DNA from: a virus
Taxonomy: Duplodnaviria > Caudoviricetes
DNA length: 42,881 bases
Reading direction: 5' to 3' (one strand)
IMG/VR virus record: IMGVR_UViG_3300027969_000172
Location: 1 to 42,881 of that record
Shown: piece by piece, positions 1 through 42,881 of the stretch
Layout of the letters: each line of letters begins with the position of its first letter
Numbering within the stretch: position 1 is the first letter of the stretch
The notes under the pieces: model-generated
What the model was told of the DNA's origin: nothing
Databases searched by the model: none
Seen by the model: only the letters and a program-made list of their open reading frames with translations
Translations under genes and position numbers: made by a program

Positions 1-280
1 AGATGGTAGTAGGAACCCAGATCGTGTAAACAACGCCTTCGTTGTTAGCTGTGCTTGGGTCTTGACCGGGGCCAGATGTTGTGGGGTTAGCTGATGTATT
101 GATTGCAGGCAAAGTCAAAGTGACTGCTGCTGCCAAAGAACCACCAACAGCAATGATGCGACCGCCGTGAGCTTCGGGGCTTAATGTTGTGCTTGTTGTG
201 ATATCAACTACAGCGGCTGGGCCTTGTTGATAAATGCCGCCCAATGAACGAACTGGGCCTTGAAACGTAGTACGTGCCAT
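1..280 (-). CDS. Virion structural / head decoration-like protein (runs off window edge; not in ORF track)
   Basis: ATG at 280 after AAGGA RBS; open frame MARTTFQGPVRSLGGIYQQGPAAVVDITTSTTLSPEAHGGRII... continues to position 1; Thr/Gly/Ala-rich; directly downstream of capsid gene. Confidence 0.8.
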   Translation of the reverse strand, partial: MARTTFQGPVRSLGGIYQQGPAAVVDITTSTTLSPEAHGGRIIAVGGSLAAAVTLTLPAINTSANPTTSGPGQDPSTANNEGVVYTIWVPTTI

Positions 281-285
281 GATGT

Positions 286-365
286 ATTCCTTACATACAA
301 GTTAAGTGCATCAGTCTGTATGTCGTCAGCCGGGACTGTCTAATGCACCGGATAAGCCCGGATTA
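286..365 (-). ncRNA. Structured RNA downstream of major capsid gene, probably the Mu-gpT-DE motif
   Basis: Minus strand: GUGCAUUAG...CUGAUGCAC stem; ACAUACA inside it is complementary to UGUAUGU next to the RBS (pseudoknot); CCGGG/CCCGG complementarity; context matches the described Mu-gpT downstream element (not verified by CM search). Confidence 0.6.
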
Positions 366-370
366 ATATG

Positions 371-399
371 TTTATACCACTTCAATAAATCTAATGCAA
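371..399 (-). promoter_or_regulatory. Sigma70-type promoter for the post-capsid transcript
   Basis: TTGCAT-17bp-TATAAA with TGn extended -10, immediately after the capsid terminator. Confidence 0.6.
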
Positions 400-400
400 C

Positions 401-428
401 AAAAAAGGGAGCCGAAGCCCCCTTTTTC
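401..428 (-). terminator. Rho-independent terminator after major capsid gene
   Basis: GGGGGC-TTCG-GCTCCC followed by T6 on minus strand. Confidence 0.9.
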
Positions 429-439
429 TTTGCCGTTGA

Positions 440-1348
440 TTAAGCACCAGCAGAGCCGAACATACCCAATGGATCTGACCAGCCAAAAGAATAACGCTCG
501 CGAGACTTGTAACGAACGTTACCTGTATCGAAATCGCCGTCCATGGAGTTAGCCAAGGGTGAACGAACAAAGTGCTTCATGCCGTTAGGAACGTCTGTGG
601 TCAAGAACCAAGCGTTGGTATCGGTCAAGAAGTGGTTAACGGTATAACCTTCAGAGATTGAACCGTTGTTCTTGATCGCGTTAATGTCGTTATCAGCTGT
701 ACCGACACGGAGTTCCGTTTCGAGCAAGCGGGTAGCAACGAATTGCAATGAAGAAGGAACAACCAATTTCTTGGGTTTAGCTGCGATCAACAAGCCACGC
801 TCGTCTGTCCACAAAGAGATTTGAATGACTGCAGACTCCAAAGAAGTCTCATTCAAGTCAGCTGGTGTGGTAGGGATGTTGCTGTTAGTGCCGCCAGTGA
901 TCAAAGGATGTGATGCACTGAATAATGCTACGCCGTCACCACCAAGGTAGCTAGAGCTAAAACCGTTGTTCAACACAGCGGCGGCTTTAACTTGTTTGGT
1001 GTAAGCCATAGCACGGGCCAAAGCCTTCGTGTAACGTGCAGACAGTGAGTCATACAAGTTATCTTCGATAGCCTCTTCAGTCAAGCTGAAGCCCAAAGCA
1101 ATGGTTTCGTGGTTGTATCGAGCAGTCCATGCTTCTTGTGCATTGTCATAAGCGATGGCAGAACCCTCGTTTTTGACTGGTGCGGCAGAGAAGCCAGAGA
1201 GTTTAGTCTCTTCTTCGAAGCTACGCTCTGATGTTTCAGTTTCGTAGATCTCTTTGTGCTCTTGATCGTAAGTTGCGTATTGCAGACCAAACAAAGCGTT
1301 CAGGCCGGGGAGCAACTCTTTAAGCAGTTGTGCGCGTGAAATAGCCAT
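440..1348 (-). CDS. Major capsid protein (Mu gpT-like family)
   Basis: 302 aa, MAISRAQLLKELLPGLNALFG..., DGVALFSASHP, WFLTTDVPNG, RERYSFGWSDP; position after scaffold; strong terminator. Confidence 0.92.
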   Translation of the reverse strand: MAISRAQLLKELLPGLNALFGLQYATYDQEHKEIYETETSERSFEEETKLSGFSAAPVKNEGSAIAYDNAQEAWTARYNHETIALGFSLTEEAIEDNLYDSLSARYTKALARAMAYTKQVKAAAVLNNGFSSSYLGGDGVALFSASHPLITGGTNSNIPTTPADLNETSLESAVIQISLWTDERGLLIAAKPKKLVVPSSLQFVATRLLETELRVGTADNDINAIKNNGSISEGYTVNHFLTDTNAWFLTTDVPNGMKHFVRSPLANSMDGDFDTGNVRYKSRERYSFGWSDPLGMFGSAGA

Positions 1349-1358
1349 TTTTTACTCC

Positions 1359-1973
1359 TTAGATACCAGTGGTATCAGTATATTGGTGCAAGTTGAACTT
1401 GACCAAAAATTCGTAGTAAGTCGTGGCGGTTGCAGTGGCAGGGCCAGTTGCAGTATCGGGCACAACGTCAACCACACGGACGGGAAGCGTAGCTGTAGTA
1501 CCGGCGGATGCTCCGTCAATACCATAGTAAGAATCACCAGTGATAGTGCTACCAGTGTTGACAGACAAAGCAACGTTGGCACCAACTAATGCGCGGCTGT
1601 AAGCTGTAGGCACTGTTGTTTGACCGCTGCTGGCCACAACTTTGAATAGCGCGTTGGGATCATCCACAACATAACCAAAAGCCAAAGCTGTGGATGTTGA
1701 TGTAGCTGCGGGATAGAACTGACCCTGAACAGGCTGACCTGAAGAGTTAGTGTACGCGCAACCAACCAACACGCCAACGCTGTCGCCAGAGTTAGAGGTG
1801 GTGTTAGCTACCAAGTAACCGTTTGTGTCAATTTTGACGGTATCACCGTTCAAGATTGCGGTTGCATAAGCAGCTGCGATTGGGATTTGACGGATCGCTC
1901 CGGCGTAAGGCAAGCCATCCAATCGGTTGATTGGCTTCAGGCCATACGTCTGGGTAACGCTAGGGTATGCCAT
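1359..1973 (-). CDS. Capsid-associated (decoration/cement-like) protein
   Basis: 204 aa, T/A/G/V-rich, YGLKPI N-terminal motif, between scaffold region and MCP, AGGAG RBS. Confidence 0.65.
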   Translation of the reverse strand: MAYPSVTQTYGLKPINRLDGLPYAGAIRQIPIAAAYATAILNGDTVKIDTNGYLVANTTSNSGDSVGVLVGCAYTNSSGQPVQGQFYPAATSTSTALAFGYVVDDPNALFKVVASSGQTTVPTAYSRALVGANVALSVNTGSTITGDSYYGIDGASAGTTATLPVRVVDVVPDTATGPATATATTYYEFLVKFNLHQYTDTTGI

Positions 1974-1990
1974 TTAAGACTCCTAAAAAT

Positions 1991-2440
1991 TTAAGTACCT
2001 TTGCCAAAGCTAGACGAGGACTTGTTCTCCCTAAAGAGAGGCATTCTCGGATCGCTCTGACGCATAAGACTGTTATCTACAGCATCCGTCTGAGCTTGTG
2101 TTTGTCTAGCAAAATGGGCATTTCGCTGTTCCACAAATTCTTTCGGCGTCTTGCAAAGTAACAGCCCGCCAATTTCAACATTGTCTTTGTATCGACTAGC
2201 TGGATCGGCTAACAGTCTAAATTTTGGTTGCTCTTCTAAAGTAACTGGCTCCCAGCCTTCACGCAGTTTGCTTGAAAGGTTACGAGGGTCAGCTGTATTC
2301 AAATTAGCAACACGAATCCAACGATAAGAGTAGTCCGGGTGCTTGTCGGGTTCAGGTAGAAGTTCGGCCTGCTGCCACTGTTTAGGACGTTCAGCCATCA
2401 ATCTATCTTCAAGTTCACGCGGTTTTCTGTTTTCAGCCAT
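1991..2440 (-). CDS. Phage head-module protein, function unknown
   Basis: 149 aa, YRWIR...EGWEPV...GGLLLCK; GGAGG RBS; co-oriented in head operon. Confidence 0.75.
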   Translation of the reverse strand: MAENRKPRELEDRLMAERPKQWQQAELLPEPDKHPDYSYRWIRVANLNTADPRNLSSKLREGWEPVTLEEQPKFRLLADPASRYKDNVEIGGLLLCKTPKEFVEQRNAHFARQTQAQTDAVDNSLMRQSDPRMPLFRENKSSSSFGKGT

Positions 2441-2442
2441 TT

Positions 2443-3375
2443 TCAGGCCTCCATTTCAAGTTTCGCCTTGGCATATTGCTCGGGCGTTAAATTTAGTTTT
2501 TTGGCCAAGTTCAGTTCAGATGGATTCAAACGAACCCTCTTAGGTGACGTTGTCCTTGTAGCCGGTGCTACCACCGAGCTTTTACGCACTGGGCGTGTTT
2601 CTTGTTCCGCTTCTTCCTCGAATTTCTCCGGGAACCGCTTGCGGATAGTAGCGTCAATCCTACGATAGTACTCTTGTGATGAAACCGCAACACCTTCTCT
2701 CTTTAACCTCTCATGGAGGCCAAGAGCTAAACTTGTCATTTCTTCATCTTCTCCAAACCAAGGGTTTTCCTGTTGCCAGACTTGCGCGCTGGGGTCAGGA
2801 CGAACCTGTTGGATCGGTTGTGGTTGCATTTGTACAGGAGTTTCTTCCTCTTGTAAAGGCTGTGGCCTAAAGTTTTTAACTTTTTCCACTTTCAAGGTTG
2901 CTTGGGTAAGACGCTCTTGCGCTTCCATGACCTTATCAGTATCGCCAGAATCATAAGCTTCGCGGTATGCCCGCTTGGCTTCGGTCATCTCCATTTCAAC
3001 AGCCTTCTGAACCGTGGCAAGCACGTTCTTCTCACTGTTATTAAGGTTTGACTTCAGGCGTTTATTCTCTTCCATTACCCGTTGGGCAAATGAAATAGCT
3101 TCTTGCTGTTCACGCAAGGCGTTTTCTTTCTCACGGCGTTCATCGTGAGCCAGCTTCTTCATCTGAATTAGCTTCTTTTTAACTTTGGTAGAGTAGTCTT
3201 CAAGCTCATCGTTGTACAGCTCTTCTTTGACTTTCTCTGGCAGAGGAGGCTTATTACGGTCTTCCTCTGGTGTGTTGTCTTCTACGTCAATAATGATCTG
3301 GTCATCTTCTTGATCGTCTGCTACGGTGACTTTTACGTCATCCTTTTCATCGGGGAATTTATATGTTTCAGCCAT
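2443..3375 (-). CDS. Putative scaffolding protein
   Basis: 310 aa acidic coiled-coil with C-terminal AKKLNLTPEQYAK; lies between portal and MCP. Confidence 0.7.
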   Translation of the reverse strand: MAETYKFPDEKDDVKVTVADDQEDDQIIIDVEDNTPEEDRNKPPLPEKVKEELYNDELEDYSTKVKKKLIQMKKLAHDERREKENALREQQEAISFAQRVMEENKRLKSNLNNSEKNVLATVQKAVEMEMTEAKRAYREAYDSGDTDKVMEAQERLTQATLKVEKVKNFRPQPLQEEETPVQMQPQPIQQVRPDPSAQVWQQENPWFGEDEEMTSLALGLHERLKREGVAVSSQEYYRRIDATIRKRFPEKFEEEAEQETRPVRKSSVVAPATRTTSPKRVRLNPSELNLAKKLNLTPEQYAKAKLEMEA

Positions 3376-3383
3376 GTTGTTCC

Positions 3384-3806
3384 TTATTTACGGCGAATAC
3401 CGCGAGGATCATCTACTACTCCCTCAACAGAATCGTCATTGATCACACGGAATTCTTTGCCGTGAATGACCAGTCGCGTTCCTGAATTGGGTCTAATCAA
3501 GATAAAGTCACCCTTCTTGCAGTACGGGCCCGATGGGAATCGGCTCTCGTCCTTGTAGCAATCTGGGCCCATGTCTACTACGAACAACACAGTAGTCAGG
3601 GTTTCCTCAACCATGATCGTTTCTTCCGCTTTAATGAGTCCGGACTCTCCATATTCCTTTTCTATCTCTGGGATAGCACAAAGGATTCTGTAACCAGATG
3701 GGCGAGGTAGCTGTTTGGCTTTCTCCTCTGGTTTAGTGTTCAAGATCTTGGATAAATCCACGGCCTTGGTAATGTCGAGATTTGAAATCTCACTCGTCAT
3801 CGTCAT
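3384..3806 (-). CDS. groES: GroES/Cpn10-like co-chaperonin
   Basis: P-GYRIL, mobile-loop-like ESGLI, VVDMGPD, KGDFIL, G-EFRVINDDSVEGVV match the Cpn10 pattern. Confidence 0.85.
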   Translation of the reverse strand: MTMTSEISNLDITKAVDLSKILNTKPEEKAKQLPRPSGYRILCAIPEIEKEYGESGLIKAEETIMVEETLTTVLFVVDMGPDCYKDESRFPSGPYCKKGDFILIRPNSGTRLVIHGKEFRVINDDSVEGVVDDPRGIRRK

Positions 3807-3990
3807 CGTTTGTTACTCTTTCCTGTAGGTCTATGATGTATAAACGTGCAGTAAGTAGACCTTTCACCTCTCCGCACATCTTCTTGTACTCCGCATAATC
3901 ATCAGCCTTGCCATCGGCTATTGACATTTGGAGTTGGGATACTTTGTCATCTATCTTTGACGATAGAAGTTTTAAATACTTGTCGATCAT
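3790..3990 (-). CDS. Small phage hypothetical protein
   Basis: 66 aa, DY-EYK-MCG-V-GL motif; overlaps portal stop and groES start. Confidence 0.75.
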   Translation of the reverse strand: MIDKYLKLLSSKIDDKVSQLQMSIADGKADDYAEYKKMCGEVKGLLTARLYIIDLQERVTNDDDDE

Positions 3991-6413
3991 CTTTTGTTCC
4001 TCATCATTTCAGCCATCAGTTTGTTCTTCTCTGATTGGGCGTCTTGAGCCAATTCCATCTGATCTTTCTGTATCGTAGCTTGCAGGCGCGCCATATCAAT
4101 TTCCTTTTGGGTCATGATCCGCTCGCGTTCAATCTGCTGTTGTGATTGTTTTAGCTGGGCATCAGTCGCATCTTTCTGAGCCTTACGCTGTGCCTCTTGC
4201 CCCTTAATCTGCAACTCTTGTTGTTGCATTTGAATAAGAGGATCTTGTGCCAACTGCTGAGCCTGTTCTTGCTGAGCCTGTGCTTGGTTGGCCTGTAACA
4301 ATTGAACACTTGCCTGTGCAACTAATTGAGACAACTGAACTTCTACATCATCAGGCAACTGCTTGTTAGGCGCTGGAAGTGGCACTCCCATTTGCTTCTC
4401 AATCATTGTGCGGTAGTAGAAGCCCAAGTGCTCGGCAATGTGAGCCTGCAATGCAGCCATGATCTGGTTGGCCTGTGGGCTTTGGCCTATCGTCTTCATT
4501 ATCACGGGGTCTTGCATGAACGTCTGGTGCACAGCAATGTGAGCCTGTTGGTCTTGAGTGATAAATGCTTTCAATGGTTCTCCCTTCAATACAGCCATGT
4601 TCTCGCTGATAGGATCTTTTGGCATCTCATCATCAGGCAAAGGCACCAATTTATCAGCGTTCTTAACTCCCAGTACATCCAGCATCTGTCTATGTAACTG
4701 AGGTAAGTTGTAAATCTGTGGCGCTTGCTGTGCCAGCTGGATTACCGCTTGATACTGAACAATCTTCTGCGCCATCGTGGCCGCATTGGGATCGCTCACA
4801 GGAATCACATCAACTAAATCGTAATCTGACTGCTTAGCCTTGCGGGACCCCTCTTCGGGCTCATAAGAGTATTCAGGAGGTGTGTACTCGCGAATGATGT
4901 CTCTCAAAAGTGCCAGCTCTTGCTTAAACGAATAGTGGATGCGCGCTTGAACAGCTGTCATCACTTTAAGCGATCTCTCAAGGATGGCCAGTGTCGTTCC
5001 AACTGGTGAGTTGGCAGACATATCAGCCACTTGAATGTCAGCTGCAGACGCAAACTTACGGCCTTCTTCAACAATCTTGTCTAATAAAGATGCCAATACT
5101 TGTGATGGCTCTTTGTATGGCAAAGCCATGATGTTATCGGCAATTGTCCCGCTAGGTACGTCTACATCGCGCCACTCAGCTGGGCCGATTGGTGTGTCAT
5201 CTCCCTTAACCCGCAGGCCGCGAGTCTTAAATCCACCGGGAAGGTTGGCCAGAGTCCCTGCGTCCACCAGCTGGCGCAGAATTGACGTACCAGACTTGGC
5301 AAACGCTCCAACTAAATGAATCAAACCAAAACAATAGAAGCCAAAGCCGGGCACATAACCATAGTGAACGTAGTGCTGGCGCTTGGTGTGTAATTTATCG
5401 CCTTGCTTCCAATTCCTACGGATGGCCAGACACTTCATGCTTCCATGTTCAATGGTCACAATATAAGGCAGGCCGATTCCCGTAGGTTCGCCGTCTTTAT
5501 CGGTGTGTTCGTAACCTGGGATGTCCAGATCTACGTTAATCTCAAGAAGTTTATAGCGGTCATCCGACAAAGCGCGGAATCCCATCTTCTCGGCGATCTT
5601 TTTCTCTACTTCATCCAACATATTGTTGGGTTCACCCAAGTCAATGTCAGCATAGAAGCCCGCAACCTGTAGTTTTCTCAGCTCATTCTCAGTCTTACGC
5701 ATAACGTGCGTAACACGGGGGGATGTCTGGATATTAGACGCTCCATAAGGCACAACCAAATCTTCAGCTGGCACAAATATAGACGTCTGGCGGTCAAAGT
5801 TGGGGTCAAAGTACACCTTCTTAAAAGCATTACCCGACAATCCCAATCCCCAGACCATCCTCTCATGCTCTGGACGGAACTCTGTCATCACATCAGTCAA
5901 CTGATAGTTCATATCGTCTTGAACACGGACGGCAGCGTCTTTTTTCTCAGGGGTTTCTTTGCCGATAATCTGGGTTTTCACCGGTCCCGCAGCCGGGAAC
6001 GTGCTCATCATGATCTCGGCTTGGAATTTCACCAAAGCTTCTGACAATAACGGGTGGTAAACCCCGCAAGCACCAATCCAAGGGTCAGCTCTCTCTTCAA
6101 TCTTCATCCCCAAGAGCTCTAAACCGTCTACATACGTCTGCATCCAGTCTTTTCTTGAGTTGACATCATCGTCATAGTCACCAACTAGGTCAGTCACTAT
6201 CCCAGCCACTACTGAATCATCAAGAATTTCAACTAAGTTAGCGTCAAAATCGTCCTCATCTTCGCCGCCAATCTGAATTTCCACACCATCCATGTTAATT
6301 GTCACCTCTTCAGGGTCAACAATCTCGATCTCAATACCTTGATCGTCTTCTGTCTCAGGCATTAGGGACTCAATACCCTCTGGTGCGGCGTAAAGTGATT
6401 TTTCAATGGACAT
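3987..6413 (-). CDS. Portal protein
   Basis: 808 aa directly downstream of TerL; GNAFKKVYFD, GFGFYCFGLIH; long Gln-rich helical C-terminus as in P22-like portals. Confidence 0.85.
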   Translation of the reverse strand: MSIEKSLYAAPEGIESLMPETEDDQGIEIEIVDPEEVTINMDGVEIQIGGEDEDDFDANLVEILDDSVVAGIVTDLVGDYDDDVNSRKDWMQTYVDGLELLGMKIEERADPWIGACGVYHPLLSEALVKFQAEIMMSTFPAAGPVKTQIIGKETPEKKDAAVRVQDDMNYQLTDVMTEFRPEHERMVWGLGLSGNAFKKVYFDPNFDRQTSIFVPAEDLVVPYGASNIQTSPRVTHVMRKTENELRKLQVAGFYADIDLGEPNNMLDEVEKKIAEKMGFRALSDDRYKLLEINVDLDIPGYEHTDKDGEPTGIGLPYIVTIEHGSMKCLAIRRNWKQGDKLHTKRQHYVHYGYVPGFGFYCFGLIHLVGAFAKSGTSILRQLVDAGTLANLPGGFKTRGLRVKGDDTPIGPAEWRDVDVPSGTIADNIMALPYKEPSQVLASLLDKIVEEGRKFASAADIQVADMSANSPVGTTLAILERSLKVMTAVQARIHYSFKQELALLRDIIREYTPPEYSYEPEEGSRKAKQSDYDLVDVIPVSDPNAATMAQKIVQYQAVIQLAQQAPQIYNLPQLHRQMLDVLGVKNADKLVPLPDDEMPKDPISENMAVLKGEPLKAFITQDQQAHIAVHQTFMQDPVIMKTIGQSPQANQIMAALQAHIAEHLGFYYRTMIEKQMGVPLPAPNKQLPDDVEVQLSQLVAQASVQLLQANQAQAQQEQAQQLAQDPLIQMQQQELQIKGQEAQRKAQKDATDAQLKQSQQQIERERIMTQKEIDMARLQATIQKDQMELAQDAQSEKNKLMAEMMRNKR

Positions 6414-6421
6414 ATTTATCC

Positions 6422-8005
6422 TTAGTAGTAAGAAACCTTGCGTCTAAACGAGCGAACTTCGTCCTCTTCGTCAGTCTGCAAGCGTATAAACCCGCCTTTT
6501 CTGAACCTTATCAGAGCTTGCGTGGATGAGTCAACCAAGTCATCATGGTCAGAGTTGGGAAATGCCGCCATCTCTTCCATTAACTCATCAGCCCAGCGCG
6601 TAGCTGGCGCCCAAACCTTACCACTGGCAAACAAATCAGATACAGAATTGATCCTCACCATCTTATCATTACCCCTAGATGGCGTAAACTCCTGAACAGG
6701 TATCCCCATCGCCCGTAATTCATAAATCAACGGCGCTCCAGAAGCCTTGGCCTCAACAATAAAAGCATCAGGCTCCCACTCCTTATAGTGGTTAAACGCC
6801 TTCTCCTTTAACTCAGGAAACTCCATCCTCTTCTTAAACGCATCTAACAAAATAATATTTGCGTCATTCTGGTTCTCGTTCAAATAGAACACCCCCCAAG
6901 TCGTACACGCCGAGTAATCTGACCGCTCGTTTTTCGTAAACGCCGTATCCCAAGACTGGATCACAAACTCACACTTAGGTGGGTCTTCGTCTTTCCACTC
7001 TTTCCACCACTCTCTCTTAACAATCGCGCCCTGCTCACTTGTAGGGCTCTGTTGATACTGGGCGTTCCACTTAGATGCTGGAAGTTCAGACTGCAAGGCT
7101 TCAAGTTCTTCAAGACTCCAAAACTCTGGCCATAAGGGTTTGCCACTAGGTAATATCGCTGGAAAGTCAATGACCTCCCAATCATCGTTCCCGTCCTTCT
7201 CTATAGAGGACTGCAAGATCCTGCCCGTCAAATCCCTCTTAGCCCAGCGCGTCATCACGACAATGATCGCTCCACCAGGCTGGAGTCGTTGGCGCGGGCC
7301 AGAGGTGTACCACTCATAAACTTTATCAAAGACAGAAGCATCACTAGACGCAAGGGCGGCTTCTTGCTCAGAGTGGGGATCATCAATAATCAATAGATCA
7401 GCACCCTTACCCGTCACCGTTCCACCAACACCAATCGCAAAGTATTCACCATTCTTATTCGTAGACCACCGCCCAGCCGCCTTACTGTCTGACCTCAAAT
7501 TAACATTAGGGAATATCCTAGAGAACGGCTCACTCGCCACTAAGTTCCTAACCTTACGTCCAAAACCAACCGCCAGCTCCGCCGTATTTGAGCACTGGAT
7601 AATCTTCTTACTAGGGTCCCGTCCCAAAAACCACGCCGGTAACATATAAGAAGCAAACTCAGACTTCGTATGCCGTGGAGGCATATTGATAATCAACCTC
7701 TTAATCTTCCCAGTCGCAATCTCTTCAAACTTTCTAGCCATTACCTTATGGTGCCGCCCGTCAATGAACCCCGGCCACATCGCATGGGCAAACTTATTGA
7801 AATCATCAAAGGCCTCCTCTCTCTGTTGGCTGGCTTCTAATGCGTCAAGGTCGTCAAGGTAAGAGGCTTGTTCGTTAGAAGGCATCTTAAAGAAAGTCTG
7901 TGCAGCTTCCTCGGCTTCTGTCTTCGGGAGATTTAAAGCAAACATCACCCTCCTGACAAACAAGTCAATCTCTTCTTGCTTCTCCAGTTGTTGCTTTTTG
8001 TTCAA
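6422..8005 (-). CDS. terL: Terminase large subunit
   Basis: INMPPRHTKSE (Walker A variant), LLIIDDP (Walker B), VVMTRW, QSWDTA, FPNSDHDDLVDS nuclease motifs. Confidence 0.95.
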   Translation of the reverse strand: MNKKQQLEKQEEIDLFVRRVMFALNLPKTEAEEAAQTFFKMPSNEQASYLDDLDALEASQQREEAFDDFNKFAHAMWPGFIDGRHHKVMARKFEEIATGKIKRLIINMPPRHTKSEFASYMLPAWFLGRDPSKKIIQCSNTAELAVGFGRKVRNLVASEPFSRIFPNVNLRSDSKAAGRWSTNKNGEYFAIGVGGTVTGKGADLLIIDDPHSEQEAALASSDASVFDKVYEWYTSGPRQRLQPGGAIIVVMTRWAKRDLTGRILQSSIEKDGNDDWEVIDFPAILPSGKPLWPEFWSLEELEALQSELPASKWNAQYQQSPTSEQGAIVKREWWKEWKDEDPPKCEFVIQSWDTAFTKNERSDYSACTTWGVFYLNENQNDANIILLDAFKKRMEFPELKEKAFNHYKEWEPDAFIVEAKASGAPLIYELRAMGIPVQEFTPSRGNDKMVRINSVSDLFASGKVWAPATRWADELMEEMAAFPNSDHDDLVDSSTQALIRFRKGGFIRLQTDEEDEVRSFRRKVSYY

Positions 8006-8226
8006 GGCAAGTTCCTCAGTTTTAAATATGACGGCCTAACACTCCGAGCAGAATTCTTCGCCCGCCTGCATATCCCCAAGTCACACAGCTTCTTCACCAC
8101 CCGATGAACATTCCCCCGCCCCCTGTCCCCAGTATGAAACATGATGTCATCTATAGACGGCCCATACCCAAAGTTCCTCCAATACTCATCTATCACAAGG
8201 AACACAGTCCTCTGCTTCTCAGTCAT
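8002..8226 (-). CDS. LexA DNA-binding-domain-like winged HTH protein
   Basis: MTEKQRTVF..I..YW..FGYGPSIDDI...NVHRVVKKL..LG resembles LexA N-terminal domain; no peptidase domain; start reassigned to 8226 (inference). Confidence 0.7.
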   Translation of the reverse strand: MTEKQRTVFLVIDEYWRNFGYGPSIDDIMFHTGDRGRGNVHRVVKKLCDLGICRRAKNSARSVRPSYLKLRNLP

Positions 8227-8309
8227 ACACGCCCCTATACACGCATCTAGCGTATGTTTAATTGCTTCTTTATTCTTATGTATCATTGTAAGAAATCAGT
8301 AAGTTTGAT

Positions 8310-8324
8310 ATTAACAGTGTTAAT
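8310..8324. promoter_or_regulatory. Palindrome TTAACA-N-TGTTAA, copy 1
   Basis: ATTAACAGTGTTAAT. Confidence 0.7.
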
Positions 8325-8353
8325 TAGCTTTTGTAAGTTTCATGCAAGGTTTG

Positions 8354-8370
8354 AATTAACACTGTTAATT
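8354..8370. promoter_or_regulatory. Palindrome TTAACA-N-TGTTAA, copy 2
   Basis: AATTAACACTGTTAATT. Confidence 0.7.
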
Positions 8371-8409
8371 ACCCCCCACCCTTTTTTGTATAGAAACACA
8401 TAAGGGGGG

Positions 8410-9141
8410 TTATTCCTTATCAAAGTCGCTGACAACATCAGTAATTTCAGAAGGCCCCCCACCCTCTTTTTTTGTTGATGTTTGAATGAGTGAAACAGTA
8501 TGTGATAGGGCGCCCATGGCAGGCGGGCCTTCGTGCGGGGCCCCGGGTGGCGTGGGGTGCGCGCTGGCCGCCTCCGAAGTGCCATCACCCCGAATTTCTT
8601 CTAATAAATCTAGCGCGTCTGCAGCTGGGCCGGCGCTGGGTGCCCGGGCCTGCAGCCTATCGAGTAGCCGGGCCCTGATGTCTGAGCTCTTATGAATGAC
8701 AGTTGTTTCTTTGCGTTCTAAGAAGGCGCCCACTTCGAACAGCTGGCCAATCAGCTGCAAGGCTTTCATGCGCTGGGCCGGCGGGAAATCTTCGTCAATG
8801 GAGTGTTGCACCAGCTGTTGCACCAGCAAGGCCTTCAATTGTGCTGGTGTCCGATGTTTCTCCGCTTCAATCGCTAGCTTATACGCTTCGACCTCTCGCT
8901 GTATTCGCGTATCAGCGGCGAGCTTATACGGCGCCGTTACCATTGTGCTGGGTGCTGGCTTTGGGTTATGGCTGCGCCTATATGCTGCGGCTTTAGTCTC
9001 TCCCATGGCCAAGGCATGAGCGAAGGCTTTCATTTTGTGCGTGAGCTTTGGTGTTTTACCCTCTCCGCTTGATAGCAACGACTCTATCGGAACTTGATCA
9101 AGGCCGGCCTTTATCTGCGCGCGCGTGAGTTTCTGTGGCAT
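8410..9141 (-). CDS. terS: Terminase small subunit-like protein
   Basis: Likely start MPQKLTRAQ at 9141; HTH LTHKMKAFAHALAMGETKAAAYRRSH and RMKALQLIG motif typical of TerS; upstream of TerL. Confidence 0.7.
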   Translation of the reverse strand: MPQKLTRAQIKAGLDQVPIESLLSSGEGKTPKLTHKMKAFAHALAMGETKAAAYRRSHNPKPAPSTMVTAPYKLAADTRIQREVEAYKLAIEAEKHRTPAQLKALLVQQLVQHSIDEDFPPAQRMKALQLIGQLFEVGAFLERKETTVIHKSSDIRARLLDRLQARAPSAGPAADALDLLEEIRGDGTSEAASAHPTPPGAPHEGPPAMGALSHTVSLIQTSTKKEGGGPSEITDVVSDFDKE

Positions 9142-9174
9142 GGTGTTTTCAATGGGTATGAAATAAGAACCCCG

Positions 9175-9203
9175 AAGATAGCAGGCCCCGGCCAACAATG
9201 CAA
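9175..9203 (-). promoter_or_regulatory. Candidate promoter of packaging/head operon
   Basis: TTGCAT-17bp-TATCTT about 35 nt upstream of terS ATG. Confidence 0.45.
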
Positions 9204-9405
9204 ACCACTTGCACCAGCTGGGCCGGGCTGGTGTTATCGCATTACAGCAGCTGCAGCACCGAATAAATGCCCCGGACCAATTAACCAGGATTAAAACCGG
9301 CCAAAAATTCGACCCAAAAAAACGCGCCGCTTTGCCCCTGATTATTTGCTGCAGCCTATACGCAACGCCCGCAAAAATATTTTGCGTTATCTGTATAAAA
9401 CCCCC

Positions 9406-9446
9406 TTGACAGACAACACATGAATTAAGAGAATGACTATTCATGT
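9406..9446 (+). promoter_or_regulatory. Early promoter overlapped by an inverted-repeat operator
   Basis: TTGACA-17bp-GAGAAT; ACATGAAT-N13-ATTCATGT (9418-9446) straddles the -10. Confidence 0.65.
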
Positions 9447-9471
9447 TTAACCACCACCCGAAAGGCACACT

Positions 9472-10104
9472 ATGAAACCTCTCTACCTTATCGCTTGCAG
9501 CGGCGCCAAGCTGGACCACATCGCACCAGCTGCAGAGCTGTATCAGGGCCAAGCATTCAAGCTGGCCATGCAGGCCGCAGAGCGCGCCGGCGCCGATGTA
9601 ATCATTCTCTCGGCCCTCCATGGCGCCGTAAGCACAACGCGCCAGCTGCAGCCCTACAATCGCGCCCTTACTGACATGAGCACACACCAGCGCCGGGTAT
9701 GGGCTGCAATGGTTGAACAGCAGCTGCAGCAGCATAAAGGCCGGGCCGTTACTGTGCTGGCCGGTAAACACTATGCCGCAGCTGTAGAGGGCTGGCCCAA
9801 TGTATCGCGCCCGCTGGCCGGGCTGGGCATCGGCCAACAGCTGGCAGCGCTTAAGAACCTAAACACCACAGTTAAAGAGCTTGAAGCGCTCGAAGAGCTG
9901 GCCCTTACCGACTACCGGGCCGAAGAGGCCGACCGCCGGGCCGCTTGGGCCGCCGGCTGGGATATTGGCAGCAGCGCCGTTTTGCTGGCCAAGGTCCGAT
10001 TAGGAAAAATACGCGAACAGCTGCACGAGCTGGACCACGAAGCCCAGCGCGAAGCCCGGGCCGATTACGACCAGCGCGCCGCGCTGATGCTTGACGATGC
10101 ATAA
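9472..10104 (+). CDS. DUF6884/YaaA-like protein
   Basis: LIACSGAK...PAAELYQG..F, ILSALHG, PYNRAL, LAGKHY, PLAGLGIGQQL signature; GAAAGG RBS. Confidence 0.7.
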   Translation: MKPLYLIACSGAKLDHIAPAAELYQGQAFKLAMQAAERAGADVIILSALHGAVSTTRQLQPYNRALTDMSTHQRRVWAAMVEQQLQQHKGRAVTVLAGKHYAAAVEGWPNVSRPLAGLGIGQQLAALKNLNTTVKELEALEELALTDYRAEEADRRAAWAAGWDIGSSAVLLAKVRLGKIREQLHELDHEAQREARADYDQRAALMLDDA

Positions 10105-10127
10105 ACCCACCAACTGAAAGGCAAACA

Positions 10128-10331
10128 ATGATACTCACAACACCCGACCAGATAGCGCGCTATCGGCTGGCCACCCTGCGCGCCGCGCTTAAGCTTGAAA
10201 TAGCCGGCATGAAGCGCCGGGGCCGTAGCGCTTATTCAATCCTTAAAGATGAAGGATTCACCGGCACCCGCGCCGCCGTACTGCAGCAACTTAACGAACA
10301 ACTTGAAAGGTCCGATCATGAGCAAGCTTGA
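10128..10331 (+). CDS. Small phage hypothetical protein
   Basis: 67 aa, ALKLEIAGMKRRGRSAYSILK; TGAAAGG RBS. Confidence 0.75.
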   Translation: MILTTPDQIARYRLATLRAALKLEIAGMKRRGRSAYSILKDEGFTGTRAAVLQQLNEQLERSDHEQA

Positions 10332-10656
10332 ATTATTTGAACGCGAGACAAACACCTACCGGGACGGCTGGGCCGGCCTAGACAGCTGGGCCCATATCGG
10401 CACGGCCAAGCTGCTACAGCAGCGCATGACGCGCGAGCCCGAGGGATACGATGACGGCGGCGCCTATCTTGCAAAGGTTATCGCGCCCAGCCACTTAAAG
10501 GGCCGCGACCTATCCCGGGCCATCGCCGCGACCATGGGCGGCAGCAGCTGCAGGCACGAACACGACTGCTGTGGGTGCCCGAGCACCAGCGCCAGCGTTA
10601 AACGCACCAGCGCGCGAGAGTACAGCGTTCATTTGCGCGTGTCATACAACTATTGA
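10318..10656 (+). CDS. Hypothetical protein with CxHxHDCCGC metal-binding motif
   Basis: Start MSKLELF at 10318 after TGAAAGG; CRHEHDCCGC. Confidence 0.7.
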   Translation: MSKLELFERETNTYRDGWAGLDSWAHIGTAKLLQQRMTREPEGYDDGGAYLAKVIAPSHLKGRDLSRAIAATMGGSSCRHEHDCCGCPSTSASVKRTSAREYSVHLRVSYNY

Positions 10657-10666
10657 AAGGCCAAAA

Positions 10667-10837
10667 ATGAGTTATCCATTCAAGGCCGAGCAACCCGGCC
10701 ACGCGCTGCCCTATGGCATAGAACACGCCAACGACCCGGAAGGGGAAACAATCCTACATTGTGAATGGTTCGCGACCGAGGCCGAGCGCGATCACCAGCT
10801 GGCATTTTGGCTGGCCTACAACGAGGCCGACCAATGA
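10667..10837 (+). CDS. Small hypothetical protein
   Basis: MSYPFKAEQ... after TGAAAGG; EWFATEAERD motif. Confidence 0.6.
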   Translation: MSYPFKAEQPGHALPYGIEHANDPEGETILHCEWFATEAERDHQLAFWLAYNEADQ

Positions 10838-10992
10838 AACACCACCAACACCGACAACACTACAGCCCAGCAGCAGAGCGCGCAGAGTTACGCGCTGCAG
10901 CTGGTGCAGACTTCGCAGCCGTTTTGCTAGTGGCCGGCGCCCTGACTGTGGGCGCCCTTTTTTACTTCGATATTTTTACAAAGGGGTTTTAA
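10834..10992 (+). CDS. Small membrane protein
   Basis: ATGA overlap with previous gene; one hydrophobic helix FAAVLLVAGALTVGALFYF. Confidence 0.6.
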   Translation: MKHHQHRQHYSPAAERAELRAAAGADFAAVLLVAGALTVGALFYFDIFTKGF

Positions 10993-10994
10993 TC

Positions 10995-11393
10995 ATGGGA
11001 AACAGAGCCGTTTTAACATTCAGCACCGCCGGCAACGCGCCCGCGATATATCTACATTGGAACGGAGGCCGCGCGAGCGTTCAAGGTTTTATAGACGCGG
11101 CCCGGGCGCTGGGCCTGCGCCACGCGCCTACAGCTGCAGCACAAGCCGAGGCCCTCGACCAGCTGGCCGAACTATTGGCCCGGCACTATTTCCGATGCAA
11201 TGTTGGAATGACAGTCTACCGCCAGCAATACGGCGCCAGCGACCGCGACAACGGCGACAACGGAACCTATTTGCTGGGCCGTGATTTGTCCATAATCGAG
11301 CGCTTTTATAAACCCGGCCCCGATGAAATAAACCCGGCCAAAACCGCCGCAATAGCCGAGCGCATTACAGCCAGCGCCCCCGCATTTAACTGA
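10995..11393 (+). CDS. Phage hypothetical protein
   Basis: MGNRAVLTF...IYLHWNGG..SV..F...DNGDNGTY; AAGGGG RBS. Confidence 0.75.
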   Translation: MGNRAVLTFSTAGNAPAIYLHWNGGRASVQGFIDAARALGLRHAPTAAAQAEALDQLAELLARHYFRCNVGMTVYRQQYGASDRDNGDNGTYLLGRDLSIIERFYKPGPDEINPAKTAAIAERITASAPAFN

Positions 11394-11403
11394 AAGGCCC
11401 GTT

Positions 11404-12096
11404 ATGCTTTACACATTCATAAGGAACAGCGGAAACCGTAAAACCGGCCCGCTGCCAGTTACCTACAACCTCCGCAAAACTTGCCCGCCCGGCTGCGCGC
11501 TTTATCGCACCGGCTGCTATGGTGAAGACTATTTCACGCGCATAAGCTGGGACAAGGTGCCCGCGCGCGGCGTACCAATTCACCAGCTGGCCGGCCACAT
11601 TCAGAGCCTACCGCCGGCCCAAGTGTGGCGCTTTGCCATTGTCGGCGACTTACCCGGAGAGGGTGAAAAAGTAGACCCCTACGAGCTGGGCCTAATCGTG
11701 AAGGCCAACAAAGGCCGCCGGGGTTTCACCTACTCACACAAGCACACGCCAGAGGCCTTGGGCTGGATTAAACACGCCAACAGCTGGGGATTCACAATAA
11801 ACCTTAGTGCAGACAATGCCGGCCACGCCGACCAGCTGGCAGACACCGGCGCCGGCCCTGTGGCCGCTGTGGTGCCCATGGACACCCCGAAGGTGAGCCA
11901 CACCCCAGCCGGGCGCCTAATCGTGATCTGTGAGGCACAAACCCGCGAGGAAATAACTTGCGAGTCATGCGGCAATTTTGAGCCATGGTGCAGCCGATCA
12001 GACCGCGATTTTATAGTTGGCTTTCGGGCCCATGGATCGAAGGCCAAGCAAACCGACAAGCTGGCCCGCAAAGTCATTCCAATTTTGAAAGGTTGA
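11404..12096 (+). CDS. Cys-rich Gp88-like protein (possible Fe-S / radical SAM-like fold)
   Basis: SGNRKTG...TCPPGC..Y..GCY, WR...GDL, GFTYSH, GFTINLSAD, C..Q.....TC..C...C, VGF.AHG. Confidence 0.6.
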   Translation: MLYTFIRNSGNRKTGPLPVTYNLRKTCPPGCALYRTGCYGEDYFTRISWDKVPARGVPIHQLAGHIQSLPPAQVWRFAIVGDLPGEGEKVDPYELGLIVKANKGRRGFTYSHKHTPEALGWIKHANSWGFTINLSADNAGHADQLADTGAGPVAAVVPMDTPKVSHTPAGRLIVICEAQTREEITCESCGNFEPWCSRSDRDFIVGFRAHGSKAKQTDKLARKVIPILKG

Positions 12097-12099
12097 ATC

Positions 12100-12351
12100 A
12101 TGCTTAAAACAATGCGCGCAAAATATCCCGGAAAGTGCAGCCTATCAGGCGCCCGCATAAACCCCGGGGACTTCATCATTTACAACACCGAAACCAAAAC
12201 GGCCGAGCTGGAACCAGACGCCGACACAATCCAATTCACCAGCACCAGCCCCCGCGTGAGCGATGTTTTCAACATTTCGGGCCGCGAGTTCTACCGCAAC
12301 AAGGCCGGCCGGTGCCTAGACGCGCCATGCTGTGGCTGCTGCACTATCTGA
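12100..12351 (+). CDS. Small Cys-rich hypothetical protein
   Basis: AKYPGKC...I.PGD.I and RNKAGRCLDAPCCGCCT; TGAAAGG RBS. Confidence 0.7.
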   Translation: MLKTMRAKYPGKCSLSGARINPGDFIIYNTETKTAELEPDADTIQFTSTSPRVSDVFNISGREFYRNKAGRCLDAPCCGCCTI

Positions 12352-12491
12352 GGCCCATCATGACCGATCAAGAAATAATCAATTACTACTACGGGCCCCG
12401 GCCCGGGTTAACGCTGCAGCAGCTGGCCATCATGACGGGCCGCACCACCGCGCAGCTGTGCAAAATTTTATTTGACTGAGGCCCATCATGA
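12348..12491 (+). repeat. 16-bp direct repeat at gene junctions
   Basis: CTGAGGCCCATCATGA at 12348-12363 and 12476-12491. Confidence 0.85.
12360..12479 (+). CDS. Tiny HTH-like protein
   Basis: MTDQEII...LTLQQLAIMTGRTTAQLCKIL; GAGG RBS. Confidence 0.55.
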   Translation: MTDQEIINYYYGPRPGLTLQQLAIMTGRTTAQLCKILFD

Positions 12492-12676
12492 AACAAACTG
12501 AGCAAACCTACATCAAAGCCGGCTACACAGTCGCTCGGGCCATACGGGCTAAAAACGCAGCGCGCGCCCGGGCTGCAATCCAAAATTATGATTTTCTGCT
12601 GGCCCTTGAATCGAAGGCCGACAGGGACGAGGCCCGGCGCCTTTATGTGCGCGGATATAACGAAGGCCAGCACTAA
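12488..12676 (+). CDS. Small hypothetical protein
   Basis: 62 aa, GAGG RBS, co-oriented with cluster. Confidence 0.65.
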   Translation: MKQTEQTYIKAGYTVARAIRAKNAARARAAIQNYDFLLALESKADRDEARRLYVRGYNEGQH

Positions 12677-12798
12677 CCCACCACCACCGACCACGCACCG
12701 GCCCCCGGGCCGGACAGGCCGCCCGCAAGACCAGCATACAAGCTGGCAGCATGAGGCTATTTATAGAAGTATTCCAGCCAGTAGAACGAGGCTATTCC

Positions 12799-12817
12799 TA
12801 ATTAACAATGTTAATTA
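12799..12817. promoter_or_regulatory. Palindrome TTAACA-N-TGTTAA, copy 3
   Basis: TAATTAACAATGTTAATTA, about 25 nt upstream of ATG 12842. Confidence 0.7.
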
Positions 12818-12841
12818 ACTCAACAAAACGGAGATTTTTAA

Positions 12842-13462
12842 ATGCCAAATTGGTGCTCAAATTCATTAAAAATTGTCGCAACAAATACCGACTCAGAGAA
12901 CAAACTAGCGCAGATTGTGCAAGAGCTGGCGCGCGCTGTTGCCGCGAAAGAAAACCCCGCGATCTTTCAAATGATCCGCCCGGTGCCTGAAGACCTGAAA
13001 ATTACAGCCGGGTTTCTCGGCAAAGGCACCCCCGAACAGGCCGAACTTGAAACTTTAGAGGCCGACAATCTAAAGCATTACGGCTATAAAAATTGGCATG
13101 GTTTCTGTATGGCAGAGTGGGGAACCAAGTGGGACATGAGTATTGCAGACAGCCCCGAGGTTTACGAGATCGAGGGCAACGCCGTGACAATCTACTTTGA
13201 CACAGCTTGGAGCCCACCTGAGGGCATCTATCACGCCTTAGAGGCCATGGGATTCAAGGTCGAGGCCACCTACATAGAGCAGGGCATGGGTTACATTGGT
13301 TATTACAGGGACGGGGTAGATTTTTGCACAGACATGGCACAGCTGCACCCAGTAACCGACAACGAAGAAGATGAAGACGAGTTCTTTCACCTATGCCAAA
13401 ACATAGACAAGTTCTTTGAAGATGCTGGCTTCGATCACTCACCACCTAACTTTGGAGGTTAA
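12842..13462 (+). CDS. YubB/DUF1281 ferredoxin-like domain protein
   Basis: MPNWCSN.L, W..F....WGTKWD, FDTAWSPP, Y.EQGMGYIG signature. Confidence 0.8.
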   Translation: MPNWCSNSLKIVATNTDSENKLAQIVQELARAVAAKENPAIFQMIRPVPEDLKITAGFLGKGTPEQAELETLEADNLKHYGYKNWHGFCMAEWGTKWDMSIADSPEVYEIEGNAVTIYFDTAWSPPEGIYHALEAMGFKVEATYIEQGMGYIGYYRDGVDFCTDMAQLHPVTDNEEDEDEFFHLCQNIDKFFEDAGFDHSPPNFGG

Positions 13463-13464
13463 TC

Positions 13465-13674
13465 ATGAAAACAACTATTCAAGCAGAAAATTGGGGCCTA
13501 TCATTCAAGGGCAGCCCAGAGGGCGCCAAGTATGTCATTGAGCTATTTAGTGAGGCCTTTTATTCTGATGGTAAAGACGCCCCAAATTTTATCCGGGATT
13601 TTATTTTCAACATTGAAGTGGCCCTGCAAGATGCTGGCTACCTTGATCAAGACTTTAACGAGACAAAACCATGA
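13465..13674 (+). CDS. Small hypothetical protein
   Basis: GGAGG RBS, 69 aa. Confidence 0.65.
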   Translation: MKTTIQAENWGLSFKGSPEGAKYVIELFSEAFYSDGKDAPNFIRDFIFNIEVALQDAGYLDQDFNETKP

Positions 13675-13877
13675 TCACCAAAGAAGATGTAGAAGACTCG
13701 ATCACTTACAAACTAACCGGGGCCCTGATGCTGGCGGCAAGTATTCTGTCTGATGCACAGGAGTTGCTGGCTGTAGGGGACCGGGCCCGGGCCAACGAGC
13801 ATATCAATGACGCCAAGCGCGTGATCTTTATGGTCATGGATAACGAGCTGGACCCCGGCATTCGCAAAGAACTATAA
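13671..13877 (+). CDS. Small hypothetical protein
   Basis: ATGA overlap; SILSDAQELL...A...IN.AK. Confidence 0.65.
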   Translation: MITKEDVEDSITYKLTGALMLAASILSDAQELLAVGDRARANEHINDAKRVIFMVMDNELDPGIRKEL

Positions 13878-14657
13878 AAACCCGCGCAGGGATTCGGCAG
13901 CCAACTGGGTGCCAATCCTCTGCTCGGCATCATTGAAGTCCTCTCCAGCCTCGCCTAACCAATAGAACGAGGCTATTTTTTTGGCTGTGCCCACGCCCAT
14001 TGCATCGTTGTCAGCGATCACCAAAGGGTTCCTTAAACTCTTAGCCACTTCAAGCATATTCCCCGCAGAGAAACACACATGAATCGTATAGCGCTCGCGC
14101 AAATACTTCATGGCCCTACGCACAGACATACCCGTGGCAAACCCCTCACACAGAATATTGCGGCCCTTGTTGTCAATGATCAGACTGGCCCCCTTGGTCT
14201 GCTGCCCTGACAGAAAGCGCTTTGTGCCGTCTTCCTGAATGAGCTGGCAGCCAACCAAATGCTGACCAATCCTCATCGGCAGAACAAGCAGGCCATTCCA
14301 AACCAATCCCTTATCGGGGAAACCCTTGCGAATCAAATAGGGGTGTTGCTGTTTAAGGGCATTGTTCAGGATAAATGCGGCCTTGTCTGCAGCCTTACGC
14401 TGACGCAGCTCATGTTCGCGCTTGGCCTCTTCCCTCTTGGCCGCAGCATGAGGGTCGGGTATAAACGGCTCGCTGGATTTATAAAGTATATGCCGATCAT
14501 GCACAGCGAAGTTAATGATCGCGCCCTTGTGGCCATCAAAGATGTAGGCGCCGTTCTGCTTCCGAGGGTGATCATCAGTCCCAACACGCACCCAGCGATC
14601 CAAGATTAGATCTTTAATCATGAGGCCATGATCCCTTGCGAATTCTTCGAATGTCAT
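13872..14657 (-). CDS. Toprim-domain primase
   Basis: HPYLIRKG, LVLPM, Q.I..DGTKRFL.G, CEGFATG, FSAGN, IADND, DFND; ATGA coupling to helicase. Confidence 0.85.
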   Translation of the reverse strand: MTFEEFARDHGLMIKDLILDRWVRVGTDDHPRKQNGAYIFDGHKGAIINFAVHDRHILYKSSEPFIPDPHAAAKREEAKREHELRQRKAADKAAFILNNALKQQHPYLIRKGFPDKGLVWNGLLVLPMRIGQHLVGCQLIQEDGTKRFLSGQQTKGASLIIDNKGRNILCEGFATGMSVRRAMKYLRERYTIHVCFSAGNMLEVAKSLRNPLVIADNDAMGVGTAKKIASFYWLGEAGEDFNDAEQRIGTQLAAESLRGFL

Positions 14658-16126
14658 TTGTTGGCCTTCGATTTTACCCAAGCAATGTTGCGTGACTTAA
14701 TCCACGCGCTTGTCTTGTACGATATAGGAGCGGGATTTGTATGCAGCCCACGGGGATAGGCGCCATACTTTTCTTTGTACTTAACAGCCGCATAGCCCTC
14801 TTTGTATCCCCTTGCCTTGGCATAAAAGATCAGCTCAGAATAGAACTTTTGATTCTCTGACACCAGCTCGCGCTTGGTCATCTCCAGCTCTGTCAGCTGG
14901 CCGGGGACATTCAGAACTTGCTTTTGTGCTTTCTCAAACCCGCATTCACCGCAAATTCTGTCAGGCCAAACCCATAAAGTCTTACAGGCCGGGCACTTGG
15001 CTTCGGTCTTTTCCTTTTCTGTTGGCTCTTTCTTTGCTGTCTCGGCGCCATTCTGCAGCTCGGTCACGCCCTCATCAAAAAGCTTGTCCCACTCTTTTCT
15101 AAACCGAAGGTAATTACCCGAATGATCTAACCACAAACCATATTCTTTACCATCGTATGGCCGCATGATCCGGCCCATCTGCTGCACATGGCTGCTAAAT
15201 GACTTAGAGAATGGCCTGGCTGACACGCCAATCATTACATCAGGCACATCAAAACCTCTGGTCAGTATGTCTGTGGCAATTAGTCCGTTGATTTTCGTAT
15301 CAGGCCTGCTGAAATCCTCAATTGTCTCGGCTTTGAACTCGTCATCCTCTTTGTAACTGATCGAAACAAAGTTATAACCGCGCTCATTAAACTGGCGCAC
15401 AAGGTCGCGGCCATGCTCAACACCAGAGGCAAATACAACTGTCTTGCGTGGGCCGCCAAACACTTCATTTGTTTTGTTAATCCACTCTTCGACAATGTCA
15501 CCCGTAATCTTCATGCCGCGCTCGGAAACATCATCTGAAGACCATTCGCCTGCAACCTTCTTAGCGCCGGTCATGTCAATTTCTTTTGCGATAAAGATCT
15601 TAAGGGGCGCCAGCCACTTGTCCTCAATCAGTTCACTCGTAGATTTGGCACCCACAACATTGGTATAGGTGTCACCCAAACCATTGGTAAAAGGCGTTGC
15701 CGTGAGGCCGATCACCCTCATGTCAGGGCGATCTTTAACTAACTGAATGATTTGCTTGCGCTGCACATGGCACTCATCAATGATGAGCATAGACACATCA
15801 GGGAATGTGGCCCTGCTTTCTAGCGTCTGCGCGCTGCATACTTGGATCTTTTCATAGGGCCTGTAGCGCCAATGATCCGCCTGCATAACACCGTGATTGA
15901 TGTTGTAGTTACCAAGGCGGGTGCTGGTTTGATTGACCAACACGATGCGGTCTAGCACCATCGCTACATTCTTGAGTTTCTTGGCCTCTTCGAGCATGAT
16001 GGCCATGGCCACCTCTGTTTTGCCAAACCCTGTGGGTGCGTAAAGCAGCTGGTGTTTGTGTCCATCTACAAAGCCTTGAGCAAGCTTCTCCACGACTTCC
16101 GCTTGATGCGGTCTTAAACTAAGCAT
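14654..16126 (-). CDS. Superfamily 2 DExH helicase with Zn finger (RadD/YejH-like)
   Basis: APTGFGKT, IIDECH, GLTATP, LTRGFDVP, QQMGRIMR, CPAC..CGEC. Confidence 0.92.
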   Translation of the reverse strand: MLSLRPHQAEVVEKLAQGFVDGHKHQLLYAPTGFGKTEVAMAIMLEEAKKLKNVAMVLDRIVLVNQTSTRLGNYNINHGVMQADHWRYRPYEKIQVCSAQTLESRATFPDVSMLIIDECHVQRKQIIQLVKDRPDMRVIGLTATPFTNGLGDTYTNVVGAKSTSELIEDKWLAPLKIFIAKEIDMTGAKKVAGEWSSDDVSERGMKITGDIVEEWINKTNEVFGGPRKTVVFASGVEHGRDLVRQFNERGYNFVSISYKEDDEFKAETIEDFSRPDTKINGLIATDILTRGFDVPDVMIGVSARPFSKSFSSHVQQMGRIMRPYDGKEYGLWLDHSGNYLRFRKEWDKLFDEGVTELQNGAETAKKEPTEKEKTEAKCPACKTLWVWPDRICGECGFEKAQKQVLNVPGQLTELEMTKRELVSENQKFYSELIFYAKARGYKEGYAAVKYKEKYGAYPRGLHTNPAPISYKTSAWIKSRNIAWVKSKANK

Positions 16127-16162
16127 TTGATTTCTCCTACCGGGATACCGCCCGGCTTCGGT

Positions 16163-16987
16163 TTATTTAGATTCTAGTGCCTTTTCTGCCCTCTCAACGC
16201 GCTTCTTCCAATAAGTTAATTGCTTGATCATCTCAGCATTTTTGTTTTGGAATTCATTGCGCGATTGGGTCATGGTACGCAGCTTAAACTCAAGGTCTTT
16301 GACCTCGGCCCGCAGCGACTCAATGGTTTCTTGAACTTCTGTCCTGGCCTTCTCGGACACAGGCAATGTTCGGATGGCCAGCATATCTTTGAGCTTTGTA
16401 TTCTCTTCTGATAATGCTGTGTGCTCGATAGCCAGCTCATGCATCTTATCTTCTTCGGTGTATTCGGGCTCGGGCTCGGGCGCTGCCTTGGGGCCACGGC
16501 CAGTTATATTAACGCGCTGACCATTCTTGTCTACCCGCGAAGCAGCTTCCAATCCCATGGCCTTGCGAACACGACCAACTGTCATTGACGATACATCGCA
16601 GATCAGGGCAATCTCCACATCGGTCTTCTCACCCAACTCAATGTCTTCCAAGGCCATTTGAACCACATAGCGGCGTTCTTCGGGGGTGCGTGGCTTACCG
16701 TGCTTACCATTGGCCTTCAGACAAGCCAAGAACGCATCGCGCTTGGTGCCTTGATTGACTGCGGCCTCAATGTCCAAGAACCCGGCGCGCTTATGTGCGT
16801 GGAATCTGTGGAAGCCATCGCTGGGCCAGTAAGATTTGCCGTCAAACCATAAGTCAATTGGCGGAAACTTATCTTTGCCCTCAAGCAATACTTCTGTGTA
16901 GTGCTGGACCAAGGGCTCGTCAATCTCTTTGCGGGGCTGGGTGCCGCCATCAAGGCGAATCTTTTGTAGCTTAATTCTTTCGGTCAT
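16163..16987 (-). CDS. ParB/Srx N-terminal domain protein with HTH and coiled coil
   Basis: GTQPR...FPPI..WFDG....DGFHR..A, ANGKHG, TD.EIA.ICDVS..TV.RVRK; AAGGA RBS before 16987. Confidence 0.8.
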   Translation of the reverse strand: MTERIKLQKIRLDGGTQPRKEIDEPLVQHYTEVLLEGKDKFPPIDLWFDGKSYWPSDGFHRFHAHKRAGFLDIEAAVNQGTKRDAFLACLKANGKHGKPRTPEERRYVVQMALEDIELGEKTDVEIALICDVSSMTVGRVRKAMGLEAASRVDKNGQRVNITGRGPKAAPEPEPEYTEEDKMHELAIEHTALSEENTKLKDMLAIRTLPVSEKARTEVQETIESLRAEVKDLEFKLRTMTQSRNEFQNKNAEMIKQLTYWKKRVERAEKALESK

Positions 16988-17175
16988 TGTTTTCCTTTTG
17001 TTGATGCTCTTTTTGAGGCTCTGTTTGCCCAGCAGGCGGCGCAGTGCCATTTTGTGTGGTTAAGTTGGATGCCGCCCTCTGGCGGCTTCATTTCGTTGCA
17101 GTTATTGCACTCCTTGTGTTGATGTACCGGCTGCTTACCGCCAATTGTTAATTGTTGTTTTGCAAATCCATTCAC
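16984..17175 (-). CDS. Small Zn-ribbon protein
   Basis: CNNC...W.CAAC; overlaps flanking genes by 4 nt. Confidence 0.6.
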   Translation of the reverse strand: MNGFAKQQLTIGGKQPVHQHKECNNCNEMKPPEGGIQLNHTKWHCAACWANRASKRASTKGKQ

Positions 17176-17372
17176 TTCTTCATGCTCCTTACATAGATGG
17201 CAAAGCTTGCCGTTGTGTCTCCGCCGTTCTTCATGTTGTCAAACTCTTTGGCCACCTCTTCCAAGGTATCGTTGCGAATCTTGTTGGTGATGGGGTCAAG
17301 CTGGCGCTGAATCATCTGACGCTTGCGCCAACCCAACGCCTTCTCCCATATGTTCAATTCTTGTTCACTCAT
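17172..17372 (-). CDS. Small hypothetical protein
   Basis: RNDTLEEVAKEF...TASFAIYVRSMK; ATGA coupling. Confidence 0.7.
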   Translation of the reverse strand: MSEQELNIWEKALGWRKRQMIQRQLDPITNKIRNDTLEEVAKEFDNMKNGGDTTASFAIYVRSMKK

Positions 17373-18535
17373 GCTGACCGCCTTTCTTCAGAATCTGCTA
17401 ACACCTTGCCCACCTTACTCAAGTAAACAACATTGCTTGTGTCTTCATCAACCTCAACATCCTCTGATGGGGCAGTAAAGCCGGCTGCTGTTTTTGCCTG
17501 AAGCTTTGGTGAGATAACATTGCATTGATAGCCTGCCCACTCAAACTCTTGCAGGCCGCGAATGTGCTCTTTGACCACCGTGATCTTGTCGCCGTACTTT
17601 CTTTCGTGTTCTTTGACGTAGTGAACAATCTTCTTTGCTTGGCCGGTTGGCGTCCTGATAGTCTTGTCTCTGTCTTTGAAATAGTACGGAGTCTGGTCAT
17701 TATTAACGCCAAAAGTCACGCGCTCACCATTCTTTTTAACAACCACATTCCAGCGGTTATCGCGCTCTGACCACCAGTCATGCATCGCAACAAAATAGTT
17801 CTGAGCAATGATCTTGCACTCATTAACAGATCTTTCTTCATCCTCAAGATATTCTGCTGGGCCCCATGATTTTGTATAAAAAACAGTAGCTTTCCCATTT
17901 GCCTTGCGAGAGTTTGAGCTCTTGGCTGGGACTGTGTGGGGCCTTGTCTTTAATTCATCACAGAAGCTTATGACCCCCGTCTTTCTGTTTACTGTGATGT
18001 ACATATTGACCCACAACAATTTGCCATCCATATCAAAAGACATTCCAAATTGATACGGAACGCCCGTTGCCTTTGATACGTGCCAAGGCAGCTTGTTCAT
18101 CTTAATTGCAAAAATAAACTTCGCGTAAAATCTCTTTTGGGTGTTAACAGTATGCTCAGACGATTGAGAAATGCACATTAAGGCCGGTAGTGGTTTGGTC
18201 ACATCAACCAGCCTCTTCTCATTATCCCAATACATAAGCAGAGGGTTTGGCACATGGACGCCAAGCTTTTTTAGGCCAACGACAGAGTCTTTTGCAATCC
18301 AAGATCCGTCCATTGTTGGCAATTTAACATTGTTAAATGTGTGCTCAAGCTTATCCAGCAGCTCCGAGAAGTCTTGACGCCTTTCTTTGTTGTACTTACG
18401 GGGCTTGCGCGGCTCTGGCTTTTCCTCTGGCACCGCCTCTGGGATGGATTTAACGCTGGTGGTTCTGAAGTATGTAAACAGCTTGTTTACAAAGTGCCGA
18501 ACTTTGTCTGCAAGTGAGTGTGCTAGGGCTACCAT
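17369..18535 (-). CDS. Hypothetical protein (388 aa)
   Basis: Long ORF, AAGGAG RBS; C-terminal HYVKEHER...VKEHIRG repeated His motif. Confidence 0.75.
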   Translation of the reverse strand: MVALAHSLADKVRHFVNKLFTYFRTTSVKSIPEAVPEEKPEPRKPRKYNKERRQDFSELLDKLEHTFNNVKLPTMDGSWIAKDSVVGLKKLGVHVPNPLLMYWDNEKRLVDVTKPLPALMCISQSSEHTVNTQKRFYAKFIFAIKMNKLPWHVSKATGVPYQFGMSFDMDGKLLWVNMYITVNRKTGVISFCDELKTRPHTVPAKSSNSRKANGKATVFYTKSWGPAEYLEDEERSVNECKIIAQNYFVAMHDWWSERDNRWNVVVKKNGERVTFGVNNDQTPYYFKDRDKTIRTPTGQAKKIVHYVKEHERKYGDKITVVKEHIRGLQEFEWAGYQCNVISPKLQAKTAAGFTAPSEDVEVDEDTSNVVYLSKVGKVLADSEERRSA

Positions 18536-18843
18536 GCATTTTTCTCCTTTAGTTTCTGTTCTGCAAAATCAACAGCCAGCTCCCAGACTTGCGCTTCAGC
18601 GGTATTGAACAGTAATCCGTTCTCAAGTACGCGCTTGCCATTCCTTTCTTCATCAGTCAGGCCCTCCCACTCGCGGTCATCGAGCTGCTCCACCATGTCG
18701 CATATGCCGGCATAGCAAGTGGGGCAAAAAGCTACCGGGATAATCCCGATGTAGCCCTGAATGCCGCCTTCGTCATCTGTGAAATCACATTGGCAAACGC
18801 TGCATTCGTGGTCTGTTCCAACATGGTTAAAGCCTTCAATCAT
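18529..18843 (-). CDS. WxGLTDEE...KLKEKN family protein with Zn-finger N-terminus
   Basis: CSVC/CPTC plus WEGLTDEE...EQKLKEKNA. Confidence 0.7.
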   Translation of the reverse strand: MIEGFNHVGTDHECSVCQCDFTDDEGGIQGYIGIIPVAFCPTCYAGICDMVEQLDDREWEGLTDEERNGKRVLENGLLFNTAEAQVWELAVDFAEQKLKEKNAW

Positions 18844-19139
18844 GCGTTTTTCTCCTTAAATTTTTCTTCCACCAACACCTTAAAGATGAATGTGTTCAGG
18901 TGATCGGTTGGCCAGCTGGGTAGCTGTTTGATGATTCCCAAAGTCTCGGCATTAGTCAGGTTCTTCCAACGCTTCTTGGGCTTTCTTGGCTTAAATACGG
19001 GCACCCTTGGGTCAGAGAAGAAGTCAACATTGTCAGACCATGCCGCCCAAGTAAACAACCAGCGCCACATCATGTCTTGGTTTCGGCGTTTGTATTGGTA
19101 CTCTGCCATTCTCAGGCAAGCTTCTTGTCCTGGCTTCAT
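18840..19139 (-). CDS. WxxLT...KEKN family protein
   Basis: WKNLTNAE...EEKFKEKNA. Confidence 0.7.
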   Translation of the reverse strand: MKPGQEACLRMAEYQYKRRNQDMMWRWLFTWAAWSDNVDFFSDPRVPVFKPRKPKKRWKNLTNAETLGIIKQLPSWPTDHLNTFIFKVLVEEKFKEKNA

Positions 19140-19414
19140 GTGTTCTTCTCCTTTAGTTTGGCTTCAATGGCTCGGACGCAATCTTTTCTAGTTACCAAAG
19201 ATTCCCAGTCAATTAAGGCAATATCTTCATCAGTCAGCCCAACCCATGTGCTCTTCGCCATTGCATCGACTGCCCTGTATACGCTGGTCTGCGTCTGATA
19301 CATCATGCCGTCAATAAATCCGCGCTCGTAGTCTGGCCCTTGGTCAAGCCGTGGCTTACGCAAAACCCATTTATCGGGGTCTGTTGGGTGGTCTTCAAAG
19401 TATGCGGCTGTCAT
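19136..19414 (-). CDS. WxGLTDE...IEAKLKEKNT family protein
   Basis: YERGFIDGM; WVGLTDED...IEAKLKEKNT. Confidence 0.75.
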   Translation of the reverse strand: MTAAYFEDHPTDPDKWVLRKPRLDQGPDYERGFIDGMMYQTQTSVYRAVDAMAKSTWVGLTDEDIALIDWESLVTRKDCVRAIEAKLKEKNT

Positions 19415-19683
19415 GTGTTCTTCTCCTTGAGTTTGGCTTCAATAATTTGATAAATTTTTCTCAAAGTGGATTCTGTAAAGGCTTTGTCAATTTCCTCATC
19501 CGTCAGCCCTACCCAAGGGCGAACGTAGTCTTGAATGTCATCGTCATCTAACTTGCGGGATGGTTTTCTAAAGATTAGTTTCTCTGACTCGGTTGGGTGT
19601 GGCTCAAAGTAGTAAGGCTGACCCTTGATCTTTGCTTCATGAGCTATGCGCGCAAACTCATCATCTTCTTCTGTGCGGATCAT
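19411..19683 (-). CDS. WxGLTDE...IEAKLKEKNT family protein
   Basis: DDDDIQDYVRPWVGLTDEEI...IEAKLKEKNT. Confidence 0.75.
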   Translation of the reverse strand: MIRTEEDDEFARIAHEAKIKGQPYYFEPHPTESEKLIFRKPSRKLDDDDIQDYVRPWVGLTDEEIDKAFTESTLRKIYQIIEAKLKEKNT

Positions 19684-19862
19684 GATTCCTCCTGTAGTGA
19701 AATGGGAATATAGAAGCAGGCCTTGCTCTTGCTGTCCTGCACATTAACAACGCCGTTACCGCGCGTCTGCTCGGGGTGATCTACCCAGCGCTTACAGTTC
19801 TCACACTTGGAGCTGTAAACAACTGGCTTACATCTTGTGTATTCAGGAAGCAGAGGAGTCAT
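19680..19862 (-). CDS. Small Cys-containing protein
   Basis: RC...CENCKRW...C; AAGGAG RBS. Confidence 0.65.
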   Translation of the reverse strand: MTPLLPEYTRCKPVVYSSKCENCKRWVDHPEQTRGNGVVNVQDSKSKACFYIPISLQEES

Positions 19863-20091
19863 TTCTCTCCTTCAGCATGGCGTCTGCCATAGAGTAGGCG
19901 TCCATTGAAAGGCCATCCATCCAACCATTTGGATCAGTTAAATCCAAATCTTTTCCTAAGAAATTAGTTATAAACGATTGCATGGCCTTGGCAGCAAAGT
20001 AATCCCTTAGATCCATACCGCCTTCACCGCCTACAGCTGTGACACGCGCTTCGTTATTAACACTGATAGTGTGGGTAGGAAAAGCTTTCAT
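19843..20091 (-). CDS. GMxLRDYFAAKAMQ family phage protein
   Basis: MKAFP...GMDLRDYFAAKAMQ...AYSMADAMLKER; start 20091 by ATGA coupling. Confidence 0.8.
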   Translation of the reverse strand: MKAFPTHTISVNNEARVTAVGGEGGMDLRDYFAAKAMQSFITNFLGKDLDLTDPNGWMDGLSMDAYSMADAMLKERNDSSAS

Positions 20092-20252
20092 ACACGACTC
20101 CAGAACAAAAGAATTCCGGCAATAAGTACCACAAAGAAGATGACAACCACCGGCCAAAATGGTTGCTTTCCATACGGCCCACTGATGGGCTCACTATCGC
20201 AGTTAAACGCTTCGTGCATCGTGCGTGGATAACGCTTTGTTGTTTCATTCAT
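20088..20252 (-). CDS. Small membrane protein, first gene of leftward operon (not in ORF track)
   Basis: AGGAGG RBS; MNETTKRYPRTMHEAF...FWPVVVIFFVVLIAGILLFWSRV, 54 aa with one TM helix. Confidence 0.75.
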   Translation of the reverse strand: MNETTKRYPRTMHEAFNCDSEPISGPYGKQPFWPVVVIFFVVLIAGILLFWSRV

Positions 20253-20271
20253 ACTTGCCTCCTGTGTTAAT

Positions 20272-20301
20272 AATATAACTCATGAATAAATCACAAGTCA
20301 A
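20272..20301 (-). promoter_or_regulatory. Promoter of leftward replication operon
   Basis: TTGACT-18bp-TATATT; spacer contains ATTCATG half-site. Confidence 0.6.
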
Positions 20302-20314
20302 CTGTTATGTTACC

Positions 20315-20826
20315 AACTAAAAGCCCTCTTACCCGTTGACCCTCCCTCCCCCCCCAGAGGGTAGGTGTAGGACAGTCAACGACTCTTTATCAAGGAGCTT
20401 TGCCCAGTTAGTGAGCTACCGGCCAGCCAAGCCGCCCTCCCCTGAGATCCCGATAAGGTCAGTTTTCACCGGCCCCAACGATCAACTCCCAGCGTACTAG
20501 GGTATTTGTCTTTCGACATCCTTGTTTATTCCGTTCGATTACTCTACTTGGAGGTGCGGGTCACACCGAGGTTCTGTGTTCTTTGAGTTCAGCCCATACA
20601 GGCCATTAGCTAACGCGCTCTGACGGCTGCGTTGCGGGTGAGACTGGGACTGCTCACATGAAGCAGTGTTTTCAAAACATTTCGTCCTCTCAGGGGCAAC
20701 GGCGCTAACCCGTTACACAATCCCAGTCTCAAAAACAAAAAAGCCACTTACAACTGCCCCGTTGCGGTTCCCCTAGACGGGGCGAGGCAGATGTAAATGG
20801 CTTTCAAGGTTGACCGCAACGACAAC
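20315..20826 (-). ncRNA. Candidate ~510-nt structured non-coding transcript (attenuator, multi-branch domain, G-rich hairpin)
   Basis: Own promoter, no convincing ORF, several long complementary stems (see findings). Confidence 0.55.
20732..20821 (-). terminator. Terminator/antiterminator (attenuator) leader
   Basis: Long stem 20783-20804 / 20740-20761 followed by U-tract; 5' CGUUGCGGU (20813-20821) is complementary to ACCGCAACG (20760-20768). Confidence 0.65.
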
Positions 20827-20832
20827 AGCTCG

Positions 20833-20861
20833 TTTATATCAAAGATATTTGCGTTGTGCAA
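20833..20861 (-). promoter_or_regulatory. Sigma70-type promoter driving the non-coding region
   Basis: TTGCAC-17bp-TATAAA with TGn extension. Confidence 0.65.
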
Positions 20862-20884
20862 TACCCTATGAAAAAAAAGTTTCC

Positions 20885-20905
20885 CATATTAACACTGTTA
20901 ATATG
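20885..20905. promoter_or_regulatory. Palindrome TTAACA-N-TGTTAA, longest copy
   Basis: CATATTAACACTGTTAATATG, 21 bp with perfect 10-bp arms. Confidence 0.75.
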
Positions 20906-20979
20906 AAAAAAGCCCCCGAGTGGTTAGTTCGGGGGCAAAGCAAACCCAACAAAGGAGAGTGGCAACTGCAAGTTACCGG
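20906..20979 (-). ncRNA. Candidate ~75-nt sRNA with anti-Shine-Dalgarno seed; its 3' hairpin is also the ruvC terminator
   Basis: Promoter TTGCAG-16bp-TAGAAT (20985-21012); hairpin GGUAACU-UGC-AGUUGCC; linker ACUCUCCUUUGUUGGG; terminator GCCCCCGA..UCGGGGGC-U6. Confidence 0.55.
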
Positions 20980-20992
20980 AATTTATTCTACA

Positions 20993-21454
20993 TCAATCTC
21001 CGTGAACTGCAATAAGAGCTGCATCAGCATACGCTTGGCCGGCACCCTTTTTATCCAACTCCCTCCAGAAGGGCCACATCTGTATGGCCAATGTCCTTGA
21101 CGCATCTTTGTCCTGACCAGTAAGACCCGCGCGCTTCTTCCATTGACTGGGTGTCACCATCGTCACAGGTATCTCAAACGCACCAAGCACACCTTGGATC
21201 ACGCCAGCTGAGTGACCGAAGGAGAACATCGAAGCCACGCCTTGGCCGGGCATACTGCCCACCAGCTCAACATACGCATGGAGCTTTTTATTCAATAGCC
21301 AGTACGGCCTGATCTTGGCAGCCAAAGCAGAAGCATTCACCCGATTGGCCGAGCCCGTCTTCATTGTTGGCATCCGGTGCCACTCAATAGGAGAGTTTGG
21401 TTCCAAAAAAACTATTGCACCAGACAGGCCGGGGTCTATTCCAATTTTGATCAT
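20993..21454 (-). CDS. ruvC: RuvC-like Holliday junction resolvase
   Basis: IGIDPGLSGA, YVE.V..MPGQGVASMFSFG, P.QWKK, ADAALIA. Confidence 0.88.
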   Translation of the reverse strand: MIKIGIDPGLSGAIVFLEPNSPIEWHRMPTMKTGSANRVNASALAAKIRPYWLLNKKLHAYVELVGSMPGQGVASMFSFGHSAGVIQGVLGAFEIPVTMVTPSQWKKRAGLTGQDKDASRTLAIQMWPFWRELDKKGAGQAYADAALIAVHGD

Positions 21455-21472
21455 ATTTTTCTTTCAAAGGTA

Positions 21473-21502
21473 TTGCAAGACATGAATATATGTGGGTACA
21501 AT
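21473..21502 (+). promoter_or_regulatory. Promoter of recombination operon
   Basis: TTGCAA-18bp-TACAAT; spacer contains ACATGAAT. Confidence 0.6.
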
Positions 21503-21532
21503 GTGTTGCCATTATAACCAAAGGAGATCCAG

Positions 21533-21865
21533 ATGACAAGGCGAGAGTTTTCTTTTCAGTTTGAAGACACCACGATTTGCTTCGTGCAGCTGTACCACGA
21601 CTGTTGGATTTGCAGTTTGCCCAACCTTCCAGCCGAAAGACTTAGGAAGAGACTTTTAGGTTCCGACCTTTCTGTTGACGAGCTTGACCTCTCACTAAGG
21701 TTAAGAAATTTTCTAAAGTCAGAAAACCTGACAACCATTTATGACGTAATCCAACGAACCGAAAACGAAATATTGAAGTGCCCAAATATTGGACGAGGCT
21801 CACTCAAGGATTTGAAGGCCGCCTTGGCCGCATTCGGATTTGAACTTAGGAAGTTACGCATATGA
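21533..21865 (+). CDS. Stand-alone RNA polymerase alpha C-terminal-domain homologue
   Basis: VDELDLSLRLRNFLKSENLTTIYDVIQRTENEILKCPNIGRGSLKDLKAAL aligns by eye with RpoA CTD [58 protein letters not shown] RBS. Confidence 0.85.
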   Translation: MTRREFSFQFEDTTICFVQLYHDCWICSLPNLPAERLRKRLLGSDLSVDELDLSLRLRNFLKSENLTTIYDVIQRTENEILKCPNIGRGSLKDLKAALAAFGFELRKLRI

Positions 21866-22755
21866 TTATCACAAACAAATACAACTTACCTCAAACCTTC
21901 GTGAACATCATGAAGCGGCCTACCTACTCCAAGGGTAAGGCAAACATCTCAGCCACCGAGCTGTTGAACTCTCCGCGCATCGTCCAGCTGCGTAAACTGC
22001 ACGAAGACAAGATCGAGACTGACGTTACAGAGATGGTCTGGTCTATCTTTGGGACGGCCATCCATGGCGTTCTTGAGCATGGTGCAGATGAGAACCACAT
22101 GATTGAAGAGCGCTTACACGCAAAGCTTGATGGCTGGTCTATCTCTGGTGCCATTGACTTGCAGATTGTCAATGAGGACGGGACTGTAACGATCAACGAT
22201 TACAAGACTACGGGCGCTTGGTCTGTGATGAACGAGAAGATTGACTGGGAATATCAGCTCAACATCTACGCATGGTTAGTTGAGAAAGTTAAGGGTGATA
22301 CGGTTTCCAAGCTAGAGATCGTAGCTATCATCAGAGACTGGTCACGCCGTGATGCCGCTATGAAGGCAGGCTATCCTGACGCGCCAATTAAGGTGATCCC
22401 GATCCGCCTGTGGCCAATGGAAGAGCGCGAAGCCTTTATCCAACAGCGAATCAAAGAACACTCCAACGCACTATTTGATTTGGAGACAGGAGATGAGCTG
22501 CCATTTTGTACGCCCGACCAGATGTGGGAGAAGCCTACAACATACGCAGTAAAAAAGATTGGTAATGTCAAAGCAAGAAACGTTTGCAATACCGATGAGG
22601 AAGCTCAAGCCAAGGTGGCCGAGTATGGAAAGGATTACGAAATCATAGTCAGACAGGGAGAGAGAACGCGCTGCGCTGAGTTCTGCTCTGTCAGTAGGTT
22701 TTGTAATCAGTACAAAGAGTATTTAACAACAAAGGAAAACAATGTCAGTTCATAA
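21862..22755 (+). CDS. PD-(D/E)xK exonuclease (RecB/Cas4-like)
   Basis: SATEL, GTAIH..LE, ISGAID...INDYKTT, QLNIY, C-terminal RC..FC.V..FC.Q. Confidence 0.85.
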   Translation: MIITNKYNLPQTFVNIMKRPTYSKGKANISATELLNSPRIVQLRKLHEDKIETDVTEMVWSIFGTAIHGVLEHGADENHMIEERLHAKLDGWSISGAIDLQIVNEDGTVTINDYKTTGAWSVMNEKIDWEYQLNIYAWLVEKVKGDTVSKLEIVAIIRDWSRRDAAMKAGYPDAPIKVIPIRLWPMEEREAFIQQRIKEHSNALFDLETGDELPFCTPDQMWEKPTTYAVKKIGNVKARNVCNTDEEAQAKVAEYGKDYEIIVRQGERTRCAEFCSVSRFCNQYKEYLTTKENNVSS

Positions 22756-23446
22756 GAAACTCATGCAAGCGAGGGTCAAGCTTCAGTCTGTAGAGATGAA
22801 AAAGTCTGGCCTCAATAAATTTGCCGGCTACACATATTTTGAGCTAGGTGACTTCATCCCCCACGTTCAGGTCATCTTTAACGACCTTGGCCTGTGCGGT
22901 GTCGTGACGTTTAACATTGAGTATGCCCAGCTATGCATCACCGATGTAGAAGATGGCACAGTCATTGTGATCACCAGCCCAATGGCCGCAGCCGAACTTA
23001 AGGGCGCACACCCCATACAAAATTTGGGCGCGTCACTTTCGTATCAACGCCGTTATTTATGGATGGCAGCCATGGAGCTTACGGAACATGACCCCATAGA
23101 TTCCGCGCCTCCTGTAGAAGCGCCAAAGCCTGCGGCCACACAAACCCCTGCGCCAGCTCCAAAACCCGCCCAAAAGCCCGTTAAACAGCGCCCAGACCCT
23201 ATTCCACCCCAGCACGTAGAACCAGACCGCTGGACGATCATCATTGACGCACCAGATGACGCAACATGGGTTGACATGATGGTTGCCGCCAATGACCTGA
23301 AGATCAGCATGGCCGAGAGTGCAGACCATCTAAAAGAGATGTTTCAAGTGAATAAACCCCAATACGACAAGCTCAAATCTTTGAACGCATCTGTCTATGC
23401 GGATGTCATTGACAAATTTTCAGCAGCTAAACGATCATTTTTTTAA
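22742..23446 (+). CDS. ERF-family single-strand annealing protein
   Basis: KSG.NKF..Y.Y.EL.D, Q.LGA..SY.RRY.W.AAM.L...D.D; Pro-rich linker; adjacent to exonuclease. Confidence 0.85.
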   Translation: MSVHKKLMQARVKLQSVEMKKSGLNKFAGYTYFELGDFIPHVQVIFNDLGLCGVVTFNIEYAQLCITDVEDGTVIVITSPMAAAELKGAHPIQNLGASLSYQRRYLWMAAMELTEHDPIDSAPPVEAPKPAATQTPAPAPKPAQKPVKQRPDPIPPQHVEPDRWTIIIDAPDDATWVDMMVAANDLKISMAESADHLKEMFQVNKPQYDKLKSLNASVYADVIDKFSAAKRSFF

Positions 23447-23456
23447 GGAGTAACTA

Positions 23457-23720
23457 ATGGACTATCCAAATCGCGGTACTTTGTGGAATAACGGCTACAA
23501 GAAAACAGACGCACAACCGGACATGAAAGGCGACATCAAGCTTGAGATTGACTTGGTCAAAGAGCTACTGGAAAACGCAGAGTCAGATCACGTTGTTATT
23601 AAGCTTAGCGCATGGCTGGGCAAGGACAAGGAAGGCAAGCGCAAGGTTAGCCTTCAGCATGACGGTTACAAGCCAGCAGCCCCTGCGGCCTCTAGCGCAA
23701 AGGACCCATGGGATGACTAA
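23457..23720 (+). CDS. Small SSB-like protein (DUF736-like)
   Basis: G.LW.N..K....QPD..G.I...LSAW, acidic/aromatic tail DPWDD. Confidence 0.65.
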   Translation: MDYPNRGTLWNNGYKKTDAQPDMKGDIKLEIDLVKELLENAESDHVVIKLSAWLGKDKEGKRKVSLQHDGYKPAAPAASSAKDPWDD

Positions 23721-23931
23721 ATCAGCCAAACCAAAGACCATGAAGGAATGGGAGAGGGTTTGTAAAAACCTTAACGATGTTATTTACGCTCAATACGGCA
23801 ACGAAGAAAAGCTGGAAGTAAAGATTGCCAACCTTGAAGATCAGATTGGCAAGCTGGAAGAGCAGCTGACCATGTCTGTAGGCGTCATTAAATACTTGGA
23901 GTTAAAAATTGTCAGACCCGATTCAATTTGA
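23713..23931 (+). CDS. Small coiled-coil protein
   Basis: Likely start MTKSAK overlapping previous stop; GVIKYLE. Confidence 0.55.
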   Translation: MTKSAKPKTMKEWERVCKNLNDVIYAQYGNEEKLEVKIANLEDQIGKLEEQLTMSVGVIKYLELKIVRPDSI

Positions 23932-24331
23932 AGCGATCAAGACGGGGCTTAAACAATCCAAGGACGGCTATATGCTGTCTTTGGCTGTTCACCCTGACGA
24001 GCTACACAACGACCTCATGCGCGACTTTGTAGGCTCGCGCTACGTTGTTGTGATGGTGCGTCTGGGTGATGATGAACAACCGATGAACCGCGAACATGAG
24101 TTTCCCGGTGATCATGCGGTGAAGCTGGCCGGCATTATGTGCCGTGATCCAGACTTTTGGGAGTGGCTGCACCAGAAACAGTGGCTGATGGAAAAGAACG
24201 AGAAGGCTTGTGCCAGTTGGATCTCATCCTACTTGGACATAGAGTCTCGCAAAGAGCTTAAAACCAACGAAGAAGCCCGCCATTTATTTAACCAATTGCG
24301 AACCAGCTTCGAAGCTTGGAGGAAAGCATGA
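23909..24331 (+). CDS. Phage hypothetical protein
   Basis: QFEA.K..LKQ.KDGY.L...VHP; AG.MCRDPDFW...I.SRKEL. Confidence 0.7.
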   Translation: MSDPIQFEAIKTGLKQSKDGYMLSLAVHPDELHNDLMRDFVGSRYVVVMVRLGDDEQPMNREHEFPGDHAVKLAGIMCRDPDFWEWLHQKQWLMEKNEKACASWISSYLDIESRKELKTNEEARHLFNQLRTSFEAWRKA

Positions 24332-24603
24332 AGAAACTAATCCCTTACAGCGTCTATTTACCCGTGGAGTATCACGACAAGATCAAGGAACTAGCCAAAC
24401 AGCGTAAAGCATCTTCTATGGTGCGTGACGCTATTTGCATGATCGTTGATGGTGACGATACTTTTAAGTCTGGGTATAACAAGGCGCTCAAAGACTGTGT
24501 CAAAGAGATTGATGCCTGCAAAGAGATCGAGCACATTGCCGTTCGCGGTAAGTACTTGGCCGACTTGCTGGCCGATCAGATTAAAGAACTGGAAATGCGA
24601 TGA
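24328..24603 (+). CDS. Ribbon-helix-helix-like DNA-binding protein
   Basis: YSVYLP...DKIKELA...SSMVRDAI; ATGA coupling. Confidence 0.6.
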   Translation: MKKLIPYSVYLPVEYHDKIKELAKQRKASSMVRDAICMIVDGDDTFKSGYNKALKDCVKEIDACKEIEHIAVRGKYLADLLADQIKELEMR

Positions 24604-24824
24604 AAGACATCACCGATCAAGTAATTGACATGGATAAAGCTTTGAGCAACGCTTTAATGAATACCGAGTGCGAAGATCCAATCGTTGCAGTCATTTCATT
24701 GAGCAAGATTCTTTGTGAGTTGCTGGTAGAGCTGGGCATGGATGACGAGGAGCAGGCAACAGCAGCTTTCCGCGACACGCTTAGAAACACCCGCAAGGAA
24801 CACATTGATAAAGAGGTTCACTAA
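24600..24824 (+). CDS. Small hypothetical protein
   Basis: ATGA overlap, 74 aa acidic. Confidence 0.6.
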   Translation: MKDITDQVIDMDKALSNALMNTECEDPIVAVISLSKILCELLVELGMDDEEQATAAFRDTLRNTRKEHIDKEVH

Positions 24825-25036
24825 TGGAAGAACATCAAGCCAATCTACGCGATCTGGCCTCCATGTTTGCCTTGGCCGGCCTCATCATCCGCAACAGGGA
24901 AGGCGATAACCTGGCCGAGGTAGCTCATGACATAGCCGATCAATGGTTAGAAGCCCGTAACAAGGAGCCCGAAGAAGGACTGGCCGCAATCAAGAAAGGC
25001 AAACGCAATGTCAGAAAACATGAGGACATACGGTAA
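24824..25036 (+). CDS. Small protein, divergent LRD.AS.FA...A..IAD family
   Basis: TAATG overlap, GAGG RBS; resembles 19843..20091. Confidence 0.6.
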   Translation: MEEHQANLRDLASMFALAGLIIRNREGDNLAEVAHDIADQWLEARNKEPEEGLAAIKKGKRNVRKHEDIR

Positions 25037-25202
25037 GCGCTACTGCGCTATCTGTGAGCATTCCAAACCCCTAGACCACGGCAAACTTGTAGATCCAAAA
25101 GGCAACCGCTGGGTCTGCTATGACTGTAAACCAAATGTATCGAAACGAAAAACTACTAAAAGCCGCAAGGCTCCTGCCGTGTCAGCACTGCGGAGTGAGT
25201 GA
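25008..25202 (+). CDS. Small Zn-ribbon protein
   Basis: CAIC...RWVCYDC; AAAGG RBS; same pattern as 16984..17175. Confidence 0.5.
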   Translation: MSENMRTYGKRYCAICEHSKPLDHGKLVDPKGNRWVCYDCKPNVSKRKTTKSRKAPAVSALRSE

Positions 25203-25422
25203 TGGAACAGTGGTAGCCGCCCACAGTAACCAGCTGCGGGATGGAAAAGGCCGGGGCCTGAAGGCGCATGACTACCGAATTGCATCCTTATGTTATCGGT
25301 GCCACATGGAGCTGGATCAGGGGGCTAAGATGGATAAGGCCCAGCGTGTTGAAATGTGGGAGGATGCACATCGCAAGACGCTGGGCCTGTTCTTTGAGCA
25401 GGGTATTATTGGCCCCGTCTAA
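25120..25422 (+). CDS. DUF1364/YbcO-like His-Cys putative nuclease
   Basis: LL.AAR..PCQ.CG....TVVAAHSN...GKG.G.KAHD...A.LCY.CH..LD; start may be 25135. Confidence 0.8.
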   Translation: MTVNQMYRNEKLLKAARLLPCQHCGVSDGTVVAAHSNQLRDGKGRGLKAHDYRIASLCYRCHMELDQGAKMDKAQRVEMWEDAHRKTLGLFFEQGIIGPV

Positions 25423-28400
25423 CCTGATTGTTGAAGTCAGTCATCTTCTTCAAGATTTCATCTTCCTTGCGCTTAACAGCCTCCCTTGGGGCATCCTTCT
25501 CAATCAGCGCTCTCTTTTCTTTATTCAGCTTGACGATCTGATTCTCAACATTGTTAGCCCGCTGCCACAACCTGGCCTCTGGGTTAGCCTTAACGTACTC
25601 AGTTGGGCTAACCTTGTCTTTACGCAGGCCCTTGATCTCATGCTCATGCTTGGCCATCTCTTTCACGTTCTCATAGAACCTTGATCGAGTAGCAGCTGGT
25701 GACTCAGCTTCTCCGTAGAAGCGGCCAACTATCGGCAGCTTGTAGGCCGGCACCTCTTCTTGAGTGACCGCCTTAGACTTAGCAAACTCTCCAACCTTCA
25801 TGATCTCCCGGCCAACACCGCCAGTGACTTGACCGATGAAGTAATCAATCTGATCGGCGGTAGGACTGAAGAATCCCTTGGTATGCTGGGTGCCAGCTGG
25901 AGAGGTTGCCCAGTTGATTGCCTCTGCAAGCTTCTTACTGAAGAGGCTGGAGTTCTCACGCGAACGCTCGTATCCGGGCGTAGGTGCGTTGCCCTTGTCT
26001 TCCCTGTAGATTGGCCGACCAAAGGCATCACGGTTACTGTAAATGGCTGCAAACGGATCGAGGATCGTAGGCATAGCCATTAACAAAGGATTACCAGCTC
26101 CACCCAATGGGTTGAACGCATCAAACACCAAAGACACCGCGCTCATAACCTTATCGCCCGGGCCTTTGCGGCTTCTGATCATGCCGGTTTCAATTAACAA
26201 TGTTTCCATGGCAAGGCGGCCAATACCGGGGAACATATTAAAGCCCAGTGGCATTGGAATAGACAAATACTTCTTGTCCGAGAATGGAATTGGAATGATG
26301 AAGTTCTTGTCTTTGACAAACTCTGGTGGCTCATCATCGTCAAACCCAGCCATGGCCAAGACAATAGCCTGCATAGATCCAAGGAACATACCGCCAAAGA
26401 TAATCTTCTTACCCATAGGCCCGCGCAGTGTTTCCACCATGCGCGCACTACCCTGAATGGCAGCGTTAAAGAACGCATACAGGGAGGAGATAAGACCAGT
26501 CCTAGCACCCTTGCGGTTGAAGTTAACAGTCAGATTCTTAGCAATGCTGGCTGCCTTGTCTTCGCTTAGACCACTCTCCACGGCTACCTTAAATGCAGAC
26601 AAACGCACGGCATTCTCAATGGCATCGTTGTAGTCTGACAGCCAGTCAAATACCGCATCAACAGACTTCTTGACGTTGCCACGGTTAAGGCGCTTCAGTT
26701 CTTGCTCAACAACATTACCCTTGCGAGCTGTCTCTGCAAATTGATTCTGGTAACCAGTCTGACCGCCGGCCAGTTGGAAACGCTCAAACCAATCTTGCAT
26801 TTCAGCCATAGCTTCGGTAGTCGCACCCTTACCGCGCAGATCACGATAGATCGCGCGCAAGGCTGGCAGCACGTTGGCCCGCACTTGCTTTTCCTTGCCA
26901 GCAATCTCTGTCGTTGACAAGTTAAGAGAAGCAGCGCCAAGGTCACGTAAGAAGTTAACACCACCAAACACGATGTTGTACTGGGTATTAACAGACGCAA
27001 ACCAGCGAGTGACCATACCGACTGTGCCAATTACATCGCCCAGTCTTTCGGTATCAAGGTTCTTAATTGACTCAACCATACGCAATGCACGGGGGTCATT
27101 GGGGTTGAAGAAGATAAAGCGGTCTTCGCCGTTAATACGGACAGGAAAGACGTTGGGGCTGTTACGCAGCAGGGGGTTAACCTGATACTTAACCTGACCA
27201 GTCTTCTTATCAAACATCGGCTGGCGCGGCTCTTGGATGATGTTCTGAGCATCTTCAGGCTTGAGGCCCAGAGAGATCAGCTCGGCTTCCAACTTATCTT
27301 TGTCTTTGATGGCGTCAGGATTGATAGCCAACCAGAAGCCAGGATTTGGATGCTTGATGGCCATGCCATACAAAGCGCGGCCAACACGGGCCTGCTCAGA
27401 CCTACGCAAGGCGCGCTCACGCTGCATAGCAATATTGGCAAAGATGTCAATGACTGGCTTGTCAGAACCAACACGGCGCTTAGATGCAGAACCACGGGTA
27501 GCAAAGCCACCCATGACGCCACGGCCAGTGTGTACAAAGTCAAGGTTATCGCGCTGCAGCGGAACGTAGTTCTTGTATGTCTTATTCCACTCGTCAATTG
27601 TGTCCTGAGTCTCAAGGCCGTTGGCCACCAAGACGCGCTGAGTCTCTTTGACAATCTTGTCAACCTTGGCTGCAAGAGCCGTGAGATCTTTGCGTTTTTC
27701 TGGCGTCAACTCCGCCATGTATTTATCGGCAGCTTCATCTGAAACGCTGGAGCCAGCCTCTGGGAAGCCAGTCGGATTGATCTTAGCAATGTATGCGTTG
27801 GCTTCTTTAGCGTGGCGGTTGAGCAAGAACGTTTCAAGCTCATCCAGCGTCACGTTTTTCTCTTGCATTTCCTCAAGCACCGGGCGCATCTCGTCATTAA
27901 GAAAATCGCCAGTACGCTTGGCCAGACGGCCATGGTAGTTCTCTTCCTTCATGTAGGCGTCAAACTGCTCATTAAGCTTTTTGCCGGTGCTATTGATTGA
28001 TTGAATCAAACGCTTGGTGTCGATGAGTTTGTCGCCATACTTGTAGATCACATCGTCCATGAACGACATCTCTGGGATTTCCATGTCCGGCTGGGGCGCT
28101 TCACCACCTTGGTAGTTGCGCCGCTCAATGCTTTGGTAGTCGCCTACACCTAGCATCTCATCGGTAACAAAATTACCATCAGACTTAGCCAGACTATCCA
28201 ATGCGCGGATGATGGAGACGTCAGACTTCAAGCCAAACAATGATTTGATCGTTTGACCCAGCTCACGCAACCAGTTCTTAAGCTTGGAAAGTGTTCCACC
28301 TTTGACGGCCTCAAAGCGACCTTCAACAATGCGTGAACCGTTAACAGCCCAGAACTCTGATGGGTTAAAGAACTGGTACATATCCAAGGGCACGGCGCCC

Positions 28401-31400
28401 TGCAACAAAAGCATTTCTGCAAGCTTTACGCTGGTATTCCCGCGAGCCATGTCTTCCAAGGCCATGCGCGCATTAGAGTACGCCACGCCGGCACCCTCTG
28501 GGACGTTCACCATGGCGTGTTTATTGTCGCCAAAATTTGCATCCAACACGGCTTCAAAGTAAAGCTTCTGGACTGGGTCTTTAGTAGCTTTGGCCGCCTT
28601 TGTCAGCTGAGTCAACCAAGCTTTACGAATGGCTTGCTGAATCTTAAGCGGCATCATGCGCTCAAGATGGTGCAAAATTTCGTGTACGGTTGTAAGGTCT
28701 GAGCCACCATTCTTGAATAACGTGATGATGCGTGAGAGGTTGTTATAGAACCCGCCCGCACCTTCTCTTTTGTTGGCTTTAATGCTGATACCAAGGTCAT
28801 CGACCAAAGCCTCGTTCTGCTGCATAAACCAATTAGCCAAGTCGTATGCTTCCCGCGTCAACTCACCTCTACGAACAGCTGCCGACAGTTTTTCTTGGAT
28901 GTGCAAGTACCCGCGCTGGCGTGGTTTTGCGGGATTAAGCAAGTCATTTTCATAGTCTTCACGGATGGCCGCATCGGTCATTAGGACGTACATCTCGTCA
29001 GACATTTTGCCGGCCTTGCGCTGGCGGTTGTACGTTTTAAGCTTACGAATCAAAGACGGGGAACGCTTCTTCTCATCTTCCGCCATGTCACCGGCCATCT
29101 GATCAGTAAGCTTGACCAAATCATCACCAAGACTCTTGTTAATGTTGCCAGACTCATCAAACGTACCACGGTTACCAGTGGCTGACTTGATTTGCTCTGG
29201 CTCTAAAGCAATCCATACATCCTGATCTTTAAACTCAGCGCTCTTGGGGTCAGCCTTAATATGGATGCCATCTTTGCCAGCTTCTTTTAAGAACTTACGC
29301 AGGGCTTCAACTTCTTTTGCGCCAATCTTACGGCCATCGTCCACGCCGTTTTCCATCATGCGGGCGCGTCTTAACATTGTTCCAAATGTTGTGGTGTATG
29401 GGTTCTTGATAGACAAGTACACGGGATAGACCGCAGCGCCTTCACCAGTGCCAGAGTACATCTGGGCACCACCTTCGCCGGGGTTGGTGCTGAAGAAGCT
29501 GCCAACAGTATCAATAGATGGCTTACGGAACTGAGTGGTAAACATCCGGTCAAACGCCATGATGTCCCCCATACCCTTCACACCTTCGGTATCTGGACGA
29601 ACGATGGTGCCGTGGTAGACAACCAATGGATTGCCGTCAGCATCTACAACCTTGCTGTCGCCAAAGAACTTCTTAAACGCTGGCGTCCCAGTCTGCTTCT
29701 CAAGACTGAAGAATCGTTCTTCCCTGCCAGCTTGTTTACGCTCGGCAACCGTCTTAGGAGCAGGCACCTGTTGCTCTGTGACGGTGGTCTTGGTCTTAGC
29801 CGGAAACATAGCCGCAGTGGCAGCTTGATTGTCTGGTAGCACAAAGATCATGCCGCCGTTGAGCGCGTCAATGTTTGGCAGAATAGACTTTAGGAATGTT
29901 TCATGTGCTGTATTGATGCAGCCGTAGCTAATACGCTTATCCTCTGCCCCGGGCGTAGCCAAACGCTCAAGCCGTTTTTCTTGTGGGTTTCCAAGGTATG
30001 CGGCATGAACAGCAATTATTCCGTTGCCGGCAGTCTCTGACAAAGCCAATGTCACGCCGCCCGCATATTCAGCATCAGGCATAGCCGCCAACGTAAACTT
30101 TCCCGCTGGAGTTATCTTGGGCCCGCCTACTAAAGACGAAACATCGCTTTCAACGTCACCAATGTCTTTACCGTACAGGGCGGTGTCTTGAACCAGCATT
30201 GACCCGTCAGCAAAGAAAACGTGCATCATGCCGTTTGGCTTGTCTGCAATGATGAATCCTTTGCCAGAAGCCTTGGCTGTGGGCGCCATTGACTCGTAAA
30301 CCGACTGCGCCAACGTAGACATCTTGGCTTTTGCGTTTGCAGGGACTTCAGCTTTGACTTGCGTAGTAACAGTAGTTTTGTAAGTTTTTGGTAGGTTAAA
30401 TTCAAAGTTGTTGGTCAGCGCCATTGGGTTAAGAACAACCGCAGCAGACATTACGCCAGCAGCTATTTGCCGGATGATTGCGCGAATCCTTCCGTTAACC
30501 GCCTTGGCGCCCTCGTTAATGAACGCAATGACATCTTTACGCAGGCTATCTAAAAACTCGGTGCTATTGCGCTTGGCGCCGTACTGGCTTTCTAGGGATT
30601 TAGTCTGGTCTTCGCTTAACTTGGAGGTTTGATCAGTCAGAATCTTTTGCTGCCTCTCCTCGCCAATCTCAGTAAATTCACCTTCCATGGTGTAGGGCTC
30701 AAAGCCAACCTGGCCGGCAATCTGTGGCTCTTTGGCGGGCAGCACTTCAGTTTCAGGCTGCCTGACAATAACCCTCTCACTTACGCCGCTGTCTGTCTCT
30801 TGGAACTTGAAGTCAAACTTCTTGTAAAGATTAACCAGCTGGTCAAAGTCAAGGCCAACATCTTTTTGCTTGAGGTTAACGATGGGCACGGGCTCGCCAT
30901 ACAGGGTTATTCCGTACTGGTCAGCAACCTTGGTAAGGTCTTTAAGAACCTGAGTGCCTTTGCCTTTGCCGCGATCCTTGGGATCAACAGCAAGCATTTC
31001 AAGGGTTAGCTCATTAGGGTTACCCATGCCGTACTGAACACGGCCCTTCCACTCAAACAATACTTGGTTAGGGCTAACAGCTATGCGCGCGCCATCCTTC
31101 TCAAATGTGCGGTGTTGTTTGCCGCCCTTGTCTGTGTAGGTGCGTGGATCATTTAGGGCCAACACTGTGTAGCCTGTATTAACAAGGCCATACGCAGCTG
31201 GGTAACTCAGGGTGTTGCCTTCAGGGGTTTCCACTTCAAAAGACGGCTCTTCGGCTGGCTCTTCAACCGCCTGCTCTTGCGCCCGTTCCTCAAGTAATTC
31301 GTCAACACGCTCATCAATAGCGTTGTCTCTGGCGTCATCTAGCAGGCCGCTTAGAGTATCCAGAACTTCGCTTGCATCTTGCTCTCTATCGCTAAGACCT

Positions 31401-34400
31401 TCTCGGACATCTTCTACATCATCAAGGACGCCATCACGCTCTAGCTTTTTAATGAAGCTTCGGATCTGAGCCTTGGTTTCAATGTCGCCGTTTTCAATCT
31501 TAGCAATAGCCTGACCAATTGGGCCTTCATCAATTTCAGCTTCTGCCTTGTTTCGTATGGCTTCTTCTGCCGCCTCTTCCGCCGCTTCGGTTTCAGCCTC
31601 TGTTGGCGCGGCTTCTGCAGCAGCTCTTGCAGCCCTACCTTCGGCTGCAGTCAACTCGCCTTGCAGCTTGGATATTTCTGAAACAAGAGACTTACGTTTT
31701 TCTTTGTTGAGCTCTAAATCAAGCTGGTCTTCCAAGTCTTGGAGCTCGTCTTGAATCTCTTCAACGCTTCTTTGTTTTACTACTGGCTTTTCTACCTGCT
31801 GAATTGCAGGCTTGCCTTCAAGCTCACGCAGGCGCTTGTCGATCTCAGCCATGCGAGCTTCTTGCTCTGGCGTTTCTTCTAGGCCAGCCTTGATGATCTG
31901 GAGCATCAAAGTCTTCTGCTCTTTTTTCAGGTCAGCAATCTCTTGCTTGTTGTCCTTGGGCTTCTCAACTACGGCAACGTTCTTTGGCATATTTTCAAGG
32001 ACAGCAATTGCCCCATCAATATCGCCTTTTTTGTAAAGGGCACCAATTGCTTTGCGTACTTCAGAATTTGTTGTATCAAGGTAGGCAAATGCTTCTGCCC
32101 CAATTTCTGGAAACTCTTCACCCAATTCAACCGGGTTAAAAGTATTATCTTCAGCAAAGATGTCCTTCTGGCCACGGGCTGCAGCAACATCAGCCGCACG
32201 GTCACTGCCGGTCAGGGTGAACTCAGCAGCCTGTTCATCTGCCTTGGCCTTGGCTTCTGCCTGCTTGGCTAGGCGCTCGTTCTCCTTGCTTAGACGATCA
32301 ATCTCGTCTTGCTTAGACTTCAGCTCATCTTTTGTGGGGGCTGTGAGCTCAAACGCTTCTCTTTCACTTGTTTCAGCAGCGCGATCCTTGTTGCTGGGCT
32401 CAGTGATCTCAGCTTTTTGATCAGCTTCTCTTTGTTCATCTGCTGCAATTTGGAGTTCACGATTCTGTTCCTCAATGGTTAAGTATTCTTTAACAAGATC
32501 TTCCGCATCCTTGACGGAATCAAAAATCATTTCAATTTCTGTTTTGGCGTCAAATGGCACATAGTCTTGACTGCCAACCGCATCTTTAATTAACTGAGCT
32601 GATTCAGCTGCATCAAAGTTATTTGCGTCATGGCGTTTGTCTGGTGGCAAGAATGCGTCCAATGCCCCATCATCAACCAAGTCAACAATGTAGGCGCCAT
32701 TGCCATTACCCTGAGTGATTTGTAACCTACGCTGACCAAGATTTGGTTTCTTACCAAAAATCTCGCGAACCTCTTCTGGGTTTAATGAGCCAGTAAGGGC
32801 GCTCCACAAGCTTCCAGGCTTGGCGCGCATTTTATTAACAGTCTTAACGGACTGATCAACCCTTGCTTTTGCTTCAATAAATTCTTTAGGTTGCGTGGCT
32901 TTACCGCCCATGACGCCAAACGATTCATCGGGCTCAAGCTCAGTAGGCTCTTCTTGGCGAGCCGATTTCTTGCGCTTATCCAAGCCTTCTAGTGTCTGGC
33001 TCTCTGGTGAGAATGTCACATACTCTTTGTACTTAGTGCCGCTCTTTAAAGCATCTCCCATGCGAGTAAGCGCGTCATAGCCGGCTTCGTTATAAATGGC
33101 TCCCAATACATCCGTGTAACCTTGAGGCAAAGCATCAGAAAGCTTGCGCGGCTCAAATCCACCGCGATTTAAATTGGAGTGAATCTTTTGAAGATCTTCC
33201 GTAACCGCCTCATTGGTTGCTTCATCGTAATAAGGAACACCATACGCCTGCAATTCTTCGGCAGTTGTTGGAATTGCGCGCTTCAGATTAACAACATCTT
33301 CTTTGGTTAATTTGTCCAAATCAAGAACACGGCTGGCTTTAAGCTCACCCTGCAACACAGTGCCGTTTGTATTGCGCGAAGCAAACTCTTTGGCCGCCTG
33401 CTCGGACTCTGTTGTGTAGTAGCCAGCACCAAGATTGCCATCATCAGCGCTTTTAAACTCTTCCCCAACTTTGTGGCCACGGAATACTTTTGTCGCCTCT
33501 GTTTTGGCTGGCGGTATTGTTTCAACTGGCTTCTCTGTCACAGGGGCTGGTTTGGGAGCGGTCTTAGGTTTATTAGCCTCAATAAACTTATCAACAACTT
33601 GATCAACCTGATCCATGCTCATGGACTTAGGAGCCGGCATTGGTTCACCGCGCTTCATAGCCTCAAGAATTCCAACACTCTGAGAACTCTTGTACTGCTC
33701 TTCAGCTTGCTTGACAGTGTCCATCAAACGCTGACCCAGAGGTGTCGTGCTTCCACCCTTGATCAGACCGTTCTCTGTCATCCAAGTGAGTGTTTCCTTT
33801 GGCAGTTTGCCCGCATTGCCTTGCCAACCATCAATGATGGCGTTGTAGATCTCAGGCGTACTTGGGCGAGCTTTTGCCTCTGGTTCTTTAGGCATAACCT
33901 CTTCAACCAGTTTTGTGCTGGCTGGTTGCTCTAAAGGCGCTTCAACGGCAGCAGCTTGAACAACAGGCGCCTCCGCTGGCCTCTCAACCTTAACTTCAGG
34001 CTCTTTTTCTTGGGGGTAATTAACACTGTTAATTAACTCTTGCAACATGGCCTGCGTATCGCGGGACTCAGATTCAGGAGCCTGTATGGTTTCCGCTGGG
34101 CCAGCAGGAGGTGCGGGCGGCATAGGAGCTTGAGCAGCCGGTGCAGCTGGAGGTGCGGGCGGCCTACCTTCTGGCGTCAGGAATCCCCTTTGACGGGCCA
34201 TGAGTTCAGCCAAGCCGCCTTCTGGCTGGACATACTTCTCACGCTCTGGAGCTTTGGCTTCACCTTCACTCAGAGCGCCCTTTACCGTACCGGGGCCAGC
34301 ACCACCAAGGAAGCCAAGAATAAAGTTACCCGCAGAATCTTCGCCCAACTCTTTGCTTGGAATGACGTTCTTTAGGGTTACATCAGAAGCCAAGCCTTCG

Positions 34401-35512
34401 CCGGTTTCTTGAACAGCTTCTTCTAAGCCGGATGCAGTGCCAACACCAGCTGTACGAGCAAGGCGGTTTGTGCCAAGCTTGGCGATTGCTTTATCAAATG
34501 CACCAGTGACCAGCTTACCAGTCAGGACGTCACCAAATGTAGCAACCAGGCCCTGAAGTGCAGCGCCTGATTCAGCGGCCTTCTTAACGGTCAACTCGCG
34601 CGCTTCTTTAGGTGAAGCTCCAGCTGCAATTAACTGTGCATAGATTGGGCTCTTCTGACGCAACTCTGCATCAGGAATCTTGTTTATGTACTCTGCAGCC
34701 TTGGTGGCCGCTTCATCAGCCGCCATGGTGCCGCCAACAAAACCACCAGCGCCCGGGCTCTTGGTGACCATGGCCGTAGCAATGACTGGCGCCATAGAAC
34801 CAAACACATTAGCCGCCTGCAAAGCATAGCCATAAGCATTTGGGTTTGTACCAAAGTCAACTTCACCTTCAAAGATGTTGCCGGTGATCTGTGACTCTTG
34901 AAGAGCTTTCTTGGCCTCTGGAGACAGGCTACCAAGAATGTCCTTTTGAACATTCTCGCCAATCTTGTTAAGAGCTTTTGCGCCCGGAATAGATGGGATT
35001 GAAGCAATAGTGCGTTGAACCTCAAGCTGCTTTTTAAGTCTATCTTCTTCCGTCTTAGGCCCAAACAGTTTATCCCTCTGCTGCATTAGCAAGGGTGATA
35101 AAAGTCTTACTAAACCCGGCTGGACTGCAGACGTCATTGAAGACTCTGGCTGCTCTAGCGCTTGACGAACAACTCCTTTGGCAGCTGTTTCTGTGGCCAG
35201 CGGTAATGCAAATGGAGCCTTGGCGCCGGGAGCTATGAACTGCTTGGCAAAGTCGGCCACAGTGGTAAACGCACCGGGCTCATTCATTCTGCCTTGGCCT
35301 TCAACCGTGTAATCCAGAGGCGCAGGAACGTCACCAATCACTTGGCCAAGAGGGTCGTAGGTTGGAGCTTCCCTTGGCTCCTCCCTTGGAGCCTTCTTAA
35401 CTATAGATGGCAAGCCTTCTTGATCGGTATCCTTCTGAGAAACTAACGTATACCCTTCTGGGAGTTTAGTTTTCTGTGGCTCAACAAGAACATACCCAGC
35501 TGGTAACGCCAT
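25406..35512 (-). CDS. Giant polyvalent protein, probably internal virion / ejected (ART-like x2, GNAT, L,D-transpeptidase, zincin, LPD38-like)
   Basis: 3368 aa, last gene of tail/ejection operon, GGAG RBS; domain motifs detailed in findings. Confidence 0.85.
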   Translation of the reverse strand: MALPAGYVLVEPQKTKLPEGYTLVSQKDTDQEGLPSIVKKAPREEPREAPTYDPLGQVIGDVPAPLDYTVEGQGRMNEPGAFTTVADFAKQFIAPGAKAPFALPLATETAAKGVVRQALEQPESSMTSAVQPGLVRLLSPLLMQQRDKLFGPKTEEDRLKKQLEVQRTIASIPSIPGAKALNKIGENVQKDILGSLSPEAKKALQESQITGNIFEGEVDFGTNPNAYGYALQAANVFGSMAPVIATAMVTKSPGAGGFVGGTMAADEAATKAAEYINKIPDAELRQKSPIYAQLIAAGASPKEARELTVKKAAESGAALQGLVATFGDVLTGKLVTGAFDKAIAKLGTNRLARTAGVGTASGLEEAVQETGEGLASDVTLKNVIPSKELGEDSAGNFILGFLGGAGPGTVKGALSEGEAKAPEREKYVQPEGGLAELMARQRGFLTPEGRPPAPPAAPAAQAPMPPAPPAGPAETIQAPESESRDTQAMLQELINSVNYPQEKEPEVKVERPAEAPVVQAAAVEAPLEQPASTKLVEEVMPKEPEAKARPSTPEIYNAIIDGWQGNAGKLPKETLTWMTENGLIKGGSTTPLGQRLMDTVKQAEEQYKSSQSVGILEAMKRGEPMPAPKSMSMDQVDQVVDKFIEANKPKTAPKPAPVTEKPVETIPPAKTEATKVFRGHKVGEEFKSADDGNLGAGYYTTESEQAAKEFASRNTNGTVLQGELKASRVLDLDKLTKEDVVNLKRAIPTTAEELQAYGVPYYDEATNEAVTEDLQKIHSNLNRGGFEPRKLSDALPQGYTDVLGAIYNEAGYDALTRMGDALKSGTKYKEYVTFSPESQTLEGLDKRKKSARQEEPTELEPDESFGVMGGKATQPKEFIEAKARVDQSVKTVNKMRAKPGSLWSALTGSLNPEEVREIFGKKPNLGQRRLQITQGNGNGAYIVDLVDDGALDAFLPPDKRHDANNFDAAESAQLIKDAVGSQDYVPFDAKTEIEMIFDSVKDAEDLVKEYLTIEEQNRELQIAADEQREADQKAEITEPSNKDRAAETSEREAFELTAPTKDELKSKQDEIDRLSKENERLAKQAEAKAKADEQAAEFTLTGSDRAADVAAARGQKDIFAEDNTFNPVELGEEFPEIGAEAFAYLDTTNSEVRKAIGALYKKGDIDGAIAVLENMPKNVAVVEKPKDNKQEIADLKKEQKTLMLQIIKAGLEETPEQEARMAEIDKRLRELEGKPAIQQVEKPVVKQRSVEEIQDELQDLEDQLDLELNKEKRKSLVSEISKLQGELTAAEGRAARAAAEAAPTEAETEAAEEAAEEAIRNKAEAEIDEGPIGQAIAKIENGDIETKAQIRSFIKKLERDGVLDDVEDVREGLSDREQDASEVLDTLSGLLDDARDNAIDERVDELLEERAQEQAVEEPAEEPSFEVETPEGNTLSYPAAYGLVNTGYTVLALNDPRTYTDKGGKQHRTFEKDGARIAVSPNQVLFEWKGRVQYGMGNPNELTLEMLAVDPKDRGKGKGTQVLKDLTKVADQYGITLYGEPVPIVNLKQKDVGLDFDQLVNLYKKFDFKFQETDSGVSERVIVRQPETEVLPAKEPQIAGQVGFEPYTMEGEFTEIGEERQQKILTDQTSKLSEDQTKSLESQYGAKRNSTEFLDSLRKDVIAFINEGAKAVNGRIRAIIRQIAAGVMSAAVVLNPMALTNNFEFNLPKTYKTTVTTQVKAEVPANAKAKMSTLAQSVYESMAPTAKASGKGFIIADKPNGMMHVFFADGSMLVQDTALYGKDIGDVESDVSSLVGGPKITPAGKFTLAAMPDAEYAGGVTLALSETAGNGIIAVHAAYLGNPQEKRLERLATPGAEDKRISYGCINTAHETFLKSILPNIDALNGGMIFVLPDNQAATAAMFPAKTKTTVTEQQVPAPKTVAERKQAGREERFFSLEKQTGTPAFKKFFGDSKVVDADGNPLVVYHGTIVRPDTEGVKGMGDIMAFDRMFTTQFRKPSIDTVGSFFSTNPGEGGAQMYSGTGEGAAVYPVYLSIKNPYTTTFGTMLRRARMMENGVDDGRKIGAKEVEALRKFLKEAGKDGIHIKADPKSAEFKDQDVWIALEPEQIKSATGNRGTFDESGNINKSLGDDLVKLTDQMAGDMAEDEKKRSPSLIRKLKTYNRQRKAGKMSDEMYVLMTDAAIREDYENDLLNPAKPRQRGYLHIQEKLSAAVRRGELTREAYDLANWFMQQNEALVDDLGISIKANKREGAGGFYNNLSRIITLFKNGGSDLTTVHEILHHLERMMPLKIQQAIRKAWLTQLTKAAKATKDPVQKLYFEAVLDANFGDNKHAMVNVPEGAGVAYSNARMALEDMARGNTSVKLAEMLLLQGAVPLDMYQFFNPSEFWAVNGSRIVEGRFEAVKGGTLSKLKNWLRELGQTIKSLFGLKSDVSIIRALDSLAKSDGNFVTDEMLGVGDYQSIERRNYQGGEAPQPDMEIPEMSFMDDVIYKYGDKLIDTKRLIQSINSTGKKLNEQFDAYMKEENYHGRLAKRTGDFLNDEMRPVLEEMQEKNVTLDELETFLLNRHAKEANAYIAKINPTGFPEAGSSVSDEAADKYMAELTPEKRKDLTALAAKVDKIVKETQRVLVANGLETQDTIDEWNKTYKNYVPLQRDNLDFVHTGRGVMGGFATRGSASKRRVGSDKPVIDIFANIAMQRERALRRSEQARVGRALYGMAIKHPNPGFWLAINPDAIKDKDKLEAELISLGLKPEDAQNIIQEPRQPMFDKKTGQVKYQVNPLLRNSPNVFPVRINGEDRFIFFNPNDPRALRMVESIKNLDTERLGDVIGTVGMVTRWFASVNTQYNIVFGGVNFLRDLGAASLNLSTTEIAGKEKQVRANVLPALRAIYRDLRGKGATTEAMAEMQDWFERFQLAGGQTGYQNQFAETARKGNVVEQELKRLNRGNVKKSVDAVFDWLSDYNDAIENAVRLSAFKVAVESGLSEDKAASIAKNLTVNFNRKGARTGLISSLYAFFNAAIQGSARMVETLRGPMGKKIIFGGMFLGSMQAIVLAMAGFDDDEPPEFVKDKNFIIPIPFSDKKYLSIPMPLGFNMFPGIGRLAMETLLIETGMIRSRKGPGDKVMSAVSLVFDAFNPLGGAGNPLLMAMPTILDPFAAIYSNRDAFGRPIYREDKGNAPTPGYERSRENSSLFSKKLAEAINWATSPAGTQHTKGFFSPTADQIDYFIGQVTGGVGREIMKVGEFAKSKAVTQEEVPAYKLPIVGRFYGEAESPAATRSRFYENVKEMAKHEHEIKGLRKDKVSPTEYVKANPEARLWQRANNVENQIVKLNKEKRALIEKDAPREAVKRKEDEILKKMTDFNNQVRRGQ
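34017..34035. promoter_or_regulatory. Intragenic palindrome TTAACA-N-TGTTAA
   Basis: TAATTAACACTGTTAATTA, AT-rich island inside the giant gene. Confidence 0.6.
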
Positions 35513-35530
35513 ATCTACTCCAAACCAAAA

Positions 35531-37063
35531 TTATTTAACGATTTTACCCTTGGCATCCTTCCATGTGGTGCCCCCATCGGTAGAAGTAATTGTCTCACCT
35601 TTGGCGTTTACGGCAGTCTGTACTGTTGATTCAACGCCAACTGGTGCATCTTTTACGCCTTGGTTTGCAAAGATTTGTCTTTCCCTAGCCTCAATCCTAC
35701 GAAGAATAGTGTTGTATTCGTCTGGAGTAATGCCGGGCTCTTTGGCTTGTGCTGCTAGATTTTGAATTACCTTGTCAATTCCAATTTTGGTCATTGCAAG
35801 ATTTATTTTTCTTTCTTCAGCAGTAGGCTTAGATGCGATTGTGGCATCGGCAGAGCGTTTGCTCTGCTCATACATACGCTGTTCGTGCGCCTCTTGCGCT
35901 TTATAACGCGCTTCTTGAGCGGTACGCTGTTTGGCTTTATCTTCAAGATCAAGTACATCTTTAGAGCGTGAGCCTTGCAGTTCTGCAATCTTACCTTCGC
36001 GAGCTTCAATAGCGGCCTTGAGTTTCATTCCATCATCTATACGGCCTTCAGCAAACGCGCGTTGCATCTGCTCAATGTCAGACTGGAGCTTAATAGTCTC
36101 AATGGTCTGAGCACGTTCCAGAGCTTGCTGTTTGGCGGCACGTTCTTCTGTGGCTTGTGTAGCGGCGTTATATGATTTACCAAAGCCACCAAAAGCCGCA
36201 CCAAGGCTACCCATACCCTTTTGCCCACGGGTAGCTTCACCAGCGGCAATCAAAGCCTGTGACAGAGCGGCAAGACCTTGCCGGCCTTCGCCCTCTTGGA
36301 ACCTAGAGCGTTGAGCTGTGTTCTGGGACTCAAGTTCTGTAGCCAGTTTACCCAATGCTTCACCAGGAGCTTTGTTTAAAATTGCCGCAAATTGAGGATT
36401 TGACTCAATAAAGCGTTTGCGCTCATCATCCCTACTGGCAGGCATAGGAAGACCAAAGTCACCCTTTAGTTGAGAAGCTAAGATCCTGTTAGCCAAACCA
36501 ACGGGAAGTTTGTCTGAGCTGGCATCACCATACGTTCCTGACTCTTCAGCACTATAAGGAGTACCTGGAGGTAAGACTAACTGGTTATTGTCTTCATCAG
36601 CAAAAGCAACAATGCCGCCGGGTGCGTAGCTAAACATATCAGGATCAACTGGTAATGTGGCCAGTCCACCGCCAGCCATGCCGGGAGCAGGAATACCGCC
36701 GGGCTGAGCCATTTGTTGTGGAGGCATCTTCTGAGCCATCGGAGGGTTCTGCATCTTAGGCATCTGAGGAGCCATCTGGGGCTGTGCGGCAGGCACAGGT
36801 TGAGGCATTCCTTCAGGGTTAATCCTCATGTTCATGCCCTGACCAATACCCGGCAAAGCCACTTGTTGGTTTAGTTCACTTTCAAGCTTTTCTTTCACAG
36901 AAGCATTAGGAGCCTGCGCCGCGCGTTGCTCCATGTTCTTTCGTCTGTTCATTTCACCCAAAGCCATGTACGGAGGTACCTCTGGGTTTTGCCCGTTAGC
37001 ATAGGACATGATTGCCTGTGTAGGCAAATCCTTCAGATGTTCTTGAATTTGGATGAGGTTCAT
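35531..37063 (-). CDS. Internal virion / ejection protein
   Basis: 510 aa Q/A/G-rich helical; MAGGGLA and YAPGGIVAFA motifs; operon position. Confidence 0.65.
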   Translation of the reverse strand: MNLIQIQEHLKDLPTQAIMSYANGQNPEVPPYMALGEMNRRKNMEQRAAQAPNASVKEKLESELNQQVALPGIGQGMNMRINPEGMPQPVPAAQPQMAPQMPKMQNPPMAQKMPPQQMAQPGGIPAPGMAGGGLATLPVDPDMFSYAPGGIVAFADEDNNQLVLPPGTPYSAEESGTYGDASSDKLPVGLANRILASQLKGDFGLPMPASRDDERKRFIESNPQFAAILNKAPGEALGKLATELESQNTAQRSRFQEGEGRQGLAALSQALIAAGEATRGQKGMGSLGAAFGGFGKSYNAATQATEERAAKQQALERAQTIETIKLQSDIEQMQRAFAEGRIDDGMKLKAAIEAREGKIAELQGSRSKDVLDLEDKAKQRTAQEARYKAQEAHEQRMYEQSKRSADATIASKPTAEERKINLAMTKIGIDKVIQNLAAQAKEPGITPDEYNTILRRIEARERQIFANQGVKDAPVGVESTVQTAVNAKGETITSTDGGTTWKDAKGKIVK

Positions 37064-37068
37064 TTTAT

Positions 37069-38709
37069 TTACTCAGGTACTTTCTGACCCACATTAAGGC
37101 CAAGAGCGCTTAACAATTCACCAACGTTTTTATATCCCAAAGCAGAAGCGGCGGCAGTACCACCTCCTAAAGCAGATAACAGAGCGCCTACACCAGTGAT
37201 ATTGGCGGGCGTATTTGTTACTGATCCTGTAGGCAATCCAGAAATCATGTCACGCTGGAACTGAACTTGTTGGAATGGATACTGACGCTGTTGGTTAAAC
37301 TCAGCCAGATCAGCCGCAATACCTTCAGAAGTAATGCCGCGCTGTTGAGCACCAGCACCAAGTTGGGCATTAATATTGGCAAGATTGGTCTGGTTCTGAG
37401 TAGCACCCAAGTTACCTTGAGCTTGAGCCGCGCTAAGAGCTGTACTTAAACCAGCCAAACCTTGCTGCGCTCCAAACTGTTTAGACTGTTCAGAAGCCGC
37501 TTGTGCTGCTTGGCCATACTGCGCCGCTTGCTGTGCCGCAGTCATGCCCTGCTGAGCACCAAACTGGCGTGAAGCCTCACCCTGACGAGCCGCTTCCAAA
37601 GCCGCATTAATGTTTCCCTGACCGGCAGTAAGTCCAGCAGATTGGTTAGCCAATGCCGCCTGTAGACCCTGCGCGCCAGCTGTTGTAGCCGCTTGTAATC
37701 CAAGGTTTGCACCAAACTGACGAGAAGCCTCACCAGCTTGTTGACCTGCAAGACCATACTGAGCCGCAGACTGAGCGCCAGTCATTGCCTGCTGTTGGTT
37801 AAACTGACGAGCTGTTTCTTGAGCTTGCTGTGCAGACATACCATACTGAGCCATTAGTTGAGCGGCAGTCATAGACTGGCCAGCACCAAATTGCTTGGAC
37901 TGCTCAGAGGCCTGCTGAGCCTGCATATTACGGGCTTGGTCTTGGTTGTACTGACTCATAGCGTTCTGAAACGCTGTGTCGTAACCCTTACCAGTGATAC
38001 TAGCTAGGTTAGTGCCAAGGTTACGCTGACCTTCTGCGGTCAAGATAGCCTGACGACCACCACCAAACGCGCCAGCTCGCGTCATTGCGGCTTTGTTTTG
38101 TTGTTCTGTAATATCAGATTGACGGCGAGCTTCTTGCAATTGAGGGCTTAGAGATGCCTGCAAATACGGGTTCATGTATTGCTGAGCTTGCTCTCCACCA
38201 AACGTTCCAGAGCTAAACGCTGTGTTTTGGTACTGGCCGGGAGCGTTAAACTGGTTTGTAAAGTTAGTGGCTCCAGATTGTGTTGGTGCTTGAAACTGGT
38301 TACCAAACGTGCCGGCTTGATATGCGCTAGGAGCATTGAACTGAGAAGATACAGTATTGGCGTTTAACTGGTTATATTGAGGACCACCAGAAGGCGTATA
38401 CGCACCGGGAGCATTAAACTGGCTTGTAAACTGAGTTGGGGAATACCCCATGTTCTGAGCTTTAGATGCAATATCGCCAGCCGTGGTGGCCGCTTGACCA
38501 ATACTAGCCGGAACTGTTAATGAGCCAATACCTTGAAACGCCTGATTTTGCAGATCAGAAGCGCCAGCAGTCAGCGGTCCTTGATATGCCTGATAGGGCG
38601 TTTCAGATAAAGCTTGAGCCTTGCCAAGGTAATTGGTAATGTAAGGAGCCGCCCAATCGGCTAGGCCTTGGGTGTTTGTCGATCCTGAAGGTAGAGTTTC
38701 TCCGGCCAT
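37069..38709 (-). CDS. DNA ejection (pilot-like) protein with internal repeats
   Basis: APYITNYLG, QYMNPY, AGAFGGGRQ, repeated E.S.QFGA and QFNAP, hydrophobic Gly-rich C-terminus. Confidence 0.7.
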   Translation of the reverse strand: MAGETLPSGSTNTQGLADWAAPYITNYLGKAQALSETPYQAYQGPLTAGASDLQNQAFQGIGSLTVPASIGQAATTAGDIASKAQNMGYSPTQFTSQFNAPGAYTPSGGPQYNQLNANTVSSQFNAPSAYQAGTFGNQFQAPTQSGATNFTNQFNAPGQYQNTAFSSGTFGGEQAQQYMNPYLQASLSPQLQEARRQSDITEQQNKAAMTRAGAFGGGRQAILTAEGQRNLGTNLASITGKGYDTAFQNAMSQYNQDQARNMQAQQASEQSKQFGAGQSMTAAQLMAQYGMSAQQAQETARQFNQQQAMTGAQSAAQYGLAGQQAGEASRQFGANLGLQAATTAGAQGLQAALANQSAGLTAGQGNINAALEAARQGEASRQFGAQQGMTAAQQAAQYGQAAQAASEQSKQFGAQQGLAGLSTALSAAQAQGNLGATQNQTNLANINAQLGAGAQQRGITSEGIAADLAEFNQQRQYPFQQVQFQRDMISGLPTGSVTNTPANITGVGALLSALGGGTAAASALGYKNVGELLSALGLNVGQKVPE

Positions 38710-38718
38710 AACAGCTCC

Positions 38719-41700
38719 TTATGCGGGTAAATATTTATGTGCTTTTGTGTCAGCAGCTACGTTCTTTGTTTTGCGGCGGGCTTTCTGGACACGATCCATC
38801 ATCCCGTACAGTTTGTCAGCGCCAGACTTTGTGTCGCCGTTACCTAGTTCAGACACAATGCGCGCTGGTACAACAAACTCACCTGTGGCTAAGCGGGCTG
38901 GTTGTTTACCACCGATTGTCGCAGGAATTGAGTCAGATACACCATCGCCGGGACCACGCAATAGACGGCCACCATCTGAATAACCACCCAGATTAGACAT
39001 ACCACCACCGGCCAGTCCCATCAAACCACCTTCGGCCGCTTTGGCTGTGTAAGTTGTTGGTGAGAAGTAGTTAACACCACCAGCTCCGGGGCGTCCTACT
39101 GGAGCATATGGGAGTTGTGAACGATTGGCAGACAAAGCAGGAATACTAGAGGCCGCGCTTGAGCCACCACCCTTGCTGTTCATCATGGCCATCATTGCCA
39201 TTAAAGCCATAATCAAGCCGTTGTTGTTTGTGCCGGGTGATGCGGCCGTAGGTTTAGCGGCAGTTTTTGATGTGCTTGTAGAGGCTTTAGAACCGCCGGG
39301 AGTGGATCCTGTACCACCAGTAGCACCAACATAGCCAGAACTGCTAGAGTTCAATGTGCCGTTTTTGACGAGAGCTTTAACTTGATCTTCATCCAAATAA
39401 GATGATTGACCAGTTGTTGGATCCAAAATTGTGGCTGTGCCATCGTCATTAATCATAACTCTGTTGGTTCCAACAGTCTGATATTGGCTACCAAATCCAC
39501 CAGCTGGATTGAAGTTCTTATTAAACTCATCCATCATTTGCTGAGATACGCCGCTATCTTGAACGTCATAACTAGGAGGTGTATAGTCACCCTGCTGCAT
39601 AGCTCTGTAACGAGCAAGCTCATCTGGCGACAGGTTCTTCAAAAAGTCTTCATTTACTCCGCCAGATAACGAATTTAATACATCATCAATATTTGCTGGA
39701 GGAGGTGCTTGTTCTTCCTCAAAATAATTAAATCCACTTGGATTAATTAAAGAAGACAAATTGCCCATGTAGTCGCCACCAGTATCTTCATCCATGGTTT
39801 TTTCCTTTCCAGTAGCGGGCTCTGCCGCAGTTTCGGTTTTAGTTCCCAGTGTATCTGTGACAGCCTTGTTTATCAAGTTATCAACAGCTGGTTGTTCTTC
39901 TTGAGTTGGCAATTGACCTAGTAACTTATCAAGGTCAAATGGCATATCTTGAATAACGGGCTTTTCTTCTATTTGCGGTACTTCTTGAGGAAGCGTTCTA
40001 CTCTCTACAGTAGGCTCTGCATATGGCTGCAAACTACGCAATAACTCATCAATACTGGCCGGCTCTTCAGTAACTGTAGGCTGAGCAACGGGCTCCTCTG
40101 CCACAGGTTGAACAGCTGGTTCTACAATTGGTTCAGGCTGTATTTGACGTAAGAGCTCAGTAACATTTGTAGGCTCTGGTGTAGGCTCTGGCAAAATTTG
40201 CTTTTTAGCCTCTGCATTTGCCCTGTCAATAGCATCCTGTTTATCTTTAGCTTCTTGAGTTTCCCGGGCAACTTGCTCTTCATAAGCTTTCTGATCTGCT
40301 TCAGCTTGTGCCCGCTCTCTGTCAATAGCCGCCTGTCTTTCAGCCGCAGCTTGTGCATCTTTTGCTACTTGAGCATCATGCTCTTCTTGGTCAGCTTTGG
40401 CTTTAGCTTGCGCCCGTGCATCATCCGCTTGTTTAGCTTCTGCCGCCGCTTTGTCAATAGCGTCTTGTCTTTCCTTGGCCGCTTTAGTCTCTTGGGCTAC
40501 TTGTTCATCATGAGCTCTTTGAGCGGCTTCAGCTTCTTCATTTGCTTTTTGAATAGCAGCTTGGCGCTCTTGAGCATCTCTATCTGCTTGCTCTTGGTAA
40601 GCCTTTTCTCTAGCCGCTTGCTCCTGTGCAACTCTTTCCGCAGATGCCTGTTGTTCAGCAACATTAATACCAGGAGCGGCCTTCTCTTTGAGCGGTTCCA
40701 ACTGAGCAAGCAATTCATTTATGTTTTGAGGTTCTTGAGAAACAGTTACAGGCTCTGGCTCATACCCAATCTGCTTTAAGATCTCATCGTTACTTGGACC
40801 TGTATCTGTACTTGGCTGGTCAGGCATCTTTGGCATGATAGATGCCATCATGTCTTCATATGTCTGCGGAGCTGGTGCCGCATTCCTTGCTTCAGCTACA
40901 GCACCACTGGCCAAAGATGACGCTTTGCCTACTAAAGCATTCTGTATGGCTTGGTCGATAGGAGTGCCAGTAGCAACAGCCGCTATCAAGTTTGATGTGA
41001 GGTTTTTGTCTGTAGCAGACAGACTATCAAGACCCGGCAATTCACCAATAACACTGTTAACACCAGACCCAACAACATTACCCAACAACGCCTGTCCAAG
41101 ATCAGCTTTACCGCCGCTACCAACAAACTGCTGAGTTGTCCTAGCCGCAATATCTGATCCTGTTTTACCTAATAGATCTGTAATACCGCTAGATCCAGAG
41201 ATCAAGTTACCGGCCTGTCCACCCAAATAAGACAGGGCTGTACCTTTGACAATATCGCCAAGGTTGCCACCGGCCAGTAATTGGATGCCAGCATTGGCCG
41301 CTAGTTGGGCAGGCAAAGACAATCCACCAGTAGCCGCCGCAATAGCAATCTGACCAAGCGGCCCAAGATCTTTCATGATATTGGCTAGGTCATTAGATGA
41401 TGCACCTTGCGTGTAAAAGATTGGATTGCCCTGCGCATCGAACTGTACGCCATAGCCAGTATTGCCCTTACCCGCAAACGTACCGCCAAAGAAGTTACCA
41501 GTCTGGCGTTCACTATACGTAATTGGTACAGCCTGCTTTGTAATTTTGTTGCCAAATACTTCTTGTGTTCCAACTGGGGCGCTGTAGTCCGTCCAACTAC
41601 CAGCCTCGCCATTGAATTCATTGGCTTGGACAAGACTTGGGTCTACGGGCTTACCCCGTAAATCTACAAACCCACCTCTACCATCTGGATAAACAGATTC

Positions 41701-42294
41701 ATTGATACCAGTCTGAGTGAACTTTCCAAACTGCTTGATGTCTGTAATACCAATGCCGGCAAGAATCTTGGCCATGTCGGCTGCATTCTTTTCAGCTGAA
41801 CCAAAACCTTCACCAGACCATTTACTGGTTAAACCTTGCCCAAGAATCTGATTTGTAAGTGCATCAATTGCTTTTGGATCAGGACCAACTGGTGCCGCAG
41901 GTTGGGCAGGGGGCACTACAGGTGGAGGTTGGACAGATGGTAAACCAAAGACGCCAGTGTTTTCCTCTTGAGCTACTTGCTCAACAACAGGAGGAGCAAA
42001 AGGCGTTAATGGCTGTGCTATTGGTTGAACAATTGAAGGACTTGGCTGGACTATGGGTTGAGGAATAGGCTGAATAACCTGCTGTACTTGCTGGACTTCA
42101 GGTTGAGGCGCTACTACAGGAGCAACAGGCTGGACTATAGGTTGAACTATAGGCTGTGCTATAGGTTGAATTACGGGTTGCTGAATAGGTAAAGACGTTA
42201 TCCCAGAAGGGATGAAGTTATCAAATTCATCCCCACCAAAACCACCAGTGTCCTCATAGTTCATGAGGTAGTTTTCGTCTCTTCGGATTGCCAT
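38719..42294 (-). CDS. Large virion-associated protein with low-complexity repeats
   Basis: Likely start MAIRRDEN at 42294 (TAATG overlap); PQ-rich, Gly-rich hydrophobic and EAQ coiled-coil segments; C-terminal GPGDGVSDSIPA...LATGEFVVPA domain. Confidence 0.75.
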   Translation of the reverse strand: MAIRRDENYLMNYEDTGGFGGDEFDNFIPSGITSLPIQQPVIQPIAQPIVQPIVQPVAPVVAPQPEVQQVQQVIQPIPQPIVQPSPSIVQPIAQPLTPFAPPVVEQVAQEENTGVFGLPSVQPPPVVPPAQPAAPVGPDPKAIDALTNQILGQGLTSKWSGEGFGSAEKNAADMAKILAGIGITDIKQFGKFTQTGINESVYPDGRGGFVDLRGKPVDPSLVQANEFNGEAGSWTDYSAPVGTQEVFGNKITKQAVPITYSERQTGNFFGGTFAGKGNTGYGVQFDAQGNPIFYTQGASSNDLANIMKDLGPLGQIAIAAATGGLSLPAQLAANAGIQLLAGGNLGDIVKGTALSYLGGQAGNLISGSSGITDLLGKTGSDIAARTTQQFVGSGGKADLGQALLGNVVGSGVNSVIGELPGLDSLSATDKNLTSNLIAAVATGTPIDQAIQNALVGKASSLASGAVAEARNAAPAPQTYEDMMASIMPKMPDQPSTDTGPSNDEILKQIGYEPEPVTVSQEPQNINELLAQLEPLKEKAAPGINVAEQQASAERVAQEQAAREKAYQEQADRDAQERQAAIQKANEEAEAAQRAHDEQVAQETKAAKERQDAIDKAAAEAKQADDARAQAKAKADQEEHDAQVAKDAQAAAERQAAIDRERAQAEADQKAYEEQVARETQEAKDKQDAIDRANAEAKKQILPEPTPEPTNVTELLRQIQPEPIVEPAVQPVAEEPVAQPTVTEEPASIDELLRSLQPYAEPTVESRTLPQEVPQIEEKPVIQDMPFDLDKLLGQLPTQEEQPAVDNLINKAVTDTLGTKTETAAEPATGKEKTMDEDTGGDYMGNLSSLINPSGFNYFEEEQAPPPANIDDVLNSLSGGVNEDFLKNLSPDELARYRAMQQGDYTPPSYDVQDSGVSQQMMDEFNKNFNPAGGFGSQYQTVGTNRVMINDDGTATILDPTTGQSSYLDEDQVKALVKNGTLNSSSSGYVGATGGTGSTPGGSKASTSTSKTAAKPTAASPGTNNNGLIMALMAMMAMMNSKGGGSSAASSIPALSANRSQLPYAPVGRPGAGGVNYFSPTTYTAKAAEGGLMGLAGGGMSNLGGYSDGGRLLRGPGDGVSDSIPATIGGKQPARLATGEFVVPARIVSELGNGDTKSGADKLYGMMDRVQKARRKTKNVAADTKAHKYLPA

Positions 42295-42635
42295 TATCCA
42301 ACCTTCCAATTAGTGCCGTCAGAGTATACGGGTGTAGCAACAGCACCGCCACCAGAAACCGTAGACCCAAACGTAGGAAGCAAAGCATCAGTTACAAAAG
42401 ACCTTGCGCCTTTGCCAGATGTCACCGCGCTTGGTAATGTTGCCACTGTGTAGTTCGTCAGTGCTGGGATAATCTCATCTGTCTTTAGTTGATTCAAAAT
42501 AGCATCAACCCTGTTGAAGTACAAACGAAGCACGTTGTTTAGCTGATCGGCGTATTGCCGTTCATACTGCATTGGAGACAGCGGTAAGTTAGGCGAGGCA
42601 ACCTGATTGATTTCAAAGTCAGAAATAACAATCAT
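42294..42635 (-). CDS. Tail-module protein
   Basis: PNLP.SP.QY...QLNNVLRLYFN coiled coil plus TVATLPSA...PVYSDGTNWKVG fibre-like motif. Confidence 0.65.
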   Translation of the reverse strand: MIVISDFEINQVASPNLPLSPMQYERQYADQLNNVLRLYFNRVDAILNQLKTDEIIPALTNYTVATLPSAVTSGKGARSFVTDALLPTFGSTVSGGGAVATPVYSDGTNWKVG

Positions 42636-42881
42636 GAATTACCTCTTCTGCCGTCTTGTTTGATGTCAATACGGGGTGAACCCAACTGCCAAGCGCATCC
42701 TAGCTGATTAGACTCAATTTGAATAATCATCTGACGGCCTCGCACCCTGACGTACACCTGACCTGTAAACTGCTCAATCACAGAAGTCGATGTACGGGTT
42801 ACTGTGGCACTTGAGTTACCGCCTACAGAGATAGGATTGTTATATCCAGAGCCTGAGTTCTGCATGGGGATTAGCGACATT
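42632..42881 (-). CDS. C-terminal fragment of tail (stabilisation/nozzle-like) protein, 5'-truncated
   Basis: VRVRGRQM...WQLGSPRIDIKQDGRR ending; frame open to window edge. Confidence 0.6.
   Translation of the reverse strand, partial: MSLIPMQNSGSGYNNPISVGGNSSATVTRTSTSVIEQFTGQVYVRVRGRQMIIQIESNQLGCAWQLGSPRIDIKQDGRRGNS

What the first reader, a model, noticed from the sequence alone, without database searches (positions are those of the whole stretch)
20315..20861. Promoter-driven ~510-nt non-coding transcript ending in a G-tract: candidate RNA-primed origin or large ncRNA
Seen: in an otherwise gene-dense genome, a good promoter (TTGCAC-17-TATAAA) fires leftward into ~500 nt with no credible ORF but successive stems (attenuator, multi-branch domain, UGUC-GAAA-GACA tetraloop hairpin at ~20507-20518, CGUUGAC/GUCAACG hairpin 20334-20381 containing G8AG3AG3). 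Established: ColE1 RNA II (~555 nt) and mitochondrial CSB II use G-rich tracts to form R-loop primers. Inference: an attenuator-controlled preprimer RNA upstream of the helicase/primase operon, or an undescribed structured RNA class. The G-tract may simply be a hairpin arm.
Basis: partly seen in the sequence, partly recalled or inferred. Interest (0 to 1): 0.85.

Follow-up and report, generated by a model that had tools for sequence, protein, structure and literature searches.

The report
Phage RNA replacing a replication initiator
This gene-free stretch of a lake phage is a conserved gene for an intricately folded RNA of an uncatalogued family, placed behind a hairpin likely to act as an on/off switch, and it likely starts DNA copying, because in related phages it sits where the protein that normally does that job is missing or cut in half.

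Summary
Confirmed and extended. The 500 nt are four modules: a promoter with a ~95-nt terminator hairpin, an optional ~90-nt inserted motif, a ~300-nt core RNA, and a G-rich tail. The core shows 60 compensatory changes on a tree against 2.5 expected, with kink-turn-, loop-E- and GNRA-type motifs. No Rfam match.

It occurs in hundreds of freshwater phage contigs, at one locus per record. A 5' leader segment covaries with two downstream partners across 40 sequence types, as in P4/IsrK-style attenuators.

For replication: of 45 records with an RNA in this slot, 0 encode PolA and 4 a full initiator, against 9 of 11 with one or the other among records lacking it. Sister phages swap RNA for initiator, and many keep only the initiator's C-terminal half beside it.

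Against: no transcript, R-loop or replicon was shown; four phages have both; one relative lacks the tail; the G-quadruplex is not universal, and its last tract likely pairs with an internal loop.

Best reading: RNA-based replication initiator (0.45). The scan noted a look-alike RNA before on other DNA (e1-9832218, function unknown).

The parts
20905..20936 (-). Terminator-like hairpin with U run ending the upstream RuvC-like gene; would insulate the RNA gene
   Evidence: sequence; RuvC-like gene 20993-21454; function inferred
20880..20910 (.). AT-rich inverted repeat upstream of the promoter, possible protein-binding site
   Evidence: arms 20880-20894/20896-20910; present in 10 of 27 RuvC-linked loci
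20833..20861 (-). Predicted sigma-70 promoter, TTGCAC-17-TATAAA with extended -10 TG
   Evidence: promoter-like pair before 42 of 94 homologous leaders vs 74 of 2018 controls
20812..20821 (-). Segment X: variable 5' specificity segment of the leader
   Evidence: covaries with X' and X''
20732..20804 (-). Module A: long terminator hairpin and U run; X' (20760-20770) lies in its loop; several exchangeable leader types exist
   Evidence: folding z -5.65
20639..20731 (-). Module B: optional inserted small structured motif with two conserved loops, widespread on its own in phage intergenic regions
   Evidence: about 450 stretches estimated; beside the core in 8 of 117 by a strict pattern; inner and outer stems covary in 115 instances; no Rfam match
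20630..20637 (-). Segment X'': second partner of X, directly before the core
   Evidence: cognate -8.6 vs permuted -5.4 +/- 0.36 kcal/mol over 40 X types
20579..20629 (-). Core 5' domain shared by subfamilies I, II and III
   Evidence: alignment A2, model R1; one locus in each of 46 matched records
20553..20570 (-). Hairpin whose loop (20557-20563) is complementary to the 3' tail
   Evidence: stem covaries in 9 events; loop and tail change together in L596
20530..20552 (-). Hairpin with loop-E/sarcin-ricin-type AGUA/GAA motif capped by a GNRA tetraloop
   Evidence: AGUA 37 of 38, GAA 31 of 38, GNRA 37 of 38; motif names recalled
20383..20524 (-). Multi-branch domain: closing stem 20519-20524/20391-20396, tetraloop hairpin 20507-20518, kink-turn-type arm 20442-20492, hairpins 20420-20434 and 20402-20416
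   Evidence: tandem GA/GA in 30 of 32 rows that have the arm
20328..20381 (-). Module D: variable hairpin with invariant G side; GGNRGGNRGG at 20340-20349 and terminal CGGGU at 20331-20335
20272..20301 (-). Second predicted promoter, for the downstream operon that ends in ParB-like, SF2 helicase and Toprim primase genes (13872-17050)

Best explanation
The stretch is a single-copy gene for a conserved, covarying ~300-nt folded RNA behind a terminator-bearing leader, and this RNA likely serves as the phage's replication initiator in place of an origin-binding protein. Shown by sequence comparison: the fold, the three-way leader pairing, the conserved 3' tail, and the exchange with protein initiator genes in related phages. 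Inferred step 1: most transcripts stop at the leader terminator, and pairing of X with X' or X'' (in cis, or in trans by the short or processed RNA) sets read-through in a phage-specific way. Inferred step 2: the read-through RNA folds, and its 3' G-rich or CACC segment stays hybridised to the template, with the internal loop holding the displaced strand (or, alternatively, the RNA tail itself). Inferred step 3: the opened DNA is primed by the RNA and a host polymerase, or is handed to the phage helicase/primase or to the retained C-terminal half of the initiator.
For: Structure: 60 compensatory events vs 2.5 +/- 1.5, max 12 in 2000 null draws; 89% of cells paired and 42 of 60 pairs with both-side change, slid controls 33-47%. 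One locus in 46 of 46 matched records. Proteins beside many type II RNAs match only positions ~179-252 of 288- and 383-position replication-initiator profiles; such half-genes lie beside 12 of 93 and 25 of 69 distinct elements in two overlapping sets. Gene order cro - RNA - half initiator - small gene - RusA-like in G024 vs cro-like - hairpin leader - full DUF1376 initiator - ... - the same small gene family (47% identical, G052 vs L102) in G052. Sister contrasts: G013 (RNA, no initiator found) vs G082 (DUF1376, no RNA), 14-17 shared proteins; G056/G059 vs G052, 17-20 shared. Among 56 records: PolA 0 of 45 slot-positive vs 6 of 11; PolA or full initiator 4 of 45 vs 9 of 11. Integrase 1 of 56. 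No iteron-like repeats or DnaA boxes in window 19801-21500. GGNRGGNRGG in 62 of 62 type I cores vs 93 of 36,572 windows. An internal loop complementary to the 3' end occurs in type I (one double compensatory change, L596) and type II (28 pairs, -8.6 vs -6.9 +/- 0.34). Precedent: RNA-based prophage origins replace repA in mycobacteriophages (PMC7157519).
Against: No transcript, RNA end, R-loop or autonomous replication was shown; the RNA-run contigs cannot be told from DNA, and several bridge the G tail and the downstream promoter. Four slot-positive records also carry a full-length initiator (G014, G020, G025, G078), and in G014/G078 the RNA lies between scaffold and capsid genes. L004 lacks the tail and second promoter. 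The strict G3x4 motif is missing in 3 of 71 and 2 of 13 type I cores and in all type II cores. No counter-transcript promoter (0 of 56) and no ParA (0 of 56), so neither the ColE1 nor the parABS pattern is met. No plasmid in PLSDB matches types I-III. The records are not independent: about half of the positives belong to one ~60-kb phage group, 2 of the 11 negatives are chance pattern hits, and 2 are incomplete, so the Fisher p of 4e-6 overstates the case. The window's phage encodes its own primase.
Confidence: 0.45

Rival explanations
1. The RNA is a free, trans-acting ornate RNA (GOLLD/ROOL-like scaffold, protein sponge or anti-defence decoy), made under attenuator control, and its place near replication genes only reflects early expression.
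For: Own promoter and a separate downstream promoter; several genomic settings; unrelated RNAs fill the same slot; tertiary motifs and a self-contained loop-tail pseudoknot; co-occurrence with full initiators in 4 of 45.
Against: Does not explain the half initiators, the sister swaps or the absence of PolA; no intrinsic terminator was called after the tail; no tRNA in the window; no GOLLD or ROOL match.
Confidence: 0.22
2. The RNA acts in cis on RNA polymerase or ribosomes: a put-like processive antiterminator or a long regulatory leader for the operon that follows.
For: It always lies co-oriented before long operons, including after cro, where HK022 putR lies about 270 nt from PR (PMC9378689), and before capsid genes; type II ends in a ribosome-binding site and ATG next to the loop-paired segment; RNA-run contigs bridge the tail.
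Against: put RNAs are ~70 nt with two stems, the core is ~300 nt; the downstream operon has its own promoter in 39 of 58 type I cases; in many type II cases no gene follows the terminal ATG; loss of the initiator's N-terminal half is unexplained.
Confidence: 0.18
3. The whole unit is a P4-CI-type RNA immunity system: the processed downstream RNA carries X'' and blocks X in incoming related phages, and the core is only its stabilising body.
For: Covarying X/X'/X'' with 40 specificity types; P4 CI pairs with seqA and seqC, and IsrK acts on its own read-through transcript (PMC4825925).
Against: CI-type RNAs are under 100 nt (IsrK 77 nt; CI size recalled); the core and tail are conserved independently of X; integrase in 1 of 56 records, so a lysogenic state is not evident; no Rfam C4 match.
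Confidence: 0.1
4. The structure acts as single-stranded DNA (a primase or helicase loading signal), not as RNA.
For: Replication context; covariation alone does not tell RNA from ssDNA (PMC5737381 makes this point for plasmid motifs).
Against: Frequent G-U pairs, interchanging GNRA loops, tandem GA and loop-E-type motifs, plus a dedicated promoter and terminator.
Confidence: 0.05

Closest known systems
RNA-based origins of non-RepA cluster A mycobacteriophage prophages (Wetzel et al. 2020, PMC7157519)
   Same: A 400-500-nt non-coding transcribed region takes the place of an initiator gene in non-integrating phages, and close relatives exchange the two.
   Different: No sequence similarity to the Alma origin; no ParA here; those RNAs run opposite to parA and were not described with an attenuator or a covarying fold in the passages read; here the C-terminal half of an O/DnaD-type initiator is often kept.
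ColE1 RNA II / RNA I and the Vibrio MRB plasmid origins (PMC3035462)
   Same: Promoter-driven ~500-nt structured transcript, no initiator protein, reliance on host polymerase, short variable pairing segments that could define compatibility groups.
   Different: No counter-transcript promoter found; control is predicted to be by a same-strand terminator; no PLSDB match; occurs in tailed phages; priming not shown.
Phage P4 seqA/CI/seqC and Gifsy-1 IsrK (PMC4825925); P1 C4 antisense RNA (Rfam RF01695)
   Same: Short terminated leader plus read-through transcript, with leader segments pairing to a downstream partner.
   Different: No Rfam C4 match; the regulated product is a large RNA, not an antirepressor or kil gene; in the window X pairs with two partners rather than CI pairing with two targets.
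GOLLD, ROOL, OLE ornate RNAs (PMC12286853)
   Same: Large, covarying, pseudoknotted phage RNAs with tertiary motifs and no shown function.
   Different: Smaller (~300 vs 600-800+ nt), no Rfam match, no tRNA island in the window, tied to an attenuator and to replication slots.
ARRPOF, GEBRO, PAGEV plasmid motifs (Weinberg et al. 2017, PMC5737381)
   Same: 223-349-nt structured motifs linked to rep-independent replication regions.
   Different: Rfam scans gave no match; those are plasmid-borne in other taxa.
Mitochondrial CSB II hybrid G-quadruplex R-loop (PMC5333043)
   Same: Split G run on the non-template strand at the 3' end of a promoter-driven transcript.
   Different: The strict four-tract form is not universal here, and one tract has an RNA-internal partner.

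Membership tests
Any Rfam 15 family | Match to a covariance model | tested here: not met
   Window at gathering score 0 hits, region best E 0.15; 40 homologous or module-B loci gave only tRNAs, one Betaproteobacteria-1 RNA elsewhere and two weak miRNA hits
ColE1/MRB RNA replicons | Promoter-driven long structured RNA without initiator protein | tested here: inconclusive
   Promoter-like signal and structure met; no full initiator found in 41 of 45 but present in 4; the window record is 68% complete
ColE1/MRB RNA replicons | Counter-transcribed antisense RNA I over the 5' end | tested here: not met
   No + strand promoter in the element; 0 of 56 type I loci by pattern; consensus scans can miss promoters
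ColE1/MRB RNA replicons | Sequence similarity to known plasmid origins | tested here: not met
   No PLSDB match for types I, II, III
ColE1/MRB RNA replicons | RNase H-processed primer extended by Pol I | not testable with these tools
   Needs bench work; no phage PolA in 45 of 45 is only compatible with it
Non-RepA mycobacteriophage RNA origins | No integrase, no RepA | tested here: met
   Tyrosine integrase 1 of 56; serine integrases and plasmid RepA families were not searched
Non-RepA mycobacteriophage RNA origins | Adjacent parABS cassette | tested here: not met
   ParA 0 of 56; ParB-like alone in 26 of 45
Non-RepA mycobacteriophage RNA origins | Homology to the Alma ori | tested here: not met
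Non-RepA mycobacteriophage RNA origins | Sufficient for autonomous replication | not testable with these tools
   bench test
P4 CI / IsrK / C4 attenuators | Leader terminator with complementary downstream segment | tested here: met
P4 CI / IsrK / C4 attenuators | Match to C4 model RF01695 | tested here: not met
   c4-a1b1 has no Rfam number in the table seen, so it was not testable
P4 CI / IsrK / C4 attenuators | Short RNA acts in trans on the nascent transcript | not testable with these tools
   bench test
HK022 put antiterminator | ~70 nt, two stems, binds the beta-prime zinc finger | tested here: inconclusive
   Size and fold of the core differ; a put-like role of a sub-domain was not tested
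CSB II-type G-quadruplex R-loop signal | Conserved multi-tract G run on the non-template strand at the RNA 3' end | tested here: inconclusive
   68 of 71 and 11 of 13 type I, 0 type II; GGNRGGNRGG 62 of 62

The most novel reading that the evidence does not exclude
A widespread group of freshwater tailed phages has replaced the DNA-binding half of the lambda-O-type initiator and its iterons with interchangeable ornate RNAs that open the origin themselves: an internal loop grips the displaced DNA strand and locks an R-loop, while a same-strand attenuator with dozens of swapped specificity codes sets copy number and compatibility.
Probability: 0.3. Interest if true: 0.92.

Novelty: new variant of a known kind. 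Interest (0 to 1): 0.76.

Why it matters
Many small freshwater tailed phages encode neither a DNA polymerase nor a recognisable initiator, and how they start replication is open. This gives a defined, single-copy, ~500-bp candidate cassette with natural compensatory variants that make the test direct. If it is an origin, it extends RNA-initiated replication from ColE1/MRB plasmids and mycobacteriophage prophages to a third, unrelated lineage with a different control logic, and suggests that an RNA can take over half of a protein initiator. If it is not, it is still a new abundant family of ornate phage RNAs with at least three subtypes, plus a second widespread small motif, none in Rfam.

Tried and rejected
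Decayed CDS: rejected. Rfam families, including C4, GOLLD, ROOL and ribozymes: no match. Resemblances seen by eye to hammerhead, twister, pistol, group I and group II elements did not hold up against recalled consensus sequences and were dropped. An exact 22-mer from the leader found nothing in the viral collection because the leader is the variable part. A first, coarse X'' test over whole leaders was weak (13 of 94 in the best 5%, median rank 0.26); the focused test used the 73 of 94 rows with a recognisable 5' start. GenBank phages: one match only, MW202484.1, where a 'hypothetical protein' is annotated over the RNA; none for type III or for the unrelated slot RNA. GTDB scan: 14 of 16 exact matches were chance; 2 were real. 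RNA runs: eight were listed or laid as contigs (six RNA); small shares, no strand, no ends, so they say nothing on expression. No small circular contig among 120 metagenome loci. 'Pure G-quadruplex' reading of the tail: weakened by L596, L607, L110 and L316. 'Strict replacement of initiator' reading: weakened by four records with both. One pattern hit for the unrelated slot RNA in G083 was a chance match in a coding region. Strand-skew analysis was not attempted because coding-strand bias dominates. In alignment A1, positions 7-21 were fixed by the search pattern, so their invariance is not evidence; four of 42 rows were left out (L004 deleted, L316 diverged, L019 and L244 cut short by my pattern).

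Full report
Setting. The window is a linear virus record, 68% complete by its own estimate, with head, portal, terminase, ParB-like, SF2 helicase, Toprim primase, RuvC-like, exonuclease and Erf-like genes. The three runs that hold over half of the stretch's sampled words are freshwater metagenomes; the best may be the source sample. The finding lies on the minus strand between the RuvC-like gene and a row of small ORFs that leads to the helicase and primase. The host is probably a betaproteobacterium: the only two real matches among 16 in GTDB genomes are a Betaproteobacteria MAG and a Georgfuchsia MAG. This is weak evidence.

Observation. The region is not a decayed gene. No Rfam family matches the window or 40 related loci in the element. 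A core pattern is found in 24 of 27 loci fetched through the neighbouring RuvC-like protein; exact patterns gave estimates of about 250 and 120 stretches in IMG/VR, the latter with chance hits, and about 180 in metagenomes.

Anatomy. Relatives show four modules. A is a promoter and a ~95-nt terminator hairpin, of several exchangeable types. B is an optional ~90-nt insert that also occurs alone, about 450 stretches estimated, with covarying inner and outer stems (0.92 paired vs 0.58; -21.4 vs -9.6 kcal/mol, 115 instances). C is the core: a ~50-nt 5' domain shared by at least three subfamilies, then a subfamily-specific body. D is the 3' tail. A second promoter follows in 39 of 58 type I loci, so the operon does not depend on this transcript for basal expression.

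The core is a real RNA fold. For the window's subfamily (type I), 38 sequences under 93% identity were aligned (38 of 42 rows, from 71 distinct sequences). A structure drawn from the alignment has 60 compensatory events on a tree against 2.5 +/- 1.5 for re-paired columns, 89% of cells paired, and 42 of 60 pairs with changes on both sides; RNAalifold independently recovers 34 pairs, 23 with both-side changes. The structure was derived from these sequences, so the slid control is favourable by construction. AGUA/GAA with a GNRA cap and a three-base bulge with tandem GA pairs (30 of 32) match the loop-E and kink-turn patterns as I recall them. These argue for RNA over single-stranded DNA.

The leader. 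Segment X (20812-20821) is complementary to X' in the terminator loop and to X'' just before the core. Across 73 rows cognate X:X' and X:X'' duplexes beat all permutations, and over 40 distinct X types X:X'' averages -8.6 against -5.4 +/- 0.36 kcal/mol. A coarser test was weaker, and some rows are mismatched mosaics. This is the logic described for P4 seqA/CI/seqC and IsrK (PMC4825925, passages). How the pairings set termination is inferred, not shown.

The tail. A strict four-tract motif is in 68 of 71 type I sequences and 5 of 2452 control windows, but in none of the type II sequences, and in 11 of 13 type I cores picked by the 5' domain. What all 62 type I cores picked by an internal anchor keep is GGNRGGNRGG (L004 and L316 are not caught by that anchor). 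In L596 the hairpin loop and the terminal five bases change together at two positions and stay complementary: one event, but direct. Type II has the same topology with other letters, an internal GGUG loop covarying with a terminal CACC (28 pairs). The partner could be the RNA tail (a pseudoknot) or the displaced DNA strand, which has the same sequence; comparison cannot tell these apart. Type III ends in a G4-N-A-G5-7 run. Hybrid quadruplexes need fewer tracts (PMC11536079, start of abstract in the listing), so a quadruplex role is not excluded.

Link to replication. Model R1 finds one locus in each of 46 of 50 long records; one has a local duplication. It also matched 7 of 37 comparison records. 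Reading the non-matching records showed that six carry the family with a variant 5' domain and three carry unrelated non-coding sequence in a promoter-attenuator slot (partly classed by eye). This gives 45 slot-positive and 11 negative records among 56. PolA: 0 of 45 vs 6 of 11. Full-length initiator: 4 of 45 vs 3 of 11; three further positives have short N-terminal-only frames that I did not follow up. Together 4 of 45 vs 9 of 11, Fisher p 4e-6, but the records are related and the negatives are a convenience set. More telling are the contrasts: G013 has the RNA where its relative G082 has a DUF1376 initiator, and G056/G059 differ from G052 in the same way. The initiator genes of G052, G060 and G082 themselves follow a cro-like gene, a promoter and a hairpin leader (by eye). 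In G019, G024, G027 and many contigs, the gene beside the RNA is only the C-terminal half of an initiator. That the missing half binds the origin is recalled knowledge of O/DnaD-type proteins.

Results against. G014, G020, G025 and G078 have both RNA and initiator; G014 and G078 swap two unrelated RNAs between scaffold and capsid genes. L004 lacks the tail. There is no ParA, no counter-transcript promoter, no plasmid match, and no expression evidence.

Comparison with known systems. It works, by inference, most like the RNA-based origins of non-RepA mycobacteriophage prophages (PMC7157519: abstract, passages and Discussion read) and ColE1/MRB (PMC3035462, passages), but fails membership of both. 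Other papers seen as passages: PMC2864571, PMC5333043, PMC5737381, PMC9378689, PMC12286853. For PMC10690425 I read the abstract and the second part of Results; three supplementary files were searched without a hit, three could not be searched and three were too large, so pieces of this element may be among its 10,006 unnamed candidates. I found no description of this family in nine searches of the open library; subscription journals are not covered.

Earlier scan notes. e1-9832218 reports a 365-nt look-alike RNA on other DNA with function unknown; it agrees on the RNA class and gave the GOLLD/ROOL lead. e1-5684341 proposes, for an unrelated jumbo-phage RNA, priming by gripping its own DNA; my step 2 is the same idea, and that note is not evidence for it.

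Verdict. A real, conserved, uncatalogued structured RNA gene with a covarying attenuator: about 0.95. RNA-based replication initiator: 0.45, ahead of trans-acting ornate RNA (0.22), cis antiterminator or leader (0.18), immunity RNA (0.10) and ssDNA signal (0.05). New variant of a known kind; interest 0.76.

Noticed in passing
window 20639-20731; L322-L442: Module B is its own widespread uncatalogued motif: a long variable stem enclosing two hairpins whose conserved loops could kiss; often directly after a promoter and before a gene, sometimes twice per locus.
   Followed up: partly
L475:1200-1430 (G075); L456:13000-13500 minus (G078): A second, unrelated ~250-nt non-coding element fills the same promoter-attenuator slot and also ends in CACC followed by a short G run; no GenBank phage match, not scanned against Rfam.
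   Followed up: partly
L486:185-570 (G083); L458:19640-19840 minus (G014): A third unrelated non-coding element follows the leader in G083, and a ~190-nt hairpin insert of another kind lies between leader and core in G014.
   Followed up: no
window 21533-21865 (+): 110-aa protein with an RNA polymerase alpha C-terminal domain match (PF03118, E 1e-14), first gene of the rightward operon; absent at this place in some relatives.
   Followed up: no
window 20880-20910: AT-rich inverted repeat just upstream of the promoter, in 10 of 27 RuvC-linked loci; possible operator or ParB-like binding site.
   Followed up: partly
window 20905-20964 (-): The 3' region of the RuvC-like transcript has an anti-Shine-Dalgarno-like stretch before its terminator and a weak match to the Betaproteobacteria toxic small RNA (E 0.15, below threshold).
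   Followed up: no
window 13872-17050 (-): ParB-like gene without ParA directly before SF2 helicase and Toprim primase; the same ParB-like family is in 26 of 45 slot-positive records, and follows the RNA directly in L099 and L142.
   Followed up: partly
L481:3546-3660 minus; L469:10720-10820; L521:17090-17190: Full DUF1376 initiator genes are preceded by a promoter and a hairpin whose loop is complementary to sequence near the ribosome-binding site, a likely RNA switch of the same style.
   Followed up: no
L106/L547, L188: Tandem duplication of the core 5' domain.
   Followed up: no
L072:3912-4271 (MW202484.1): A GenBank 'hypothetical protein' is annotated across the leader and RNA and is probably a false gene call.
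   Followed up: partly
L337:339-455 (-): A Betaproteobacteria-1 RNA (RF02932, 83 bits) lies in a phage contig next to a module B motif and a leader.
   Followed up: no
window 25406-35512 (-): 3368-aa protein matching only unknown-function phage families.
   Followed up: no

What the first reader, a model, noticed from the sequence alone, without database searches (positions are those of the whole stretch)
20906..21012. Small RNA with an exposed anti-Shine-Dalgarno seed matching the phage's own RBSs
Seen: promoter-like TTGCAG-16-TAGAAT overlapping the ruvC 3' end, then hairpin, single-stranded ACUCUCCUUUGUUGGG, then terminator. The linker is complementary to CAAAGGAGA at the alpha-CTD gene RBS (~21520), CAACAAAGGA at the ERF gene RBS (22727-22736) and AAAGGAGA/AAGGAGA of the KEKN array. 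Inference: a trans-acting translational silencer that shuts off middle genes or host mRNAs.
Basis: partly seen in the sequence, partly recalled or inferred. Interest (0 to 1): 0.75.

Follow-up and report, generated by a model that had tools for sequence, protein, structure and literature searches.

The report
Phage mimic of host small RNA
This phage carries a likely 75-base RNA gene whose 10-base core is identical to the core of a likely small RNA of Comamonadaceae bacteria, and it is predicted to block translation of the histone-like DNA-packing protein of such a (presumed) host; many unrelated phages carry the same core.

Summary
The element is real (minus strand: -10 box, hairpin, CU-rich linker, terminator), but its universal part is the 10-mer GCAGUUGCCA, not the anti-SD linker. 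Seed plus terminator occurs in about 410 viral stretches (control 4), in 15-19 flank groups and phages with unrelated terminases. The same seed sits in the loop of a ~65-nt sRNA-like element upstream of lepA in 51 of 61 Comamonadaceae genomes (no Rfam match); one temperate phage carries a near-complete host-type copy. The complementary site covers the start codon of the histone H1-like gene (SD-plus-site pattern in 185 of 201 family genomes, near background elsewhere in the order) and lies in some ftsZ and ompA leaders. The window RNA adds an anti-SD block, ranks the H1-like start 2nd-3rd of 1,880 host starts, and binds it about 7 kcal/mol better than the host RNA. Best reading: a captured host sRNA seed, retuned to silence host nucleoid-protein mRNA. 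Unshown: expression, pairing, and the phage's host. Pairing to the phage's own alpha-CTD RBS is as strong here but weaker in relatives. No earlier scan note on this element was found.

The parts
21007..21012 (-). -35-like hexamer TTGCAG (3/6 consensus, inside ruvC coding sequence)
   Evidence: variable in relatives, spacer shortened in L280/L283
20985..20990 (-). -10 box TAGAAT
   Evidence: present in 21 of 21 element-bearing ruvC relatives, absent in the 7 without the element
20906..20981 (-). predicted ~75-nt small RNA (start inferred about 20979-20981)
   Evidence: 1-4 nt indels in relatives argue against coding
20960..20969 (-). seed GCAGUUGCCA, identical to the host lepA-leader RNA seed; complement of (A)UG GCA ACU GC
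   Evidence: vs 45, 84, 90
20961..20977 (-). 5' hairpin that masks the 3' half of the seed; its 5' arm varies while pairing is mostly kept
20948..20959 (-). single-stranded anti-SD block CUCUCCUUUGUU, predicted toehold on the H1-like SD
   Evidence: invariant CTCCTTTGTT in 14 of 14; junction to the seed takes 0-3 nt in 41 distinct copies
20906..20936 (-). intrinsic terminator, 8-bp GC stem plus U6
20993..21454 (-). ruvC-like resolvase gene directly upstream
   Evidence: phrog_1770, E 8.8e-36

Best explanation
The locus likely encodes a ~75-nt base-pairing RNA that carries the same 10-base seed as a likely small RNA of Comamonadaceae bacteria, and it is predicted to block translation of the presumed host's histone H1-like nucleoid protein by covering its ribosome-binding site and first codons. 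Shown: the anatomy, the conservation, the identical seed, the conserved complementary sites. Inferred: the RNA is made from the TAGAAT promoter during infection; its free CUCUCCUU block binds the SD (AAGGAGA), the hairpin opens, UUGCAGUUGCCA pairs with UGGCAACUGCAA across the AUG while the SD-AUG spacer loops out, and flanking CCGG and GUUGGGUU add short helices; Hfq probably assists. The SWIB-domain MATAKK gene and, by seed only, ftsZ and ompA leaders would be secondary targets. The seed was likely captured from the host lepA-leader RNA and re-scaffolded; lineages that put CTCC 5' of the seed fit the ftsZ leader instead. The likely benefit is less nucleoid protein coating phage DNA.
For: Seed plus terminator: about 410 viral stretches against 4 for the reversed seed; 19 upstream and 15 downstream flank groups among 120 loci; two complete carriers lack a match to the window's terminase and four match at 36-39% over part of it. 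Host RNA: seed in a hairpin loop between a TACAAT box and a terminator in 26 of 30 family lepA loci, and in 2 of 30 order-wide loci, both family members; single copy in 51 of 61 family genomes (about half of these built the model). L708, a 40-kb integrase-bearing virus record without lepA nearby, scores 44.8 bits on the host model. Target: GGAG-N3-10-TGGCAACTGC in 185 of 201 family genomes (control about 51), 41 of 151 order-wide (control 34); 22 of 30 loci are H1-like, 6 SWIB. GCA and ACT are used at codons 2 and 3 by only 35 of 138 and 30 of 131 eligible G550 genes. All 51 RNA-positive genomes have the site; 5 of 10 RNA-negative ones lack it. Window RNA ranks the H1-like start 3rd or 2nd of 1,880; median -21.3 over 24 H1-like starts against -14.4 for the host RNA; 0 of 60 seed shuffles reach it. 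Indels fall at the seed/anti-SD junction. Of 37 synteny-picked copies in a second lineage 34 are exact and 3 change only to G:U-compatible bases. Hfq in 5 of 5 family genomes.
Against: No transcript evidence for either RNA. The host of this phage is inferred only from the seed: no phage-type copy in 301 family genomes, none in two cultured Comamonadaceae phages, and the phage alpha-CTD does not single out the family. The window RNA scores only 12.6 bits (E 0.25) on the host model, so descent is not shown for this copy. Without an accessibility term about 16 G550 starts score better than H1-like. Across 13 phage variants the H1-like rank runs from 1 to 207. The host RNA itself ranks H1-like only 36th and ftsZ 12th. 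The exact site is in only 9 of 30 ftsZ leaders picked by protein (3 more G:U-compatible). The own alpha-CTD RBS ties with H1-like in this genome. One variant (L111, GCAT) breaks pairing. Only 2.0 of 3.2 Mb of one genome was ranked, with a crude ORF caller that missed the H1-like gene, which was added by hand. Genomes and phages are related, so counts are not independent.
Confidence: 0.62

Rival explanations
1. One reading: the anti-SD linker silences the phage's own middle genes (alpha-CTD, ERF, small-gene array).
For: alpha-CTD RBS -20.1 kcal/mol, equal to rank 4 of 1,880; AAAGGAGA at 3 of 46 phage starts against 9 of 1,880 host starts; CTCCTTTGTT invariant in this lineage.
Against: Does not explain the seed, which most carriers keep without a 3' anti-SD block (17 of 95 have one); own-gene pairing weaker than H1-like in 7 of 7 relatives; ERF weak. 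It could be a side activity.
Confidence: 0.12
2. GCAGTTGCC/GGCAACTGC is a protein-binding site (DNA operator or RNA motif) used by host and phages, and the complementarity is a by-product of orientation.
For: The invariant unit is only 9-10 nt; it lies near promoters or starts of lepA, ftsZ, ompA and the H1-like gene; no pairing was observed directly.
Against: It is always sense in promoter-seed-terminator units and antisense at translation starts; variants on both sides are G:U-compatible; CTCC flanks follow the two target geometries: 3' CTCC copies prefer H1-like in 16 of 17, 5' CTCC occurs in 30 of 78 against 0 of 95 in a control window and prefers ftsZ in 26 of 30.
Confidence: 0.12
3. Decoy: the phage RNA, or the opposite-strand transcript, titrates the host sRNA, Hfq or a host sponge and so de-represses the regulon instead of repressing it.
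For: The plus strand reads AAGGAGAGUGGCAACUGC, a perfect partner for the host seed; in the second lineage a convergent gene reads towards it.
Against: Promoter and U-run point to the minus strand; C-to-U and A-to-G variants keep pairing for a mimic but break it for a plus-strand sponge; the added anti-SD strengthens mRNA pairing.
Confidence: 0.1

Closest known systems
HnrS of EHEC prophages (PMC13502914; abstract and Discussion read)
   Same: Short phage-encoded sRNA that pairs with the RBS of a host nucleoid-associated silencer gene (hha) to block translation.
   Different: Different sequence, host and target (Hha versus H1-like/HC2); HnrS is prophage-borne; the parts read describe no chromosomal host RNA with the same seed.
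DicF of the E. coli Qin prophage (PMC5069750; abstract read)
   Same: Phage-derived sRNA repressing ftsZ, a predicted target here.
   Different: No Rfam match to it at E up to 10 (that Rfam holds DicF is recalled); ftsZ looks secondary for the window's copy.
Betaproteobacteria toxic / double-hairpin sRNAs, RF02278 (PMC5688073, PMC4603805; passages read)
   Same: Two hairpins, unpaired CU-rich anti-RBS stretch, U-tailed terminator.
   Different: 20.4 bits against a cut-off of 50; the RF02278 consensus lacks the GCAGUUGCCA seed; the window RNA lacks the 5' UGUCUCC.
Comamonadaceae lepA-leader RNA (found here; G550 L428:6396-6462)
   Same: Identical seed; -10 box, seed hairpin, terminator; both have UUGUUGG 3' of the seed.
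   Different: Host seed is in an open loop with no anti-SD block; different terminator; whole-model score of the window copy is only 12.6 bits.

Membership tests
RF02278 toxic sRNA | Rfam score of at least 50 bits | tested here: not met
   20.4 bits, E 0.25; no gathering hit in the window or 36 related loci
RF02278 toxic sRNA | Double hairpin with unpaired CU-rich anti-RBS stretch | tested here: met
   one CU-rich stretch, not two
RF02278 toxic sRNA | Growth inhibition on expression | not testable with these tools
   needs a bench test
Comamonadaceae lepA-leader RNA | Seed GCAGUUGCCA between a -10 box and a terminator | tested here: met
Comamonadaceae lepA-leader RNA | Full-length match to the host covariance model | tested here: not met
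   window 12.6 bits; best close relative 31.2; L708 44.8; host copies 52.7-91.6
Comamonadaceae lepA-leader RNA | Position upstream of lepA | tested here: not met
   follows ruvC in the window
Phage-encoded base-pairing sRNAs (HnrS/DicF kind) | Conserved non-coding unit with terminator in a phage genome | tested here: met
Phage-encoded base-pairing sRNAs (HnrS/DicF kind) | Conserved complementarity to a host translation start | tested here: met
   the host itself is presumed
Phage-encoded base-pairing sRNAs (HnrS/DicF kind) | Discrete transcript | tested here: inconclusive
   only assembled contigs available
Phage-encoded base-pairing sRNAs (HnrS/DicF kind) | Repression by pairing; Hfq dependence | not testable with these tools
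   Hfq gene present in 5 of 5 family genomes
attP core | Identical core in a host chromosome and an integrase in the phage | tested here: not met
   37 scattered 17-mer hits, none with terminator; no integrase among 50 proteins scanned

The most novel reading that the evidence does not exclude
Many unrelated phages of Comamonadaceae have captured the seed of one family-wide host sRNA and rebuilt it on different scaffolds as an auxiliary regulatory RNA, steering it with an anti-SD block placed 3' (nucleoid H1-like and SWIB genes) or 5' (ftsZ) to take over a host regulon that links nucleoid, division and outer membrane; the host RNA and its regulon are themselves uncatalogued.
Probability: 0.5. 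Interest if true: 0.9.

Novelty: new variant of a known kind. Interest (0 to 1): 0.8.

Why it matters
It would be the RNA counterpart of auxiliary metabolic genes: a host regulator's seed reused by hundreds of phages and retuned to one target. It exposes a conserved Comamonadaceae sRNA with named candidate targets (H1-like, SWIB-domain, ftsZ, ompA), gives a handle on what the Burkholderiales H1-like protein does in infection, and offers a 10-base host-prediction tag for uncultured phages. Each step can be tested with simple reporters.

Tried and rejected
attP core or identical chromosomal copy: 37 unrelated 17-mer hits, none with terminator. First search for a host copy missed it because the pattern needed GGG before the U-run (4 of 151, control 4). 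Expression: 15 RNA runs hold small shares, all as contigs; 4 were laid and show relatives' pieces only, which cannot show ends, strand or level; the other 11 were not seen. Plain duplex energy is dominated by long GC-rich duplexes. Host assignment tries that gave nothing: alpha-CTD homologs, terminase neighbours (HTVC023P-like pelagiphages, 53-55%), blastn of the locus and of three other lineages against cultured phages, tRNA-His of one lineage, prophage copies, host DNA beside 64 metagenome loci. The plus-strand 96-aa ORF 20810-21100 has no PHROG hit and the indels in relatives argue against it. Literature: ten searches showed no description of this RNA or the lepA-leader RNA; most subscription papers and supplements are not covered. 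A recalled cyanophage Yfr2 precedent was not confirmed. Twelve of 13 host-type viral hits lack a terminator and were set aside as chance.

Full report
Setting. The window is a whole 42.9-kb virus record with capsid, portal, terminase, primase, helicase, RuvC, ERF and a polyvalent protein, and no integrase among 50 proteins scanned. Its closest cultured terminases are HTVC023P-like.

Observation. Rfam has no match at gathering level; the best weak one is RF02278 at 20.4 of 50 bits. Among 28 ruvC relatives fetched by protein alone, 21 carry TAGAAT, GCAGTTGCC, CTCCTTTGTT and a terminator, and 7 have none of these.

What is conserved. An exact 18-mer occurs in 62 viral contigs after at least three different genes. 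With a looser pattern, the four bases GCAG outside the pattern are 89-96% conserved over 92 distinct flanks while hairpin arm and linker vary. GCAGTTGCCA plus terminator occurs in about 410 stretches against 4 for the reversed seed; the 120 shown give 98 distinct scaffolds, many with the seed in a loop, in 15-19 flank groups, and include complete phages with unrelated terminases. The seed is the 10-mer; the anti-SD block is lineage-specific.

The target side. The reverse complement reads SD plus (A)TG GCA ACT GC. A 401-genome class sample gave 14 hits against 2, three of them MATAKK genes from two genomes. In that family the pattern is in 185 of 201 genomes (control about 51, my count); order-wide it is near background, 41 against 34 of 151. 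Of 30 loci, 22 are the H1-like gene (PF07382; NCBIfam hist_H1_lk_Burk above cut-off; after nrdB), 6 SWIB-domain genes, 2 others. The 16S of G550 is closest to Variovorax (96.7%) and Comamonas (94.1%), so the family is taken as Comamonadaceae. In 2.0 Mb of G550 the window RNA ranks the H1-like start 2nd-3rd of 1,880 by cofolding; the gene was added by hand. A consensus over 13 phage variants put ftsZ first and H1-like third. GGCAACTGC lies just upstream of an SD in 89 of 151 family genomes; 16 of 30 loci are ftsZ and one is ompA, with a like leader listed in 11 genomes. Picked by protein, 9 of 30 ftsZ leaders have the exact site and 3 a G:U-compatible one.

The host RNA. G550 has the seed in the degP-lepA gap, between TACAAT and a terminator. 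It is in 26 of 30 family lepA loci and only in family members order-wide, single-copy in 51 of 61 genomes, and has no Rfam family. Five of 10 genomes without it also lack the H1-like site, none of 51 with it (p 4e-5, not independent, incomplete genomes). L708, an integrase-bearing virus record, has the host 5' hairpin almost letter for letter on a phage-type terminator (44.8 bits), which fits capture. The window copy shares little beyond seed, UUGUUGG and terminator (12.6 bits), so convergence is not excluded for it.

Mechanism (inferred). In this lineage the seed is half masked and the anti-SD is free. Predicted duplexes use four blocks: CCGGU, a 12-bp seed helix over the AUG, a 7-bp SD helix, and GUUGGGUU on the conserved upstream AACUUGAUC. 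The junction between seed and anti-SD varies by 0-3 nt in 41 distinct copies, where the SD-AUG spacer must loop out. The window RNA binds 24 H1-like starts at median -21.3 kcal/mol against -14.4 for the host RNA, and 26 ftsZ leaders about equally (-13.7, -14.1); both panels were chosen for having the site. Copies with CTCC 3' of the seed prefer H1-like (16 of 17); copies with CTCC 5' prefer ftsZ (26 of 30).

Against. Neither RNA is shown to be made. The host is presumed from the seed alone. The own alpha-CTD RBS ties with H1-like here though not in 7 relatives. Ranks vary among variants, and the host RNA ranks its proposed targets 12th and 36th. That the H1-like protein hinders phages is an inference from HnrS-type counter-silencing; it was not tested.

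Known systems. It works like HnrS (PMC13502914, abstract and Discussion) and DicF (PMC5069750, abstract) and resembles the Burkholderia double-hairpin RNAs (PMC5688073, PMC4603805, passages), but is a member of none by the tests run. Ten paper searches found no description; supplements and most subscription papers were not seen.

Verdict. A real, conserved phage sRNA candidate; most likely a retuned mimic of an uncatalogued Comamonadaceae sRNA aimed at host nucleoid-protein mRNA (0.62). New variant of a known kind; interest 0.8.

Noticed in passing
window 8312, 8357, 12803, 18325, 20890, 34021, 41049: Palindrome TAACANTGTTA in 7 perfect copies (14 with up to 1 mismatch; 1.05 expected); one sits right after the terminator and stays palindromic in relatives. 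Possible phage operator.
   Followed up: partly
window 20260-20880: About 600 bp without a long ORF, with a long hairpin at about 20735-20810; relatives' pieces of 20730-20803 reach the highest depth in one RNA library. Possibly a second structured RNA or leader.
   Followed up: no
L428:6396-6462 (G550) and 26 lepA loci: Family-wide ~65-nt host RNA candidate in the degP-lepA gap, not in Rfam; may also act as a lepA attenuator.
   Followed up: yes
window 21533-21865: Stand-alone RNA polymerase alpha-CTD domain gene (PF03118) with 31 short homologs; replaced by other small genes in some relatives.
   Followed up: partly
L308, L314, L337, L364, L371, L375, L388: These seed carriers have a tRNA-His gene within 300 bp of the element.
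   Followed up: partly
L596 (G550:C13:131240): A gene start that looks like mraY (name from recall) also has GGCAACTGC before its SD; conservation not checked.
   Followed up: no
window 25406-35512: 3,368-aa polyvalent protein with ART-PolyVal and LPD38 domains.
   Followed up: no
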